Shown piece after piece: positions 1 to 50,545 of a stretch of 50,545 nucleotides of DNA. The notes under the pieces were generated by a model, which was not told where the DNA came from, made no database searches, and saw nothing but the letters and a program-made list of their open reading frames with translations. Positions within the stretch are counted from its first letter, which is position 1. Every line of letters starts with the position of its first letter. Both the position numbers and the translations under genes were made by a program. The DNA comes from Candidatus Sumerlaeota bacterium (GTDB lineage Bacteria; Sumerlaeota; Sumerlaeia; SLMS01): positions 1 to 50,545 of the forward strand of contig SLMS01000111.1 of the NCBI GenBank assembly GCA_007133495.1, read 5' to 3'.

Positions 1-198
1 TATCCCCACGCACTTCTTGGACTTGCCCGTAAAACTGTCCTACAGATCACCGGCACGCTGCACCCGCCCGAAGACGTCCGCGTTCTCTGGTCGCCCGGCC
101 CGGACGGGGTTGACGGCCGCGCCGCGGTTCCTTACGACCCCACCAACGGCACCCGCAGCGCCGGGGACATCATCGTATTTCCGGAGAGGTTTCGATGA
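1..198 (+). CDS. 3' end of a gene truncated at the window edge; paralogue of 195..2141 with a C-terminal SxGPDG...YDPTNGTxSAGDI module
   Basis: Not in the ORF track. Frame +1 reads YPHALLGLARKTVLQITGTLHPPEDVRVLWSPGPDGVDGRAAVPYDPTNGTRSAGDIIVFPERFR*. TGA at 196-198 overlaps the next ATG (ATGA). The last 44 aa are 37/44 identical to the C-terminus of the next gene. Confidence 0.9.
   Translation, partial: YPHALLGLARKTVLQITGTLHPPEDVRVLWSPGPDGVDGRAAVPYDPTNGTRSAGDIIVFPERFR
64..198 (+). repeat. 135-bp coding repeat, copy 1 (copy 2 at 2007..2141)
   Basis: Ungapped alignment of 64-198 with 2007-2141; both begin ccgcccgaagacgtccg and end at the stop codon. Confidence 0.9.
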
Positions 199-2141
199 AA
201 CCGGGAAAGGTTCTTTCACGATACGGCTGGATTGGCGGCGTGGCGCTTGCGGCTCTCTTGGCGGGGTCGGTCGTTTGGAGAGCACAGCGCATTCCGCCGC
301 CGGACACGGAGACACTCCAGGCTGTAGTCAACCACTACGAATCCGAAATGCTGGAGGCGTTTGGCCCGCCATCCACGTCGCGGTATGCCGAACTCGCGTG
401 GACACTCGGCTTGCCGCTTCTGGACACAAAAGAGATCATTCGCCGGGGTGTGGTCAGTCACGAGTTTAATAATTGGGCCGGGGCACATCGGGGAGCCCTT
501 GACGAAATTGGTAGGCTTGCGGCGAGCGAAAACATCTATCCCGTGTTCATGCAGGATTCGGAGACGGGCCACACGGAGCGTTTATTTTCCGAGGGACCGG
601 ACCTTGCGCGGGCTTACCGGCTGATGGCCAACGCCGCAATGCAGGAGGAAGACTGGGACGAGGCCCTCCAGCGCCTGCGGCACTCAGCTCAATCGTCCGA
701 CCCCATCCGGTTCCGCTTCCACCTCGGCCACCTGAGTTCAGTGGTCGCCCGGGCAACCGGATATGAAGACTATTACAATATTCTGGCCTATGATCTCCCC
801 GCCACAGCGCTTGAGCAGGCCCTTTCCGACCTGCAGGGGTTGCAAACCACGGAACCCGCTTTTGACGACTGGCACCGGCTCGCCATGCAAGCGGGCAGGT
901 CTTACGGCCTTCTCCGGTATGCGGGACAAGACACGGTTCGCAATCCTCTCCCACCGGCGGTCCCACTCGATCATTCGATGAGGCATCGATATCTCGCCAA
1001 GGCGCGGACGTTTGCCGCCCTCGCGGGGGGCGATTTCGAGAGTCCGAGCCTGCGGCGGTATGCCGAGCGCCTGCGTGCGGAAATTGATCCGGAACAGCCG
1101 TTCGACGAACTCGAATGGGCCGAAGGCAGCGGAGAGAGAGCCCGCTGGACCTCCGTCCCGGCAGATGTCCGGTTCCTGCGCGAGGCCGCGGAGGCCGAGC
1201 CCGCCCTGCTCAAAGGCATGGCACTCCCGGAGCATCTGCTGGAAACCATCGACCGTTGGACACTCGCTGTCTATGTGGGCAGTTTTCCCAACTGGAGGGC
1301 GCCGAATACCGAAGTGCCGCCCCGCCTGACTCTCACGGAAGGGGAACTACTGCGCACGGCCTTCGATGCAAGATTGCAATACTCTCAAGCCGGCACCTGG
1401 CCGGAAACGGTTCTCGACGATGGCCAGTTCGAGCGCATCGTGAATGAGTATCGCGACCGCACCGACAGGCCTTACCTCCCCATCCAGTCCCGCATCATCG
1501 AAGGGGAGCTTCCGCGAGTCCATTTCAAGCTCCTGCTTCGGCGGGAACTTGGCACCGCAGCGCGCTCACCGGACGTCGAGTTGACTTTCGCCGATGACCC
1601 GTTCCGGTTCAGGCTCACGTACCCCACTGACCTCACGGCTCGTCAAATGCTTGTCCTTCGTGATGCGCTCGCCCCCTTCACCGAGAAGTTGGAGGCGAAG
1701 ATAATTCCTCCACAAGTTACTCTCCCCAGGCAGATCGGCTGCATCGTATTGCCGGAGGAGTTTCCCTGGCCAGACGATGTCAGTACTTCCGATGACGATT
1801 CCCAGTCCACGTTGAGTGTTGCGCCGCCGCCGCCCGTGGAGAGATACTGGGCCGAATACGTCGGCCCGGGCGCGCCGATGCCCTCCCCACTGACACCTGA
1901 GACGGCAGAGCACATGGCCCACGTCAGGACAACCATCGAGGATCGTGAACCGCGGTTTCGCAGATGGGCTGACGGCGTGAGGATCGTTGCCGAAGGCGTC
2001 CTTGTCCCGCCCGAAGACGTCCGGGTCCTTTGGTCGCCCGGTCCTGACGGACGGGACGGCCGCGGCAAAATTCCCTACGATCCCACTAACGGCACCCTCA
2101 GCGCCGGGGACATCATCTTGTTTCCGGAGAGCTTTCGATAA
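195..2141 (+). CDS. Membrane-anchored or exported hypothetical protein (648 aa) with a GspG/pseudopilin-like C-terminal module
   Basis: N-terminal hydrophobic helix (WIGGVALAALLAGSVVW), internal 'LQYSQAGTWPETV' and terminal 'LWSPGPDG...YDPTNGTLSAGDII'. No class III (GFTxxE) prepilin site. Confidence 0.8.
   Translation: MKPGKVLSRYGWIGGVALAALLAGSVVWRAQRIPPPDTETLQAVVNHYESEMLEAFGPPSTSRYAELAWTLGLPLLDTKEIIRRGVVSHEFNNWAGAHRGALDEIGRLAASENIYPVFMQDSETGHTERLFSEGPDLARAYRLMANAAMQEEDWDEALQRLRHSAQSSDPIRFRFHLGHLSSVVARATGYEDYYNILAYDLPATALEQALSDLQGLQTTEPAFDDWHRLAMQAGRSYGLLRYAGQDTVRNPLPPAVPLDHSMRHRYLAKARTFAALAGGDFESPSLRRYAERLRAEIDPEQPFDELEWAEGSGERARWTSVPADVRFLREAAEAEPALLKGMALPEHLLETIDRWTLAVYVGSFPNWRAPNTEVPPRLTLTEGELLRTAFDARLQYSQAGTWPETVLDDGQFERIVNEYRDRTDRPYLPIQSRIIEGELPRVHFKLLLRRELGTAARSPDVELTFADDPFRFRLTYPTDLTARQMLVLRDALAPFTEKLEAKIIPPQVTLPRQIGCIVLPEEFPWPDDVSTSDDDSQSTLSVAPPPPVERYWAEYVGPGAPMPSPLTPETAEHMAHVRTTIEDREPRFRRWADGVRIVAEGVLVPPEDVRVLWSPGPDGRDGRGKIPYDPTNGTLSAGDIILFPESFR
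2007..2141 (+). repeat. 135-bp coding repeat, copy 2
   Basis: See 64..198. Confidence 0.9.
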
Positions 2142-2285
2142 GATAGAGAGCAACCGGACTGCCTGCAACAAGGCAAACGCTCATGGACATACTGGGAGGG
2201 AGAATATATACTACAGAGACAGCGCCTCGATTACTTCGATCGGACAGCCTCTGCTGTATTTCACAATAGTATAGACACCCCCCTT

Positions 2286-2334
2286 GGAGTGCGGCGGCTT
2301 GCCGCCGCCTTGACGCCGCAGGCCTGCCTGCGGC
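2286..2334. repeat. REP-like palindromic element (two adjacent hairpins)
   Basis: GGAGT-GCGGCGGC-tt-GCCGCCGC-ctt (2286-2311) followed by GCCGCAGGC-ct-GCCTGCGGC (2315-2334), in an intergenic region. Confidence 0.55.
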
Positions 2335-2491
2335 CGCACCGAGTTCCGGCAGGCCACCACCCCCAACAAGCACGGGCGAACCTCATCGCCCCACGTGCAG
2401 CCAGGGCCGCGTGCCGCAAACCGTGCTTGCCACTCTCCCCGCTGCGGGCGGACTCATGGGCAAGTTTTTGCCCCGAGGCGCGCGCCCTGTC

Positions 2492-3586
2492 ATGACTCCG
2501 TGGATACTTCTCGCCCTGTTGGCCTTCGCCCAATGCCTTGCGCTGGGATTGCTGTTGATGCCATGGGCGCGGGGGCAGGGGCCGCGTCTGGGGCTGATGG
2601 ACCGTCCGGCCGCGGCACGAAAGATCCATCATAAGCCCACGCCTCTTTCCGGCGGGCTCGCCATTTTTCCGGCCTTCTGGGCGGCGCTCTGGGTGAACGT
2701 CCTCGTGGCGGTGCTGATCATCCCGGCGCTCTGGTTCCTGCCGGAGCCGGTCCGCGTGCTGGCAGGCAACGTGGTCTTGCGCCTGGACATGCTGGCGGGG
2801 GTCTTCGCCGGGTGCGCCATCATTTTCGTGCTCGGCCTGCTGGACGACCGGTACGACCTGCCCCCGCTCCTGCGCCTTGGAGTGCAGGTGGCTGCAACGT
2901 TCCCCGTTCTGGCCGCCGGCGTGAGTTTCCAGGTGGTGGACGTGTGGTGGGTGGCCTGGCCGCTGACCGTCTTCTGGCTGGTCCTGCTGACCAACAGCCT
3001 CAACTTCCTGGACAACATGAACGGGCTGACCAGCGGCGTGACGATCATCGTCTGCCTCGTCATGGCCATTATCGCACTGCTTTTCCGCGAGTGGTACATG
3101 CTGCTTATCTTCGCCATGCTGGCCGGGGCCGTGCTCGCCTTCTGGTTCCACAACTTCCCACGGGCCTCGGTCTTTCTGGGCGACAACGGCAGCACGCACC
3201 TTGGGTTTCTGCTCGGCAGCCTGGCGATCCTGACGACGTATTACGAGGAGGGCGACCCCTCCCGCCTGCCCGTGCTCATTCCGCTGCTGGTGCTGGGGGT
3301 GCCGCTTTTCGACACGCTTTCGGTGCTGTGGATACGCTGGAAGGCCCGCCGGCCGCTCATGGTGGGCGACACCAACCACCTCTCGCACCGGCTGGTGGCG
3401 CTTGGCATGAGCCGCACCGAAGCCGTGCTCTTCATCTATCTTGCCACGCTGGTGGTCGGACTAGCGGCCATTCCGCTGCGGATACTCGATTGGCGGCACG
3501 GAATGTTGCAAACTGCATTAATAGTCTTGATCTTCCTGCTACTGCACTGGCTAGAACGAGTCAGCTACCGCACGCGGAGAAGCTGA
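2492..3586 (+). CDS. WecA/TagO-like undecaprenyl-phosphate GlcNAc-1-phosphate transferase (MraY/glycosyltransferase family 4)
   Basis: Polytopic membrane protein with motifs DRP..RKIH.KPTP.SGG, LGLLDD, NSLNFLDNMNGL, FLGDNGS and HLSHRL. Start moved to ATG 2492; ATG 2456 is an alternative. Confidence 0.88.
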   Translation: MTPWILLALLAFAQCLALGLLLMPWARGQGPRLGLMDRPAAARKIHHKPTPLSGGLAIFPAFWAALWVNVLVAVLIIPALWFLPEPVRVLAGNVVLRLDMLAGVFAGCAIIFVLGLLDDRYDLPPLLRLGVQVAATFPVLAAGVSFQVVDVWWVAWPLTVFWLVLLTNSLNFLDNMNGLTSGVTIIVCLVMAIIALLFREWYMLLIFAMLAGAVLAFWFHNFPRASVFLGDNGSTHLGFLLGSLAILTTYYEEGDPSRLPVLIPLLVLGVPLFDTLSVLWIRWKARRPLMVGDTNHLSHRLVALGMSRTEAVLFIYLATLVVGLAAIPLRILDWRHGMLQTALIVLIFLLLHWLERVSYRTRRS

Positions 3587-3614
3587 TGATCCTTGCTGCG
3601 AGGTACCCGTTCCC

Positions 3615-4844
3615 ATGTTCCCGTTGCCCCGTTGCTCCCGCGCCTGGCGGGTGGGAGTGCTCCTGCTCGCCGCGCCGTTGACGCTCGCCCTTCTCGCCGG
3701 TTGCGGCGCGAAAATCCGCGAGCTTGAAACCCAGGTCCAAATGCGCGACGCCCGCATCCTGCAACTCCGGCAGGACATGGCCGCCGTGCGCGAAAGGGCC
3801 GAGACTGCCGAAAACGAACTCCAACGTACCCGCACCCGCATGGCCGCCCTTGAAGCGGAGGTTGAGGATACGGGCGAAAAACTGAGTGCAGCCAGACTTG
3901 CACTCCACACAAGCCGCAACTCCACCGCCGCGGAGATGAACGGCATCATGCAGGCCTCCCTCCATCAGGAGCAGCAGCTCAAGGAGGAGGTCGAGCGGCT
4001 CGCCACCCGGCTGCAGACGCTGGAGGTGGAACTGCTCCACGAGGAGGAACGGCGCGAGGCGCTGGAGGGAGAACTCGCCGCGGCCAAGGAGGAGCTGGAG
4101 AGCTCCCGCGAGCGGGCCGACAGCCTCCTCAGCACGACACGCGAGCAGGAGCAGACCATCCGCTCCGAGCGCGAACGCCGCGAACGTCTGGCCGGACAGC
4201 TTGACGAGGCGGACGAATCGCTCAAGGCCGCCCGTTCCGAACTCCGCCAAGCGCGCGACGAAATCGCCGATCTGGAAAGCCAGCGCTCCGCCGCCCGGGA
4301 GGCCGCGGAGGAACTGCGCGAGAGCCTCGCCGCCAAGCAGTCCGAAATCGCCGAACTGGAGGCCATCCAGAAGGACTCCCCCGCCGGCGACCCCGAAGCG
4401 GCGGAAGCCGCCGAGGCAGCCTTCCGTGAAGGGCTCGCCGGGCGCATCTCCTCCCGCGCCGTCAGCGTGGAACGCGAGGACGCCCAGGTCCGCGTCCGCC
4501 TCTACTCCGACGACCTGTTCCAGACCGCCACCACCCTGCTCTCCGATGCGGGGTTGCGCTCTCTCCAGACCCTGGACGATGCTCTCGGCGAGCATCTGCC
4601 CCGGAGCATCACCGTGGAAGGACACACCGACAACGTTCCCGTGCGCAACATGCCCTACCCGGACAACTGGGAGCTGGGCGCTGCGCGCGCCTCGGAAGTG
4701 GTGCGCTGGCTGGCGGGTCAGCCGGGGCGGGACGCCTCGTTGTTCGCCACCACTTCGCACTCCTTCCATCGACCGCTCGGGGATAACCGCGAGGCTTCCG
4801 GGCGCAGGCTCAACCGCCGGGTGGAGATCGTCCTGGACTATTGA
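3615..4844 (+). CDS. Lipoprotein with a long coiled coil and a C-terminal OmpA/MotB-like peptidoglycan-binding domain
   Basis: Lipobox LLAGC, ~230 aa of E/R/L/A-rich heptads, then VEGHTDNVP..DNWELGAARASEV...NRRVEIVL. Confidence 0.88.
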   Translation: MFPLPRCSRAWRVGVLLLAAPLTLALLAGCGAKIRELETQVQMRDARILQLRQDMAAVRERAETAENELQRTRTRMAALEAEVEDTGEKLSAARLALHTSRNSTAAEMNGIMQASLHQEQQLKEEVERLATRLQTLEVELLHEEERREALEGELAAAKEELESSRERADSLLSTTREQEQTIRSERERRERLAGQLDEADESLKAARSELRQARDEIADLESQRSAAREAAEELRESLAAKQSEIAELEAIQKDSPAGDPEAAEAAEAAFREGLAGRISSRAVSVEREDAQVRVRLYSDDLFQTATTLLSDAGLRSLQTLDDALGEHLPRSITVEGHTDNVPVRNMPYPDNWELGAARASEVVRWLAGQPGRDASLFATTSHSFHRPLGDNREASGRRLNRRVEIVLDY

Positions 4845-5839
4845 GCGCAGAGACGGCGGCGGACCAGCCCATCGAGCAGCCCGCCGCCCCCACATCGCAA
4901 CCAGCACCGCCGGATGCCGCGGAGGAGACGTTCCGCGCGACGGTGGTGATTTTGTCCTACCACAGCGAGCAGTTCCTCGAAGGCTGCCTTGAGGCGCTCG
5001 GCCGTTCCCGCGGCGTGGAGCTGGAAATCGTCTGCGTGGACAACGCCTCGCCGGACCGCAGCCACGAAATTGCCCAAAAACATCCGCTGGTGGCGAAGGC
5101 GATCCGCTCGGAGCAAAACCTCGGGTTTTCCGGAGGCAACAATCTTGGATGGCGCGAGGGCACCGCACCTTACGTGGTGCTGATCAATCCGGACTGCCGG
5201 GTTCAGCCGGATGCCCTGCGGAACCTGCTGGCACCGCTCCGGGACGAGCCGGAGGTCGCGATCGTGGGCGCCCGGTTGCTCTATCCCAACACGAACACCC
5301 TCCAGCACGCCGGCGGCATTCTCCACCCCAACGGCATGTGCGAGCATTTCGGTGTGGACCGGCCAGATGGGGCGCCTTGGGACAAGGACCGCGACGTGGA
5401 GTACGTCACCGGCGCGCTGATTGCCTTCCGCCGGGGCGATCTGGAGGATCTCGGCGGGCTCGACGAGGACTATTGGCCCGCCTACTACGAGGAGACCGAC
5501 CTCTGCTACCGGGTGCGGCGCCAGGGGCGGAAGGTGCGCTACGCGGCCGGCGCGGTGGCCTATCACTACGAGTCGCCCGCGCTGGAGAAGCGCTCCGCCC
5601 GGCTTGTCCGCACCAGCTACCGCAGCCGGATACGCTTTATCGTGAAGAACTACGGGGTGGTGGAGTTTTGCCGCGACTTCCTGCCGTTCGAGGTACGATG
5701 GTTCTTCGGCCGGTTCGCCAGGGGGTACCGCTGGCAGACCGTGCGGTCGTATTTGTCTGGCGTCCTCTTTGCTCTGCGTTGCGTGGCCCGGTTATCGAGG
5801 CGTCCGCGCCAACCGCCGCGCGAAAAACTTCGGCGCTGA
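4841..5839 (+). CDS. Glycosyltransferase family 2 (WbbL/rhamnosyltransferase-like)
   Basis: VDNASPD, NLGFSGGNNLG, LINPD, GGLDE.Y..YYEETDLCYR. TTG start overlaps the upstream TGA. Confidence 0.9.
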   Translation: MSAETAADQPIEQPAAPTSQPAPPDAAEETFRATVVILSYHSEQFLEGCLEALGRSRGVELEIVCVDNASPDRSHEIAQKHPLVAKAIRSEQNLGFSGGNNLGWREGTAPYVVLINPDCRVQPDALRNLLAPLRDEPEVAIVGARLLYPNTNTLQHAGGILHPNGMCEHFGVDRPDGAPWDKDRDVEYVTGALIAFRRGDLEDLGGLDEDYWPAYYEETDLCYRVRRQGRKVRYAAGAVAYHYESPALEKRSARLVRTSYRSRIRFIVKNYGVVEFCRDFLPFEVRWFFGRFARGYRWQTVRSYLSGVLFALRCVARLSRRPRQPPREKLRR

Positions 5840-5846
5840 AGGAAAA

Positions 5847-7634
5847 TTGCGCACTCTAAGCTCCCTCCTCCCATACGTCCGGCGCCACGCCTGGGCCATC
5901 GTCTTCGGGATACTTTTTGTCTTCCTGGCGAACTCCCTTGCCCTGACCGTTCCCATCATCATCGGCCAGACGGTCAACCTGATCGAAGAAGGCCGCATCC
6001 ACCCGGACAACCTGTTTCACCTCGCCTTCCTGGCTGTGTGCGTCGCCGGGGTGGCCGCCTGCTTCCGCTTCCTCATGCGCCGGGTGATCATCGACATCTC
6101 CCGCGAGGTCGAGTACGAGTTCCGCAACGACTTCTTCCGCAAGCTCCAGTCCCTCGACCCAAGCTTCTTCGATGCGCGCAACACCGGCGACCTGATGAGC
6201 CGCGCCACAAACGACACCGATGCGCTCCGGATGCTCATGGGCCCCGGGGTGATGTACACGGCGAACACGATCTTCAGCCTGCCCATCGCCCTCACCGCGA
6301 TGCTCTGGCTGGACTGGCGGCTGACCCTGGTCTGCATGGCGCCGATGCTGGTACTGACACCGTTGGTGCGGTACTTCGGCACCCGCACCCACCGCATGTC
6401 GCGACTGCAGCAGGACTCTTTCGGCGAGTTGACCACCACCGTGCAGGAAAACCTCGCCGGCATCCGCGTCGTGAAGGCCTACCGGCAGGAGGACTTCGAG
6501 CTCCGCAAATTTCTCGAGCGCAACGACGACTACATCGACAAGTCGCTCGAGCTGGCCCGGCTCCAGGCCATGTTCTTTCCCTCCATCCGGTTGCTGGTCG
6601 GTTTCGGGTTCACGGTCCTCCTGCTGTACGGCGGTCACCGGATCATCCAGGGGCATCTGGAGGTGGGCACGCTCCTCTCCTTCCTGCTGCTTTTCGGGAT
6701 GATTGTCTGGCCGCTCATCGCCGCCGGCTGGGTGATCAACCTGATCCAGCGGGGCATTGCTTCGCTGGAGCGCATCAACGCCATCCTGGAGTCCGTTCCC
6801 AGCGTGACCGAGCCGGAGGACGGTGCCGCGGTCGTTGTCGAAGCCGGACCGCCGAGCATCGAACTGCGCTCGCTCACCTTCCAATACGAAGGCACCCTGT
6901 GGCCGCAGTTGAAGGATATAGACCTGCACGCTCCGCCGGGCAAGACCGTCGGCATCGTCGGGCCCGTCGGTGCAGGGAAATCGACGCTGGTGAATCTACT
7001 GTCGCGGTTCTACCCTGTACCGAGAGGAATGATCTTTTTCGGGGGGAAGGATATTAACGACTGGCCGCTCTCCGAACTCCGCCGGCGTATATCTTTCGTG
7101 TTCCAGGAGACCTTTCTCTTTTCCGATACCATCGGGTGGAACATACGGTTCGGATCCGCGGATAACACGCCCCAGGACCTCGTCGAGGAAGCGGCGGAGA
7201 TTGCGCAGGTCCACAGCGACATTGGCGATCTGCCGCGCAATTATTCCACCGTGCTCGGGGAGCGCGGGGTGAACCTCTCCGGCGGCCAGCGCCAACGCGT
7301 CGCCATCGCGCGGGCGCTCATGCGCCAGGCGGATATTCTCGTGCTCGACGATACGCTCTCCGCCGTGGACACGCACACCGAGGAGGCCATCCTCGGCGAG
7401 TTGCGCCGCATCATGGAGCGCAAGACCACCTTCCTCATTTCCCACCGCCTTTCCACAGTCGCGACGGCGGACGAGATTCTCGTCCTCGATGAAGGCCGCA
7501 TCATCCAGCGCGGCACGCACAACGAACTTAATGCCCAGCCCGGGTGGTACTCGGAAATGTATAGTCGGCAGCTCTCCGAGCGCGCGATCGAGGATTACGA
7601 CGAGGAAGGCTTCGCGGAGGACCCGGCAACATGA
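5847..7634 (+). CDS. ABC exporter fused permease/ATPase, subunit 1 of a heterodimer (YheI/MdlA-like)
   Basis: 6-TM domain, Walker A GPVGAGKST, LSGGQRQR, degenerate Walker B ILVLDD, SHRL. Start set at TTG 5847 after AAGGA. Confidence 0.92.
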   Translation: MRTLSSLLPYVRRHAWAIVFGILFVFLANSLALTVPIIIGQTVNLIEEGRIHPDNLFHLAFLAVCVAGVAACFRFLMRRVIIDISREVEYEFRNDFFRKLQSLDPSFFDARNTGDLMSRATNDTDALRMLMGPGVMYTANTIFSLPIALTAMLWLDWRLTLVCMAPMLVLTPLVRYFGTRTHRMSRLQQDSFGELTTTVQENLAGIRVVKAYRQEDFELRKFLERNDDYIDKSLELARLQAMFFPSIRLLVGFGFTVLLLYGGHRIIQGHLEVGTLLSFLLLFGMIVWPLIAAGWVINLIQRGIASLERINAILESVPSVTEPEDGAAVVVEAGPPSIELRSLTFQYEGTLWPQLKDIDLHAPPGKTVGIVGPVGAGKSTLVNLLSRFYPVPRGMIFFGGKDINDWPLSELRRRISFVFQETFLFSDTIGWNIRFGSADNTPQDLVEEAAEIAQVHSDIGDLPRNYSTVLGERGVNLSGGQRQRVAIARALMRQADILVLDDTLSAVDTHTEEAILGELRRIMERKTTFLISHRLSTVATADEILVLDEGRIIQRGTHNELNAQPGWYSEMYSRQLSERAIEDYDEEGFAEDPAT

Positions 7635-9466
7635 ATCCCGCCGAAGTCCTCGAACGAGCACGCCGCGAACGCTACCGCGCCGAGGAAAACGAGGCGCTTC
7701 AGCGCCGTGGCGACCTGCGCCAGATGAAGCGCCTGTTGCGCTACCTGCGCCCCCGCCGCAAGGCCGTCATCCTGGCGATTCTCCTCTCAACGCTGATCGC
7801 CGTGCTCACCCCCCTGCCGATGGTGCTCATCAAGGAGGCCATCGACGTCTATATCATGCCCGGGAACTACGGCGGGTTGGCGCTGATGGCGGGTCTGCTG
7901 CTGCTCTCCGCAGGGATGATCTTCTTCCTGAAAAAAACCTCCCACTATATGATCGCGAAGATCGGCCAGCACACGATGCGGGACCTGCGGGAGGAGGTCT
8001 TCAGCCACATACAGTCGCAGCCGCTCCGGTTTTTCGACCGCAACCCCGTCGGCCGGCTCATCACGCGCGTGACGAGCGACGTCAACGTCCTGAACGAACT
8101 CTTCGCCCAGGGAGTTGTGGGCATTTTCCAGCAGGTGTTCTCCCTGATTGTGATCCTTGGCGTGTTGTTCTATTTCAATTGGCAGCTTACGTTGCTGATT
8201 CTGCCGGTTATTCCGCTCATTGCCCTGGCGTCCTGGAATTTCCGCAACAATGTCTTTGTGAGCTACCGGCTCACGCGCGTGCGGCTCTCCCGCCTCAACA
8301 CCTTCATGCAGGAAAACATCACCGGCATGAGGACCGTCCAGGCGAATACCCGCGAGGACCCGCAGTTCCGCCTCTTCGACGAGCTGAACCGCGCCCACCG
8401 CGACGCGCACATCAAGACGGTCTTCCAGTACGCGTTGTTCTTCCCGATCGTGGAGGTCGCGACGACGCTCGGGCTCGCCATCGTCGTCTGGCAGGGCGGC
8501 AGGATGTTCCTCGCGCCGGAGACCGCCGCCATGGGAGCGGTGACCGTCGGCCAGTTGGCGCTGTTCGTGCAGGCGCTGGAGCGCTTTTTCCAGCCGGTGA
8601 AGGACCTGTCCGAAAAGTATAACATTGTTCAGTCCGCCATCGCCGCCAGCGAGCGCCTCTTTGTGCTGCTGGACACCAAGCCGACCATCATCGACCCCGA
8701 AAACCCCGTCCATCCCGGCCAGTCACGCGGGCGTATCGAATTCCGGGACGTGTGGTTTGCCTACAATCCCGGCGAATGGGTGCTCAAGGGGGTGAGCTTC
8801 ACCGTCGAGGAGGGCCAAACCGCCGCAATCGTCGGCCCCACCGGCAGCGGAAAGACGACGCTCATGGCCCTGCTCTGCCGCTTCTACGATATACAGAAGG
8901 GGCAGATTCTGGTGGACGGCGTGGACGTACGCGAAATGCGCCAGGCGGACCTGCGCGAGAAAATCGCCATCGTCATGCAGGACGTTTTCCTCTTCCATGG
9001 CACGGTGGCCGGAAACGTGCGCCTCGGCCGCGAGTCGATCACGGACGAGCGCATCCGCGAAGTCTGCGAGCGCACCGGTTTCGACAACGTGGTACGCCGC
9101 CTGCCCAGCGGTTACGAAAGCGGCGTCAAGGAGCGCGGCGCCACGCTCAGCACCGGTGAAAAGCAACTCCTCAGCTTCGCCCGTGCCCTGGCCTTCGACC
9201 CGCATATCCTGATCCTGGACGAGGCGACGTCCAATATAGACACCGAATCCGAGCAGCAGGTCCAACGGGCCGTTGCCACGCTCTGCGCCGGCCGAACCTC
9301 CCTCGTCATCGCCCACCGGCTTTCCACCATCCAGCGCGCCCACAAGATTCTGGTCATCCACCACGGCCACCTTGTGGAGGAGGGCACGCACCAGGAGCTG
9401 CTCCGCCGCGGCGGGCTCTACAGGCGCCTCTACGACCTCCAGTACCGCGAACAAGCGGCAGGGTGA
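7631..9466 (+). CDS. ABC exporter fused permease/ATPase, subunit 2 (YheH/MdlB-like)
   Basis: GPTGSGKTT, degenerate signature LSTGEKQL, consensus Walker B ILILDE, AHRL. ATGA overlap with subunit 1. Confidence 0.92.
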   Translation: MNPAEVLERARRERYRAEENEALQRRGDLRQMKRLLRYLRPRRKAVILAILLSTLIAVLTPLPMVLIKEAIDVYIMPGNYGGLALMAGLLLLSAGMIFFLKKTSHYMIAKIGQHTMRDLREEVFSHIQSQPLRFFDRNPVGRLITRVTSDVNVLNELFAQGVVGIFQQVFSLIVILGVLFYFNWQLTLLILPVIPLIALASWNFRNNVFVSYRLTRVRLSRLNTFMQENITGMRTVQANTREDPQFRLFDELNRAHRDAHIKTVFQYALFFPIVEVATTLGLAIVVWQGGRMFLAPETAAMGAVTVGQLALFVQALERFFQPVKDLSEKYNIVQSAIAASERLFVLLDTKPTIIDPENPVHPGQSRGRIEFRDVWFAYNPGEWVLKGVSFTVEEGQTAAIVGPTGSGKTTLMALLCRFYDIQKGQILVDGVDVREMRQADLREKIAIVMQDVFLFHGTVAGNVRLGRESITDERIREVCERTGFDNVVRRLPSGYESGVKERGATLSTGEKQLLSFARALAFDPHILILDEATSNIDTESEQQVQRAVATLCAGRTSLVIAHRLSTIQRAHKILVIHHGHLVEEGTHQELLRRGGLYRRLYDLQYREQAAG

Positions 9467-9615
9467 GGCAAACACGGCAGTCCTGCTCCCGGCATCGCCC
9501 GGCCCTGAGGTTCCGGTTGTCACCCTCCGCACCCGCCGGGGAGAGTTCCGCGCTTTGGAGCCGCCAAACGCTCCCACGCAGCTTCCACCGCCCGAACGAA
9601 CGGAACGCGAACACG

Positions 9616-10437
9616 ATGATCGAAGAAGGAATCGACCCAAACACAGTCCTCCGCGCCGAAGGACTCGCCAAGGAGTACGGCAAGGCCCGCGTCGTCAACG
9701 GTGTGGACCTTGAACTCAACACCAACGAGGTCGTCGGGCTGCTCGGCCCCAATGGCGCCGGGAAGACCACCTCCTTCAAGATGCTCGTCGGGTTCACCGC
9801 CCCCACCGAGGGGCGCGTCTTCTTCAATGACCGCGAGATCACCCGCATGCCGATCCACCACCGGGCGCGCCTGGGGATCAGCTACCTGCCCCAGGAGACC
9901 AGCGTCTTCCGGAAGATGACCGTCCGCGAAAACCTCATGGCGGTGCTCCAAGCCCGCGGCATGAGCAAGGCGGAAATCCGGCCAAGGGCCAACCAGCTCA
10001 TCGAAGAACTCGGTATCGGGTACATCCAGCACCGCATGGCGGAGAAGCTCTCCGGCGGCGAAAAGCGCAGGGTGGAGATCGCCCGAGCCCTGATGACCCG
10101 CCCCACGTTCATCTTCCTCGACGAGCCCTTCACGGGCATCGACCCCCCCACCGTCGAGGACATCCAGAACATCATCCGATCGCTGCGTGACCGCGGGCTC
10201 GGCATCCTCATTACCGACCACAACGTCCGTGAAACGCTCGGCATCACCGACCGCAGCTACATGATGTACAACGGCGACGTGCTGGTCTCGGGCGCCGTGG
10301 AGGACATCCTCAAGAACGAGCAGATCAAGGAGAAGTACCTGACGCAGAGCATCATCGCCGACCTGGCCAAGCGCGGTACCGAGGTCCTCACCGCCGCGGG
10401 CCAGCGGGGCCACGACGAACCCGGCCAGCAGGAGTGA
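9616..10437 (+). CDS. lptB: LPS export ABC transporter ATP-binding protein
   Basis: VVGLLGPNGAGKTTSF, RARLGISYLPQETSVFRKMTV, LSGGEKRRVEIARAL, LDEPFTGIDP and GILITDHNVRETL are characteristic of LptB. Start moved to ATG 9616. Confidence 0.9.
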   Translation: MIEEGIDPNTVLRAEGLAKEYGKARVVNGVDLELNTNEVVGLLGPNGAGKTTSFKMLVGFTAPTEGRVFFNDREITRMPIHHRARLGISYLPQETSVFRKMTVRENLMAVLQARGMSKAEIRPRANQLIEELGIGYIQHRMAEKLSGGEKRRVEIARALMTRPTFIFLDEPFTGIDPPTVEDIQNIIRSLRDRGLGILITDHNVRETLGITDRSYMMYNGDVLVSGAVEDILKNEQIKEKYLTQSIIADLAKRGTEVLTAAGQRGHDEPGQQE

Positions 10438-10479
10438 CCGGCACGGCGCCGCACGCCTCTGCAAGCAAATGACATAAGA

Positions 10480-10514
10480 ACCGCCCCCGGAGAGTGACCT
10501 CGTCCGGGGGCGGT
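10480..10514. terminator. Probable bidirectional terminator hairpin between convergent genes
   Basis: ACCGCCCCCGGA (10480-10491) pairs perfectly with TCCGGGGGCGGT (10503-10514); short T/A flanks. Confidence 0.7.
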
Positions 10515-10553
10515 CTGATTAAGCGGGGCGCTTGCGGGCAGAAGACCCGCCGG

Positions 10554-12209
10554 TTACCTGATCGGTCCTCGCGTGATGGTCCGCCTGCCGGGGATGGTTC
10601 CGGGGCGGTCGGTCAGTGCGTTCAGCAGGTTCTGCGCGTCGCGCAGGCGGGAGTTCAGGTCCATGCCGGACATCGGCCCGAGCGAGGGGTCCAGCCGCAG
10701 AGCGGTCTGATAGTGGTCCACCGCGCGGCGGGCGAGGGTGATGGCCTGCTGGCGTTCGCTGATGCCGAAGGTGGCGCGCCGGCGTTCGTCATGCAGCCGG
10801 TCGAGGTGGCGGAGCGCCTCGGTGTAGTACTGCATGCCGCGCTCGGCGATCTCGCGGGCCCGCTCGCGGGTCTCGGCCGCCTGCCGACGTGCCTCGATGT
10901 CGGCCCGTTGGTAGAGTTCTTCCGCCTCTTCGAGCAGTTCGTCAAAGCGGGTGTGCTCCTCGCGGAACCTCTGGGCGATGTCGCGCGCGATCAGGAACTC
11001 ACCACGGCGATAGGCTCGATCGGCACGGGCGAGCTCGGACTCGGCCTCCTCGCGCAACACCGAGAGGGCGATCTCGTTTTCCGAGTCGTAGCGCAGCACG
11101 AGTTCGATCTCCCGGTTGGCCATTCGGGTGAGTCCCTCCTCGCGAAGCTGTTGAGCCAGAAGTGCGCGCCCGTCCCAGTCCTCCTCGCCCAGTTGAGCCT
11201 TGTCCCGCTCGTACCGCAGAGCCACCAGCGGCCCGGTATCTTCGCTGGGGAAGAGCTGGAGCAGTTCCTCGTAGCGCTCGATGGCGCGCTCCCACTGGCG
11301 CCGCTCGGTCAGTTGGCCGATCAACTCGCGGTAGGAGGTGCGGAGCATCCGGTCGTAGCCCCGTCCGGCAAAGCGTGGAACTCCGTGGACGCGGCGCAGC
11401 GGCTCGATCGCCTCCTCGTAGCGCTCGGCCTCGTAGAGCAGTTCGCCGGCGACGCGGTTGTTCTCCAGGTTCGCCGGGTCTTCCTCCAGCTTGGTCATGT
11501 AGGCTTCGAGGACCTCGGGCTTCTTCTCGGGATCGTTGCGCCAGATGCGCAGGAGCCTGTCGCGGGCCTCCTGGTTGTCCGGGTCCATTTCGAGGACGCG
11601 GAGGTATTTCTCCTCGGCCGTGCGGTAGTCGAGCCGGTCATAACGCGAGAAGCCCCAGGCAAGGTACAGGTCGCGCATTAGCCGCTGTGCGGAGGCCTGT
11701 TGGTCCTCGGTGGCCCCGGACGCCAGGATCCGGTCGAGCACCTCTTCGGCGCGGTCGAAGCGCTGCTCCTCGATCATTTCGGGAATCTGTTCGAGTTCCC
11801 GGCTGATCTGTTCCCTCATCTGGCGGGAGCGCTCCTCTTGCTGCTGTTCGATGATGCTCCGCGCCTCTTCGAGTCCCTCGCGGGCCTCCTCGTGGTCCGG
11901 GTCGGCCTCGACGGCCTGCTGGAACATTCGGAGCGCGGAGGTGTAGTTGCGCGCGCGCAGGTGCTGCCGGCCGATGCGGGTCCAGTCAGTCGCGTCGTCC
12001 TCCTCGATGATCTCGGCCACGCGGGCCATGGGGAGTTCGATGCGCCCGCTGCTGCTGATGAACGCGATGCGCTCATCGCTGCCGACAACGGGCTCGACGC
12101 GGCCCTCAAGGCGCGTTCCGTCCCGCAGGACAACGATATCGGGCAGCGCGAGTGCCGGAACGAGCAGCAGCACCACCACGCTCAGGGAAAGATGAATTGG
12201 ACTTCTCAT
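10554..12209 (-). CDS. Secreted tetratricopeptide-repeat protein
   Basis: Sec signal (..LLLVPALA), N-terminal 'DIVVLRDGTRLEGRV' beta module and several TPR-like repeats (ALRMFQQAVEADPDHEEA, YLRVLEMDPDNQEA, YEELLQLFP, YQTALRLDP). Confidence 0.85.
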   Translation of the reverse strand: MRSPIHLSLSVVVLLLVPALALPDIVVLRDGTRLEGRVEPVVGSDERIAFISSSGRIELPMARVAEIIEEDDATDWTRIGRQHLRARNYTSALRMFQQAVEADPDHEEAREGLEEARSIIEQQQEERSRQMREQISRELEQIPEMIEEQRFDRAEEVLDRILASGATEDQQASAQRLMRDLYLAWGFSRYDRLDYRTAEEKYLRVLEMDPDNQEARDRLLRIWRNDPEKKPEVLEAYMTKLEEDPANLENNRVAGELLYEAERYEEAIEPLRRVHGVPRFAGRGYDRMLRTSYRELIGQLTERRQWERAIERYEELLQLFPSEDTGPLVALRYERDKAQLGEEDWDGRALLAQQLREEGLTRMANREIELVLRYDSENEIALSVLREEAESELARADRAYRRGEFLIARDIAQRFREEHTRFDELLEEAEELYQRADIEARRQAAETRERAREIAERGMQYYTEALRHLDRLHDERRRATFGISERQQAITLARRAVDHYQTALRLDPSLGPMSGMDLNSRLRDAQNLLNALTDRPGTIPGRRTITRGPIR

Positions 12210-12484
12210 GTTCCTGGCTCCTCGTCACGGCTTTGTTTTCGGACCGCCTTTACCGTGTGCATGGTCGTCCCAGCCGGTCTGATGGTCAAGTGAAGCATCC
12301 CCTTCTTGCGTGCAAAAAGGGAAGCTCTTCAGGTGGACAGGAAGCAAGAAAGGCTCCATAATACCGGGAAGCAGCGCTCCACAGTCTCCGGTTGCACGGC
12401 GGCGCCCCATGCGTTTGCTGAGGGCCGTGTGGCCCGCAGGCTTCCCCCCACCGGTGTCACCCACATCCCCGGAGTGAGGAAGGG

Positions 12485-15400
12485 ATGACAAAGGCCATTG
12501 TCCACTTGGCCGCAGGGGCTGCGCTCCTTGCGGCAGCCACCGTGCCTGCTGCGCCGCTGGTCATCAACGAGTTCGTCGCCTCCAACCACGGCGGACACAC
12601 GGACTTCCAGGGGGATACCCCCGACTGGATCGAGCTGCACAACGCCGGCACGGAACCGGTGGCTCTGGAAGGCTGGGGGCTGTCCGACGACGCGGACAAC
12701 CCGCGCCGGTGGGTCTTCGAGCAGGGAATCGTCGAGCCCGGCGGCTTCCTTGTCGTCTTCGCCTCGGGGAAAGACCGGCAGGACGCCTTCGAACCGCATA
12801 CGAACTTCGCCATCAGTTCGGCCGGCGAGCCGCTTCTACTTACCGGCCCGGACGGGCATCTGGTGGACTTCGTGCCGGAGACGCCCCTGCCGGTAAACGT
12901 CTCCTTCGGCCGCAAACCCGACGCCGGCCAGGATTGGCTCTACTTCAAGGAGCCCACCCCCGGCGCGCCGAATACCTCCGCCGGTCACGTGGAAGTCCTC
13001 GAACCTCCCTCCTTCTCCCACGAGGGTGGCTTCCGTACCGAACCGTTCGAGCTGACCCTGGAGACGGACCACCCAGGCGCACAGATCATCTATACGCTGG
13101 ACGGGTCTGAGCCCACCCCGGACAAGATCGGCGGTTTCACCTATCACTACAAGCAACAGTACGCCGAGTTTCCGGGCGATCCGCTGGGGGAGTTGCTCGA
13201 ACGCACCATCGAGTCGCACTACTACGACGGAAAAAGCATTCCCATCGCCGATCGGAGCGATGAGCCGGACCGGATCGCCGGGGTCAACACGACGCTGCAC
13301 CGCGACACGTCAAGTTTCGAACCCCTCGGCCCGTCCTTCAAGGGTACGGTTGTCCGGGCACGCACGGTGCGCGAGGACGCGATACCGAGCAGGACTGTCA
13401 CGCATACCTATTTTGTGACACCTGATGGGCGGGACCGCTACGGCCTGCCCGTGGTGTCGCTCGCCATCCAGGAGGACCATCTTTTCGATTACGAGAACGG
13501 TATCTACGTGGCAGGAGTGGATTACGACGACTGGCGTATCGAGAACCCCGATGGCCAGTTCACTCCCGGGCCGGGTCCTGACAAGACGGCCACGGAAGAA
13601 CCGTCCCAGGGCTTCATCGGAAATTTCACACGCCGCGGCAGGGAGTGGGAGTACCCCGTTCATCTCGAATATTACGAGGCCGGTGCCCGGGCTGATCTGC
13701 GGCAGAATCTCGGCTTCCGTATTCACGGGGGCGGCACCCGTGCGGTCGCGATGAAGAGCTTCCGGCTTTACGCACGCAACGCCTACGACGATACAAATGT
13801 GCTCGACTACCCCTTCTTCGACTACCCCGGTTTCGTGGACAGCGCCGAGGGCAGGCCGATCAAGGAATTCCGCCGCATGATCCTCCGCAATTCAGGTCAG
13901 GACTATTTCCGCACCATGCTCGGCGATGGGTTCCTGCAGCGGATTCTCCGGCCTCTCGGGCTCGATTACCAGGAGTACTCCCCCGCCGTGGTCTTCGTAA
14001 ACGGCGAATTCTTCGGCATCATGAATTTCCGCGAGCGTATAGACCAGCACTACCTTGCAGCGCGCCACCTTGTTGACCCGGACGATGTGGCCATCCTCAC
14101 CCGAAACGCCGAAATCAGACACGGAGACGAGCGTCACCGGGAGGATTTTCTCGCCCTCCGCGAGTTCATCACCAACGAAGACATCGCCGGCCCTGACGCC
14201 TACGCCCATGTTGAAAGTGAGATGGATACCGGAAATTTCATCCGGTACAAGGCGGCGCAGATATACACCAGAAATCTGGACTGGCCGGGAAGAAACATAG
14301 ACTACTGGAGGAAGGCCACTCCCGACCTCAGCGAAGGCGCTCCCCCCGCCCATGACGGCCGCTGGCGGTGGATCGTGTTCGACCTTGATATCGCCATGGT
14401 GCCCGTCTTCGATCAGGACGCCTCCCACGACACACTCACCGCCGCAACGCTCGACCACAACGAACCGTGGCCAAACCCCGATTGGTCGAAGGTGAAGCTC
14501 CGCCGCCTGCTGGAGAACGAAACCTTCAGGCACGCGTTTATTAATGAGCTGGCAGACCAAAAGAACTCAATCTTCCGCCCGGCCCATTACGAACCCATCC
14601 TCGACCGCATGCACGAGCGTATAGACCCACACCTCGACGAACACCGCACCCGCTGGAGCGACAGCGCCAGGTTCTCCATTGATGACTTCAAGGAATTCGG
14701 CGAAGAGCGCCCCGCCTGGATTCGCCAGCATACGATCAACTATTTCGACCTTCCGGGCACCGCCACCATCACGCTCGACACGCCGAATCCCCGCAGGGGC
14801 ACCATCCGCATCAACAGCCTCAACATCGCCCCCCACCTCGAAGGACTGGAGGTCCCGCTCAAGCCGTTCCCCTGGACCGGCACCTACTTCCAGTCGGTCC
14901 CTGTCGAAATCGAGGCGATCCCGAAAGCCGGCTTCCGGTTCTCGCACTGGGATGGCGATCTGGGGGGTGAAGGACCCCTGGCAGTTCTCGCCCCTCTGGA
15001 GGAACTCCGCGCCACGGCCATCTTCGTGCCCGACGAGGGGTATCCCTGGGACACGGTTCTCCCCCAGCCGCACCGCCTCAGCGAGGTACACTATCGTTTC
15101 GATGCCTGGCCCGCCGGCGCCCCAGCCGGCACCTTCCCGCCAAACATCGTCTTCCGCCAGACGCCCGTGGGAGACCCGCTGCTCGCGGACGAACCGGATG
15201 GGCTTTGGGGGCATCCCTACGCTTTGGACAACCGCAGCCGGGTCATCGGGTTGAATGGCCTCGGCGCCGGTTTCATCAACACCTCCAACCCGCAGGAGGA
15301 CGGAGGGGGGTACGTGACGGGCGCGGAGCTGGCCCTGGACACGCGGGATTTGCTTTCCGCGCAGGTCGCCTTCACCGCCCGGACCGTCCTGCCGAACGAG

Positions 15401-15697
15401 CGAACCTACGCCCTGCGTCTCCAGTACCGGATCGGCCCGGAGGGGAGGTTCCACGACCTCCTCGACAGTCACGACAAGCCTGTCGAGTACATCCGCCACC
15501 CAACCCCGGGGCATGAGGAGCGCATCGGCCCCGTTGCGTTGCCGCGCGAGACCATCGGCCAGGAGTATGTTTCACTTCGATGGAAGTATTACTTCATCGA
15601 AACCGGCGCATCCGGCCCGCGGGCAATGCTGGCCATGGACGATGTCAGCGTGGAAGGAGAAGTCGTGGCCGATATGCCCTTCTGGGTGTTCAGATAG
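12485..15697 (+). CDS. Secreted CotH-family kinase, paralogue 1 (signal peptide, lamin tail domain, Fn3-associated domain, CotH, beta-rich C-terminal domains)
   Basis: Lamin-tail motif LVINEFVASN..DWIELHN; IYTLDGSEP; CotH motifs RIHGG..R..KSFRLY, LRNSGQD, NLDWPGRN, WRWIVFDLD; strong SD GAGGAAGG; ends MPFWVFR. Confidence 0.9.
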   Translation: MTKAIVHLAAGAALLAAATVPAAPLVINEFVASNHGGHTDFQGDTPDWIELHNAGTEPVALEGWGLSDDADNPRRWVFEQGIVEPGGFLVVFASGKDRQDAFEPHTNFAISSAGEPLLLTGPDGHLVDFVPETPLPVNVSFGRKPDAGQDWLYFKEPTPGAPNTSAGHVEVLEPPSFSHEGGFRTEPFELTLETDHPGAQIIYTLDGSEPTPDKIGGFTYHYKQQYAEFPGDPLGELLERTIESHYYDGKSIPIADRSDEPDRIAGVNTTLHRDTSSFEPLGPSFKGTVVRARTVREDAIPSRTVTHTYFVTPDGRDRYGLPVVSLAIQEDHLFDYENGIYVAGVDYDDWRIENPDGQFTPGPGPDKTATEEPSQGFIGNFTRRGREWEYPVHLEYYEAGARADLRQNLGFRIHGGGTRAVAMKSFRLYARNAYDDTNVLDYPFFDYPGFVDSAEGRPIKEFRRMILRNSGQDYFRTMLGDGFLQRILRPLGLDYQEYSPAVVFVNGEFFGIMNFRERIDQHYLAARHLVDPDDVAILTRNAEIRHGDERHREDFLALREFITNEDIAGPDAYAHVESEMDTGNFIRYKAAQIYTRNLDWPGRNIDYWRKATPDLSEGAPPAHDGRWRWIVFDLDIAMVPVFDQDASHDTLTAATLDHNEPWPNPDWSKVKLRRLLENETFRHAFINELADQKNSIFRPAHYEPILDRMHERIDPHLDEHRTRWSDSARFSIDDFKEFGEERPAWIRQHTINYFDLPGTATITLDTPNPRRGTIRINSLNIAPHLEGLEVPLKPFPWTGTYFQSVPVEIEAIPKAGFRFSHWDGDLGGEGPLAVLAPLEELRATAIFVPDEGYPWDTVLPQPHRLSEVHYRFDAWPAGAPAGTFPPNIVFRQTPVGDPLLADEPDGLWGHPYALDNRSRVIGLNGLGAGFINTSNPQEDGGGYVTGAELALDTRDLLSAQVAFTARTVLPNERTYALRLQYRIGPEGRFHDLLDSHDKPVEYIRHPTPGHEERIGPVALPRETIGQEYVSLRWKYYFIETGASGPRAMLAMDDVSVEGEVVADMPFWVFR

Positions 15698-15793
15698 CCA
15701 AACCCCGAGTTGCGACTTGCCTTCGCACCCGGCCGGCGGTTGACTCCCACCACCATTCCGAACCCGTTGGAGTACAGTCTTCCCCGTACCCAA

Positions 15794-18700
15794 ATGATCT
15801 TCAAAACATCCGACTCCCGCCACCATCCCGGGACTGCATGGCTGCTGCGATGCGCCGGGGCCCTTGCCTTTTCCTGGGCGATGACACAGGCACCGGCCGC
15901 ACCACTTGTTATTAACGAGTTCGTCGCCTCCAACCATGGCGGGCACATGGACGACCTTGGCGAAACCCCGGACTGGATCGAACTGTACAATCCCGGCACG
16001 GAGCCGGTGGACCTGGAAGGCTGGGGGCTTTCCGACGACGAGGACAACCCGCGCCGGTGGGTCTTCGAGCAGGGAACGGTTGAGCCGGGTGAGTTCTTCG
16101 TGGTCTTCGCCTCCGGGGAAGACCGCCAGGACGAAATCTCGCCGCATACGAACTTCGCCATCAGCTCCGCGGGCGAGCCCCTCATTCTGACCGGCCCGGA
16201 CGGGAACGTGGTGGACTTTGTGCCCGAAATCCCCGTCCCCACCAACATCTCCCGGGGGCGCAAGCCTGACGGCGGGGAGGACTGGTTCTACTTCGGCGAG
16301 CCCACCCCCGGAGCGCCGAACACAACAACGGCCTATTCGGAAATACTCGACCCGCCCACCTTCTCGCACGAGGGTGGCTTCTATACGGAGCCGTTCGGGC
16401 TGACCATCGAGGCGCCGGACCCGGACGCGGCGATCGTCTATACGCTTGACGGGTCGATCCCGGCAGTGGAAAACATCGGCGGCACTTCCTACTACTACAA
16501 GCCTGAATATCAGGAGCGGCCTCCCGACCCGCCGGGGGAGCTTTCCACACGCACAATTGAGTCCATGGAGCACGCGGGCGAGGGCATCCCAATCGTGGAC
16601 CGCTCCCCCGAACCCGACAGCCTCTCCGGCATCAACACCACCTGGCGGCGCGATGCCAGCCACTACGCACCCATCGAGGCGTCTTTCAAGGGCACTCCCG
16701 TCCGGGCCATTGCGGTGCGTGAGGGGGCACTGCCCAGCGAGGTCACCACACATACCTATTTTGTAACCGAACAGGGCCGCAGCCGCTATTCCCTTCCTGT
16801 AATTGCCCTGTCCATACAGGAGAACCACCTTTTCGATTACGAAGACGGTATTTATGTGCCGGGAATCCTTTTCGACCAATGGCGCGATTCAAATCCCGAC
16901 AGGTTCCCCACACACTCCACCTCCAGCAATTACAGGCGCCGTGGCAGGCAGTGGGAATTCCCCGCCTGGTTCGAATACTTTGAGGATGAGCCCCACGCCG
17001 CGGTCCGCCAGGGGTTGGGTGCACGCATCCACGGCGGCGGATCACGATACTTCGCACTGAAGAGCTTTCGTTTATATGCACGAAACGCCTACGACGACAA
17101 GAATACCCTCGACTATCCGCTCATTCCCGGGCTGACGGACCAGGCCGAGGGGCGGCCGATCACTGAGTTCCGGCGCTTTCTGCTCCGCAACTCCGGCAAC
17201 GATTATCCCCAGACAATGCTGCGCGACGCGTTTCTGCAAGAAATCGTCAAGCCGCTCGGGTTCGATCAACAGGGCTACAATCCCACCATTGTTTTCCTGA
17301 ACGGGGAGTTCTGGGGGATACTTAACATCCGCGAACGCATCGACCGCCATTACCTTGCGCGCCAGCACCTCATCGACCCCGAGGAGGTGGGCCTGCTTTC
17401 CAACAATGCGCAAGTCCAGGACGGTTCCTTTCAGAACCGGTGGGACTTTCTCGATCTGCGCGCTTACATTGCCCAGAATGACATGGACGACCCGGAGCAT
17501 TTCGACCACGTCGCCGAACAAATGGACATCGAAAACTTCATCCAGTACAACGCCCTCCAGATCATCATAAACAATATAGACTGGCCGGGCAACAACATTG
17601 ACTTCTGGCGCAAGCAGACTCCGGACCGGAGCAAGGGCGCTCCCGAAAGCCACGATGGCAGGTGGCGCTGGATCGTGTACGATCTCGACCTCGCTTTTCA
17701 CCAGACCGGAAGCCAGGGCCAGTATGATGTGGACTACGATATGTTGAGTCACGCCACCAAGCGCGGTGGCGTCGAATGGCCCAACCCCGACTGGTCCACC
17801 ACCATGCTGCGTAACCTGCTCGAAAGCGAGGAGTTCCGGAACGGTTTCATCAACGCCCTGGCCGACCAGATGAACTCCATCTTCCGGCCCGAAAACCTCG
17901 AACCTGTTCTGGACAGAATGCACGCACGCATCGCTCCGCATCTCGATGAACACCGCGCCCGGTGGCGCAACAGCGCTCAATGGACCACCCAGCACATGAA
18001 GGACTGGGGCCATGAGCGCCCGGGATATGTACGCCAGCACGTTCTCGATTTTTTCGATTTGCCGGGAACTGCTGAAGTCACACTCGACACCTCCACGCCC
18101 CGCCGCGGAGCCATCCGTATCAATAATCTGACTATTGAACCGCACCTCGAAGGACTTGCCGACCCCGGTCAGTCTTTTCCATGGACGGGAGTCTATTTTC
18201 AGACGGTTCCGATAGGCATTGAGGCTGTCCCCAAAGCGGGCTTTGCGTTCTCCCAGTGGGAGGGGGACCTTGCCGGCAGTCCGCGCGAAGTCACTGTCGA
18301 AACACCGGAGGAGTTATCCGCCACGGCCGTCTTCGTCCCCGATCAGGACTACCCCTGGAAGGGCATCCTCCCCGAGGCGCACGCGCTTGCAGCGGGTCCG
18401 TATATCTCCGGCCCTTGGCCGCGCAACGCTGACCCGGGAACCTACCCGCCGAACATGGTTTTCCGCCAGATTCCGGTGGGCGACCCGCTCCTTGCGGACG
18501 AACCGGATGAACTCTGGACTCACCCCTACGATCTCGAAAGCCGCAGCCGCGTTACAGGTCTATACGAACTTGGCTTTGCCTTTATCAACACGTCAAACCC
18601 CCAGGATGACGGCGGTGGGTACGTAACCGGAGCAGAATTGGCGATCGACACGCAAGGGGCCACGTCAGCCTTTGTCCGCTTCACTGCTGGAACTCTGCGC

Positions 18701-19003
18701 CCGAACTCTCGTCAGTACGCCCTGCGGCTGCAGTACCGCCTCGGTCCCGAAGGCCAGTTCCGAGACGTGCTGGATGCCGGCGGCGATCCCATCGAGTACG
18801 TCCGCAACGAAGAGCAAGGGCACGAACAGGAATTCGGCCCCATCGCTCTTCCTCAAGACGCCATGGACCAGCCCTACGTGACTCTGCGCTGGAAGTACTA
18901 CTATATCGAGACCGGCATTACCGGCCCACGGGCGAAGCTCTCCCTGCGCGACATTGAGGCTGAGGCAATCCCGGAGAACGCGCCAACCTGGGTCTGGCGC
19001 TGA
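15794..19003 (+). CDS. Secreted CotH-family kinase, paralogue 2
   Basis: Colinear with paralogue 1; NIDWPGNN and WRWIVYDLD; ends APTWVWR. Start moved to ATG 15794, which gives a plausible signal peptide ending APA|APLVINE. Confidence 0.9.
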   Translation: MIFKTSDSRHHPGTAWLLRCAGALAFSWAMTQAPAAPLVINEFVASNHGGHMDDLGETPDWIELYNPGTEPVDLEGWGLSDDEDNPRRWVFEQGTVEPGEFFVVFASGEDRQDEISPHTNFAISSAGEPLILTGPDGNVVDFVPEIPVPTNISRGRKPDGGEDWFYFGEPTPGAPNTTTAYSEILDPPTFSHEGGFYTEPFGLTIEAPDPDAAIVYTLDGSIPAVENIGGTSYYYKPEYQERPPDPPGELSTRTIESMEHAGEGIPIVDRSPEPDSLSGINTTWRRDASHYAPIEASFKGTPVRAIAVREGALPSEVTTHTYFVTEQGRSRYSLPVIALSIQENHLFDYEDGIYVPGILFDQWRDSNPDRFPTHSTSSNYRRRGRQWEFPAWFEYFEDEPHAAVRQGLGARIHGGGSRYFALKSFRLYARNAYDDKNTLDYPLIPGLTDQAEGRPITEFRRFLLRNSGNDYPQTMLRDAFLQEIVKPLGFDQQGYNPTIVFLNGEFWGILNIRERIDRHYLARQHLIDPEEVGLLSNNAQVQDGSFQNRWDFLDLRAYIAQNDMDDPEHFDHVAEQMDIENFIQYNALQIIINNIDWPGNNIDFWRKQTPDRSKGAPESHDGRWRWIVYDLDLAFHQTGSQGQYDVDYDMLSHATKRGGVEWPNPDWSTTMLRNLLESEEFRNGFINALADQMNSIFRPENLEPVLDRMHARIAPHLDEHRARWRNSAQWTTQHMKDWGHERPGYVRQHVLDFFDLPGTAEVTLDTSTPRRGAIRINNLTIEPHLEGLADPGQSFPWTGVYFQTVPIGIEAVPKAGFAFSQWEGDLAGSPREVTVETPEELSATAVFVPDQDYPWKGILPEAHALAAGPYISGPWPRNADPGTYPPNMVFRQIPVGDPLLADEPDELWTHPYDLESRSRVTGLYELGFAFINTSNPQDDGGGYVTGAELAIDTQGATSAFVRFTAGTLRPNSRQYALRLQYRLGPEGQFRDVLDAGGDPIEYVRNEEQGHEQEFGPIALPQDAMDQPYVTLRWKYYYIETGITGPRAKLSLRDIEAEAIPENAPTWVWR

Positions 19004-19060
19004 ATCCTGGCTCGTTGAGCCAACTCCTTTATCCATGAAGGGCGGATTTCAAGAGACAGC

Positions 19061-22000
19061 ATGAAGACACTTCACCATACGAATGAGATAGCAAAGGCGC
19101 TCCGCGCCCTTCTCGTTCTCTTTTTTCTTTCGGCAATGGGCCCAATCCCCGGCGGAACACTTGTCATTAACGAGTTTGTCGCGTCCAACCATGGAGGGCT
19201 GGCCGACGAAACGGGGGAGACGCCCGACTGGGTTGAGCTGCACAACCCCGGCGCCGAGCCAGTCGCCCTCGAAGGCTGGGGGCTTTCCGACACGGAGGAA
19301 GACCCCCGCCTCTGGGTTTTCGAGAGTGGCTCGGTGGAACCCGGTGGGTTCTTCGTTGTGTTCGCCTCCGGCGAGGACCGGCAAGAAGTCTCCCCACCGC
19401 ACACAAACTTTGCCATCAGTTCCTCCGGCGAGCCGCTCATCCTCACGGATCCACTCGGCGAGGTGGTGGACTTCGTGCCGGAGGTTCCCGTCCCCACCAA
19501 CATCTCCCGCGGCCGCAAGCCGGACGGCGCGGAGGATTGGTTCTATTTTGACCAACCCACGCCCGGCGCGCCCAACACAACACCAGCCGCCACGGAAATA
19601 CTGGACCCTCCAACCTTCTCCCATGATGGCGGATTCTATACGGATCCCTTCGAACTCACCATTGAGACAGACGAGCCGGATGCGGAGATAGTCTATACCC
19701 TCGACGGATCCCTTCCGGACGCCGGCAACCTCGGCGGAACCACCTATCAATACAAGCAGCAGTACCGCGAGGACCGCGACGACCCGGATGGTGAACTGCT
19801 GACTGCCACCTATCAGTCCCACGCCTGGGACGGCGAGCCGCTCCCCATAGTTGACCGGTCGGAGGAACCTGACAGAACCACCGGCATCAATACGACTTGG
19901 CGGCAGGATTACAGCATCATCGCGCCGGACGGGCCGGTGTTCAAGGGCACCGTCGTCCGGGCGCGTGCCGTGAAGGAGGGTGCCATCCCGAGCGGCGTCG
20001 TCACGCACACCTACTTCGTTACGCCTGAAGGCCGGGAGCGTTACTCTCTTCCCGTCATCACTCTCGCAATTCAGGAAGACGAACTCTTCGACTACTACGA
20101 TGGCATCTACGTGGCCGGAATGGACTACGATTCCTGGCGCCCGCACAACCTCCACCTTGCTCCGAGCCACTCCTCCCCTGCCAACTACCACCGGCGCGGT
20201 TTGGAGACTGAGCGTCCTGTATTCTTTGAGTACTATCGTGAGAACGAGGAACACCCCGCTTTGCGGCAGAACCTGGGAACCCGGCTCCACGGTGGGTCCT
20301 CGCGCGTTCAACCGCTCAAGAGCTTCCGGCTCTATGCCCGCCGGGCATATGACGAAACTAACGTGGTCGATTTTCCCCTTCTCCCCGATCTGAGAGACTA
20401 CATCGAGCACCGCCCCATCACGGAGTTTCGCCGCTTCATCCTCCGCAATTCGGGGGCCGACTACTGGCGCACCATGATTCGCGATGCGTTCCAGCACCTT
20501 CTCATCCGCGATATCGGATTCGACTATCAGGAATACCAGCCCTCGATCATTTTCTTGAACGGGGAATTCTGGGGCATCCTCAATATCCGCGAGAGAATCG
20601 ACCGCCATTACCTGGCCCGCCGGCACCGGATCGATCCGGACGACATTGTTCTCCTGACCAGCAACGCGGTGCTCAAGGACGGCGAACCACATCACCGCCA
20701 GGAATATCTAGATCTCCGGACCTTCATAACTCAAAACGACATGAGAGACCCGGAAAACTTCGCTCACGCAGCCGATCAAATGGACATGGAGAACTTCATA
20801 CGGTACAACGCAGCAAAAATATACATGAAGAACACCGACTGGCCCAGCAATAATATAGACTTTTGGCGCAAGGCCACCCCCGACCGCAGCGAAGGCGCGC
20901 CTCCCACGCACGACGGCAGGTGGCGCTGGATCATGTTCGACATGGACGCGGGGTTCGGCGACGCGATGGACTACGATCACACCCACGATACCCTGAGCTT
21001 CGCCACCGAGCCCGGCGGGGTTTCCTGGCCCAACCCCGATTGGTCCACAACCATGCTCCGCAACCTGCTCCAGAACGAAGGCTTCCGGAATGACTTCGTG
21101 AACGAACTGGCCGACCGCATGAACACCATCTACCGTCGGGAGCATTTCGAGCCCCTCCTGGACGAAACCTACGGCCGCATCTTCCCACACATGAACGAGC
21201 ACCGCGAGCGCTGGCGCACCAGCGCCGGCCGTAGCCCGGAGTTCATGCGCCACTTCGGCCGTGAACGCCCCGAATGGATGAAGCTCCACACGGTGAACTA
21301 CTTCGCCCTGCCCGGCACCGCCGAAATTACACTCGATACGCCCGCCCCCCGGCGCGGCAGCATCCGGATCAGCAACCTTCTCATCGAACCTCAGCTCGAA
21401 GGGCTACCCGACCCCAACCGCCCCTTCCCGTGGACGGGGACCTACTTCCAAGGCATTCCGGTCGAGATCGAAGCCATCCCCAAGGCTGGGTACCAATTCT
21501 CCCACTGGGAGGGATATCTCACGGGGGAGGATGCCAACTTGACGCTCGAGCCCCCCGAGGAGCTATCCGCCACGGCCATTTTCCTCCCCGATCCGGACTA
21601 CCCCTGGGAGGAGCTACTCCCCCAGCCGCACCCGCTGCGCGAGGAGCCCTACGAGTTCCGCTACTGGCCGCGCACTGCCGAGCCGGGCACCCACCCCCCG
21701 GCGATGGTCTTCCGCCAGACCGCCCAGGCGGACCCTCTTCTCCCCGATCCGGGCGAAAACATCTGGAGCCATCCATACGACCTCGAAAGCCGCAGCCGCG
21801 TTACCGGTCTCCACGGTCTCGGGGCCGCCTTTATCAACACTTCCAATCCGCAGGAGGGCGGCGGAGGGTACGTCACCGGGGCGGAACTGGTCCTGGATAC
21901 CCGGGGTGTCACCGCGGCGGAAGTGTCCTTCACGGCAGGGACCATCCTGCCCAATGAGCGCACCTACGCCCTGCGGCTCCAACACCGTGTCGGCCCGGAG

Positions 22001-22255
22001 GGGAGGTTCCGCGACCTCCTCGACACCGCCGGGGACCCCATCGAATACGTCCGCAACCCCGAGGAGGGCCACGAGCAGGAATTCGGGCCGATCGCGCTCC
22101 CGGAGGAGCTTCTCGGCCAGCGATGGGTCTCACTAAAATGGAAGTATCACTTCATTAAAACGGGCGTAAGTGGGCCAAGAGCAATGCTCTCCCTGCGCGC
22201 TATTGTTGTGGAGGGCGAGCTGGCACCCGAGACCCCGGCTTGGGTGTTTCGATGA
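19061..22255 (+). CDS. Secreted CotH-family kinase, paralogue 3
   Basis: Colinear with paralogues 1 and 2; NTDWPSNN and WRWIMFDMD; ends TPAWVFR. Confidence 0.9.
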   Translation: MKTLHHTNEIAKALRALLVLFFLSAMGPIPGGTLVINEFVASNHGGLADETGETPDWVELHNPGAEPVALEGWGLSDTEEDPRLWVFESGSVEPGGFFVVFASGEDRQEVSPPHTNFAISSSGEPLILTDPLGEVVDFVPEVPVPTNISRGRKPDGAEDWFYFDQPTPGAPNTTPAATEILDPPTFSHDGGFYTDPFELTIETDEPDAEIVYTLDGSLPDAGNLGGTTYQYKQQYREDRDDPDGELLTATYQSHAWDGEPLPIVDRSEEPDRTTGINTTWRQDYSIIAPDGPVFKGTVVRARAVKEGAIPSGVVTHTYFVTPEGRERYSLPVITLAIQEDELFDYYDGIYVAGMDYDSWRPHNLHLAPSHSSPANYHRRGLETERPVFFEYYRENEEHPALRQNLGTRLHGGSSRVQPLKSFRLYARRAYDETNVVDFPLLPDLRDYIEHRPITEFRRFILRNSGADYWRTMIRDAFQHLLIRDIGFDYQEYQPSIIFLNGEFWGILNIRERIDRHYLARRHRIDPDDIVLLTSNAVLKDGEPHHRQEYLDLRTFITQNDMRDPENFAHAADQMDMENFIRYNAAKIYMKNTDWPSNNIDFWRKATPDRSEGAPPTHDGRWRWIMFDMDAGFGDAMDYDHTHDTLSFATEPGGVSWPNPDWSTTMLRNLLQNEGFRNDFVNELADRMNTIYRREHFEPLLDETYGRIFPHMNEHRERWRTSAGRSPEFMRHFGRERPEWMKLHTVNYFALPGTAEITLDTPAPRRGSIRISNLLIEPQLEGLPDPNRPFPWTGTYFQGIPVEIEAIPKAGYQFSHWEGYLTGEDANLTLEPPEELSATAIFLPDPDYPWEELLPQPHPLREEPYEFRYWPRTAEPGTHPPAMVFRQTAQADPLLPDPGENIWSHPYDLESRSRVTGLHGLGAAFINTSNPQEGGGGYVTGAELVLDTRGVTAAEVSFTAGTILPNERTYALRLQHRVGPEGRFRDLLDTAGDPIEYVRNPEEGHEQEFGPIALPEELLGQRWVSLKWKYHFIKTGVSGPRAMLSLRAIVVEGELAPETPAWVFR

Positions 22256-22303
22256 GACACAGGCCTTTCCTGCCCCGGGGGCCAAAAAATCCGATCCGCG
22301 GGG

Positions 22304-22332
22304 TTGACAGGGACCACCGGAGCTGAAATGAT
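22304..22332 (+). promoter_or_regulatory. Putative sigma70-type promoter of the ect-ehu operon
   Basis: TTGACA at 22304-22309, a 17-bp GC-rich spacer, and a weak -10 AATGAT (22327-22332) preceded by TGn. Confidence 0.45.
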
Positions 22333-22433
22333 TACAGGCGAAATGAAGCGGCATCAAAATTGTTCCCACGCTGACCAGAAACGGGGAACGTGCCGCCCCA
22401 CCGGGCAGATGTCCCAAAAAGCCACGGATAGCC

Positions 22434-23084
22434 ATGTCTCGCAGCACTAACTACATACCATCAACGGCCCCGGCGGGCTCCTCCGCCGTGGTGCCGGCCT
22501 CCAGGAGGGAAGCCGGTACCGAGGGGGACCCCCCAACTACCGGGCCGGAACGGCGTGCGGAACACGGCTGCCAGCTAAGGGTTCTGCACTCCATCCGGCG
22601 AATCATCCGCTCAGTCGATCTCTACTCCAAGCAGCTCTCCGGCTGCCACGGCATCACGGTGCCGCAGTTGGTGGCGCTTTTGGCCGTGTGCGAGCACGGT
22701 TCGCTGACCGTAACCGGGCTTGGCAAGCTGGTCCACGTCAGCCCGAGCACCCTGATCGGTGTGGTGGACAGGCTGGAGGAGAAGGGGCTGGTGGTCCGCG
22801 AGCGCAGCGGGAGGGACCGCCGGCTCGTGCACCTCTACCCGACCGAGGCGGGGATGGAACTGGCCCGGAGTTCGCCCTCTCCGCTGCAGCAGGGTCTTGT
22901 GGAGGCTCTCGACGCCCTGCCCGAGGATGAGCAGGCCATGCTGGCCTCCGCTCTGGAACGCATCGTGGACCTCATGGAAACCGGAAGGCTTGGGGGCGTT
23001 CCCGTGCCCGAAGCGGCAGATGTCGGCGTCGCCGAAAGCGCATTCTGCCCGGACGAAACCACTCGACTGGAGCACGAACCTTGA
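22434..23084 (+). CDS. ectR: MarR-family regulator of the ectoine cluster
   Basis: SIRRIIRSVDLYSKQL..GITVPQL and VSPSTLIGVVDRLEEKGLV.RERS..DRR...PSPLQ; lies directly upstream of, and overlaps, ectA. Confidence 0.85.
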   Translation: MSRSTNYIPSTAPAGSSAVVPASRREAGTEGDPPTTGPERRAEHGCQLRVLHSIRRIIRSVDLYSKQLSGCHGITVPQLVALLAVCEHGSLTVTGLGKLVHVSPSTLIGVVDRLEEKGLVVRERSGRDRRLVHLYPTEAGMELARSSPSPLQQGLVEALDALPEDEQAMLASALERIVDLMETGRLGGVPVPEAADVGVAESAFCPDETTRLEHEP

Positions 23085-23632
23085 CCAGCACGACGCAACC
23101 GGACAAGGAGTCCGGCACGGACATCGCATTCCGCCTTCCCAGGAGCGAGGACGGGGCCCGCATGCTGGAGCTGGTCAAGGCCAGCCCGCCGCTGGAGCCC
23201 AACACCTGCTACGCGTACCTTCTGTTGTGTCATCACTTTCGCGAGACGTGCGTGGTGGCAGAGCAGGAGGGCGAGTTGCGGGGGTTCGTGGTGGGCTACC
23301 GCCCGCCAAAGGAGCCGGACACCGTTTTCGTCTGGCAGATCGCCGTCAGCTCGAAAGCCCGGGGACAGGGACTTGGCAAACGCCTCCTCGAGCAACTCCT
23401 CGCAGCACAGCCCGAGGGCAGCGTTCGCTACCTGACCTCGACGGTGACACCAGACAACGAACCTTCCGCGCGCCTGTTCCGCTCCTACGCGGAAAAACTC
23501 GGCGTTCCGTGCGAGGAATCAAAACTCTTCGGTGCGGAAGCCTTCGGAAAAGACCAACACCACGAGGAGGAACACCTCTTCCGAATCGGGCCGCTCCCCG
23601 GCAGCGGCCGCACACCTCACACACCCCTCTAA
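23081..23632 (+). CDS. ectA: Diaminobutyrate acetyltransferase
   Basis: GNAT fold with PLEPNTCYAYLLLCHHF.ETCVVA, FVWQIAV..ARGQGLG and TVTPDN..S..LF; precedes ectB. Confidence 0.93.
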   Translation: MTSTTQPDKESGTDIAFRLPRSEDGARMLELVKASPPLEPNTCYAYLLLCHHFRETCVVAEQEGELRGFVVGYRPPKEPDTVFVWQIAVSSKARGQGLGKRLLEQLLAAQPEGSVRYLTSTVTPDNEPSARLFRSYAEKLGVPCEESKLFGAEAFGKDQHHEEEHLFRIGPLPGSGRTPHTPL

Positions 23633-23652
23633 GGACCAGGGAGTACACAACC

Positions 23653-24951
23653 ATGGAAATCTTCAACAGACTCGAATCCGAAGTTCGCGGCTACATCCGC
23701 TCCTTCCCCACCGTCTTCACCGAAGCGAAGGGCGCCCTCCTGACCAATGAAGAAGGCAACGAGTACGTTGACTTCTTCGCCGGTGCGGGTTCGCTCAACT
23801 ACGGACACAACAACCCCGTGCTCAAGGAGCACCTCATCGCCTACATGGAGAGCGACGGGGTCACTCACGGGCTCGATATGGCCACGGAGGCCAAGCAGGC
23901 TTTCCTCCAGACCTTCGAGGACAAAATCCTGCGCCCGCGCAACATGCGCTACAAGATCCAGTTCACCGGCCCCACCGGCACCAACGCCGTCGAGGCGGCC
24001 CTCAAGCTCGCCCGCATGGTGAAGAAGCGCGAAAACGTCATCTCCTTCACCCACGGGTTTCATGGCCTTTCGATGGGGTCGCTCGGGGCCACCAGCAACC
24101 GCAAGTTCCGCGAATCCGCCGGGATGACGCCCCCGGGCGTGACCTTCCTCCCCTTCGACGGATACCTGGGTGAGGACATCGACACGACCGAGTACCTGGA
24201 GAAAGTCCTGACGGACCCCGGCTCGGGCGTGGACCTGCCCGCCGCGGTCATCGTCGAAACCGTCCAGGGCGAAGGCGGCGTCAACGTCGCCAGCTTCGAA
24301 TGGCTGCGTTCGCTGGAGCAGGTCTGCCGCAACCACGGCATCCTGCTGATCGTGGACGACATTCAGGTGGGCTGCGGGCGCACCGGGCCGTTCTTCAGCT
24401 TCGAGAAGGCCGGCATCTCGCCCGACATCATCACGCTCTCCAAGTCGCTCAGTGGCTACGGCCTCCCGATGTCCATCGTCCTGATGAAGCCGGAACTCGA
24501 CATCTGGAAGCCGGGCGCCCACACGGGCACCTTCCGCGGCAACAACCTGGCCTTCGTGACCGCGAAGGCCGCCATCGACGAGTACTGGAGCGACGACCGC
24601 TTCACCAAGGAAGTCGAGGCAAAGGCCAAGCTCATGCGCGATTGGCTCGAACACATCGCCGAGAGCTACCCCGAAGGCGGCTTCTCCGTGCGCGGCCGCG
24701 GCATGGTCCAGGCCATCTGCACCGAGGAAGACCACAGCCTGGCGGACAAGATCACCGCCGCAGCCTTCAAGCGCGGCCTGGTCATCGAGACCTCCGGATC
24801 GAACAGCGAGGCGATTAAATTGCTGCCTTCGCTGACGATCGAGGAAGATCTGCTTGAAAAGGGCCTCCAGCTTTTGGAGGAAAGCGTTGTTGAGATTCTG
24901 GGCGTCAAGCCGGCGCCCTACAGCCGAATGACAGCAGGAGCAAAAAAGTAA
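23653..24951 (+). CDS. ectB: Diaminobutyrate--2-oxoglutarate transaminase
   Basis: MEIFNRLESEVRGYIRSFP, DFFAGAGSLNYGHNNP, GPTGTNAVEAALK, DDIQVGCGRTG, SKSLSG. True start at ATG 23653 after GGGAG, not 22759. Confidence 0.96.
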   Translation: MEIFNRLESEVRGYIRSFPTVFTEAKGALLTNEEGNEYVDFFAGAGSLNYGHNNPVLKEHLIAYMESDGVTHGLDMATEAKQAFLQTFEDKILRPRNMRYKIQFTGPTGTNAVEAALKLARMVKKRENVISFTHGFHGLSMGSLGATSNRKFRESAGMTPPGVTFLPFDGYLGEDIDTTEYLEKVLTDPGSGVDLPAAVIVETVQGEGGVNVASFEWLRSLEQVCRNHGILLIVDDIQVGCGRTGPFFSFEKAGISPDIITLSKSLSGYGLPMSIVLMKPELDIWKPGAHTGTFRGNNLAFVTAKAAIDEYWSDDRFTKEVEAKAKLMRDWLEHIAESYPEGGFSVRGRGMVQAICTEEDHSLADKITAAAFKRGLVIETSGSNSEAIKLLPSLTIEEDLLEKGLQLLEESVVEILGVKPAPYSRMTAGAKK

Positions 24952-24952
24952 T

Positions 24953-25411
24953 ATGATCGTACGCACCGTAGAAGAAACCTTCGGCACCGACGCCGAGGTC
25001 AAAACCCCCAACTGGGTCAGCAGAAGGCTGCTGCTCAAACGCGACGGGATGGGGTACTCCGTCCACGAGACCACGATCTACGCGGGCACGGAAACCTACA
25101 TCTGGTACAAGAACCACCTTGAGGCAGTCTTCTGCGTCGCGGGCGAAGGCGAAGTGGAACTGATCCCCAGCGGCGAGAAGTTCCGCATCGTGCCGGGCAC
25201 GATCTACGCCCTCGACAAGCACGACAAACATTACCTGCGGGCCTTCAAGGACCTGCGGCTCGTGTGTGTGTTCGGTCCGGCGCTCACCGGGCGGGAGGTT
25301 CACGACGAGGAAGGTGTTTATCCGCTGATCGAGGAGGAAGAGGAGACCGTCATCGAAGAGGAAGTGACGCTGGAGAAAGACAAGCAGGGAGGTAACTCCG
25401 CCAGCGCCTGA
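24953..25411 (+). CDS. ectC: Ectoine synthase
   Basis: MIVR..W.SRRLLLK.DGMGYS.HET.I..WYKNHLEAV.C..G.G..YALDKHDKH.LRA..CVF.P.LTGREVHD. Confidence 0.96.
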   Translation: MIVRTVEETFGTDAEVKTPNWVSRRLLLKRDGMGYSVHETTIYAGTETYIWYKNHLEAVFCVAGEGEVELIPSGEKFRIVPGTIYALDKHDKHYLRAFKDLRLVCVFGPALTGREVHDEEGVYPLIEEEEETVIEEEVTLEKDKQGGNSASA

Positions 25412-25446
25412 CTTCCCCCTCCCCGACCCCGTATCGTTGGCCGTAC

Positions 25447-25484
25447 CACGCGAGCCTGCTTCCATTGCGAAGCAGGCTCGCGTG
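25447..25484. other. Perfect 16-bp stem-loop between ectC and ectD
   Basis: CACGCGAGCCTGCTTC-cattgc-GAAGCAGGCTCGCGTG, with no following U tract. Confidence 0.75.
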
Positions 25485-25524
25485 TCCCCAACAAAATCCC
25501 GAAGCCGAAGGAGGACCAGACATC

Positions 25525-26451
25525 ATGGCAATTGTCCAGGACCTGTATCCCTCGCGCCAACAGGACAAGCCTGAGATCATCGAACGGAAGGACCCGGTGA
25601 TCAACACAAGGCCGGAGGATGCAGACGGCTCCGGCCTCACTGCCGAGCAACTCCGGCAGTACGAAAGGGACGGTTTCATCGCCCTCCCGCAGTTCTTCAC
25701 CCCCGAGGAGGTCGCTGTATTCCGTAAGGAACTGACCCGGATGACGAACGACCCCGAGACCATCCGGCGGCAGGAAGCGGTGAAGGAGCCCAACAGCGAC
25801 ATCGTCCGCTCGATCTTCTGCGTGCACAAGCTCAGCTCGCTCTTCGACCGGCTCAGCCGGCACCCCCGCCTGCTCGCCATCGCCGGGCAGATTCTCGGCG
25901 GCGGCGTTTACATCCACCAGTCGCGCGTCAACATGAAGCCGGGCTTCAAGGGCCAGGGATTCTACTGGCACTCGGACTTCGAAACGTGGCACGTTGAGGA
26001 CGGTCTGCCGCGGATGCGCACGGTGAGCTGCTCGATCACCCTGACCGAGAACAACGAGTTCAACGGGCCGCTCATGCTCATTCCGGGCTCCCAGAACCAC
26101 TATATCGCTTGCGTGGGGGAGACTCCCGAGGACAACTACAAGAGTTCGCTCCGCGCCCAGAAGGTCGGTACGCCGGACGACGAAAGCCTCACCCAGCTCG
26201 CAGAAAGCGGCGGCATCAAGGCCCCCAAGGGACCCGCTGGCACCGTCCTCCTCTTTGACTGCAACACCATGCACGGCTCGAACAGCAACATTTCTCCTTT
26301 CCCCCGCAGCAACGTGTTCTTTGTGTACAACAGTATCGAGAATGCGCCGGTGGAGCCGTGGTCCGGCCAGAAGCCCAGGCCCCCCTTCATCGCCGAACGA
26401 GAGGACATCAGCCCCCTCGAACCCACTCAGAACCCGGACTTCGTATCATGA
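25525..26451 (+). CDS. ectD: Ectoine hydroxylase
   Basis: EctD signature FYWHSDFETWHVEDGLP, plus DLYPSR and DCNTMHGSNSNISPFPRSNVF. Start at ATG 25525 after AAGGAGG. Confidence 0.96.
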   Translation: MAIVQDLYPSRQQDKPEIIERKDPVINTRPEDADGSGLTAEQLRQYERDGFIALPQFFTPEEVAVFRKELTRMTNDPETIRRQEAVKEPNSDIVRSIFCVHKLSSLFDRLSRHPRLLAIAGQILGGGVYIHQSRVNMKPGFKGQGFYWHSDFETWHVEDGLPRMRTVSCSITLTENNEFNGPLMLIPGSQNHYIACVGETPEDNYKSSLRAQKVGTPDDESLTQLAESGGIKAPKGPAGTVLLFDCNTMHGSNSNISPFPRSNVFFVYNSIENAPVEPWSGQKPRPPFIAEREDISPLEPTQNPDFVS

Positions 26452-27362
26452 TCCCAACACTTCTCCGCCCAGCAACAGCCGGCACGTCAGGACAGGGGCT
26501 TCTCCCTGTCCTGGCGCTATCCCTTCTCGTCCTCGGCCTTGCCGGCTGCGGCCCACGGGACGAGCGCAGCACCCTTGAGCGCATCCGCGAGGACGGTGTC
26601 GTCCGCGTCGGCTTCGCCAACGAGGCACCCTACGGCTTCACCGACACCGCCACTGGCCGTGTCACCGGCGAAGCGCCCGAAATTGCCCGTGTCATCCTTG
26701 CCGACATGGGCGTGGAGGACATGGACGGAGTCCAGACCGAGTTCGGCTCGCTCATTCCCGGGCTCAACGCCGGGCGGTTCGACATCGTCGCCGCCGGCAT
26801 GTACATCCTGCCGGATCGGTGCGAGCAGGTGGCCTTCTCCAACCCGACCTACGGCATCGGAGAGGCGCTCGTCGTTCCCGCCGGCAACCCCAAGGCTCTG
26901 CACAGCTACGAGGACATCCGCGATAACGAGGACGCCACCATCGGGGTCGTTGTCGGGGCCATTCAATGGGATTACGCCTTGGACATGGACATCCCCGAAA
27001 ATCGGATCGAGCGCTTCCCGGACCACACCAGCGCCGTCGCGGGGGTCCGTAGCGGCCGGGTGGACGCCTATGCCGGGACCGCCTTGACCGTGCAGCGCAT
27101 CATCGACCGCGACGAGACGGGCGAGATCGAGCGCGCCGACCCCTTCGAGAATCCCGTCATTGATGGCGAAGAGGTGCGCGGTTACGGCGCTTTCGCCTTC
27201 CGGCAGGAAGACCAGGACATGGTTGCCGAGTTCAACGCACGGCTTGCCGATTTCATCGGCAGCGAGGAACACCTCGAACTCGTCCGCGATTTCGGCTTCA
27301 CGGAGGAGGAACTCCCGGGGGATGTCACCGCGGAGGAACTCTGCGCCCGCGGCGAATCGTAA
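26448..27362 (+). CDS. ehuB: Ectoine/hydroxyectoine ABC transporter substrate-binding lipoprotein
   Basis: Lipobox LAGC, GFANEAPYGF, TEFGSLIPGL.AGRFD, MYILPDRCEQVAFSNP. ATGA overlap with ectD. Confidence 0.9.
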   Translation: MIPTLLRPATAGTSGQGLLPVLALSLLVLGLAGCGPRDERSTLERIREDGVVRVGFANEAPYGFTDTATGRVTGEAPEIARVILADMGVEDMDGVQTEFGSLIPGLNAGRFDIVAAGMYILPDRCEQVAFSNPTYGIGEALVVPAGNPKALHSYEDIRDNEDATIGVVVGAIQWDYALDMDIPENRIERFPDHTSAVAGVRSGRVDAYAGTALTVQRIIDRDETGEIERADPFENPVIDGEEVRGYGAFAFRQEDQDMVAEFNARLADFIGSEEHLELVRDFGFTEEELPGDVTAEELCARGES

Positions 27363-27383
27363 GAGGATAGCCCGCACGAGCCA

Positions 27384-28058
27384 GTGCTAGAGTCTCTCGA
27401 ATTCATTGTCCGGATACTTCCGGTACTCTTCCAGGGTCTGCTTATTACCATCCAGTTGACGCTGGGTGGTATCTTTCTGGCCATCGTCATGTCGTTCGCC
27501 GCGGGGCTTGGCAAGCTATCCAAGTTCTTTCCCCTGCGCTGGCTCTGCATTGCATATATCGAGGTCTTTCGCGGCACCTCCGCCCTGGTGCAGCTTTTCT
27601 GGTTCTACTACGTCCTGCCGTTTCTCGGCATGGATATTACGGCCTTCCAGGCGGGGGTTATTGTCCTTGGCCTGAATGCCGGCTCCTACGGGGCGGAGGT
27701 CGTCCGTGGGGCGATCCAGTCGGTTCCAAAAGGCCAGTACGAAGCGGCCATTGCCCTGAACTTCACTCCCCTGCAGCGCCTCTGGCGCATCATCATCCCA
27801 CAGGCCGTGGTCTCCATGATCCCGCCCATGGGGACCATTTTCATCGAGTTGCTCAAGAACACCGCCCTGGCCGCGCTGGTCACCCTTGGTGAGCTGACCT
27901 TCGTCGCCAGGCAAATCCGCGACGACACGCTTCGCACCACGGAGGTCTTCGGCACCATCCTCATCATCTATTTCGCCGTGGCACTTTGCATCACCGCCGT
28001 TATGCGGACAGGTGAATGGTGGTTCTCCCGCGGTCTGGACAGGGGAGGCATCCGCTAG
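27384..28058 (+). CDS. ehuC: Ectoine/hydroxyectoine ABC transporter permease
   Basis: YIEVFRGTSALVQLFW and LGLN.GSYGAEVVRGAI; gene context. Confidence 0.88.
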   Translation: MLESLEFIVRILPVLFQGLLITIQLTLGGIFLAIVMSFAAGLGKLSKFFPLRWLCIAYIEVFRGTSALVQLFWFYYVLPFLGMDITAFQAGVIVLGLNAGSYGAEVVRGAIQSVPKGQYEAAIALNFTPLQRLWRIIIPQAVVSMIPPMGTIFIELLKNTALAALVTLGELTFVARQIRDDTLRTTEVFGTILIIYFAVALCITAVMRTGEWWFSRGLDRGGIR

Positions 28059-28061
28059 GCC

Positions 28062-28742
28062 ATGGAATGGCAATGGGACTGGGCACTTGTTGGGCATATT
28101 CTGCCGGAGCTGGCCCGCGCCTTCCGCGTGACCATCGCCGCCACCGTGTTCGGGTTCTCCCTGGCACTGGTCGGTGGATTGCTTCTGACCATTCTCCGGC
28201 GTTCGCGTTGGAAAATCATAAGCTGGCCCGCGCACTTCACCGTGGAGTTCATCCGCAGCACGCCCCTGCTTGTGCAACTCTTCTTCATCTATTTTGTCCT
28301 CCCCATCCAGTTGCCCGACTTCGGCGGGATGTTCACCTCCGCTTTCGTCACCGGTGTCTTGGCGCTGGGGCTCCACTACAGCTCCTATACCTCGGAGGTG
28401 TACCGCGCCGGTATAGACGGCGTGCCGAAAGGACAGTGGGAAGCGGCCGCCGCCCTCAACATGTCGCGTGGGAGGACGTGGACCAGCGTTGTCCTGCCAC
28501 AAGCGATCCCGCCGGTGCTCCCCGCGCTGGGCAATTACCTGATCGCCATGTTCAAGGACACGCCGCTGCTGTACGCCATCAGCGTTGCCGAAGTCCTCAC
28601 CGCGGCCTACCAGATCGGCTCGCAACGCTTCCAGTACGTCGAGGCTTTCACGATCGTGGGGGCGCTCTTCCTGATCGTCAGCCTCATTTCCGCCTGGTTG
28701 ATCCGCCGGATGGAGCGCTGGACGGCGCTTCCGGCACAATAG
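28062..28742 (+). CDS. ehuD: Ectoine/hydroxyectoine ABC transporter permease
   Basis: W.WDW N-terminus, EFIRSTPLLVQL, LGLHYSSYTSEVYRAGI, GNYLIAMFKDTP. Confidence 0.88.
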   Translation: MEWQWDWALVGHILPELARAFRVTIAATVFGFSLALVGGLLLTILRRSRWKIISWPAHFTVEFIRSTPLLVQLFFIYFVLPIQLPDFGGMFTSAFVTGVLALGLHYSSYTSEVYRAGIDGVPKGQWEAAAALNMSRGRTWTSVVLPQAIPPVLPALGNYLIAMFKDTPLLYAISVAEVLTAAYQIGSQRFQYVEAFTIVGALFLIVSLISAWLIRRMERWTALPAQ

Positions 28743-28758
28743 GAGACAGGTTCCCGCC

Positions 28759-29553
28759 ATGAGCGACAGCACAGAAAAACCTCCGATCATACGATTCCAA
28801 GGGCTAGAAAAAGCCTTCGGTGATCTCAAGGTACTCCAGGGTATAGACATCGACATACCCGAGGGGCAGTGCGTCAGCATCATCGGCCCGAGCGGTTCAG
28901 GCAAATCGACGCTTCTGCGCGTGCTCATGACGCTTGAGGAGCCCACCGGCGGCCGGGTCGAGGTGGAGGGCGAAAGCCTCTACACGATGAAAAGAAATGG
29001 TGAGGAAGTACCCGCCAGCCGCGCGCACATCAGCCGCATCCGCCGGAAAATATGCATGGTCTTCCAGCACTTCAATCTCTTCCCGCACATGAAGGTGATC
29101 AGAAACGTCACTGAGGCGCCCATACACGTGCTGGGCCTGTCGAAGCGGGAGGCGCGGGAGCGGGCGGAGTCCTATCTCGAAATGGTCGGCCTGTCGGACA
29201 AGTTGAACGCCTACCCGGCGCAGCTCTCTGGCGGACAGAAGCAACGCGTCGCCATTGCCCGTGCGCTGGCCATGCGCCCGAAAATCATGCTGTTCGACGA
29301 AATAACCTCCGCCCTCGACCCTGAGCTGGTTGGCGGCGTTCTCGACCTGCTCCGCGAAATCAAGGAGAGCGGCGACATGACCATGCTCATCGTCACGCAC
29401 GAGATGAAATTTGCCCGGGACAGCTCCGACCGCGTGCTGTTCTTCGATGAGGGGGTTATCCGCGAGGACAGCGATCCGAAACGTATATTCACCAATCCCG
29501 AGCACGACCGCACACGGCAGTTCCTCGACACCATACTTTCCGAGCAGGCCTGA
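28759..29553 (+). CDS. ehuA: Ectoine/hydroxyectoine ABC transporter ATPase
   Basis: GPSGSGKSTLLRVLMTLE, LSGGQKQRVAIARALAMRP, FDEITSALDPELV. Confidence 0.9.
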   Translation: MSDSTEKPPIIRFQGLEKAFGDLKVLQGIDIDIPEGQCVSIIGPSGSGKSTLLRVLMTLEEPTGGRVEVEGESLYTMKRNGEEVPASRAHISRIRRKICMVFQHFNLFPHMKVIRNVTEAPIHVLGLSKREARERAESYLEMVGLSDKLNAYPAQLSGGQKQRVAIARALAMRPKIMLFDEITSALDPELVGGVLDLLREIKESGDMTMLIVTHEMKFARDSSDRVLFFDEGVIREDSDPKRIFTNPEHDRTRQFLDTILSEQA

Positions 29554-29566
29554 ACACCCGGCAGCA

Positions 29567-30493
29567 TCAGGACTGTGCCTGCTCCCGGAGTTCCTTCCGC
29601 GCGCTTGGGATGAGCCGGAGGTATTCATCCAGCGGCTCACCTGCCGGACGCTCGGTCATCATTTTGTATATACGTCCAACGGGATAGTAGTCCAGCTCGG
29701 GAAAACGCAACGCCGCCCGGTCCACAGACTCCATTTCCGAAAAATCCCACTCCCCATCGAAGAGGCCACGCCCCACTTCGCCCAGGAACATACCCACCTG
29801 CACAAAGCGGCCTTCCGAAAGAAAGCTCACGTAGTAATGACTGCGCAGGAAACCGTCCACCTCGCGGATGCCGGTCAATGAAAGTGGTGGGCTGATGCCG
29901 TAGCGCCCCCTCCAGAACTCGCGAAACTCGCCGATGACACCCGCTACCGCCTGCGTTGCCTCCTCACCGGTCCTGCCGCGCAGCCGCTCCACGTATTCCT
30001 GCGTGGACGGCGCGGGGGCCTCGCTGATGCGCTGCTCGGCCTCAATCCGCGGAGAAAGCGACCCGTAGAACGCCGCAAGGGTAAAGCTCTTACCCGAGGC
30101 CCATTTCCGTTCCACCACGGCCATCGGGTGGAAGCGGCCCTCGGCGATGCCGCCAATGCCGGCAAGGTGCGGCCCGTATAGACGCGAGTCCGTCCACTCG
30201 CCGCCGTGGCGCCTGCGGAACTCCTCGCCCAGCAGGCACGCCGCGTCCGCCGCAAAGCTCTCGTCCAGTTCCGCATCGCGGCCCTTTTGATCCCGCAAAA
30301 GGGCAAACGCCTCGTCCGTCTTTTCGAGCACGAGTGAACGCGAGGCGGACGCGCCGGGGAAGCGGCCGTCAAGCCACTCCTCGAAGGCACCCGCGCCCGC
30401 CTGCGCCGCACCGGCGACTGAATCCGTCCCCTTGCCTCCGCCGGATTCCGTCCGGTCTTTGCCACCGATCCAGCGTTTCAGTCTGTCAAGCAT
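29567..30493 (-). CDS. Hypothetical protein with two internal repeats (DUF3806-like)
   Basis: Start moved to ATG 30493 (MLDRLKRWIGG) because the longer ORF overlaps the Rieske gene. Repeats are LLGEEFRRRHGGEW..FHPMAVVERK and FLGEVGRGLFDGEW..YYPVGRIYK. Confidence 0.7.
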   Translation of the reverse strand: MLDRLKRWIGGKDRTESGGGKGTDSVAGAAQAGAGAFEEWLDGRFPGASASRSLVLEKTDEAFALLRDQKGRDAELDESFAADAACLLGEEFRRRHGGEWTDSRLYGPHLAGIGGIAEGRFHPMAVVERKWASGKSFTLAAFYGSLSPRIEAEQRISEAPAPSTQEYVERLRGRTGEEATQAVAGVIGEFREFWRGRYGISPPLSLTGIREVDGFLRSHYYVSFLSEGRFVQVGMFLGEVGRGLFDGEWDFSEMESVDRAALRFPELDYYPVGRIYKMMTERPAGEPLDEYLRLIPSARKELREQAQS

Positions 30494-30528
30494 TCCGTTG
30501 TCCGTTTCCTGTATGGGTATCCGTAAAT

Positions 30529-30843
30529 CTAGCTTCCAATGCTCACAATGACGCGCCCGCCCTCGCGCCGGACCGGGTAGGTGAGCACTTGTCCGGGGTG
30601 CGTGGGAGACTTGCCCGTCCGTATATCGAAACGCCACCCATGCCAGGGACACGTCACGATTCCTTCCTCGTCCAGATCGCCGCTGTCCAGCGGCCCACGC
30701 CGGTGCGGGCAGACCGCGTCTATCGCAAACACCTCGTCCCCCATGCGGAAAAGAGCAATCTCCCGCCCCCCCAGCACTTTCCGGATGGCCACGCTCTTCG
30801 GGATTTCGTCAAGGTCAACCGTCAGTTCGGCCGGCATGTTCAT
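30529..30843 (-). CDS. Rieske [2Fe-2S] ferredoxin
   Basis: CPHRRGPL and CPWHGWRFD ligand boxes. Start ATG 30843 overlaps the upstream stop (ATGA). Confidence 0.92.
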   Translation of the reverse strand: MNMPAELTVDLDEIPKSVAIRKVLGGREIALFRMGDEVFAIDAVCPHRRGPLDSGDLDEEGIVTCPWHGWRFDIRTGKSPTHPGQVLTYPVRREGGRVIVSIGS

Positions 30844-31769
30844 TGTCCTCTTTTTTTTCTCCAGGATGACAGCCACTCGAACAGGTCGAACGGCTCGGGT
30901 TTCCTGCCAACAAAAAGACAATCCGCAGAAGGACGGCGCTCACGCAGGGCTTGCCGCACCTTGCCAAACAAACCGGACGGTTTGCCGCCGGCATCGCCCG
31001 GGAAGAGGCACTCCATTTCCAGGCCTCCCTCGGCGAAAATTCCGCGATAATCCGCTACGGAAAGCCGGCGCCCCGCCGGCACCGGCTTGCCAGTTGGTTC
31101 GAGTATATCGAGGCAAACACCGTCCGGCTTCAGAATGCGCCCGACCTCCCGCATCATGCGCTCGGGCCGCCGCTGCGCGGAAACACCGCCGGCCACGACG
31201 ACGGCATCGACAGATTCCTCCGCAAGCGGGATACGGCACACGTCCCCTTGCAGCAGGTCCACCTCCACACCTGCCTGCTGGGCGCGCTCCCCCGCCGTGC
31301 GCAGGCCACCCTCGCCCGCCACGATATCCAGCAGCGCCACCTTTGCCCCGCGCCGGGCAACGTCCAGCCCGAACCAACCCGTTCCGGCGCAAAGCTCCAC
31401 CACCACCTTGTTCCGCCAGCGGAAGCGCTCCCCCGCCACGTGCTCCCAGATGCGGGGATGGCTCGCCGCGGGGTCGTCCAGGGGACGGTTCGCCGCACGC
31501 GCCTCCCCGGCCAGCCAGCGAGTCTCCTCCTCGTCCAGTTGATACGGATCGGCAGACGGGAGCAGTGGCAGCACACCGTCCTCCATTGTATAGACACGCG
31601 AGCAGGCCGGGCAGCGGAAAAGCCCCTCCTCGCTGCGGTACTCCAGCGGGGCGTCGTCGTCCGGGCAGGCCAGCAGCGGCCGGAAATCCTCGCTGATGGA
31701 CCGGGCACCCTCGCCCATCAGCTCTTTCCAGAACGACGCGCCGAGGGGTTTCTTGCCGGGTGGGGTCAT
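30840..31769 (-). CDS. Trm112-like domain fused to a class I SAM-dependent methyltransferase
   Basis: LLACPDDDAPL...CPACSRVYTMEDGVLPLL, then VVELCAGTGW, GDVCRIPL.EESVD, EVGRILKPDG. Confidence 0.82.
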   Translation of the reverse strand: MTPPGKKPLGASFWKELMGEGARSISEDFRPLLACPDDDAPLEYRSEEGLFRCPACSRVYTMEDGVLPLLPSADPYQLDEEETRWLAGEARAANRPLDDPAASHPRIWEHVAGERFRWRNKVVVELCAGTGWFGLDVARRGAKVALLDIVAGEGGLRTAGERAQQAGVEVDLLQGDVCRIPLAEESVDAVVVAGGVSAQRRPERMMREVGRILKPDGVCLDILEPTGKPVPAGRRLSVADYRGIFAEGGLEMECLFPGDAGGKPSGLFGKVRQALRERRPSADCLFVGRKPEPFDLFEWLSSWRKKRGQ

Positions 31770-31783
31770 GGCGGTAAGTGGGT

Positions 31784-31994
31784 CTATTGGTTTTCGCGGT
31801 GTTCCTCGAGCCAGGCCATCTGAATGGCTTCGAGTTTGCCTTCGGTTGATTCCTCGCGTTTGCGTGTGAAGCCCTCTATCTCCAGAACTCAGCCGAGGAG
31901 GCCGGTAAACCGTACCTGCAAGGGGGTGCTTGTCCGGAATGCGCTCGAAGAGCGCGATTCCGATTTCGTTCAGGTCGCTCCAGCCTGTCTACAT
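31784..31994 (-). pseudogene. iscX: Fe-S assembly protein IscX pseudogene
   Basis: GAGGAG-N5-ATG, then M*TGWSDLNEIGIALFERIPDKHP / +1 frameshift in a C5 run / LQVRFTGLLG*VLEIEGFTRKREESTEGKLEAIQMAWLEEHRENQ*. This matches the IscX pattern W.D..EI..AL....PD..P..VRFT.L..W...L..F......E..LEAI...W.EE. Length is 211 nt (70 codons + 1). Confidence 0.85.
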
Positions 31995-32023
31995 GGCAAC
32001 TCCTCGTAATTATGGGCATCTGT

Positions 32024-32201
32024 TTACAGTTCGCGCGGCGGCCAGTTGAGGAGTTTAACCTTCACGTCGCCGAAAGCCCGCGCCTGGCAGCCCAGCCGGC
32101 TGTGCAATGTCGTGACTGACGACCAGCTTGTCCGTTGTGTCGAGTTCGTCGTCGCCGGCCTCCATGGCCTTGTTCAGCGGCATGAAAGTAACTGTGGGCA
32201 T
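32024..32201 (-). pseudogene. fdx: ISC-type [2Fe-2S] ferredoxin pseudogene (internal deletion plus frameshift)
   Basis: SD GAGGGAG, then MPTVTFMPLNKAMEAGDDELDTTDKLV; in another frame VTTLHSRLGCQARAFGDVKVKLLNWPPREL*. SRLGCQ is the fourth-Cys motif; the C-x5-C-x2-C segment is absent. Lies directly upstream of iscX, as in isc operons. Confidence 0.78.
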
Positions 32202-32371
32202 TTGGTCTCCCTCTTCTGAAGCTGGCACCACGAAATCGAGCGGATCCCCTGAGAGCAGAGCCGCCTTTCGCGGGCAAGTGACGAAACCACCCAGTCCGCC
32301 GAGACCTCCGGAGGGAGCAAGAGCTTCGCCAAGGTGAGGAAGAGGTGGGATGCTGCCGTACCGCGAGGCCG

Positions 32372-33694
32372 TCAGGACGGCTTTCTCGGATCGCCCTCGG
32401 TCTGCCGGGTCACCACGGGCTTGACCTTTCGGACCTCTCCGCCGCTGGCACTGCGCGCCTCGATCGGGAACTCCACCGTGCTGTCGGGCAACACCATGCG
32501 GATGCGGAAGGTCCCGTCGGGAGTAAGGCGGACTTGCTGGCCCATGAAGCTCACGTGCGCGTCCGGCTCCGTGGCGCCATAGACGATCACGTCCACACCC
32601 ACTTCGAGCCAGAAATCGCGTCCGGGGGCGGCTGCCCTGCTGCGTAGCGTTTCTTCGCCCGCGCCGCCGGTCAGCATCCCGCTGCTCAGTTCCTCGTGAA
32701 ACACGCCAGAGAACTCCCCGCTCGCCCCGCCGAGCAGCCCGCTGGAGATGCCGTACATTTGTCCGCTGAACAACCCGGCGCTCCCGAAGGGGCCTTCCTC
32801 GAGCGCCTGGCTCACCCGTTGTTGGAGCGACCGCAGGAACTCGTCGCTCCCCAGCCGCTCCCCAATCCGCACGCCGCCGGAGAGGTGGACGATTTGCTGG
32901 TACACCTCGTCGTCGATCTCGGCGAACTGTACGTCTGTTTCCTCGGAGATGCCGCGCCGCGGGATGTGCAAGGTATTGGAGGTGGCAATGGAGCGGAAAT
33001 GATCGTCTTCCACCACGCCGAGTTGCACGGCGTAGGAAGTCCCCGCCTTCGGCACACGGATGTACCAGGAGGAGGTGTAGTCGTTGATCGAAACGTCGAA
33101 AAACTCGGCGCCCTGCCCCGGCTGACCCATGGCGAGGTCGTACACCCGGAGCAGCAGGTGCTTGTCGTGCTGGCCGCGCGGGAGGCCGAAGTCCTTGCGG
33201 GTTTCGGGGCTCATCTCCCAGTAGGCGAAAATCCATTCGGGGTCGCGGGTGAGAAGGACGACCTTCGTTTCGCCGTATTCAAGAGGCAGCTCCCGCGGGT
33301 CTTCCTCCAGCCGGCGAAGTTCCTCGCGTGCGCCCGGTTCAATGGACCCGGGGTTTGATTGCACGTTGTGTGCAACTGGCCGTTCGGCGGATTGCACAGG
33401 TGTGGCCGGGGAGACCGCCTGGGTCGCGGTGGTGGCCGGTGACTTCTTGCGTGAGCCCTGTTTTCCCGCGGAGGTCTTTGTGGTCTTTGCGGAGCTGGCG
33501 GCCTTCTTCTTCGGCGCCGCTGTGCTCTTCTTCCCCGCAACCGGTGTTGGAGCGTTTTTCCGGGTCGTCTTCTTCGGAGCCGGGCTCCCGGACTTGCTCT
33601 TTCGCGCGGATTTCGGGGCGGAGGAGGCCTGCTTCTTCCCCGGCGTTGGTTTCTTGTCGGTTTGCCTGCTCTTGCTGGACTTTTCCTTCGCCAT
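32372..33694 (-). CDS. DUF4912-domain protein with a Lys-rich N-terminal tail
   Basis: ELPLEYGETKVVLLTRDPEWIFAYWE, LLLRVYD, SSWYI, SNT..PR, and C-terminal DFWLEV..DVIVYGATEPDA.V..PDGTF. Confidence 0.85.
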   Translation of the reverse strand: MAKEKSSKSRQTDKKPTPGKKQASSAPKSARKSKSGSPAPKKTTRKNAPTPVAGKKSTAAPKKKAASSAKTTKTSAGKQGSRKKSPATTATQAVSPATPVQSAERPVAHNVQSNPGSIEPGAREELRRLEEDPRELPLEYGETKVVLLTRDPEWIFAYWEMSPETRKDFGLPRGQHDKHLLLRVYDLAMGQPGQGAEFFDVSINDYTSSWYIRVPKAGTSYAVQLGVVEDDHFRSIATSNTLHIPRRGISEETDVQFAEIDDEVYQQIVHLSGGVRIGERLGSDEFLRSLQQRVSQALEEGPFGSAGLFSGQMYGISSGLLGGASGEFSGVFHEELSSGMLTGGAGEETLRSRAAAPGRDFWLEVGVDVIVYGATEPDAHVSFMGQQVRLTPDGTFRIRMVLPDSTVEFPIEARSASGGEVRKVKPVVTRQTEGDPRKPS

Positions 33695-34039
33695 GACGCG
33701 CGCGACTGCTCCCTGCTTCGGTTGGTTGGTTATTCGAGCGGGAAACCAAGACCGCCTCCCAGCCGGAACGCGGCCGGTCTCCCCACTCTCCGTCTCTAAC
33801 CCTGACTCTCCGGCGGCTCAAAATGCGAGGGCTATTTCCAGGCAAGCCCACGCAAACGGCATCGACATGCGTGCCACCGGCAGACTGCAATCGATTTATA
33901 CTTGGACTAAAGGGCTTATTCCGATTTCGGCACTATCGGCGGAGGACGCGGCACGATTGTGTGGGAAGGCCGGAAACCCCTTCAGTTCGCGGCCAAGTGT
34001 TCTCCAGTGGCGCTGGGCGGGCGCTCCGGGTACTGCGCG

Positions 34040-36166
34040 TTACTTCGCCGGTGGCTCCTCCAGCGGTTCTCTTGGCTCCCTGGGCTCTCTGGGCTCCCTT
34101 TGCCGGCGGCGCGGTTCGGTGCGCTCGAGGAGCATTTCGCTCACGTCAGCCCGCAGGCGCGCCCGCGCGTCGCGCCGGAAGTCCTCCACGTAGCCCTGGC
34201 GCTTGGCGTTGAGCAGGTCGCGCTCGAGTTCGCGCAGGTCCGCCATAAACTCGGTGACCTCCGGCTCCTCGACGTTACGGATGTGCGCCACGAGGACTTC
34301 GGAGACGAAGTCGCCGACGCCGCCGCGCGAGATGACCACGTCGCCCTGGCGCACCCGAAGCAGGTCCTGATCGAGCGAGGTGAAGGCGGTGAGTATTTCC
34401 GGAATCTCCTCGCGGGGGCTGTCCTCGATGTGGTCCACGTCGAGTTCCAGCTCCTCGGCCATGGCGGCGAAGTCTTCCCCGTCCTCCACGCGCTCGCGGA
34501 TGGACTCTGCCCTGGCGAGGACCGCGTCGCGGGCCTGCTCGCGCCGCACCGTGTCTTCGACTGTGGTGCGCACCTCGTCGAGGTCGCGAACGCGCTCGGG
34601 ATTGATCTGCGCGAGCCGGATGACCACCGGCCGGCCGTCATTTGTCTCCAGCAGCCCCGTCTGGTCACCCTCCCGCAGGAGCAGGCGCAACGCCTCGCGT
34701 TCGTTGGAGAGGTTGCCGATCCCGGGGATGAATGTCTGGTCCGGGGTGACCGGCTCGGCCGTGCGTACCTCTGTGTCCATTTCGCCAGCGATGCCCTGAA
34801 GCGTGGCTTGCACGGCTGCCGCTTCGACCATGCGGCCGCGCCCCTCCAGGAGCTTCTCTTCGCGCTCCTGCTGGGCTGCCTCACGCCGCTCCGCCATGAT
34901 GCGGTTGCGGAGGACCGAGCGCACCTCGTCGAAGGGCCGCTTCCCTTCCTCGGTGCGCGAGACGACCTTGGCCACGGAGAAGCCCTGTGGCGTTTCGATC
35001 ACAGGCGAGACAACGCCCTCGTCTGCCTCGTTGATGAACCGTACCCATTCCTCGCCCCAGGCGTCTATCTCGTCGCCCTGAAGGCGGTAAGGCAGCAATC
35101 CCCCGCGCAGACGGGGTTCGGGGTCCACGTCCTCCTGGATGTCGATGCCGTCGAAGTCGAGGTTACGCATGTCGTCGGAGACTTCGTTGGCGACCTCGGC
35201 GAAATCCTCGCCCTCCTCGACTATACGTTCGCGCGCCTGCGCGGCCTGCTCGCGGGCTTCCTCACGTTCCTCTTCCTCCGCGGCCGGGCCTATGGAGATC
35301 AGCAGATGGCGCACCTCGATGCCGCCTTCGGCGTATAGCTCCTGGTCGTCCGCGGGGGCCTCTTCCCACGCTTCGCGGAGTTCCTCCTCGGTGGGCTGCT
35401 CGGGCGTGGCGGGTGGCACTTCCACCGTCACGTAGTCATAGACATACTTCTCGCGCTCGATGACTTCCGAACTGCGCTCCTCGACCATCTCCTCATACCG
35501 GGCGAGGAGGACCTCCTCGTCCAGCTCTGCCTCCTCGTCCACGCGGACGGGAAGCCGGACGTAGTCGAAGGTCAGCCGCTCGTGCGAAAGCAGGTACTCC
35601 TGCCAAAGTTCCAACAGGGAGGTGCGGGCCACTCGGCTGACCGATTGCGCGGCCATGTCGGTGCGGAGCTGACCGCGGAGCATCGAGGCGTACTCGTGCT
35701 CGGTCATGCGGTTGGCCTGAAGGATGTTCTGGAGCTGCTGGCGCGTGATGCCCGCATCGCGAAGGAATTGGCGGACCTGCTCATCGGTCACGCGGATGCC
35801 CTGCCGTTCCAAGCGGTTCTGGAGCGCCACCTGCGCCACGGCGAAGTCAACCGTGTCGGGGTGACGGATCGCGCCGAATATCTGGCTCTGTATCTGGCGG
35901 AGTTGGAAGGAAGGGATGCCCGTGTAGGACGCATAAACGTTGGTGTAGTAGGATGCGGCCTCGTGCCGGGCGTTTTCCAGTTCCCGCGGGCCAAACTCGA
36001 CGCGGCCGCGGTCGGTGTGCACGGTCAGCAGCGCTCCACGCTGTACTTGGGGGGTTCCCCCCATGTCGCCAAAGCCGTAGAAGAGCACAAAGGCCGGGAT
36101 CGTCAGCCCAAGGACAACCCAAAGGCCCCATTTCATCCAGTAGGGGTTTCTCAACTTCTGAATCAT
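34040..36166 (-). CDS. PpiD/SurA-like membrane-anchored periplasmic chaperone with a parvulin (PpiC) domain
   Basis: MIQKLR plus an N-terminal TM helix, a SurA-N-like region (GIRVTDEQV), and VRHLLI..GEDFAEVANEVSDD..GG.L..VSPVIETPQGF. Confidence 0.85.
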   Translation of the reverse strand: MIQKLRNPYWMKWGLWVVLGLTIPAFVLFYGFGDMGGTPQVQRGALLTVHTDRGRVEFGPRELENARHEAASYYTNVYASYTGIPSFQLRQIQSQIFGAIRHPDTVDFAVAQVALQNRLERQGIRVTDEQVRQFLRDAGITRQQLQNILQANRMTEHEYASMLRGQLRTDMAAQSVSRVARTSLLELWQEYLLSHERLTFDYVRLPVRVDEEAELDEEVLLARYEEMVEERSSEVIEREKYVYDYVTVEVPPATPEQPTEEELREAWEEAPADDQELYAEGGIEVRHLLISIGPAAEEEEREEAREQAAQARERIVEEGEDFAEVANEVSDDMRNLDFDGIDIQEDVDPEPRLRGGLLPYRLQGDEIDAWGEEWVRFINEADEGVVSPVIETPQGFSVAKVVSRTEEGKRPFDEVRSVLRNRIMAERREAAQQEREEKLLEGRGRMVEAAAVQATLQGIAGEMDTEVRTAEPVTPDQTFIPGIGNLSNEREALRLLLREGDQTGLLETNDGRPVVIRLAQINPERVRDLDEVRTTVEDTVRREQARDAVLARAESIRERVEDGEDFAAMAEELELDVDHIEDSPREEIPEILTAFTSLDQDLLRVRQGDVVISRGGVGDFVSEVLVAHIRNVEEPEVTEFMADLRELERDLLNAKRQGYVEDFRRDARARLRADVSEMLLERTEPRRRQREPREPREPREPLEEPPAK
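34065..34100 (-). repeat. Four imperfect 9-bp tandem units encoding (R)EP repeats at the PpiD C-terminus
   Basis: Plus strand reads ggttctctt ggctccctg ggctctctg ggctccctt; the protein reads REPREPREPREP. Confidence 0.7.
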
Positions 36167-36470
36167 AACGTCTTTGGTTCCTCGAAGGTGGAAAAGACCC
36201 TCCTCCCACCCGCCGGGCGGAAGCCGGGTCCCGTATTTCGCGGCAGGTAAACAGCCGCAGGGCCTGCGCCGCCGTCAACGGAGAAGCACCAGCGCGGAGG
36301 CGCGGCGGGCTCCCGGGTCCCGTTTCCTGCCTCCGGAGGCGCCAATAGACCACATCTTTCTGCCCAATTTTGTTGGCGCCAAGGGCATCTTTATTGTTGA
36401 CCCGCCAATCTCCTGCCGTGCCCCTTGTCGCAACCAGCAGGAACCCAACCTCGAAAGCCGGTCCGTCAAC

Positions 36471-36953
36471 ATGCTCTCACTCTCCCAGACCACAGGCTAC
36501 GCCGTTCTTGCGCTTGCCTGTATGGAAGGGCCCAGTGGCTCGCCCATACTGGTGCGTGATGTTGCCAAAGCTGCAAGCATCCCCAAGCCCTACCTGTCCA
36601 AGCTGATCCATGCCTTGGCCCAGCGCGGACTGGTGACGACCAAACGGGGCTACAAGGGCGGGGTGGTGCTCGCACGTGACCCTGAACAGATTTCGCTGCT
36701 CGAGATCGCCGAGGCGGTGGAGGGCAGCGAGTGGCTCGACCGCTGCGTCCTCGGCCTTGAGGAGTGCAGCGACGAGCGCGCCTGCCCCATGCACGAGCAT
36801 TGGAAGCCGACGCGGGCGAGCATCCGCGCCGAGCTGGAGAACATCAACCTGGCCACGGTGGCGGAGTTCGAAATGCGGCGGCAGACGATCCGCCCGCCAT
36901 CGGAGGTCAGCGGCAACAACAAGCCGGGACAGAAGCCCGGCGAAACGGCCTGA
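36471..36953 (+). CDS. Rrf2-family transcriptional regulator with three Cys (probable Fe-S ligands)
   Basis: LSQTTGYAV.AL, IPKPYLSKL..L...GLV.TKRG..GG..LAR.PEQISL.EI, CVLGLEECSDERACPMH. Start moved to ATG 36471. Confidence 0.92.
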   Translation: MLSLSQTTGYAVLALACMEGPSGSPILVRDVAKAASIPKPYLSKLIHALAQRGLVTTKRGYKGGVVLARDPEQISLLEIAEAVEGSEWLDRCVLGLEECSDERACPMHEHWKPTRASIRAELENINLATVAEFEMRRQTIRPPSEVSGNNKPGQKPGETA

Positions 36954-37001
36954 ACCCGGCCGAGGTCAACAGTTCCCAGGCACACGGCTCCCCACCGGCG
37001 T

Positions 37002-37042
37002 GTGCAGCGGGGCGTTGCGGCAGTGCGACGCCCCTGTTGCAC
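37002..37042. other. Imperfect GC-rich hairpin in the rrf2-cydA spacer
   Basis: GTGCAGCGGGGCGTTGC (37002-37018) can pair with GCGACGCCCCTGTTGCAC (37025-37042) using G-U pairs and one bulge. Confidence 0.4.
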
Positions 37043-37089
37043 GGAGGAGACTGGCGTCTCCCCATCCATGATGCTCCGGAGGTAGCCCG

Positions 37090-38595
37090 GTGTTCGAGTG
37101 GCTGACAGATGTCGTAATGCTCTCGCGCATTCAGTTCGCGCTGACCATTATGTTCCACTATCTGTTTCCGCCGCTGACCATCGGGCTGGGTGCGCTTCTG
37201 GTCATCATGGAGGGGATGTACCTCAAGACGGGGAACCCCGTGTACGAGCAGATGACGAAGTTCTGGGTGAAGATTTTCGCCCTGACCTTCGGCCTCGGGG
37301 TGGCCTCGGGCATTGTGATGGAGTTCCAGTTCGGGACGAACTGGGCGACGTACTCGCGGTTTGTGGGGGACGTGTTCGGGTCGGCCCTTGCAGCGGAGGG
37401 CATTTTCGCCTTTTTCCTGGAGTCCGGTTTTCTGGCGATTCTCGTCTTTGGCTGGAACAAGGTCGGCCCGAAGATGCACTTCTTCTCCACCATCATGGTG
37501 TTCCTCGGGTCAATTTTCTCGGCGGTCTGGATCGTTGTGGCAAACAGTTGGATGCAGACGCCAGCGGGCTTCCATATAATGGGGTACGATGAGGCGGGGA
37601 ACTCTTTCCCGCTGGAGATGCCCTTCGTCTATGATCCGGGAGCACTGGACGGCGTGATGCCACGGGCGGAAATCACCTCGTTCTGGGAGATGGTGCTGAA
37701 TCCATCGAGCGTGGTGAGGATCCTGCATACGGTGGTCGGTTGCTTTGTCCTGGCGTCGTTCGTGGTGATGAGCGTGTGCGGTTACTATATCGTGAAGGGG
37801 CGGCACCTGGAGATGTCAAAGCGCTGCTTTGCCATCGCGCTGGCGTTCGGTGCGTTCTGGTCGGTGGTGCAGCCGTTTCTCGGGCATCTTTCGGCAGAAA
37901 TCGTGGCGGAGCACCAGCCGGCAAAGCTGGCGGCCTTCGAAGGACTCTATCAAACGGAGGAGTATTCGCCGCTCTACTTGTTCGGGATTCCGAATACGGC
38001 CGAGGAGAGGGTGGATTTTGGGGTCAAGATACCGGGCATGCTGAGCTTCCTGGTTCATGGCAGCTTCCAGGAGCCCGTGGCGGGGCTGGACCAGTTTCCC
38101 CAAGAGGACTGGCCGCCTGTTTTCATCAGCTTTACCTCCTACCATATCATGGTGGGGCTGGGGATGTATTTCATAGGGATAACGTTGCTCGCGCTGTATT
38201 TGCTGTGGCGGGGGACGCTTTTCGAGACGAAATGGCTGTTGTGGGTGTTCGTGTTTTCGGTGTTGCTCCCCTACCTCGCCAACCACACGGGCTGGATCGC
38301 GGCGGAGGTGGGGCGCCAGCCGTGGCTCGTTTACGGGATTCTGCGTACGGAGCATGGTTTTTCGAAAGCGGTGGGACCGGAAGCGGTGCTGGGCTCCCTG
38401 GTCCTGTTCATGCTGATCTACGCCCTGCTCTTCTTCATGTATGTTTATCTTCTGGACCGCAAAATCCGGAGCGGTCCGGAGGATTTCGTACATACACCCG
38501 TGAGCAAGACGCCCAAGGGGCCGGAGGACGTGGTGGAAGCCGCAACGCGGCGCGGACCCGGCCGCGGGCATCTTGCCGGAGACAAGGAGGAGTGA
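37090..38595 (+). CDS. cydA: Cytochrome bd ubiquinol oxidase subunit I (short Q-loop)
   Basis: [71 protein letters not shown] start after GGAGG. Confidence 0.96.
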
Positions 38596-38599
38596 TGGC

Positions 38600-39616
38600 A
38601 TGGACCTGAACACCATCTGGTTCCTCCTGCTCGGTTTTCTGATCATGGGTTACGCGGTCCTGGACGGGTTTGATCTCGGCGTGGGGGCGTTGCACCTGTT
38701 GACGAAGGGGGACGAGGAGCGCCGGCTCTCGATGAACTCGATCGGACCAGTCTGGGACGGCAACGAGGTGTGGCTGGTGACGGCGGGGGGAGCGCTTTTC
38801 GCCGCTTTCCCGCACGCCTACGCCACCGCATTCAGTGGGTTTTATCTCGCGTTCATGCTGCTTTTGTTCGCGCTGATCTTCCGGGCCGTGGCGCTTGAGG
38901 TGCGCAGCAAGGAAGAAATGCCGTGGTGGCGGAGCATCTGGGACGTCTCGTTTTCCATCTCCAGCATTCTCGCGACAATTTTGTTCGGCGTGGCGGTGGG
39001 GAACCTTGTGGTCGGGTTGCCCATCGGGGCGGACATGGAGTTCCAGGGCACGTTCTTTGACCTGCTTTCACCTTACGCGGTGCTCGTCGGCATCTTCACC
39101 CTGGCGCTGTTCATGATGCACGGTTCCATTTACCTGTACCTGAAGACAGAGGGGGACCTGCAGGCGAAGGTGAAGGAGTGGATTCCGCGGACGCTTTCAT
39201 TCTTCGTCATCATGTACATCCTGACGACGATCTTCACGCTCACGGTGTATCCGGAGATGACGGACAACTTCGAGCGGTTCTGGTGGGTGTGGGGTGTGGT
39301 GGTCCTGAAGGTGCTTGCCATCGCGAATATCCCGCGGGCCCTTTATCTTGGGCTGCCCTTCCGGGCGTTCGTATCGAGTTGCTGCGTGATTGCGGCGCTG
39401 CTGCTTGTCTTCGGGATCGGCGTTTACCCGAACATGATCGTCTCGTCGCTCGACCCCGCGTACAACCTGACGCTCTACAATGCGTCGTCCTCGCAGAAGA
39501 CCCTGACAATCATGTTCATCATCGCGCTGATAGGCATGCCGTTCGTCCTGGCGTACACGGCTTCGATCTACTGGATCTTCCGGGGTAAGGTGAAACTGGA
39601 CAAGTTCAGCTACTGA
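38600..39616 (+). CDS. cydB: Cytochrome bd ubiquinol oxidase subunit II
   Basis: GYAVLDGFDLGVG, SIGPVWDGNEVWL, LT.YNASSS..TL. Start at ATG 38600 after AAGGAGG. Confidence 0.96.
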   Translation: MDLNTIWFLLLGFLIMGYAVLDGFDLGVGALHLLTKGDEERRLSMNSIGPVWDGNEVWLVTAGGALFAAFPHAYATAFSGFYLAFMLLLFALIFRAVALEVRSKEEMPWWRSIWDVSFSISSILATILFGVAVGNLVVGLPIGADMEFQGTFFDLLSPYAVLVGIFTLALFMMHGSIYLYLKTEGDLQAKVKEWIPRTLSFFVIMYILTTIFTLTVYPEMTDNFERFWWVWGVVVLKVLAIANIPRALYLGLPFRAFVSSCCVIAALLLVFGIGVYPNMIVSSLDPAYNLTLYNASSSQKTLTIMFIIALIGMPFVLAYTASIYWIFRGKVKLDKFSY

Positions 39617-39867
39617 GGTGTGGCCGGCGTGGCGCTACGTTCCAAGCAAAAAGCCGGCGGTGTTTTATCGAAAAGTTGACTTGTGGGCCACCTGTGTCCG
39701 GATACGGCCTTGCCCCGGTCCCGGCGCATGGCCAGAAGAATGCGTTCGGAGCGGGCGGTATTGGCGCCCTCCCGGTGCGCTTCGCGGGGCTGCGTCGGCG
39801 CGCCACCCGGCTTTCCCCACGGCTCATGAAAGACAGGCAGGCCCAACATCCCTGATGGAGGATTTCG

Positions 39868-41307
39868 ATGTCTGAACAAGCTGGTTCCGCGGGCACAGGC
39901 GGAGCGATGCCACTGTGGCGGGCGATCAGTCTGATCGTGGCCGCGATTGCCTTTCACATCCCGTGGATTTTCACGTTCCCGGACCTGTCTGCCGAAGGGC
40001 ACCGGGTGTTCTCTGTGTTCCTTCTCGCGGTCGTGCTGTGGATAACCGAGGCGATTCCGCTTCACGCGACAGCGGTGCTGATCATCTTCCTCCTGATCCT
40101 GTTTATCAGTGACAGAGCAATAATCCCGCTGCCGGAAGAGTTCGCTCCGGACGCGGTGTCCTTCGGGCAGTATTTTGCAACGTTGGCTGACCCGATCCTG
40201 ATGCTGTTCCTGGGCGGGTTCGTCCTGGCGAATTGCGCCTCGAAATACAGTTTGGACAAGAACCTTGCTCGTGTGGTGCTGACGCCGTTCGGTAGTTCTC
40301 CGCTGTGGATCATTTTCGGGCTGATGCTGGTGACGGCGGTTTTCTCGATGTTCATGAGCAACACAGCCACGGCAGCCACGATGATGGCAGTGGTGCTTCC
40401 GATTATCCGTGCGCTGCCGCCCGGAGACCGGCTCGGAGCGGGGATTGCGCTCTCGATTCCGTTTGCGGCGAACCTCGGGGGTATCGGCACACCGATCGGG
40501 ACGCCACCGAACGCCATCGCCGTGAGTGCGCTCACGGAGCAGGGCTTCCCCATCGGCTTCTTCGAGTGGATGGTGATGATGATCCCCTTCGTGATTATCA
40601 TCATGGTGCTGGCCTGGCTTTTCATCGCGTGGTTCTTCAAGTCTGAGACGAAGTCCATCACGCTCAATATAGAATCCAGCTTCATCAAGACGCCCGCTGC
40701 GATAGTTTTCTATATCACTTTTGCCACGACTGTGCTTCTCTGGATGACCGAAGCACTCCACGGAATGAGTTCGAGCATGGTCGGGTTCCTGCCCGTGGTG
40801 GTCCTGGTTGCGACCGGTGTTTTCACGACAAAGGACCTTCAGACGATCCAGTGGCACGTGCTCTGGCTGATGGCCGGTGGTATTGCCCTCGGGGCAGGAG
40901 TACGACACTCGGGGCTGGACACCTGGCTGATCGGCCTCGTGGACTGGGAAAACATCAGCACGCTGCTGCTGGTGGGTCTGCTTGCGCTTATTGCAATCCT
41001 GATGAGCACGTTCATTTCGAACACGGCGACGGCCAACCTGATTGTGCCCCTTGGGCTGACACTCGCCGCCTCCAGCGGCGTCGCGATCACACCGGTGGAA
41101 GCGGGCGTGTTCATCGCGGTTGGCTGTTCGCTGGCGATGGCGCTGCCGGTCAGTACGCCGCCGAACGCGATTGCGTATAGTTCGGGGGTGATATCGACCC
41201 GCAACATGATGATCACGGGCAGCCTGATCGGCGTCGCCGGGTGGGTTATCTTCATCCAACTGGCACCGCATGTGTGGGAACTGCTGGGCCTTATGCCTGA
41301 ACCATGA
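39868..41307 (+). CDS. DASS/SLC13 sodium-coupled anion symporter
   Basis: LWITEAIP, SMFMSNTAT, ANLGGIGTPIGTPPN, STFISNTAT, LPVSTPPNAI. Confidence 0.92.
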   Translation: MSEQAGSAGTGGAMPLWRAISLIVAAIAFHIPWIFTFPDLSAEGHRVFSVFLLAVVLWITEAIPLHATAVLIIFLLILFISDRAIIPLPEEFAPDAVSFGQYFATLADPILMLFLGGFVLANCASKYSLDKNLARVVLTPFGSSPLWIIFGLMLVTAVFSMFMSNTATAATMMAVVLPIIRALPPGDRLGAGIALSIPFAANLGGIGTPIGTPPNAIAVSALTEQGFPIGFFEWMVMMIPFVIIIMVLAWLFIAWFFKSETKSITLNIESSFIKTPAAIVFYITFATTVLLWMTEALHGMSSSMVGFLPVVVLVATGVFTTKDLQTIQWHVLWLMAGGIALGAGVRHSGLDTWLIGLVDWENISTLLLVGLLALIAILMSTFISNTATANLIVPLGLTLAASSGVAITPVEAGVFIAVGCSLAMALPVSTPPNAIAYSSGVISTRNMMITGSLIGVAGWVIFIQLAPHVWELLGLMPEP

Positions 41308-43379
41308 GCGAAGCGCCGACCTTCGGAAAGCAATGCGTTCTGTTGCTCTGCACGGCCGAGCCGGAGCAGGTCCGGCAAGCCATGAGCGAGCGTCTCAGCG
41401 AGGCGGGCGGACCATTGCTTTCCGTGGAGACGGTGACCGGGGCGGAGGAACTCCGCGAGACCCTTCAGGTTCTCGAAGAGCGCTCGGTACCGATCCCGCT
41501 CATCGTCATGGACGACGCGTTGGAAGGTGGGCGCGGTGACGACATTCTTCTCGAAATTCACGAGAATCCCCGCTACCGCGCCACCCGAAAGTTGCTTCTA
41601 TCGAGGCATTCCTCGCTCGAGGATCTCACGCGGCTGCTCAACCGGGGTGCGTTGAACACCCGGCTCAAGAAGCCGGCAGAGAACGAGGAACTGGCGGAGG
41701 CAGTCCGAAAACTGGTCACGGACTACTTTCTTGAACAGGCACCGGGAGAGGTCGAGCATCTTTCCGAGTATTTCGATCCGCGGCAGCTTTCCCATGCGCT
41801 GGTGGCTTCCGAGAGGCTCCGGCGGGACCTGGCGGCGCAACTGCGCACCCTCAAGCGGAGCTTCCTCTCCGTCACGGACCTGAGCGACGAGTGCCTCGAA
41901 GAAGAGATGATCCGCGAGATAGACAGGGTGCTGGACCGGCCGCCCCGGGAGACCACTCCCGCAGGGACCGTGATGTTCCGCGAAGGCGAGCCGGTGGACA
42001 AAATATGGATTATTATAGAGGGCAAGGTCCGGCTGAGCCGCATGGCGCAGGACAAGGAAGTGGTCATGCACATGGAGAGCGCGGGGAAGATCGTCGGCCT
42101 CCTTGCACTGGCGCAGAGGCAGACGGCCTTCTATACGTGCCGCACGGCAACGGAGCTCACCGCGCTGCCGATCACGCTCGAGCAGCTCGATCTTGCGTTG
42201 CAGGCTAGTGCTGACCTTTCCGTCTATTTCGATACGGTGCTGATCCGGACGCTCGCAACGCGGGTGCGGCGGTCTGCGGAACTGCAGGTCGAGGTGGAGA
42301 ACCTCAACACCGCGCTTTCGAAGGAGCGGGACCAGCTCGCCGAGACGCTGGACCTTCTGCAACGAACGCAGTCGCGCCTGCTCGAAACGGAGAAGATGGC
42401 GACGCTCGGCCTGCTTTCGGCGGGTATTGCGCACGAACTCAACAATCCGATTTCCGCGATTCTCCGCTCAGCCGAATATTTCGCTGAGGACCTGGAGGCA
42501 ATCCACCGACTGGTTGAAGGTGGCGAGCAACTCACCGAGCGGCTCCGCGCGGCGCGCCAGCTCAAGGCGCTCCCCACGCGCGAGGAACGCCGGTTCCGCG
42601 AGCGCCTGGGCAAAGAACTGAATGACATGGCGCTCGCCCGCCGGCTTGTCGGCATCGGTGTCTATAAGCGGGAGGAATACGAGGCCCTGTTCAGGGGGCT
42701 GCCGGCCGGGGCACGGGAGGAGCGGCTCAAGTTACTCGAGCGGGTGCATAAACTCGGCACCGGCCTGCGGAACATTCACTCGGCTGCCGAACGGGTGACG
42801 AATATCGTCAAGAGCCTCCGCTCCTACGCGCGGCCGGACGAATTTTCCCCAGCGTTCGAGGAGATACACGAGGGACTGGAGGACACGCTGCTGCTGTTCG
42901 GGCCCGGACTCAAGAACGTTCGTGTGGAACGGCGCTACGGTAAGCTGCCGAAAGTGGAGTGCCTTGCAGCGCAGTTGAATCAGGTCTGGACGAACCTTAT
43001 CTCCAATTCACTGGAGGCGATGGGAGGCAAGGGAACGCTCACGATCGAGACGGAGGCCGCGTCGGATGGGCAGCACGTCCATGTCCGCATCATCGACAGC
43101 GGGCCGGGCATTCCCAAGGAAGTACAAGAACGGATATTCGGGCTGCATTTCACGACGAAACAAGGGCGGGTGCAGTTCGGCCTTGGAATGGGGCTTTCGA
43201 TCTGTCAGCGGATTGTAAATCGTCACGGCGGGAGTATAGAGCTTGACTCCCGGCCGGGAAGGACTTGTTTCACCGTAACGCTCCCTGTCCGTTACCCCGG
43301 GGAGAGCAGGAAAAAGTTGCAGAGACCGGGCACCCCCGCGCAGGACCAACAGGAATCCAAACACGGAGAGGCTTCATGA
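41304..43379 (+). CDS. Soluble histidine kinase: receiver-like, cNMP-binding, HisKA and HATPase_c domains
   Basis: LIVMDD..G..GDDIL (receiver-like), MFREGEPVDKIWIIIEGKV (cNMP), EKMATLG.LSAGIAHELNNP, LNQVWTNL, DSGPGI, FTTK..GLGMGLSI. No TM segment. ATGA overlap with the DASS gene. Confidence 0.9.
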   Translation: MSEAPTFGKQCVLLLCTAEPEQVRQAMSERLSEAGGPLLSVETVTGAEELRETLQVLEERSVPIPLIVMDDALEGGRGDDILLEIHENPRYRATRKLLLSRHSSLEDLTRLLNRGALNTRLKKPAENEELAEAVRKLVTDYFLEQAPGEVEHLSEYFDPRQLSHALVASERLRRDLAAQLRTLKRSFLSVTDLSDECLEEEMIREIDRVLDRPPRETTPAGTVMFREGEPVDKIWIIIEGKVRLSRMAQDKEVVMHMESAGKIVGLLALAQRQTAFYTCRTATELTALPITLEQLDLALQASADLSVYFDTVLIRTLATRVRRSAELQVEVENLNTALSKERDQLAETLDLLQRTQSRLLETEKMATLGLLSAGIAHELNNPISAILRSAEYFAEDLEAIHRLVEGGEQLTERLRAARQLKALPTREERRFRERLGKELNDMALARRLVGIGVYKREEYEALFRGLPAGAREERLKLLERVHKLGTGLRNIHSAAERVTNIVKSLRSYARPDEFSPAFEEIHEGLEDTLLLFGPGLKNVRVERRYGKLPKVECLAAQLNQVWTNLISNSLEAMGGKGTLTIETEAASDGQHVHVRIIDSGPGIPKEVQERIFGLHFTTKQGRVQFGLGMGLSICQRIVNRHGGSIELDSRPGRTCFTVTLPVRYPGESRKKLQRPGTPAQDQQESKHGEAS

Positions 43380-43870
43380 GTCAGCAGATTCTCGTTCTTT
43401 GCGTCGAAGATGAACAGGAGGTGCGGGACGCGATTGTGCGCGACCTCGAACCTTTCAGTGGGTATTTTCAGGTGGAGGCGGCCGAGGACGCCACCGCCGC
43501 ACAGGAGGTCCTGGGGGAGACGCTCTCCAAGGGCGGCCTGCTCGGCCTGGCGCTGTGCGATCACCTGCTGCCCGGGGAGACCGGAGTGGATTTCCTGGTG
43601 GAGCTGAACAAGGACTCGCGCACTGCGGCCGCCCGCAAGGTCCTGATCACCGGACAGGCGAGGCTGGAGGATACAATCAGGGCGGTGAACGAAGCCGGGC
43701 TGGACAACTACATCGCCAAGCCGTGGAAGCGCGAGGAGCTGCAGGAAATCGTGAAGAAGCAGCTCACGGAGTTCGTGCTGGCGAACGTGGAGGATCTGCT
43801 TCCCTACGTGAACGTGCTGGACGGGGTACGGCTGCTGGAGGAGGTCCGCAACCGCAAGAGCGACACGTGA
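43376..43870 (+). CDS. Stand-alone response regulator (receiver only)
   Basis: LCVEDE, ALCDHLLPGETG, LITGQA, YIAKPW. Start moved to ATG 43376 (ATGA overlap). Confidence 0.9.
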   Translation: MSQQILVLCVEDEQEVRDAIVRDLEPFSGYFQVEAAEDATAAQEVLGETLSKGGLLGLALCDHLLPGETGVDFLVELNKDSRTAAARKVLITGQARLEDTIRAVNEAGLDNYIAKPWKREELQEIVKKQLTEFVLANVEDLLPYVNVLDGVRLLEEVRNRKSDT

Positions 43871-43883
43871 GGCCGGGGCGGGA

Positions 43884-44276
43884 CTACTCGTCCTCGGCAG
43901 TGAAGCCCGGAGGCAGCGGGAAGATGATATGTGGGTGACGGGCACTCTCGTTGCCGATGGAGCATAGTGGCAGTTCGTCGAGCGTGCCGATGTCGTATTC
44001 TCCCCCACCGGGGCATTCGGGCAGGTGGCGCAGGTAAAGCTCCACTCCGACCAGGTCGTCCCAATCAACCTGTGCACCCGAGGACTCATTCATCTCGATG
44101 GCCCACTGCTGCTTTGCTTCCCAGATATAGGTGAGGTTGGCCTGGCATGACCTTGCCCGGGCGGCACTTCTCGCGGCCAGGAATGCGGGGATGGCGACGG
44201 CGAGCAAAAAGCCGATAACCATCACCACGATCATCAGCTCGGTGGCTGTGAATCCCTTCCGCTGCAAATTCCGCAT
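43884..44276 (-). CDS. Type IV pilin/T2SS pseudopilin-like protein
   Basis: Class III signal MRNLQRKG|FTATELMIVV..AIPAF with Glu at +5, then C.ANL..I..AK.QWA and CP.GG.Y......P.C. Confidence 0.88.
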   Translation of the reverse strand: MRNLQRKGFTATELMIVVMVIGFLLAVAIPAFLAARSAARARSCQANLTYIWEAKQQWAIEMNESSGAQVDWDDLVGVELYLRHLPECPGGGEYDIGTLDELPLCSIGNESARHPHIIFPLPPGFTAEDE

Positions 44277-44350
44277 GTGGCTGAACCCGGACAAGTTGGT
44301 CTCGTGCCTGTCAGGGAGAGCAGTACCGGGGCCAATCACCCTGTTTGGAG

Positions 44351-44561
44351 GAGTATTTCCCCTAAACAGGGTGGATTCCCTGCAAGTGCAGTGTTTTCAG
44401 TACAGGAGACCTGCTAGGGGTTTCCCCGTAGAAGCGCCTCGGGTGGCAATTCAGGGAGGTTCGGGAGCGTGTAGGGGCTTTCCCGATGGGTAAGCGGCTT
44501 CACAGGGTATGTCCCCTTGCTTTCCCAGTATTTTCACCCTGGAAACCGGGTCTTTCACGGG
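44351..44561. promoter_or_regulatory. Cluster of about 6-7 imperfect palindromic YAGGG-N-CCC boxes upstream of the pilin gene
   Basis: GAGTATTTCCCCTA 44351, CAGGGTGGATTCCCTG 44367, TAGGGGTTTCCCCG 44415, TAGGGGCTTTCCCG 44472, CAGGGTATGTCCCCT 44503, CAGTATTTTCACCCTG 44526, CCGGGTCTTTCACGGG 44546. Confidence 0.5.
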
Positions 44562-45522
44562 CGCTTGCCCGCGCGAGCCGGTCCAGCACGGCCAGCCATG
44601 CTTCCTCTCGCGGGGGGCGCTCGACGAGGATGCGCGCGGCGCCGCTTTGCTCGGCCAGCAGAAGGCTTTCGTACAGACGGCTGGCGTATTCGCGGGGCTC
44701 GCGGGGCAGAGTGATCCGGCGGGGTTCGGAATGGGCGGTATCTCCAAACTGGATGATGAAATCGGCCTCGCGGGGTTGCTCGGGCGCGCTGGCGACCAGG
44801 ACCAAGGGTACTCTGGGAGCGTAATGCCGGGGCAACATTCCGGGCGATCGGAGGGCTCCTCCGGCCGCTTCGCCGAGCAGGCGCACCCGCTCACCGAGTG
44901 CGGCGGAGAGTTCCTCGCGCGAGACGGCACCGGGCCGGAGGATGGCGGGGGCGGTGCCGGATAGATCGAGCACGGTCGATTCGATGCCGACTTCGCACGC
45001 CCCGCCGTCAAGAATTGCCGCGACCCCTGCACCAAGGAGTTCGGCGACGGCGCCCGCAGTGGTTGGCGAAAGGCGGTTGCTGCGGTTGGCGCTGGGCGCT
45101 GCGACGGGGAAGCCGCAAAGGCCAAGCAATTCGAGGGCGACGGGGTGGGCCGGTATGCGGACGCCGACGGTTGTCCCTCCGGCGAGGACCTCGGGCGCGA
45201 TTCCCTTCGCAGCGGGGAGGACAAGGGTGAGCGGCCCGGGCCAGAAGCGGTCCGCGAGCATCTGCGCCTGGCGCGGCCAGTTCCGGCACCAGCGGCGCGC
45301 CGCTTCCACGGACGGACCATGCACGATGAGCGGATTGCCGGCGGGGCGGCCTTTGAGGCGGAACACCTCGCGGACGGCGGAGGCGCTGGTGGCGTCGGCG
45401 CCGAGTCCGTACACCGTTTCCGTTGGAAAGGCCACGACGCGGCCGGAGCGCAGGAGTTCTGCGGCACGGCGCACGTCCGCGGGCTGGCCACCGTCGAGGA
45501 CGGTGGCACCGTGCTGGCTCAT
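44500..45522 (-). CDS. tsaC: L-threonylcarbamoyladenylate synthase (two-domain Sua5 type)
   Basis: VAFPTETVYGLGADA, KGRP.GNPLIVH, FWPGPLT, AAPSAN.S..SPTT, GIESTVLD, SPGML.RHYAP. Start ATG 45522. Confidence 0.95.
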   Translation of the reverse strand: MSQHGATVLDGGQPADVRRAAELLRSGRVVAFPTETVYGLGADATSASAVREVFRLKGRPAGNPLIVHGPSVEAARRWCRNWPRQAQMLADRFWPGPLTLVLPAAKGIAPEVLAGGTTVGVRIPAHPVALELLGLCGFPVAAPSANRSNRLSPTTAGAVAELLGAGVAAILDGGACEVGIESTVLDLSGTAPAILRPGAVSREELSAALGERVRLLGEAAGGALRSPGMLPRHYAPRVPLVLVASAPEQPREADFIIQFGDTAHSEPRRITLPREPREYASRLYESLLLAEQSGAARILVERPPREEAWLAVLDRLARASARERPGFQGENTGKARGHTL

Positions 45523-45609
45523 GGCTTCCCGCTTGTCATCGGCGTTCAAGTGCGCCACCTTTCGCCCGGCTGATTGCACGGCACCAAGTTTTCCAAGGTT
45601 TTTTCCTCC

Positions 45610-46692
45610 ATGCAGGATCGAATCAAACGGCTTCGCAAAAAGCTGAAGGAGCAGGACCTCGACGCGTTTGCGGTCCTGGACAGGACCAACACGTTCTACT
45701 TCACCGGCTTTCGCTGCACGTACTCCGTACTGGTGGTGGACAGCGGCCGGGCGCGCTTTATTACCGACTCGCGGTACGCGGAGGCAGCGGAAAAAGCACT
45801 GGGCAAGCCGTTTGAAGTGATCGTCCAGCCGGGGCGGGAGGTGGAGACCTTCCTGAAGTCGCTCTTCAAGAAGTCCGGCTACGGGCGCATCGGCTTTGAA
45901 GGTTCGATCACGGTGGACCAGCTTGAGCGCTTGCGGCGCCTTGCCCGCGGCTCGCGGCTGGTCAACGCCGGGGATATTCCGGCGGCGCTACGGAGCGTCA
46001 AGGATGAGGATGAACTGAAGCATATCCGGGGGGCGGTGCGCCTTTCGGAGAAGATGATGGCGCTGGCGCTGGAACAGGCGCGGCCGGGACTGCGCGAGGA
46101 CCTGCTGAGCCGGAAAATCCGCTTTGCGGCGGAGGAGCTGGGCGGCGAGGGAGAGTCTTTTCCGAACATCGTTGCCTCCGGGCCGAACTCCTCCCGCCCA
46201 CATCATCAGCCATCGGCGAGGCGCCTGCGCAAGGGCGAGCCTCTGAAAGTCGATCTCGGCGGTGTCTATAAGGGTTACTGCTCGGACATCACGCGCACGC
46301 CGGTGCTCGGCGGGAGCGCGCCGGCGGGGTTCGAGGAAATATACGAGGTGTGCCTTCAGGCGAACCAGGCGGCGGTGAAGGGGCTGCGGCCGGGCATGAC
46401 GGGCGCCGAGGTGGACGCGATCGCGCGCGAGGTGATCGCGGAGGCGGGCTACGGCGAGTATTTCGGCCATGGGCTCGGCCACGGCGTCGGCCTGGAGATA
46501 CACGAAGCGCCGACGCTGGGCCCGCGTGCCACGAAGCAGAGGCTGGAAGCGGGCAACGTGGTGACGATCGAGCCGGGTATTTATATTCCCGGACGTTACG
46601 GCGTCCGCATTGAGGATTACTGTGTAGTGACGGAGGAAGGGGCGAAGGTGCTTTCGCGCTTTCCGCGAAAATTGCAAGTCATCCCGGTCTAG
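45610..46692 (+). CDS. Xaa-Pro aminopeptidase/dipeptidase (M24B)
   Basis: ITDSRY, VDLGG..GYCSDITRT, FGHGLGHGVGLEIHEAP, TIEPGIY, GVRIED. Start ATG 45610. Confidence 0.94.
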   Translation: MQDRIKRLRKKLKEQDLDAFAVLDRTNTFYFTGFRCTYSVLVVDSGRARFITDSRYAEAAEKALGKPFEVIVQPGREVETFLKSLFKKSGYGRIGFEGSITVDQLERLRRLARGSRLVNAGDIPAALRSVKDEDELKHIRGAVRLSEKMMALALEQARPGLREDLLSRKIRFAAEELGGEGESFPNIVASGPNSSRPHHQPSARRLRKGEPLKVDLGGVYKGYCSDITRTPVLGGSAPAGFEEIYEVCLQANQAAVKGLRPGMTGAEVDAIAREVIAEAGYGEYFGHGLGHGVGLEIHEAPTLGPRATKQRLEAGNVVTIEPGIYIPGRYGVRIEDYCVVTEEGAKVLSRFPRKLQVIPV

Positions 46693-46725
46693 CCGGAGGA
46701 ATCGAGAAAGAGGGAATCAACGATC

Positions 46726-47091
46726 ATGCCTCACGTTATCCTGCAGGGACCGCTGGTGCCGGAGGACATCTGGCTGGCTTTCCAGCCGGAGGAATTCACC
46801 GAGGGCGGGGACCGCTACAAGGCGGAGGAGGCGTTCCTTTCCTCCGACAAGAAAGTGCTGCTGATCCGGTCGTTCACGGTCGAGCGCGGCTTCACGAAGG
46901 TGTTCTATGTCCGGGTGGCGCTGAAGGAGGGCCAGCTCAGCATCGGGCTGGACAAGCTGACGAAACCGGACGCAAGCGACGGGGTGAAGCGGCTGCTGGG
47001 TCTATACGCGTGGAAGATTCTGCAGAACGACCCGGAGACGGCGATCGCCTCGACGAATATCGAGGAGTTCGTGAGGGAGCCTGCCGGCTGA
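46726..47091 (+). CDS. Hypothetical protein (121 aa)
   Basis: Fills the gap between two co-oriented genes, has SD GAGGG and typical GC3-rich codons; no recognisable motif. Confidence 0.8.
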   Translation: MPHVILQGPLVPEDIWLAFQPEEFTEGGDRYKAEEAFLSSDKKVLLIRSFTVERGFTKVFYVRVALKEGQLSIGLDKLTKPDASDGVKRLLGLYAWKILQNDPETAIASTNIEEFVREPAG

Positions 47092-47763
47092 ATGGACAAG
47101 GCAATCAAGGCGCCGCAGTGCGATCCGCCGCTGCGGCCTGCGGAAAAAGGTGGATGGGACCTTGAAATCCCGATTGGTGATTTGCCCAAGCCGCTGGACT
47201 TCCCGCGGGTATTCGGCCGCACCGGACCCGTTGAAATGGAAGTCGGCAGCGGAAGCGGGCTTTTCCTGGCCACGGAGGCGGCCAACCGCCCGGACACGAA
47301 TTTCTTCGCCGTCGAGCGGGACGGTGCGGAGGTGCGGCGCGCGAAAGACAAGTGGCGCCGGCGCGGCCTCCTGAACGTGCGCATCGTCAAGTGCGACGCG
47401 CACTATTTGCTGGAGGAGTTCGTGCCGGACAATTCAATTGATTCGTATATCATTCTATACAGTGACCCCTGGCCGAAGAAGCGCCACCACAAGCGGCGTT
47501 TCTTCCAGCCACGCCTGCTACCAACGCTGGAGCGCACGCTCAAGCCCGGTGGCACGGTCCGCATCAAGACGGATGTGACGGTCTATTACGAGGTGATTCG
47601 TGAACTGCTCGGCGGGGCGCCGTTCCTGCGGCTGGAGCACGACCGCCGGCTCGACCGCGAGCCGGACCCCGATGACGTGCAGACGAACTATCAGCGCAAG
47701 GCAATCGAACAGGGTCACCCCATTCATGCGATGCTCTACAAACGAACCACGAGCGGTGAGTGA
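47092..47763 (+). CDS. trmB: tRNA (guanine-N7)-methyltransferase
   Basis: MEVGSGSG.FL...A..RPD.NFFAVE, YSDPWPKKRHHKRR, LKPGG...IKTD, TNYQRK. Confidence 0.93.
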   Translation: MDKAIKAPQCDPPLRPAEKGGWDLEIPIGDLPKPLDFPRVFGRTGPVEMEVGSGSGLFLATEAANRPDTNFFAVERDGAEVRRAKDKWRRRGLLNVRIVKCDAHYLLEEFVPDNSIDSYIILYSDPWPKKRHHKRRFFQPRLLPTLERTLKPGGTVRIKTDVTVYYEVIRELLGGAPFLRLEHDRRLDREPDPDDVQTNYQRKAIEQGHPIHAMLYKRTTSGE

Positions 47764-47781
47764 TGGGCATCCGGGCGGGCA

Positions 47782-48720
47782 TTACGGCCCGCTGCGCATG
47801 GCGGTGAGTCTGATGACGAGGGTTTCGGCCATGCCTTCCCAGTCGGGGACGTAGTCCTCCTCGCCGCTGGGGTACATGACGCGCTGGAGCCGGTGGGCGT
47901 CCTCTATCATTTCCTTGAGGGCGGGGAGGGGAAACCGCTGCGCAGCCTGGTGTATCTTTTTCGCCTTCCACGCGGGTATTTTTTCGAGCGACGGAAAGTC
48001 GGCCACCATGAGCTGTCCCATCGGCTTTCCCTCGCGCTTGCCTTCCTGCACGCAGCGGGCCTGAAAGAGCAGTTCGAGCATCTGCGAGATGGTTGAGTAG
48101 ATACGCAGGCGCGAGCCGGAATCACCGGCGGAGCGCTTCACCCAATCGCGGAAGACCTTGAGCGCGGCGGGCGCGTTGCCGTTGAGCAGGTGATCGTCGA
48201 ACTCGAACTGGATGGCTTTTTCGCGCTTGGTGATGACGGTGCCCTTGCGGTGGGCGAGCTGGACAAGGGGGGCGTCCTCGCGCAGCATTTTGCCCTTCAG
48301 ATCGTCCTCCTCGCAGACGAAAATGGCGATGTTCCCTGTGGTGGGGAGTTCGTTCTCGAGCCACTCGACGAGCACGGCCATGCGGTCCTTCTTCGCGGGC
48401 TTCCCCTTTTTCGCACCGGCCTTGGGGCGGGCTTTTCCGCGGCGGGCGCTCATGAGTTCCTGCAGATTATAGATGACGACGACGCGCTTGGAGCCGGGGA
48501 TGAAGGAGGTGGTGCCCAGCTCGTCGAGTATTTCGGAAAGGAACCTGTCCAGCGTGAGCGGCTGGTTGGCGGGGGGAGCGATTTCGGCCAGCCCGGTTTC
48601 GCGCTCCTCGCGGGAGAGGAGCTGCTCGACGAGCTGCAGACGTGCCTCGTTCACGTCCACGAGGTTGTTGCCGTGGACAAGGTAGAGCGACGAGGAGTCC
48701 TTCTGTCCTGGCGGGGTCAT
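47782..48720 (-). CDS. DNA polymerase III delta (HolA)-like protein, apparently lacking the lid domain
   Basis: LYLVHGNN and ELGTTSFIPGSKRVVVIYN resemble HolA domain I; FEFDDHLLNGNAPAAL and IPAWKAKK..AAQRF...L resemble the collar domain. Start moved to ATG 48720. Confidence 0.65.
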   Translation of the reverse strand: MTPPGQKDSSSLYLVHGNNLVDVNEARLQLVEQLLSREERETGLAEIAPPANQPLTLDRFLSEILDELGTTSFIPGSKRVVVIYNLQELMSARRGKARPKAGAKKGKPAKKDRMAVLVEWLENELPTTGNIAIFVCEEDDLKGKMLREDAPLVQLAHRKGTVITKREKAIQFEFDDHLLNGNAPAALKVFRDWVKRSAGDSGSRLRIYSTISQMLELLFQARCVQEGKREGKPMGQLMVADFPSLEKIPAWKAKKIHQAAQRFPLPALKEMIEDAHRLQRVMYPSGEEDYVPDWEGMAETLVIRLTAMRSGP

Positions 48721-48927
48721 GCGCGCCAGCCTCCGGGCGTGGGTTCCGAGGCCGGGCCAGCGGTGCGGACGAGTGTGGGCTGCGTGAGCAAGAGCGGCCT
48801 TCCTGGGGTTTCGGAGCAGGTTCATGGGCGGGCGGGGACTCCGGGCGGCGGCCCCGGTTTCCGGCTTGCCCCATCCGCGTTGCCGGGACTCCCATCTCAG
48901 CCATTCTACGCCCCGGGAGCAAACTGG

Positions 48928-49719
48928 ATGTTGCTGAAAGGGAAGAAAGTACTGGTGGCCGGAGTGGCCAACCGTTCTTCGATCGCGTGGGCGATCGCGG
49001 AGGCGATTCTGCGGGAGGGCGGGCAGGTGGCCCTGACCTACCAGAATCAGCGGCTTGAGGCGAGGGTGCGGGAGCTGGCGGAATCAGTTGACCCGAAGCT
49101 CCCCTGCTACGAACTCGACGCGTCGAACTCCGAGCAGACGGCGGCGGTGGCCGCAGAGATCGGCAAGGATTGGGGCTCGCTGGACGGGCTTGTCCACTCG
49201 ATCGCCTTTGCTCAGAAGGAAGACCTGACGCCGGGCATCCTGAAGACTTCGCTCGAGGGGTGGAACATGGCCCTTCACGTGAGCGCGTACACCCTGGTGG
49301 AGCTGACCCGGGCGATGATGCCGCTTCTCGAAAAGTCCGAGAGCGGATCGGTGCTGACCTTGACCTACGACACGGCGAAGGTTTATCCGAACTACAACGT
49401 GATGGGTATCGCGAAGGCGACCCTGGAGGCAGCGATGCGCTACGCCTGCTGGGATGCAGGCAAGCAGCAGGTTCGGGTGAACGCCGTGAGTGCCGGACCC
49501 ATCAAGACCCTTGCCGCGCGGGGAATCAGCGGCTTCGGGAAGATGTTGGAAGAAGGAGCCCGCAAGAGCCCCATGGGGCGGAACGTGGGCGCCGATGAAG
49601 TCGGCAACGCGGCGGCGTTCCTGCTCAGCCCCCATGCCAGCGGAATCACCGGACAGGTGATCTACGTGGACGCGGGGCAGAGCATCATGGGCGTTTCGGC
49701 GGCCGAATCTTCAGGCTGA
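48928..49719 (+). CDS. fabI: Enoyl-ACP reductase
   Basis: LLKGKKVLVAGVANRSSIAWAIA, LVHSIAFA, YNVMGIAKATLE, VNAVSAGPIKTLAA.GI. True start ATG 48928. Confidence 0.95.
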   Translation: MLLKGKKVLVAGVANRSSIAWAIAEAILREGGQVALTYQNQRLEARVRELAESVDPKLPCYELDASNSEQTAAVAAEIGKDWGSLDGLVHSIAFAQKEDLTPGILKTSLEGWNMALHVSAYTLVELTRAMMPLLEKSESGSVLTLTYDTAKVYPNYNVMGIAKATLEAAMRYACWDAGKQQVRVNAVSAGPIKTLAARGISGFGKMLEEGARKSPMGRNVGADEVGNAAAFLLSPHASGITGQVIYVDAGQSIMGVSAAESSG

Positions 49720-49742
49720 GCGCCGGCGTCCCGAAAAGGCAC

Positions 49743-49766
49743 GCATCCGTTGGCATAACGGATGCA
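49743..49766 (+). promoter_or_regulatory. Perfect 9-bp inverted repeat overlapping a sigma54-like -24/-12 motif upstream of trxA
   Basis: GCATCCGTT-ggcat-AACGGATGC contains TGGCAT-N5-ATGCA, with GG (49752-53), N10, GC (49764-65). Confidence 0.4.
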
Positions 49767-49832
49767 TCACTCCTCAGAGCGAGCCAGGCCAAGATCGCTC
49801 AACTTTGAACTCTCATCGGGAGAACCAGTATT

Positions 49833-50159
49833 ATGGCAGGTGCTACCCAGTCCGTTTCGGACACCGATTTCGACACCAAGGTCCTCCAGTCCGACAAACC
49901 CGTTTTCGTGGACTTCTGGGCAAGCTGGTGCCCCCCCTGCAAGCGAATCGCCCCCTTTGTGGAGGAGCTGGCGACCGACTATGACGGCAAGGCTCTTGTC
50001 GTGAAGGTGGACGTTGACGAGGCAGGCCAGGTGGCCGCCCGCTACGGGATCACGAGCGTCCCGACGCTGATGGTCTTCAAGGACGGACAGCCCGTCGAGG
50101 CGCAGGCCGGTGCCGTCCCGAAGGACCACATGGCCAAGATGATCGACAAGCATCTCTGA
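49833..50159 (+). CDS. trxA: Thioredoxin
   Basis: VFVDFWASWCPPCKRIAP, KVDVDE, YGITSVPTL..FKDG. Confidence 0.95.
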   Translation: MAGATQSVSDTDFDTKVLQSDKPVFVDFWASWCPPCKRIAPFVEELATDYDGKALVVKVDVDEAGQVAARYGITSVPTLMVFKDGQPVEAQAGAVPKDHMAKMIDKHL

Positions 50160-50321
50160 CCCGGGTGCTGAGCGCCTCCGCGGCCCGTATCCGGTTGACT
50201 TTCTGTTTCGGTGTCCCGCCATCCTTGTCGCGGATGGTGGGATACTTGTGTGTTGTGAGGACGGTGGCGCCGTTGGCGTCCGGGATGGAGTCAGGTCCAT
50301 CGGATCGGACAGGATGAGCGG

Positions 50322-50545
50322 ATGAAGTGCCCGAACTGCGCTTCCGACGACACGCGGGTGATCAATTCGCGGCCCGCGAACGGAGGGGCATCGATACGCC
50401 GGCGCCGCGAATGTCCGCTCTGCCATACCCGCTTCACGACCTACGAAATCATCGAGAAGGCGGAGATGACCGTCATCAAGCGGGACGGATCGACGGCCCC
50501 GTACTGTCGGGAACGGCTCCAGCGCGGCATCGAGAAGGCCTGCAA
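50322..50545 (+). CDS. nrdR: Transcriptional repressor NrdR (truncated by the window end)
   Basis: Not in the ORF track. Reads MKCPNCASDDTRVINSRPANGGASIRRRRECPLCHTRFTTYEIIEKAEMTVIKRDGS...LQRGIEKAC: a zinc ribbon with the RRRR motif and the start of an ATP cone. Confidence 0.95.
   Translation, partial: MKCPNCASDDTRVINSRPANGGASIRRRRECPLCHTRFTTYEIIEKAEMTVIKRDGSTAPYCRERLQRGIEKAC

Follow-up and report, generated by a model that had tools for sequence, protein, structure and literature searches.

The window (the whole 50,545 nt stretch that was analysed, contig SLMS01000111.1 of a Candidatus Sumerlaeota bacterium) carries three tandem genes for CotH proteins, all on the forward strand. The features discussed below, with the source of each gene or domain assignment, are as follows:

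12485..15697, forward strand: CotH paralogue 1, 1070 aa (ORF list, Pfam)
15674..15694, forward strand: tail MPFWVFR of paralogue 1, with core WVFR at 15683-15694 and stop codon TAG at 15695-15697
15710..19003, forward strand: ORF of CotH paralogue 2, opened from the TTG at 15710 (ORF list, Pfam)
18980..19000, forward strand: tail APTWVWR of paralogue 2, with core WVWR at 18989-19000, followed by stop codon TGA
19061..22255, forward strand: CotH paralogue 3, 1064 aa (ORF list, Pfam; C-terminal 228 aa modelled in AF2)
21569..22216, forward strand: unnamed C-terminal beta-sandwich domain of paralogue 3, preceding the linker and tag (AF2, profile, Foldseek)
22232..22252, forward strand: tail TPAWVFR of paralogue 3, with core WVFR at 22241-22252, followed by stop codon TGA

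All three proteins show the Pfam combination LTD, Fn3_assoc/CHB_HEX_C and CotH, and the CotH domain (PF08757) scores 148-168 bits in each of them against a cut-off of 23.8, which places them in the family. Paralogue 1 begins with a signal-peptide-like segment (MTKAIVHLAAGAALLAAATVPAAP), followed in order by the LTD, Fn3_assoc/CHB_HEX_C, the CotH kinase domain, an unnamed jelly-roll C-terminal domain, a linker and the tag. In the public gene call paralogue 2 (P0004) is 1018 aa long, which makes its start uncertain; the position of a signal-peptide-like segment suggests that the true start is most likely the ATG at 15794. The ORFs end in GEVVADMPFWVFR (paralogue 1), AEAIPENAPTWVWR (paralogue 2) and GELAPETPAWVFR (paralogue 3). 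When the three sequences are aligned (61-62% pairwise identity, 76% mean column identity), a divergent linker with gaps comes after the last strand, and P, W, V and R beyond it are invariant, so that both the tails and the variable linkers described in the first-pass annotation are present in the ORFs.

The domain before the linker in paralogue 3 has equivalents in paralogues 1 and 2, and no Pfam model matches it. A profile built from it retrieves 1287 representatives at E<=1e-3, and the best Foldseek matches, to CBM22/CBM6 (E about 1e-3, TM 0.3-0.44), hint weakly at a CBM-like fold. One way of explaining the tail away was that it forms the final strand of this domain. In the AF2 model of the C-terminal 228 aa, a strand at residues 206-218 is followed by coil, with pLDDT below 50 at residues 224-228, and the tail is thus predicted to be a low-confidence coil outside the fold. 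All of 13 homologues with 32-69% identity to paralogue 3 keep the tryptophan, whereas their linkers differ in both length and sequence. The absence of known terminal sorting modules was also confirmed: Pfam detects no T9SS CTD, dockerin or PEP-CTERM on the three paralogues, and NCBIfam assigns no family to paralogue 3. Extending the NCBIfam scan to 24 proteins gave no model touching the tail in any of them; the tail is covered by no Pfam or NCBIfam model, and no description of it was found in the literature searched.

Judged from their residue pattern, the three CotH tails are the Arg-ending form of a genome-wide tag, with the consensus E-E-P-P-T-x-V-[DE]-x-W-x-[LVIF]-[YHFWR] directly before the stop codon. 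Its first part is an acidic linker, about 6-12 residues long and rich in Pro, Thr and Val, and its second part the terminal W-x-[L/V/I/F]-[Y/H/F/W/R]; in the sequence logo, Lys and Arg are reduced in the linker to 0.2 times background and the tail end is rich in aromatic residues. With ORF sets from a home-made caller, on a genome that is 88.7% complete, the form W-x-[LIVMFW]-[YFWH] was found exactly at the C-terminus of 40 of 2964 non-overlapping ORFs, 34 times over the 1.19 expected from its interior frequency (484 in 1,208,962 positions). The position is sharply fixed: with 1 to 11 trailing residues the motif occurs in 10, 1, 2, 0, 0, 1, 1, 0, 1, 0 and 0 ORFs, and tryptophan is found 91 times at position -4 as against 30-66 times at the others among the last 30 positions. 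The residue after W-x-[LIVMFW] is most often Y (21), then F and H (8 each), R (7), Q and W (3 each), where the background for each is at most 1.1. The stop codons following the tags are TGA (38), TAA (12) and TAG (7).

The motif originally proposed, P-x-W-V-[FW]-R, holds as a Trp-centred C-terminal end, while its Pro and Arg belong to one variant only of a core W-x-hydrophobic-[Y/F/H/W/R]; a same-genus orthologue ends in TWVFH. By itself, the Arg-ending form stands out weakly (7 seen, 1.1 expected), with the CotH paralogues making up 3 of the 7, and the narrow pattern W-[VILM]-[FWY]-R is C-terminal in just four of 18,260 six-frame ORFs, those of the three paralogues and of a Kelch protein that is unrelated to them.

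The tag is not confined to the paralogues. With the tails removed, 60 candidate carriers fall into 33 unrelated blastp clusters, and about fifty unrelated proteins of the genome, apparently exported, share it. They include subtilases, M14 and M10 peptidases, Kelch propellers, glycosidases and CotH proteins; a Pfam scan of 31 carriers gave S8+PA, M14, M10, GSDH, GH57, GHL10, NAGPA, Amidase_3, Kelch, TSP3, dockerin-containing and Golvesin_C assignments, with no match at E<=0.001 in six of the 31. The proposed test for enrichment among proteins with signal peptides was positive: signal-peptide-like N-termini are present on 36 of 55 carriers versus 408 of 2043 other ORFs (odds ratio 7.6), by a crude rule with a 20% background. 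None of the ten ABC periplasmic solute-binding proteins of the genome carries the tag.

Homologues, among them those of other lineages, show what else may stand in the same place. After the C-terminal domain of CotH proteins, eight of 37 homologues (including the three of the window) carry the tag and five carry PF18962 (precomputed Pfam); others have a dockerin, as in P0009, or other C-terminal modules. Among the best 150 of the 1287 C-terminal-domain representatives, seven end in the tag, and a motif rule assigns a T9SS-CTD-like end to 44; the tag is absent from homologues with a T9SS CTD. For the M14 peptidases (62 homologues), 12 have the strict tag, two have the tag plus one extra residue and five have looser forms. 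It is an add-on of 10-14 residues behind ...DYFELE, where the other M14 homologues stop at the domain end, showing a tag that, on this pattern, is gained and lost as a unit.

CotH homologues in genomes of the same genus (G001), family (G008) and order (G016) end in GWMLY, TWTFR, TWVFH, TWFLY and HWLVR, as well as FWVLW, GWYLY, GWVVY and FWLIF, and PDWIFY and EDWTIY are the ends of M14 paralogues from the class-level families f5 and f7. A complete genome of f7 has two strict tags and one with an extra residue in the 328 ORFs of its first 400 kb, and in all at least four of the families in the class have the tag. Two named homologues make Sumerlaeota the probable lineage. The spread is uneven: in one genome of the same family no ORF out of 155 (200 kb) is tagged, in another a single one out of 137, and many M14 orthologues within the order lack it. 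As a control, 671 ORFs were taken from 905 kb surrounding CotH homologues of other phyla, and none was tagged.

The tag therefore exists, fixed at the exact C-terminus of many unrelated exported enzymes and in the slot of known sorting modules. We read it as a post-Sec sorting or anchoring tag, recognized at the free C-terminus, and put the probability of this reading at about 0.55. The carriers would first cross the inner membrane via Sec, as their signal-peptide-like N-termini suggest. A component of the envelope would then read the tag as a free C-terminal peptide and either pass the protein across the outer membrane or hold it at the cell surface, doing the job that T9SS C-terminal domains, dockerins and PEP-CTERM-type signals do elsewhere. 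The sorting or anchoring role, the free carboxylate as part of what is read and the step that is controlled are what we infer from the sequences; the ten ORFs with one residue beyond the motif are awkward for a strict reading of the carboxylate. Of the earlier proposal of a lineage-specific secretion or surface-anchoring signal, the lineage-wide tag on unrelated exported proteins has been borne out, and the sorting role stays conditional.

If the tagged enzymes do follow an outer-membrane route, it might be secretin-based, as five secretins were matched in the genome and a TonB-dependent receptor was not found. The neighbourhoods of the five secretins, searched for a co-occurring channel or partner, hold nothing that could be tied to the tag. 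A GspC-type protein was not found in the 88.7% complete genome, and the PDZ proteins found are all housekeeping types (three HtrA, Ctp, RseP and a PDZ-bearing ORF, C73, which by eye looked like a radical-SAM enzyme).

The simplest alternative, that the heptapeptide was inherited from the common ancestor of the three paralogues and has no role of its own, draws on the high identity of these tandem duplicates, at which runs of conserved residues are not rare. We consider it very improbable: it is contradicted by the same end on 33 unrelated clusters at 34 times expectation, by a tryptophan that persists in homologues down to 32% identity when the preceding linker does not, and by M14 orthologues that gain or lack the tail as a unit. 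Even harder to credit is a longer signal hidden by a stop codon that is read through or recoded, with a PEP-CTERM-like membrane helix behind it. Several linkers do contain P-E-P-like strings, but all three types of stop codon follow the tags, the 50 in-frame codons downstream specify no hydrophobic helix or basic cluster, and the genome has no coherent family of tails with a transmembrane segment and basic residues.

The tail could also be a recognition peptide for periplasmic proteases of the HtrA or Ctp (S41) type, and so a degradation mark or a removable C-terminal propeptide in place of a transport address. The outer membrane protein Y-x-F peptides that activate DegS illustrate the general form of a PDZ ligand, and the motif is likewise tied to the exact C-terminus with an aromatic or hydrophobic last residue; three HtrA-like proteins, one of which has four PDZ domains, are encoded in the genome along with one S41 peptidase, and among the tagged proteins there are three secreted M14 carboxypeptidases, which could do the trimming of such ends. 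Nevertheless, if the tag were a degron, its presence in the slot of T9SS CTDs and dockerins would be left unexplained, as would its absence from all ten solute-binding proteins, and HtrA, Ctp and RseP are near-universal whereas the tag is restricted to a lineage, so that we regard this explanation as unlikely. A physical anchor that needs no reader, in which the aromatic end enters the outer leaflet or binds polysaccharide or an S-layer, seems to us quite unlikely. It would suit the aromatic tail end, the prevalence of polysaccharide- and cell-wall-active enzymes among the carriers, and the failure to find machinery among the secretin neighbourhoods, the PDZ proteins or by the GspC search. However, four residues behind an acidic linker poor in Lys and Arg would make a weak membrane anchor, stacking of aromatics on sugars or lipids has no need of a strict distance from the stop codon, and the last position tolerates His, Arg and Gln.

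To our knowledge, the described prokaryotic C-terminal sorting signals are all of two kinds: folded domains, such as the T9SS CTD and the dockerin, and motifs with a membrane helix and a basic cluster, as in the sortase and exosortase families. If the sorting reading is correct, a portable four-residue tag for the exoenzymes of an entire uncultivated lineage would amount to a new kind of address and imply a reader that nobody has sought, and the three CotH 'giants' would be ordinary cargo of the tag system. The extracellular enzymes of Sumerlaeota could then be predicted from MAGs by a one-line rule, synthetic tag peptides would provide a handle for fishing out the machinery, and the tag itself could serve as a minimal export or display tag in engineering.

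Among known systems, the T9SS type A CTD (PF18962 Por_Secre_tail/TIGR04183) resembles the tag in being the last element of many unrelated enzymes and adhesins that one lineage exports through Sec, and in occupying the same slot in homologues of the CotH C-terminal domain, but it is a folded domain of about 70-100 residues where the tag has four conserved residues after a short linker. A home-built profile for it matched none of the 18,260 six-frame ORFs and 53 of 244 stored proteins used as a positive control. A PF18962-type search of the genome gave no match, with the controls likewise silent, and SprA_N matched neither the genome nor any of 14 control genomes. In homologue P0009 the slot is taken by a dockerin type I (PF00404), so that the tag, too, might serve to dock its carrier to a scaffold. 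Dockerins, however, are calcium-binding modules with a duplicated segment and run to about 60 residues; the tail contains nothing of the kind, and none was matched in the three CotH proteins. In one further carrier of the tag a dockerin lies internally, well ahead of the tag. The WxL cell-wall-binding domain of Firmicutes spans about 150-200 residues with two WxL motifs; it has no Pfam match on the three CotH proteins or 31 other carriers, in which the W-x-L-like motif is single and terminal. An outer membrane protein beta-signal, as on BAM substrates, is the closing strand of a membrane beta-barrel, in which hydrophobic residues alternate and the final residue is aromatic; it does not fit soluble multidomain enzymes with an acidic, Pro-rich linker and a tail modelled by AF2 as coil. 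The BamA fragment of the genome ends in the usual alternating form.

The tripartite signals, a panel described in a preprint (LPXTG/sortase, PEP-CTERM/exosortase, GlyGly-CTERM/rhombosortase and MYXO-CTERM/myxosortase; bioRxiv 10.1101/2023.06.07.544157), are likewise short, lineage-specific C-terminal signatures on dozens of unrelated exported proteins per genome. They combine a motif with a transmembrane helix and a basic cluster, whereas the tag carriers end three residues past the tryptophan, behind an acidic linker; this candidate was set aside on the lack of anything hydrophobic past the stop codon, of a family of tails with transmembrane and basic segments, and of NCBIfam hits (0 of 24 tails). 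The tag would share with peptides read by PDZ domains (Y-x-F ends for DegS; substrates of HtrA and Ctp/Prc) a recognition that depends on a free C-terminus, aromatic or hydrophobic and in a fixed position relative to the end; the motif is terminal in 40 ORFs and followed by one extra residue in 10. The PDZ domain of a T2SS can decide the secretion of specific cargo, as a report on VesB and EpsC indicates, which places the PDZ-dependent information of VesB in an Ig-fold, not in a terminal peptide (PMC12369372). The tag differs in that it sits on soluble enzymes, where DegS ligands are the ends of beta-barrels, and GspC was not found in the genome.

The eukaryotic C-terminal addresses, such as -SKL (PTS1) and -KDEL for ER retrieval, belong to another kingdom and differ in compartment and sequence. 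They are, as the tag is, very short, read at a free C-terminus and portable between unrelated proteins, and we know of no counterpart of them in the bacterial envelope. It is possible, and we offer it tentatively, that the tag is such a counterpart to these tri- and tetrapeptides: a four-residue label at the free carboxylate, which would route folded, Sec-exported enzymes through an outer-membrane export or display route. If so, it would be the first envelope sorting signal that has neither a membrane helix nor a folded domain.

Three tandem CotH genes lie within the window, and the ORF listing places them as follows:

12485-15697, + strand, CotH paralogue 1
15710-19003, + strand, CotH paralogue 2
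19061-22255, + strand, CotH paralogue 3

By Pfam, each codes for a lamin-tail domain, Fn3_assoc/CHB_HEX_C and a CotH kinase domain, and the three proteins share 61–62% pairwise identity when aligned. Their C-termini read ...GEVVADMPFWVFR, ...AEAIPENAPTWVWR and ...GELAPETPAWVFR, and the alignment shows gaps and divergence past the last conserved strand, followed by invariant P, W, V and R residues, as the first-pass annotation had described. It had also stated that T9SS CTD, dockerin and PEP-CTERM modules are absent, which agrees with the lack of any such Pfam match in the three proteins and of any NCBIfam family in the third paralogue (the one run). NCBIfam models matched the tail in none of the 24 proteins scanned. 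Directly downstream of the CotH cluster (window 22434-25408) are genes for a MarR-type regulator, ectA (GNAT), ectB (class III aminotransferase) and ectC (ectoine synthase), an arrangement that suggests a salt-adapted organism.

Judged by sequence, the window CotH tails are members of a tag found across the genome: W-x-[L/V/I/F]-[Y/H/F/W/R] directly before the stop codon, after an acidic linker rich in Pro, Thr and Val. The genome that holds the window (G000; 3.73 Mb, 344 contigs, 88.7% complete) was translated in six frames and searched as ORFs of 100 aa or more. The form W-[VILM]-[FWY]-R ends 4 of 18,260 ORFs, namely the window's CotH paralogues and a Kelch-repeat protein unrelated to them (PSAWIFR). 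In a non-overlapping set of 2964 ORFs, Trp occurs 91 times at position -4, compared with 30–66 times at each of the other last 30 positions, a raw count inflated by a pilin-like family (C78, C119, C327; N-terminal membrane helix, ends LWNS[YF] or LWSTE) whose members carry Trp at -4 by homology only and were rejected as tags. The tail is not confined to the paralogues, a possibility left open in the first-pass annotation: W-x-[LIVMFW]-[YFWH] is found at the exact C-terminus of 40 ORFs, where 1.19 are expected from its interior frequency (484 in 1,208,962 positions), and the numbers with 1 to 11 extra residues are 10, 1, 2, 0, 0, 1, 1, 0, 1, 0 and 0. ORFs with W-x-[LIVMFW] just ahead of their final residue close with Y in 21 cases, F in 8, H in 8, R in 7, Q in 3 and W in 3 (background at most 1.1 each). 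A reduced-alphabet scan of all C-termini ranked an aromatic-hydrophobic-hydrophobic-aromatic end second (17 against 0.68 expected). Tags precede all three stop codons (TGA 38, TAA 12, TAG 7), and read-through into a hidden PEP-CTERM was rejected, as the sequence past the tag stops codes for no segment resembling a membrane helix.

A logo of 46 carriers gives the consensus E-E-P-P-T-x-V-[DE]-x-W-x-[LVIF]-[YHFR]; E, P, V, T and D are enriched in the 12 residues ahead of the tag Trp, and K and R fall to 0.2 times background. For the logo and the signal-peptide count, ORFs shorter than 250 aa were omitted, as were four motif hits: C62, C226 and C196, which are rich in Arg and seem to be spurious, and C307, which by eye resembled the final part of a cytoplasmic aminoacyl-tRNA synthetase.

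The carriers are diverse: the 60 candidates that reach 250 aa fall into 33 clusters (single-linkage blastp, tails removed). Pfam domains in 31 of them include peptidases (PA-domain subtilases, M14 and M10), other enzymes (PQQ glucose/sorbosone dehydrogenase, GH57, GHL10, NAGPA phosphodiester glycosidases and Amidase_3), Kelch propellers, TSP3-repeat proteins, one dockerin-containing protein and several with a C-terminal Golvesin_C; six had no Pfam match at E ≤ 0.001. A homologue search with the NAGPA/Golvesin_C tail region gave two matches, neither of them informative. The enrichment among non-homologous signal-peptide proteins raised in the first-pass annotation is evident: by a crude home rule, and with some carriers truncated at contig ends, a signal-peptide-like N-terminus is present in 36 of 55 carriers compared with 408 of 2043 non-carrier ORFs, all 250 aa or longer (odds ratio 7.6, Fisher p 8e-13). 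None of the ten ABC solute-binding proteins of this genome bears the tag. An outer-membrane protein beta-signal was rejected as a reading of the tag after comparison of the carriers' Pfam domains, the logo, the AlphaFold2 model, and the genome's own pilin-like and BamA ends. Three signal-peptide-bearing M14 carboxypeptidases (C162, C109) are themselves tagged. Enzymes of this type take off C-terminal residues and, speculatively, could trim tags or one-residue extensions.

A fourth CotH paralogue of the same genome (C88, 1380 aa) has the same C-terminal domain and ends in ...PEEPSDLWLIH. The P-x-W-V-[FW]-R signature proposed earlier is present on the three paralogues, but its Arg is not fixed: CotH homologues in genomes of the same genus, family and order end in GWMLY, TWTFR, TWVFH, TWFLY, HWLVR, FWVLW, GWYLY, GWVVY and FWLIF, so Arg, His, Tyr, Trp and Phe are interchangeable as the final residue, and even close orthologues can differ there (TWVFH versus AWVFR). 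Among 13 aligned CotH C-terminal regions (32–69% identity to the first), Trp is invariant, and the linker varies in length and sequence. In frame past the stop of the 1380-aa paralogue (C88:~6700-6836, - strand) is ...GPRAKLRLDAVSVKGDGVTRWILY followed by a stop, the remnant of a repeated domain end and tag, which looks like a 3' end that was duplicated.

The tag is added to the fold rather than part of it. An AlphaFold2 model of the last 228 residues of the third paralogue (13-sequence alignment; pLDDT 64.9 on average and 70–94 over residues 110–220) has a beta-sandwich with its last strand at 206–218, and coil at 219–228. In this model the Trp tail is not the final strand of the preceding domain, and pLDDT is below 50 at 224–228. 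Foldseek returned weak CBM-like matches for this domain (CBM22 and CBM6, E ~1e-3, TM 0.3–0.44), and an Atlas search led to unnamed clusters only. The domain (window 21569-22216 and equivalents) has no Pfam model and belongs to a large family, often with two to five copies per protein. In 62 M14 carboxypeptidase homologues, the catalytic domain ends in ...DYFELE; a linker and strict tag (at the exact C-terminus) follow in 12, a tag with one extra residue in two and looser forms in five, and the remainder stop at the domain end or have unrelated short tails. One M14 orthologue (G014:C30, locus L166; protein P0070) has a tag-like ...RADAWLV followed by 24 residues and no stop, as if a tag had been buried by stop loss or a frameshift.

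When residues 845–1064 of the third paralogue were searched against 5.8 billion proteins, 37 matches were found, with a conserved last strand, ...GPRA-LRLDDI-V. After this strand, 8 of the 37 carry the tag (3 of them the window's own) and 5 carry PF18962, the T9SS CTD (precomputed Pfam); others have a dockerin, further extensions, or one of two unnamed modules:

P0011, P0013-P0015, P0019, P0020, P0022-P0024 and P0029, other lineages, module of ~80 residues ending F-[YF]-R-[LI]-x(2-6)
P0016, P0027, P0031 and P0034, other lineages, NLLRYALGL module

Each of the two may itself be a sorting module. The T9SS-CTD-bearing homologues lack a Trp tail past the strand, which answers the point, raised in the first-pass annotation, of whether the tail persists alongside a CTD in the closest CotH homologues. 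Run against 1.84 billion representatives, a profile of the 13-sequence alignment retrieved 1287 at E ≤ 1e-3, and the best 150 of these include 7 tagged proteins, 44 with a T9SS-CTD-like end (motif rule) and 14 with an FYRL-type end. A profile built from 36 such CTDs matched 53 of 244 stored proteins and none of the 18,260 ORFs of the window's genome.

Four families within the class contain tags: f1 (G001, G002, G007, G008), f3 (G014, G016, G020), f5 (G025) and f7 (G036, G041). Two M14 homologues, one labeled Candidatus Sumerlaeia bacterium and the other Candidatus Sumerlaeota bacterium, have tails equal to those of ORFs in G008 (same family) and G014 (same order), which makes Sumerlaeota the most likely lineage of the window's genome. 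M14 orthologues without a tag occur in 12 relatives. The first 400 kb of G036, a complete 3.29-Mb genome, hold 328 ORFs, two of them with strict tags and one with a tag plus an extra residue. Random DNA samples, of low power, gave 0 of 155 ORFs for G005 (same family) and 1 of 137 for G002; orthologue 'reporters' outperformed such sampling. As a control, 905 kb of DNA surrounding CotH homologues from Bacteroidota, Verrucomicrobiota, Planctomycetota and further phyla was examined, and none of its 671 ORFs ends in the motif. These homologues are distant (at most 34% identity when the full match is counted, up to 50% in short stretches at the N-terminus), and no match extends to the C-terminal domain.

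Another shared C-terminal module is seen in seven proteins of the window's genome (C65, C89, C206 and four genes of C290), a duplicated, Cys-flanked segment of ~20 residues (...DF-DF-FLLENWGE...GF-DF-ALLENWGEGC) at 49 times expectation in the reduced-alphabet scan. On the C65 Kelch protein it has no Pfam name at E ≤ 1e-5, and by eye it looks dockerin-like.

To our knowledge, the small sorting signals described so far are all tripartite, a panel of them having been reported (10.1101/2023.06.07.544157). No description of such a tail was found in the literature searched, and a term search of the main texts of two Sumerlaeota genome papers (PMC8092238, PMC10866078) returned no mention of C-terminal or sorting signals. 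The earlier interpretation of a C-terminal sorting signal is supported as far as computation reaches, and the tag may represent a new class of envelope address.

That the motif counts fall so steeply with distance from the stop codon suggests that what is recognized is a free C-terminal peptide. Taking this with the range of cargo, the tag-free periplasmic binding proteins and a slot shared with T9SS CTDs and dockerins, we favor, at a probability of about 0.55, a post-Sec label for export across the outer membrane or surface retention. A tagged protein would cross the inner membrane by Sec, an envelope component would then read the tag, and this reader would either export the protein across the outer membrane or keep it at the surface. 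A reader-free aromatic anchor is improbable, and ranks after the main rival, itself unlikely, in which the tag is a PDZ-protease ligand, a degron or a removable propeptide. The PDZ proteins of the genome number six, apparently of housekeeping type (three HtrA, Ctp, RseP and a PDZ-bearing ORF, C73).

As to readers for export or retention, the genome has five secretin matches and encodes BamA; a TonB-dependent receptor barrel and GspC were not found (88.7% complete). Pfam analysis of 50 ORFs at the five secretin loci revealed no link to the tag. C-terminal peptides are ligands of some TPR domains, and the gene divergent from the first CotH gene (window 10554-12209, - strand) encodes a TPR protein of 551 aa, signal-peptide-like at its N-terminus, which is a speculative candidate reader. 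One of the HtrA-type proteases, cut at a contig start (C223:1-1630, + strand), has four tandem PDZ domains, unusual for its family. A GspC-PDZ reader was rejected, there being no T2SSC match in the genome. In Vibrio, a T2SS PDZ domain picks one cargo via an Ig-fold and not a terminal peptide (PMC12369372).
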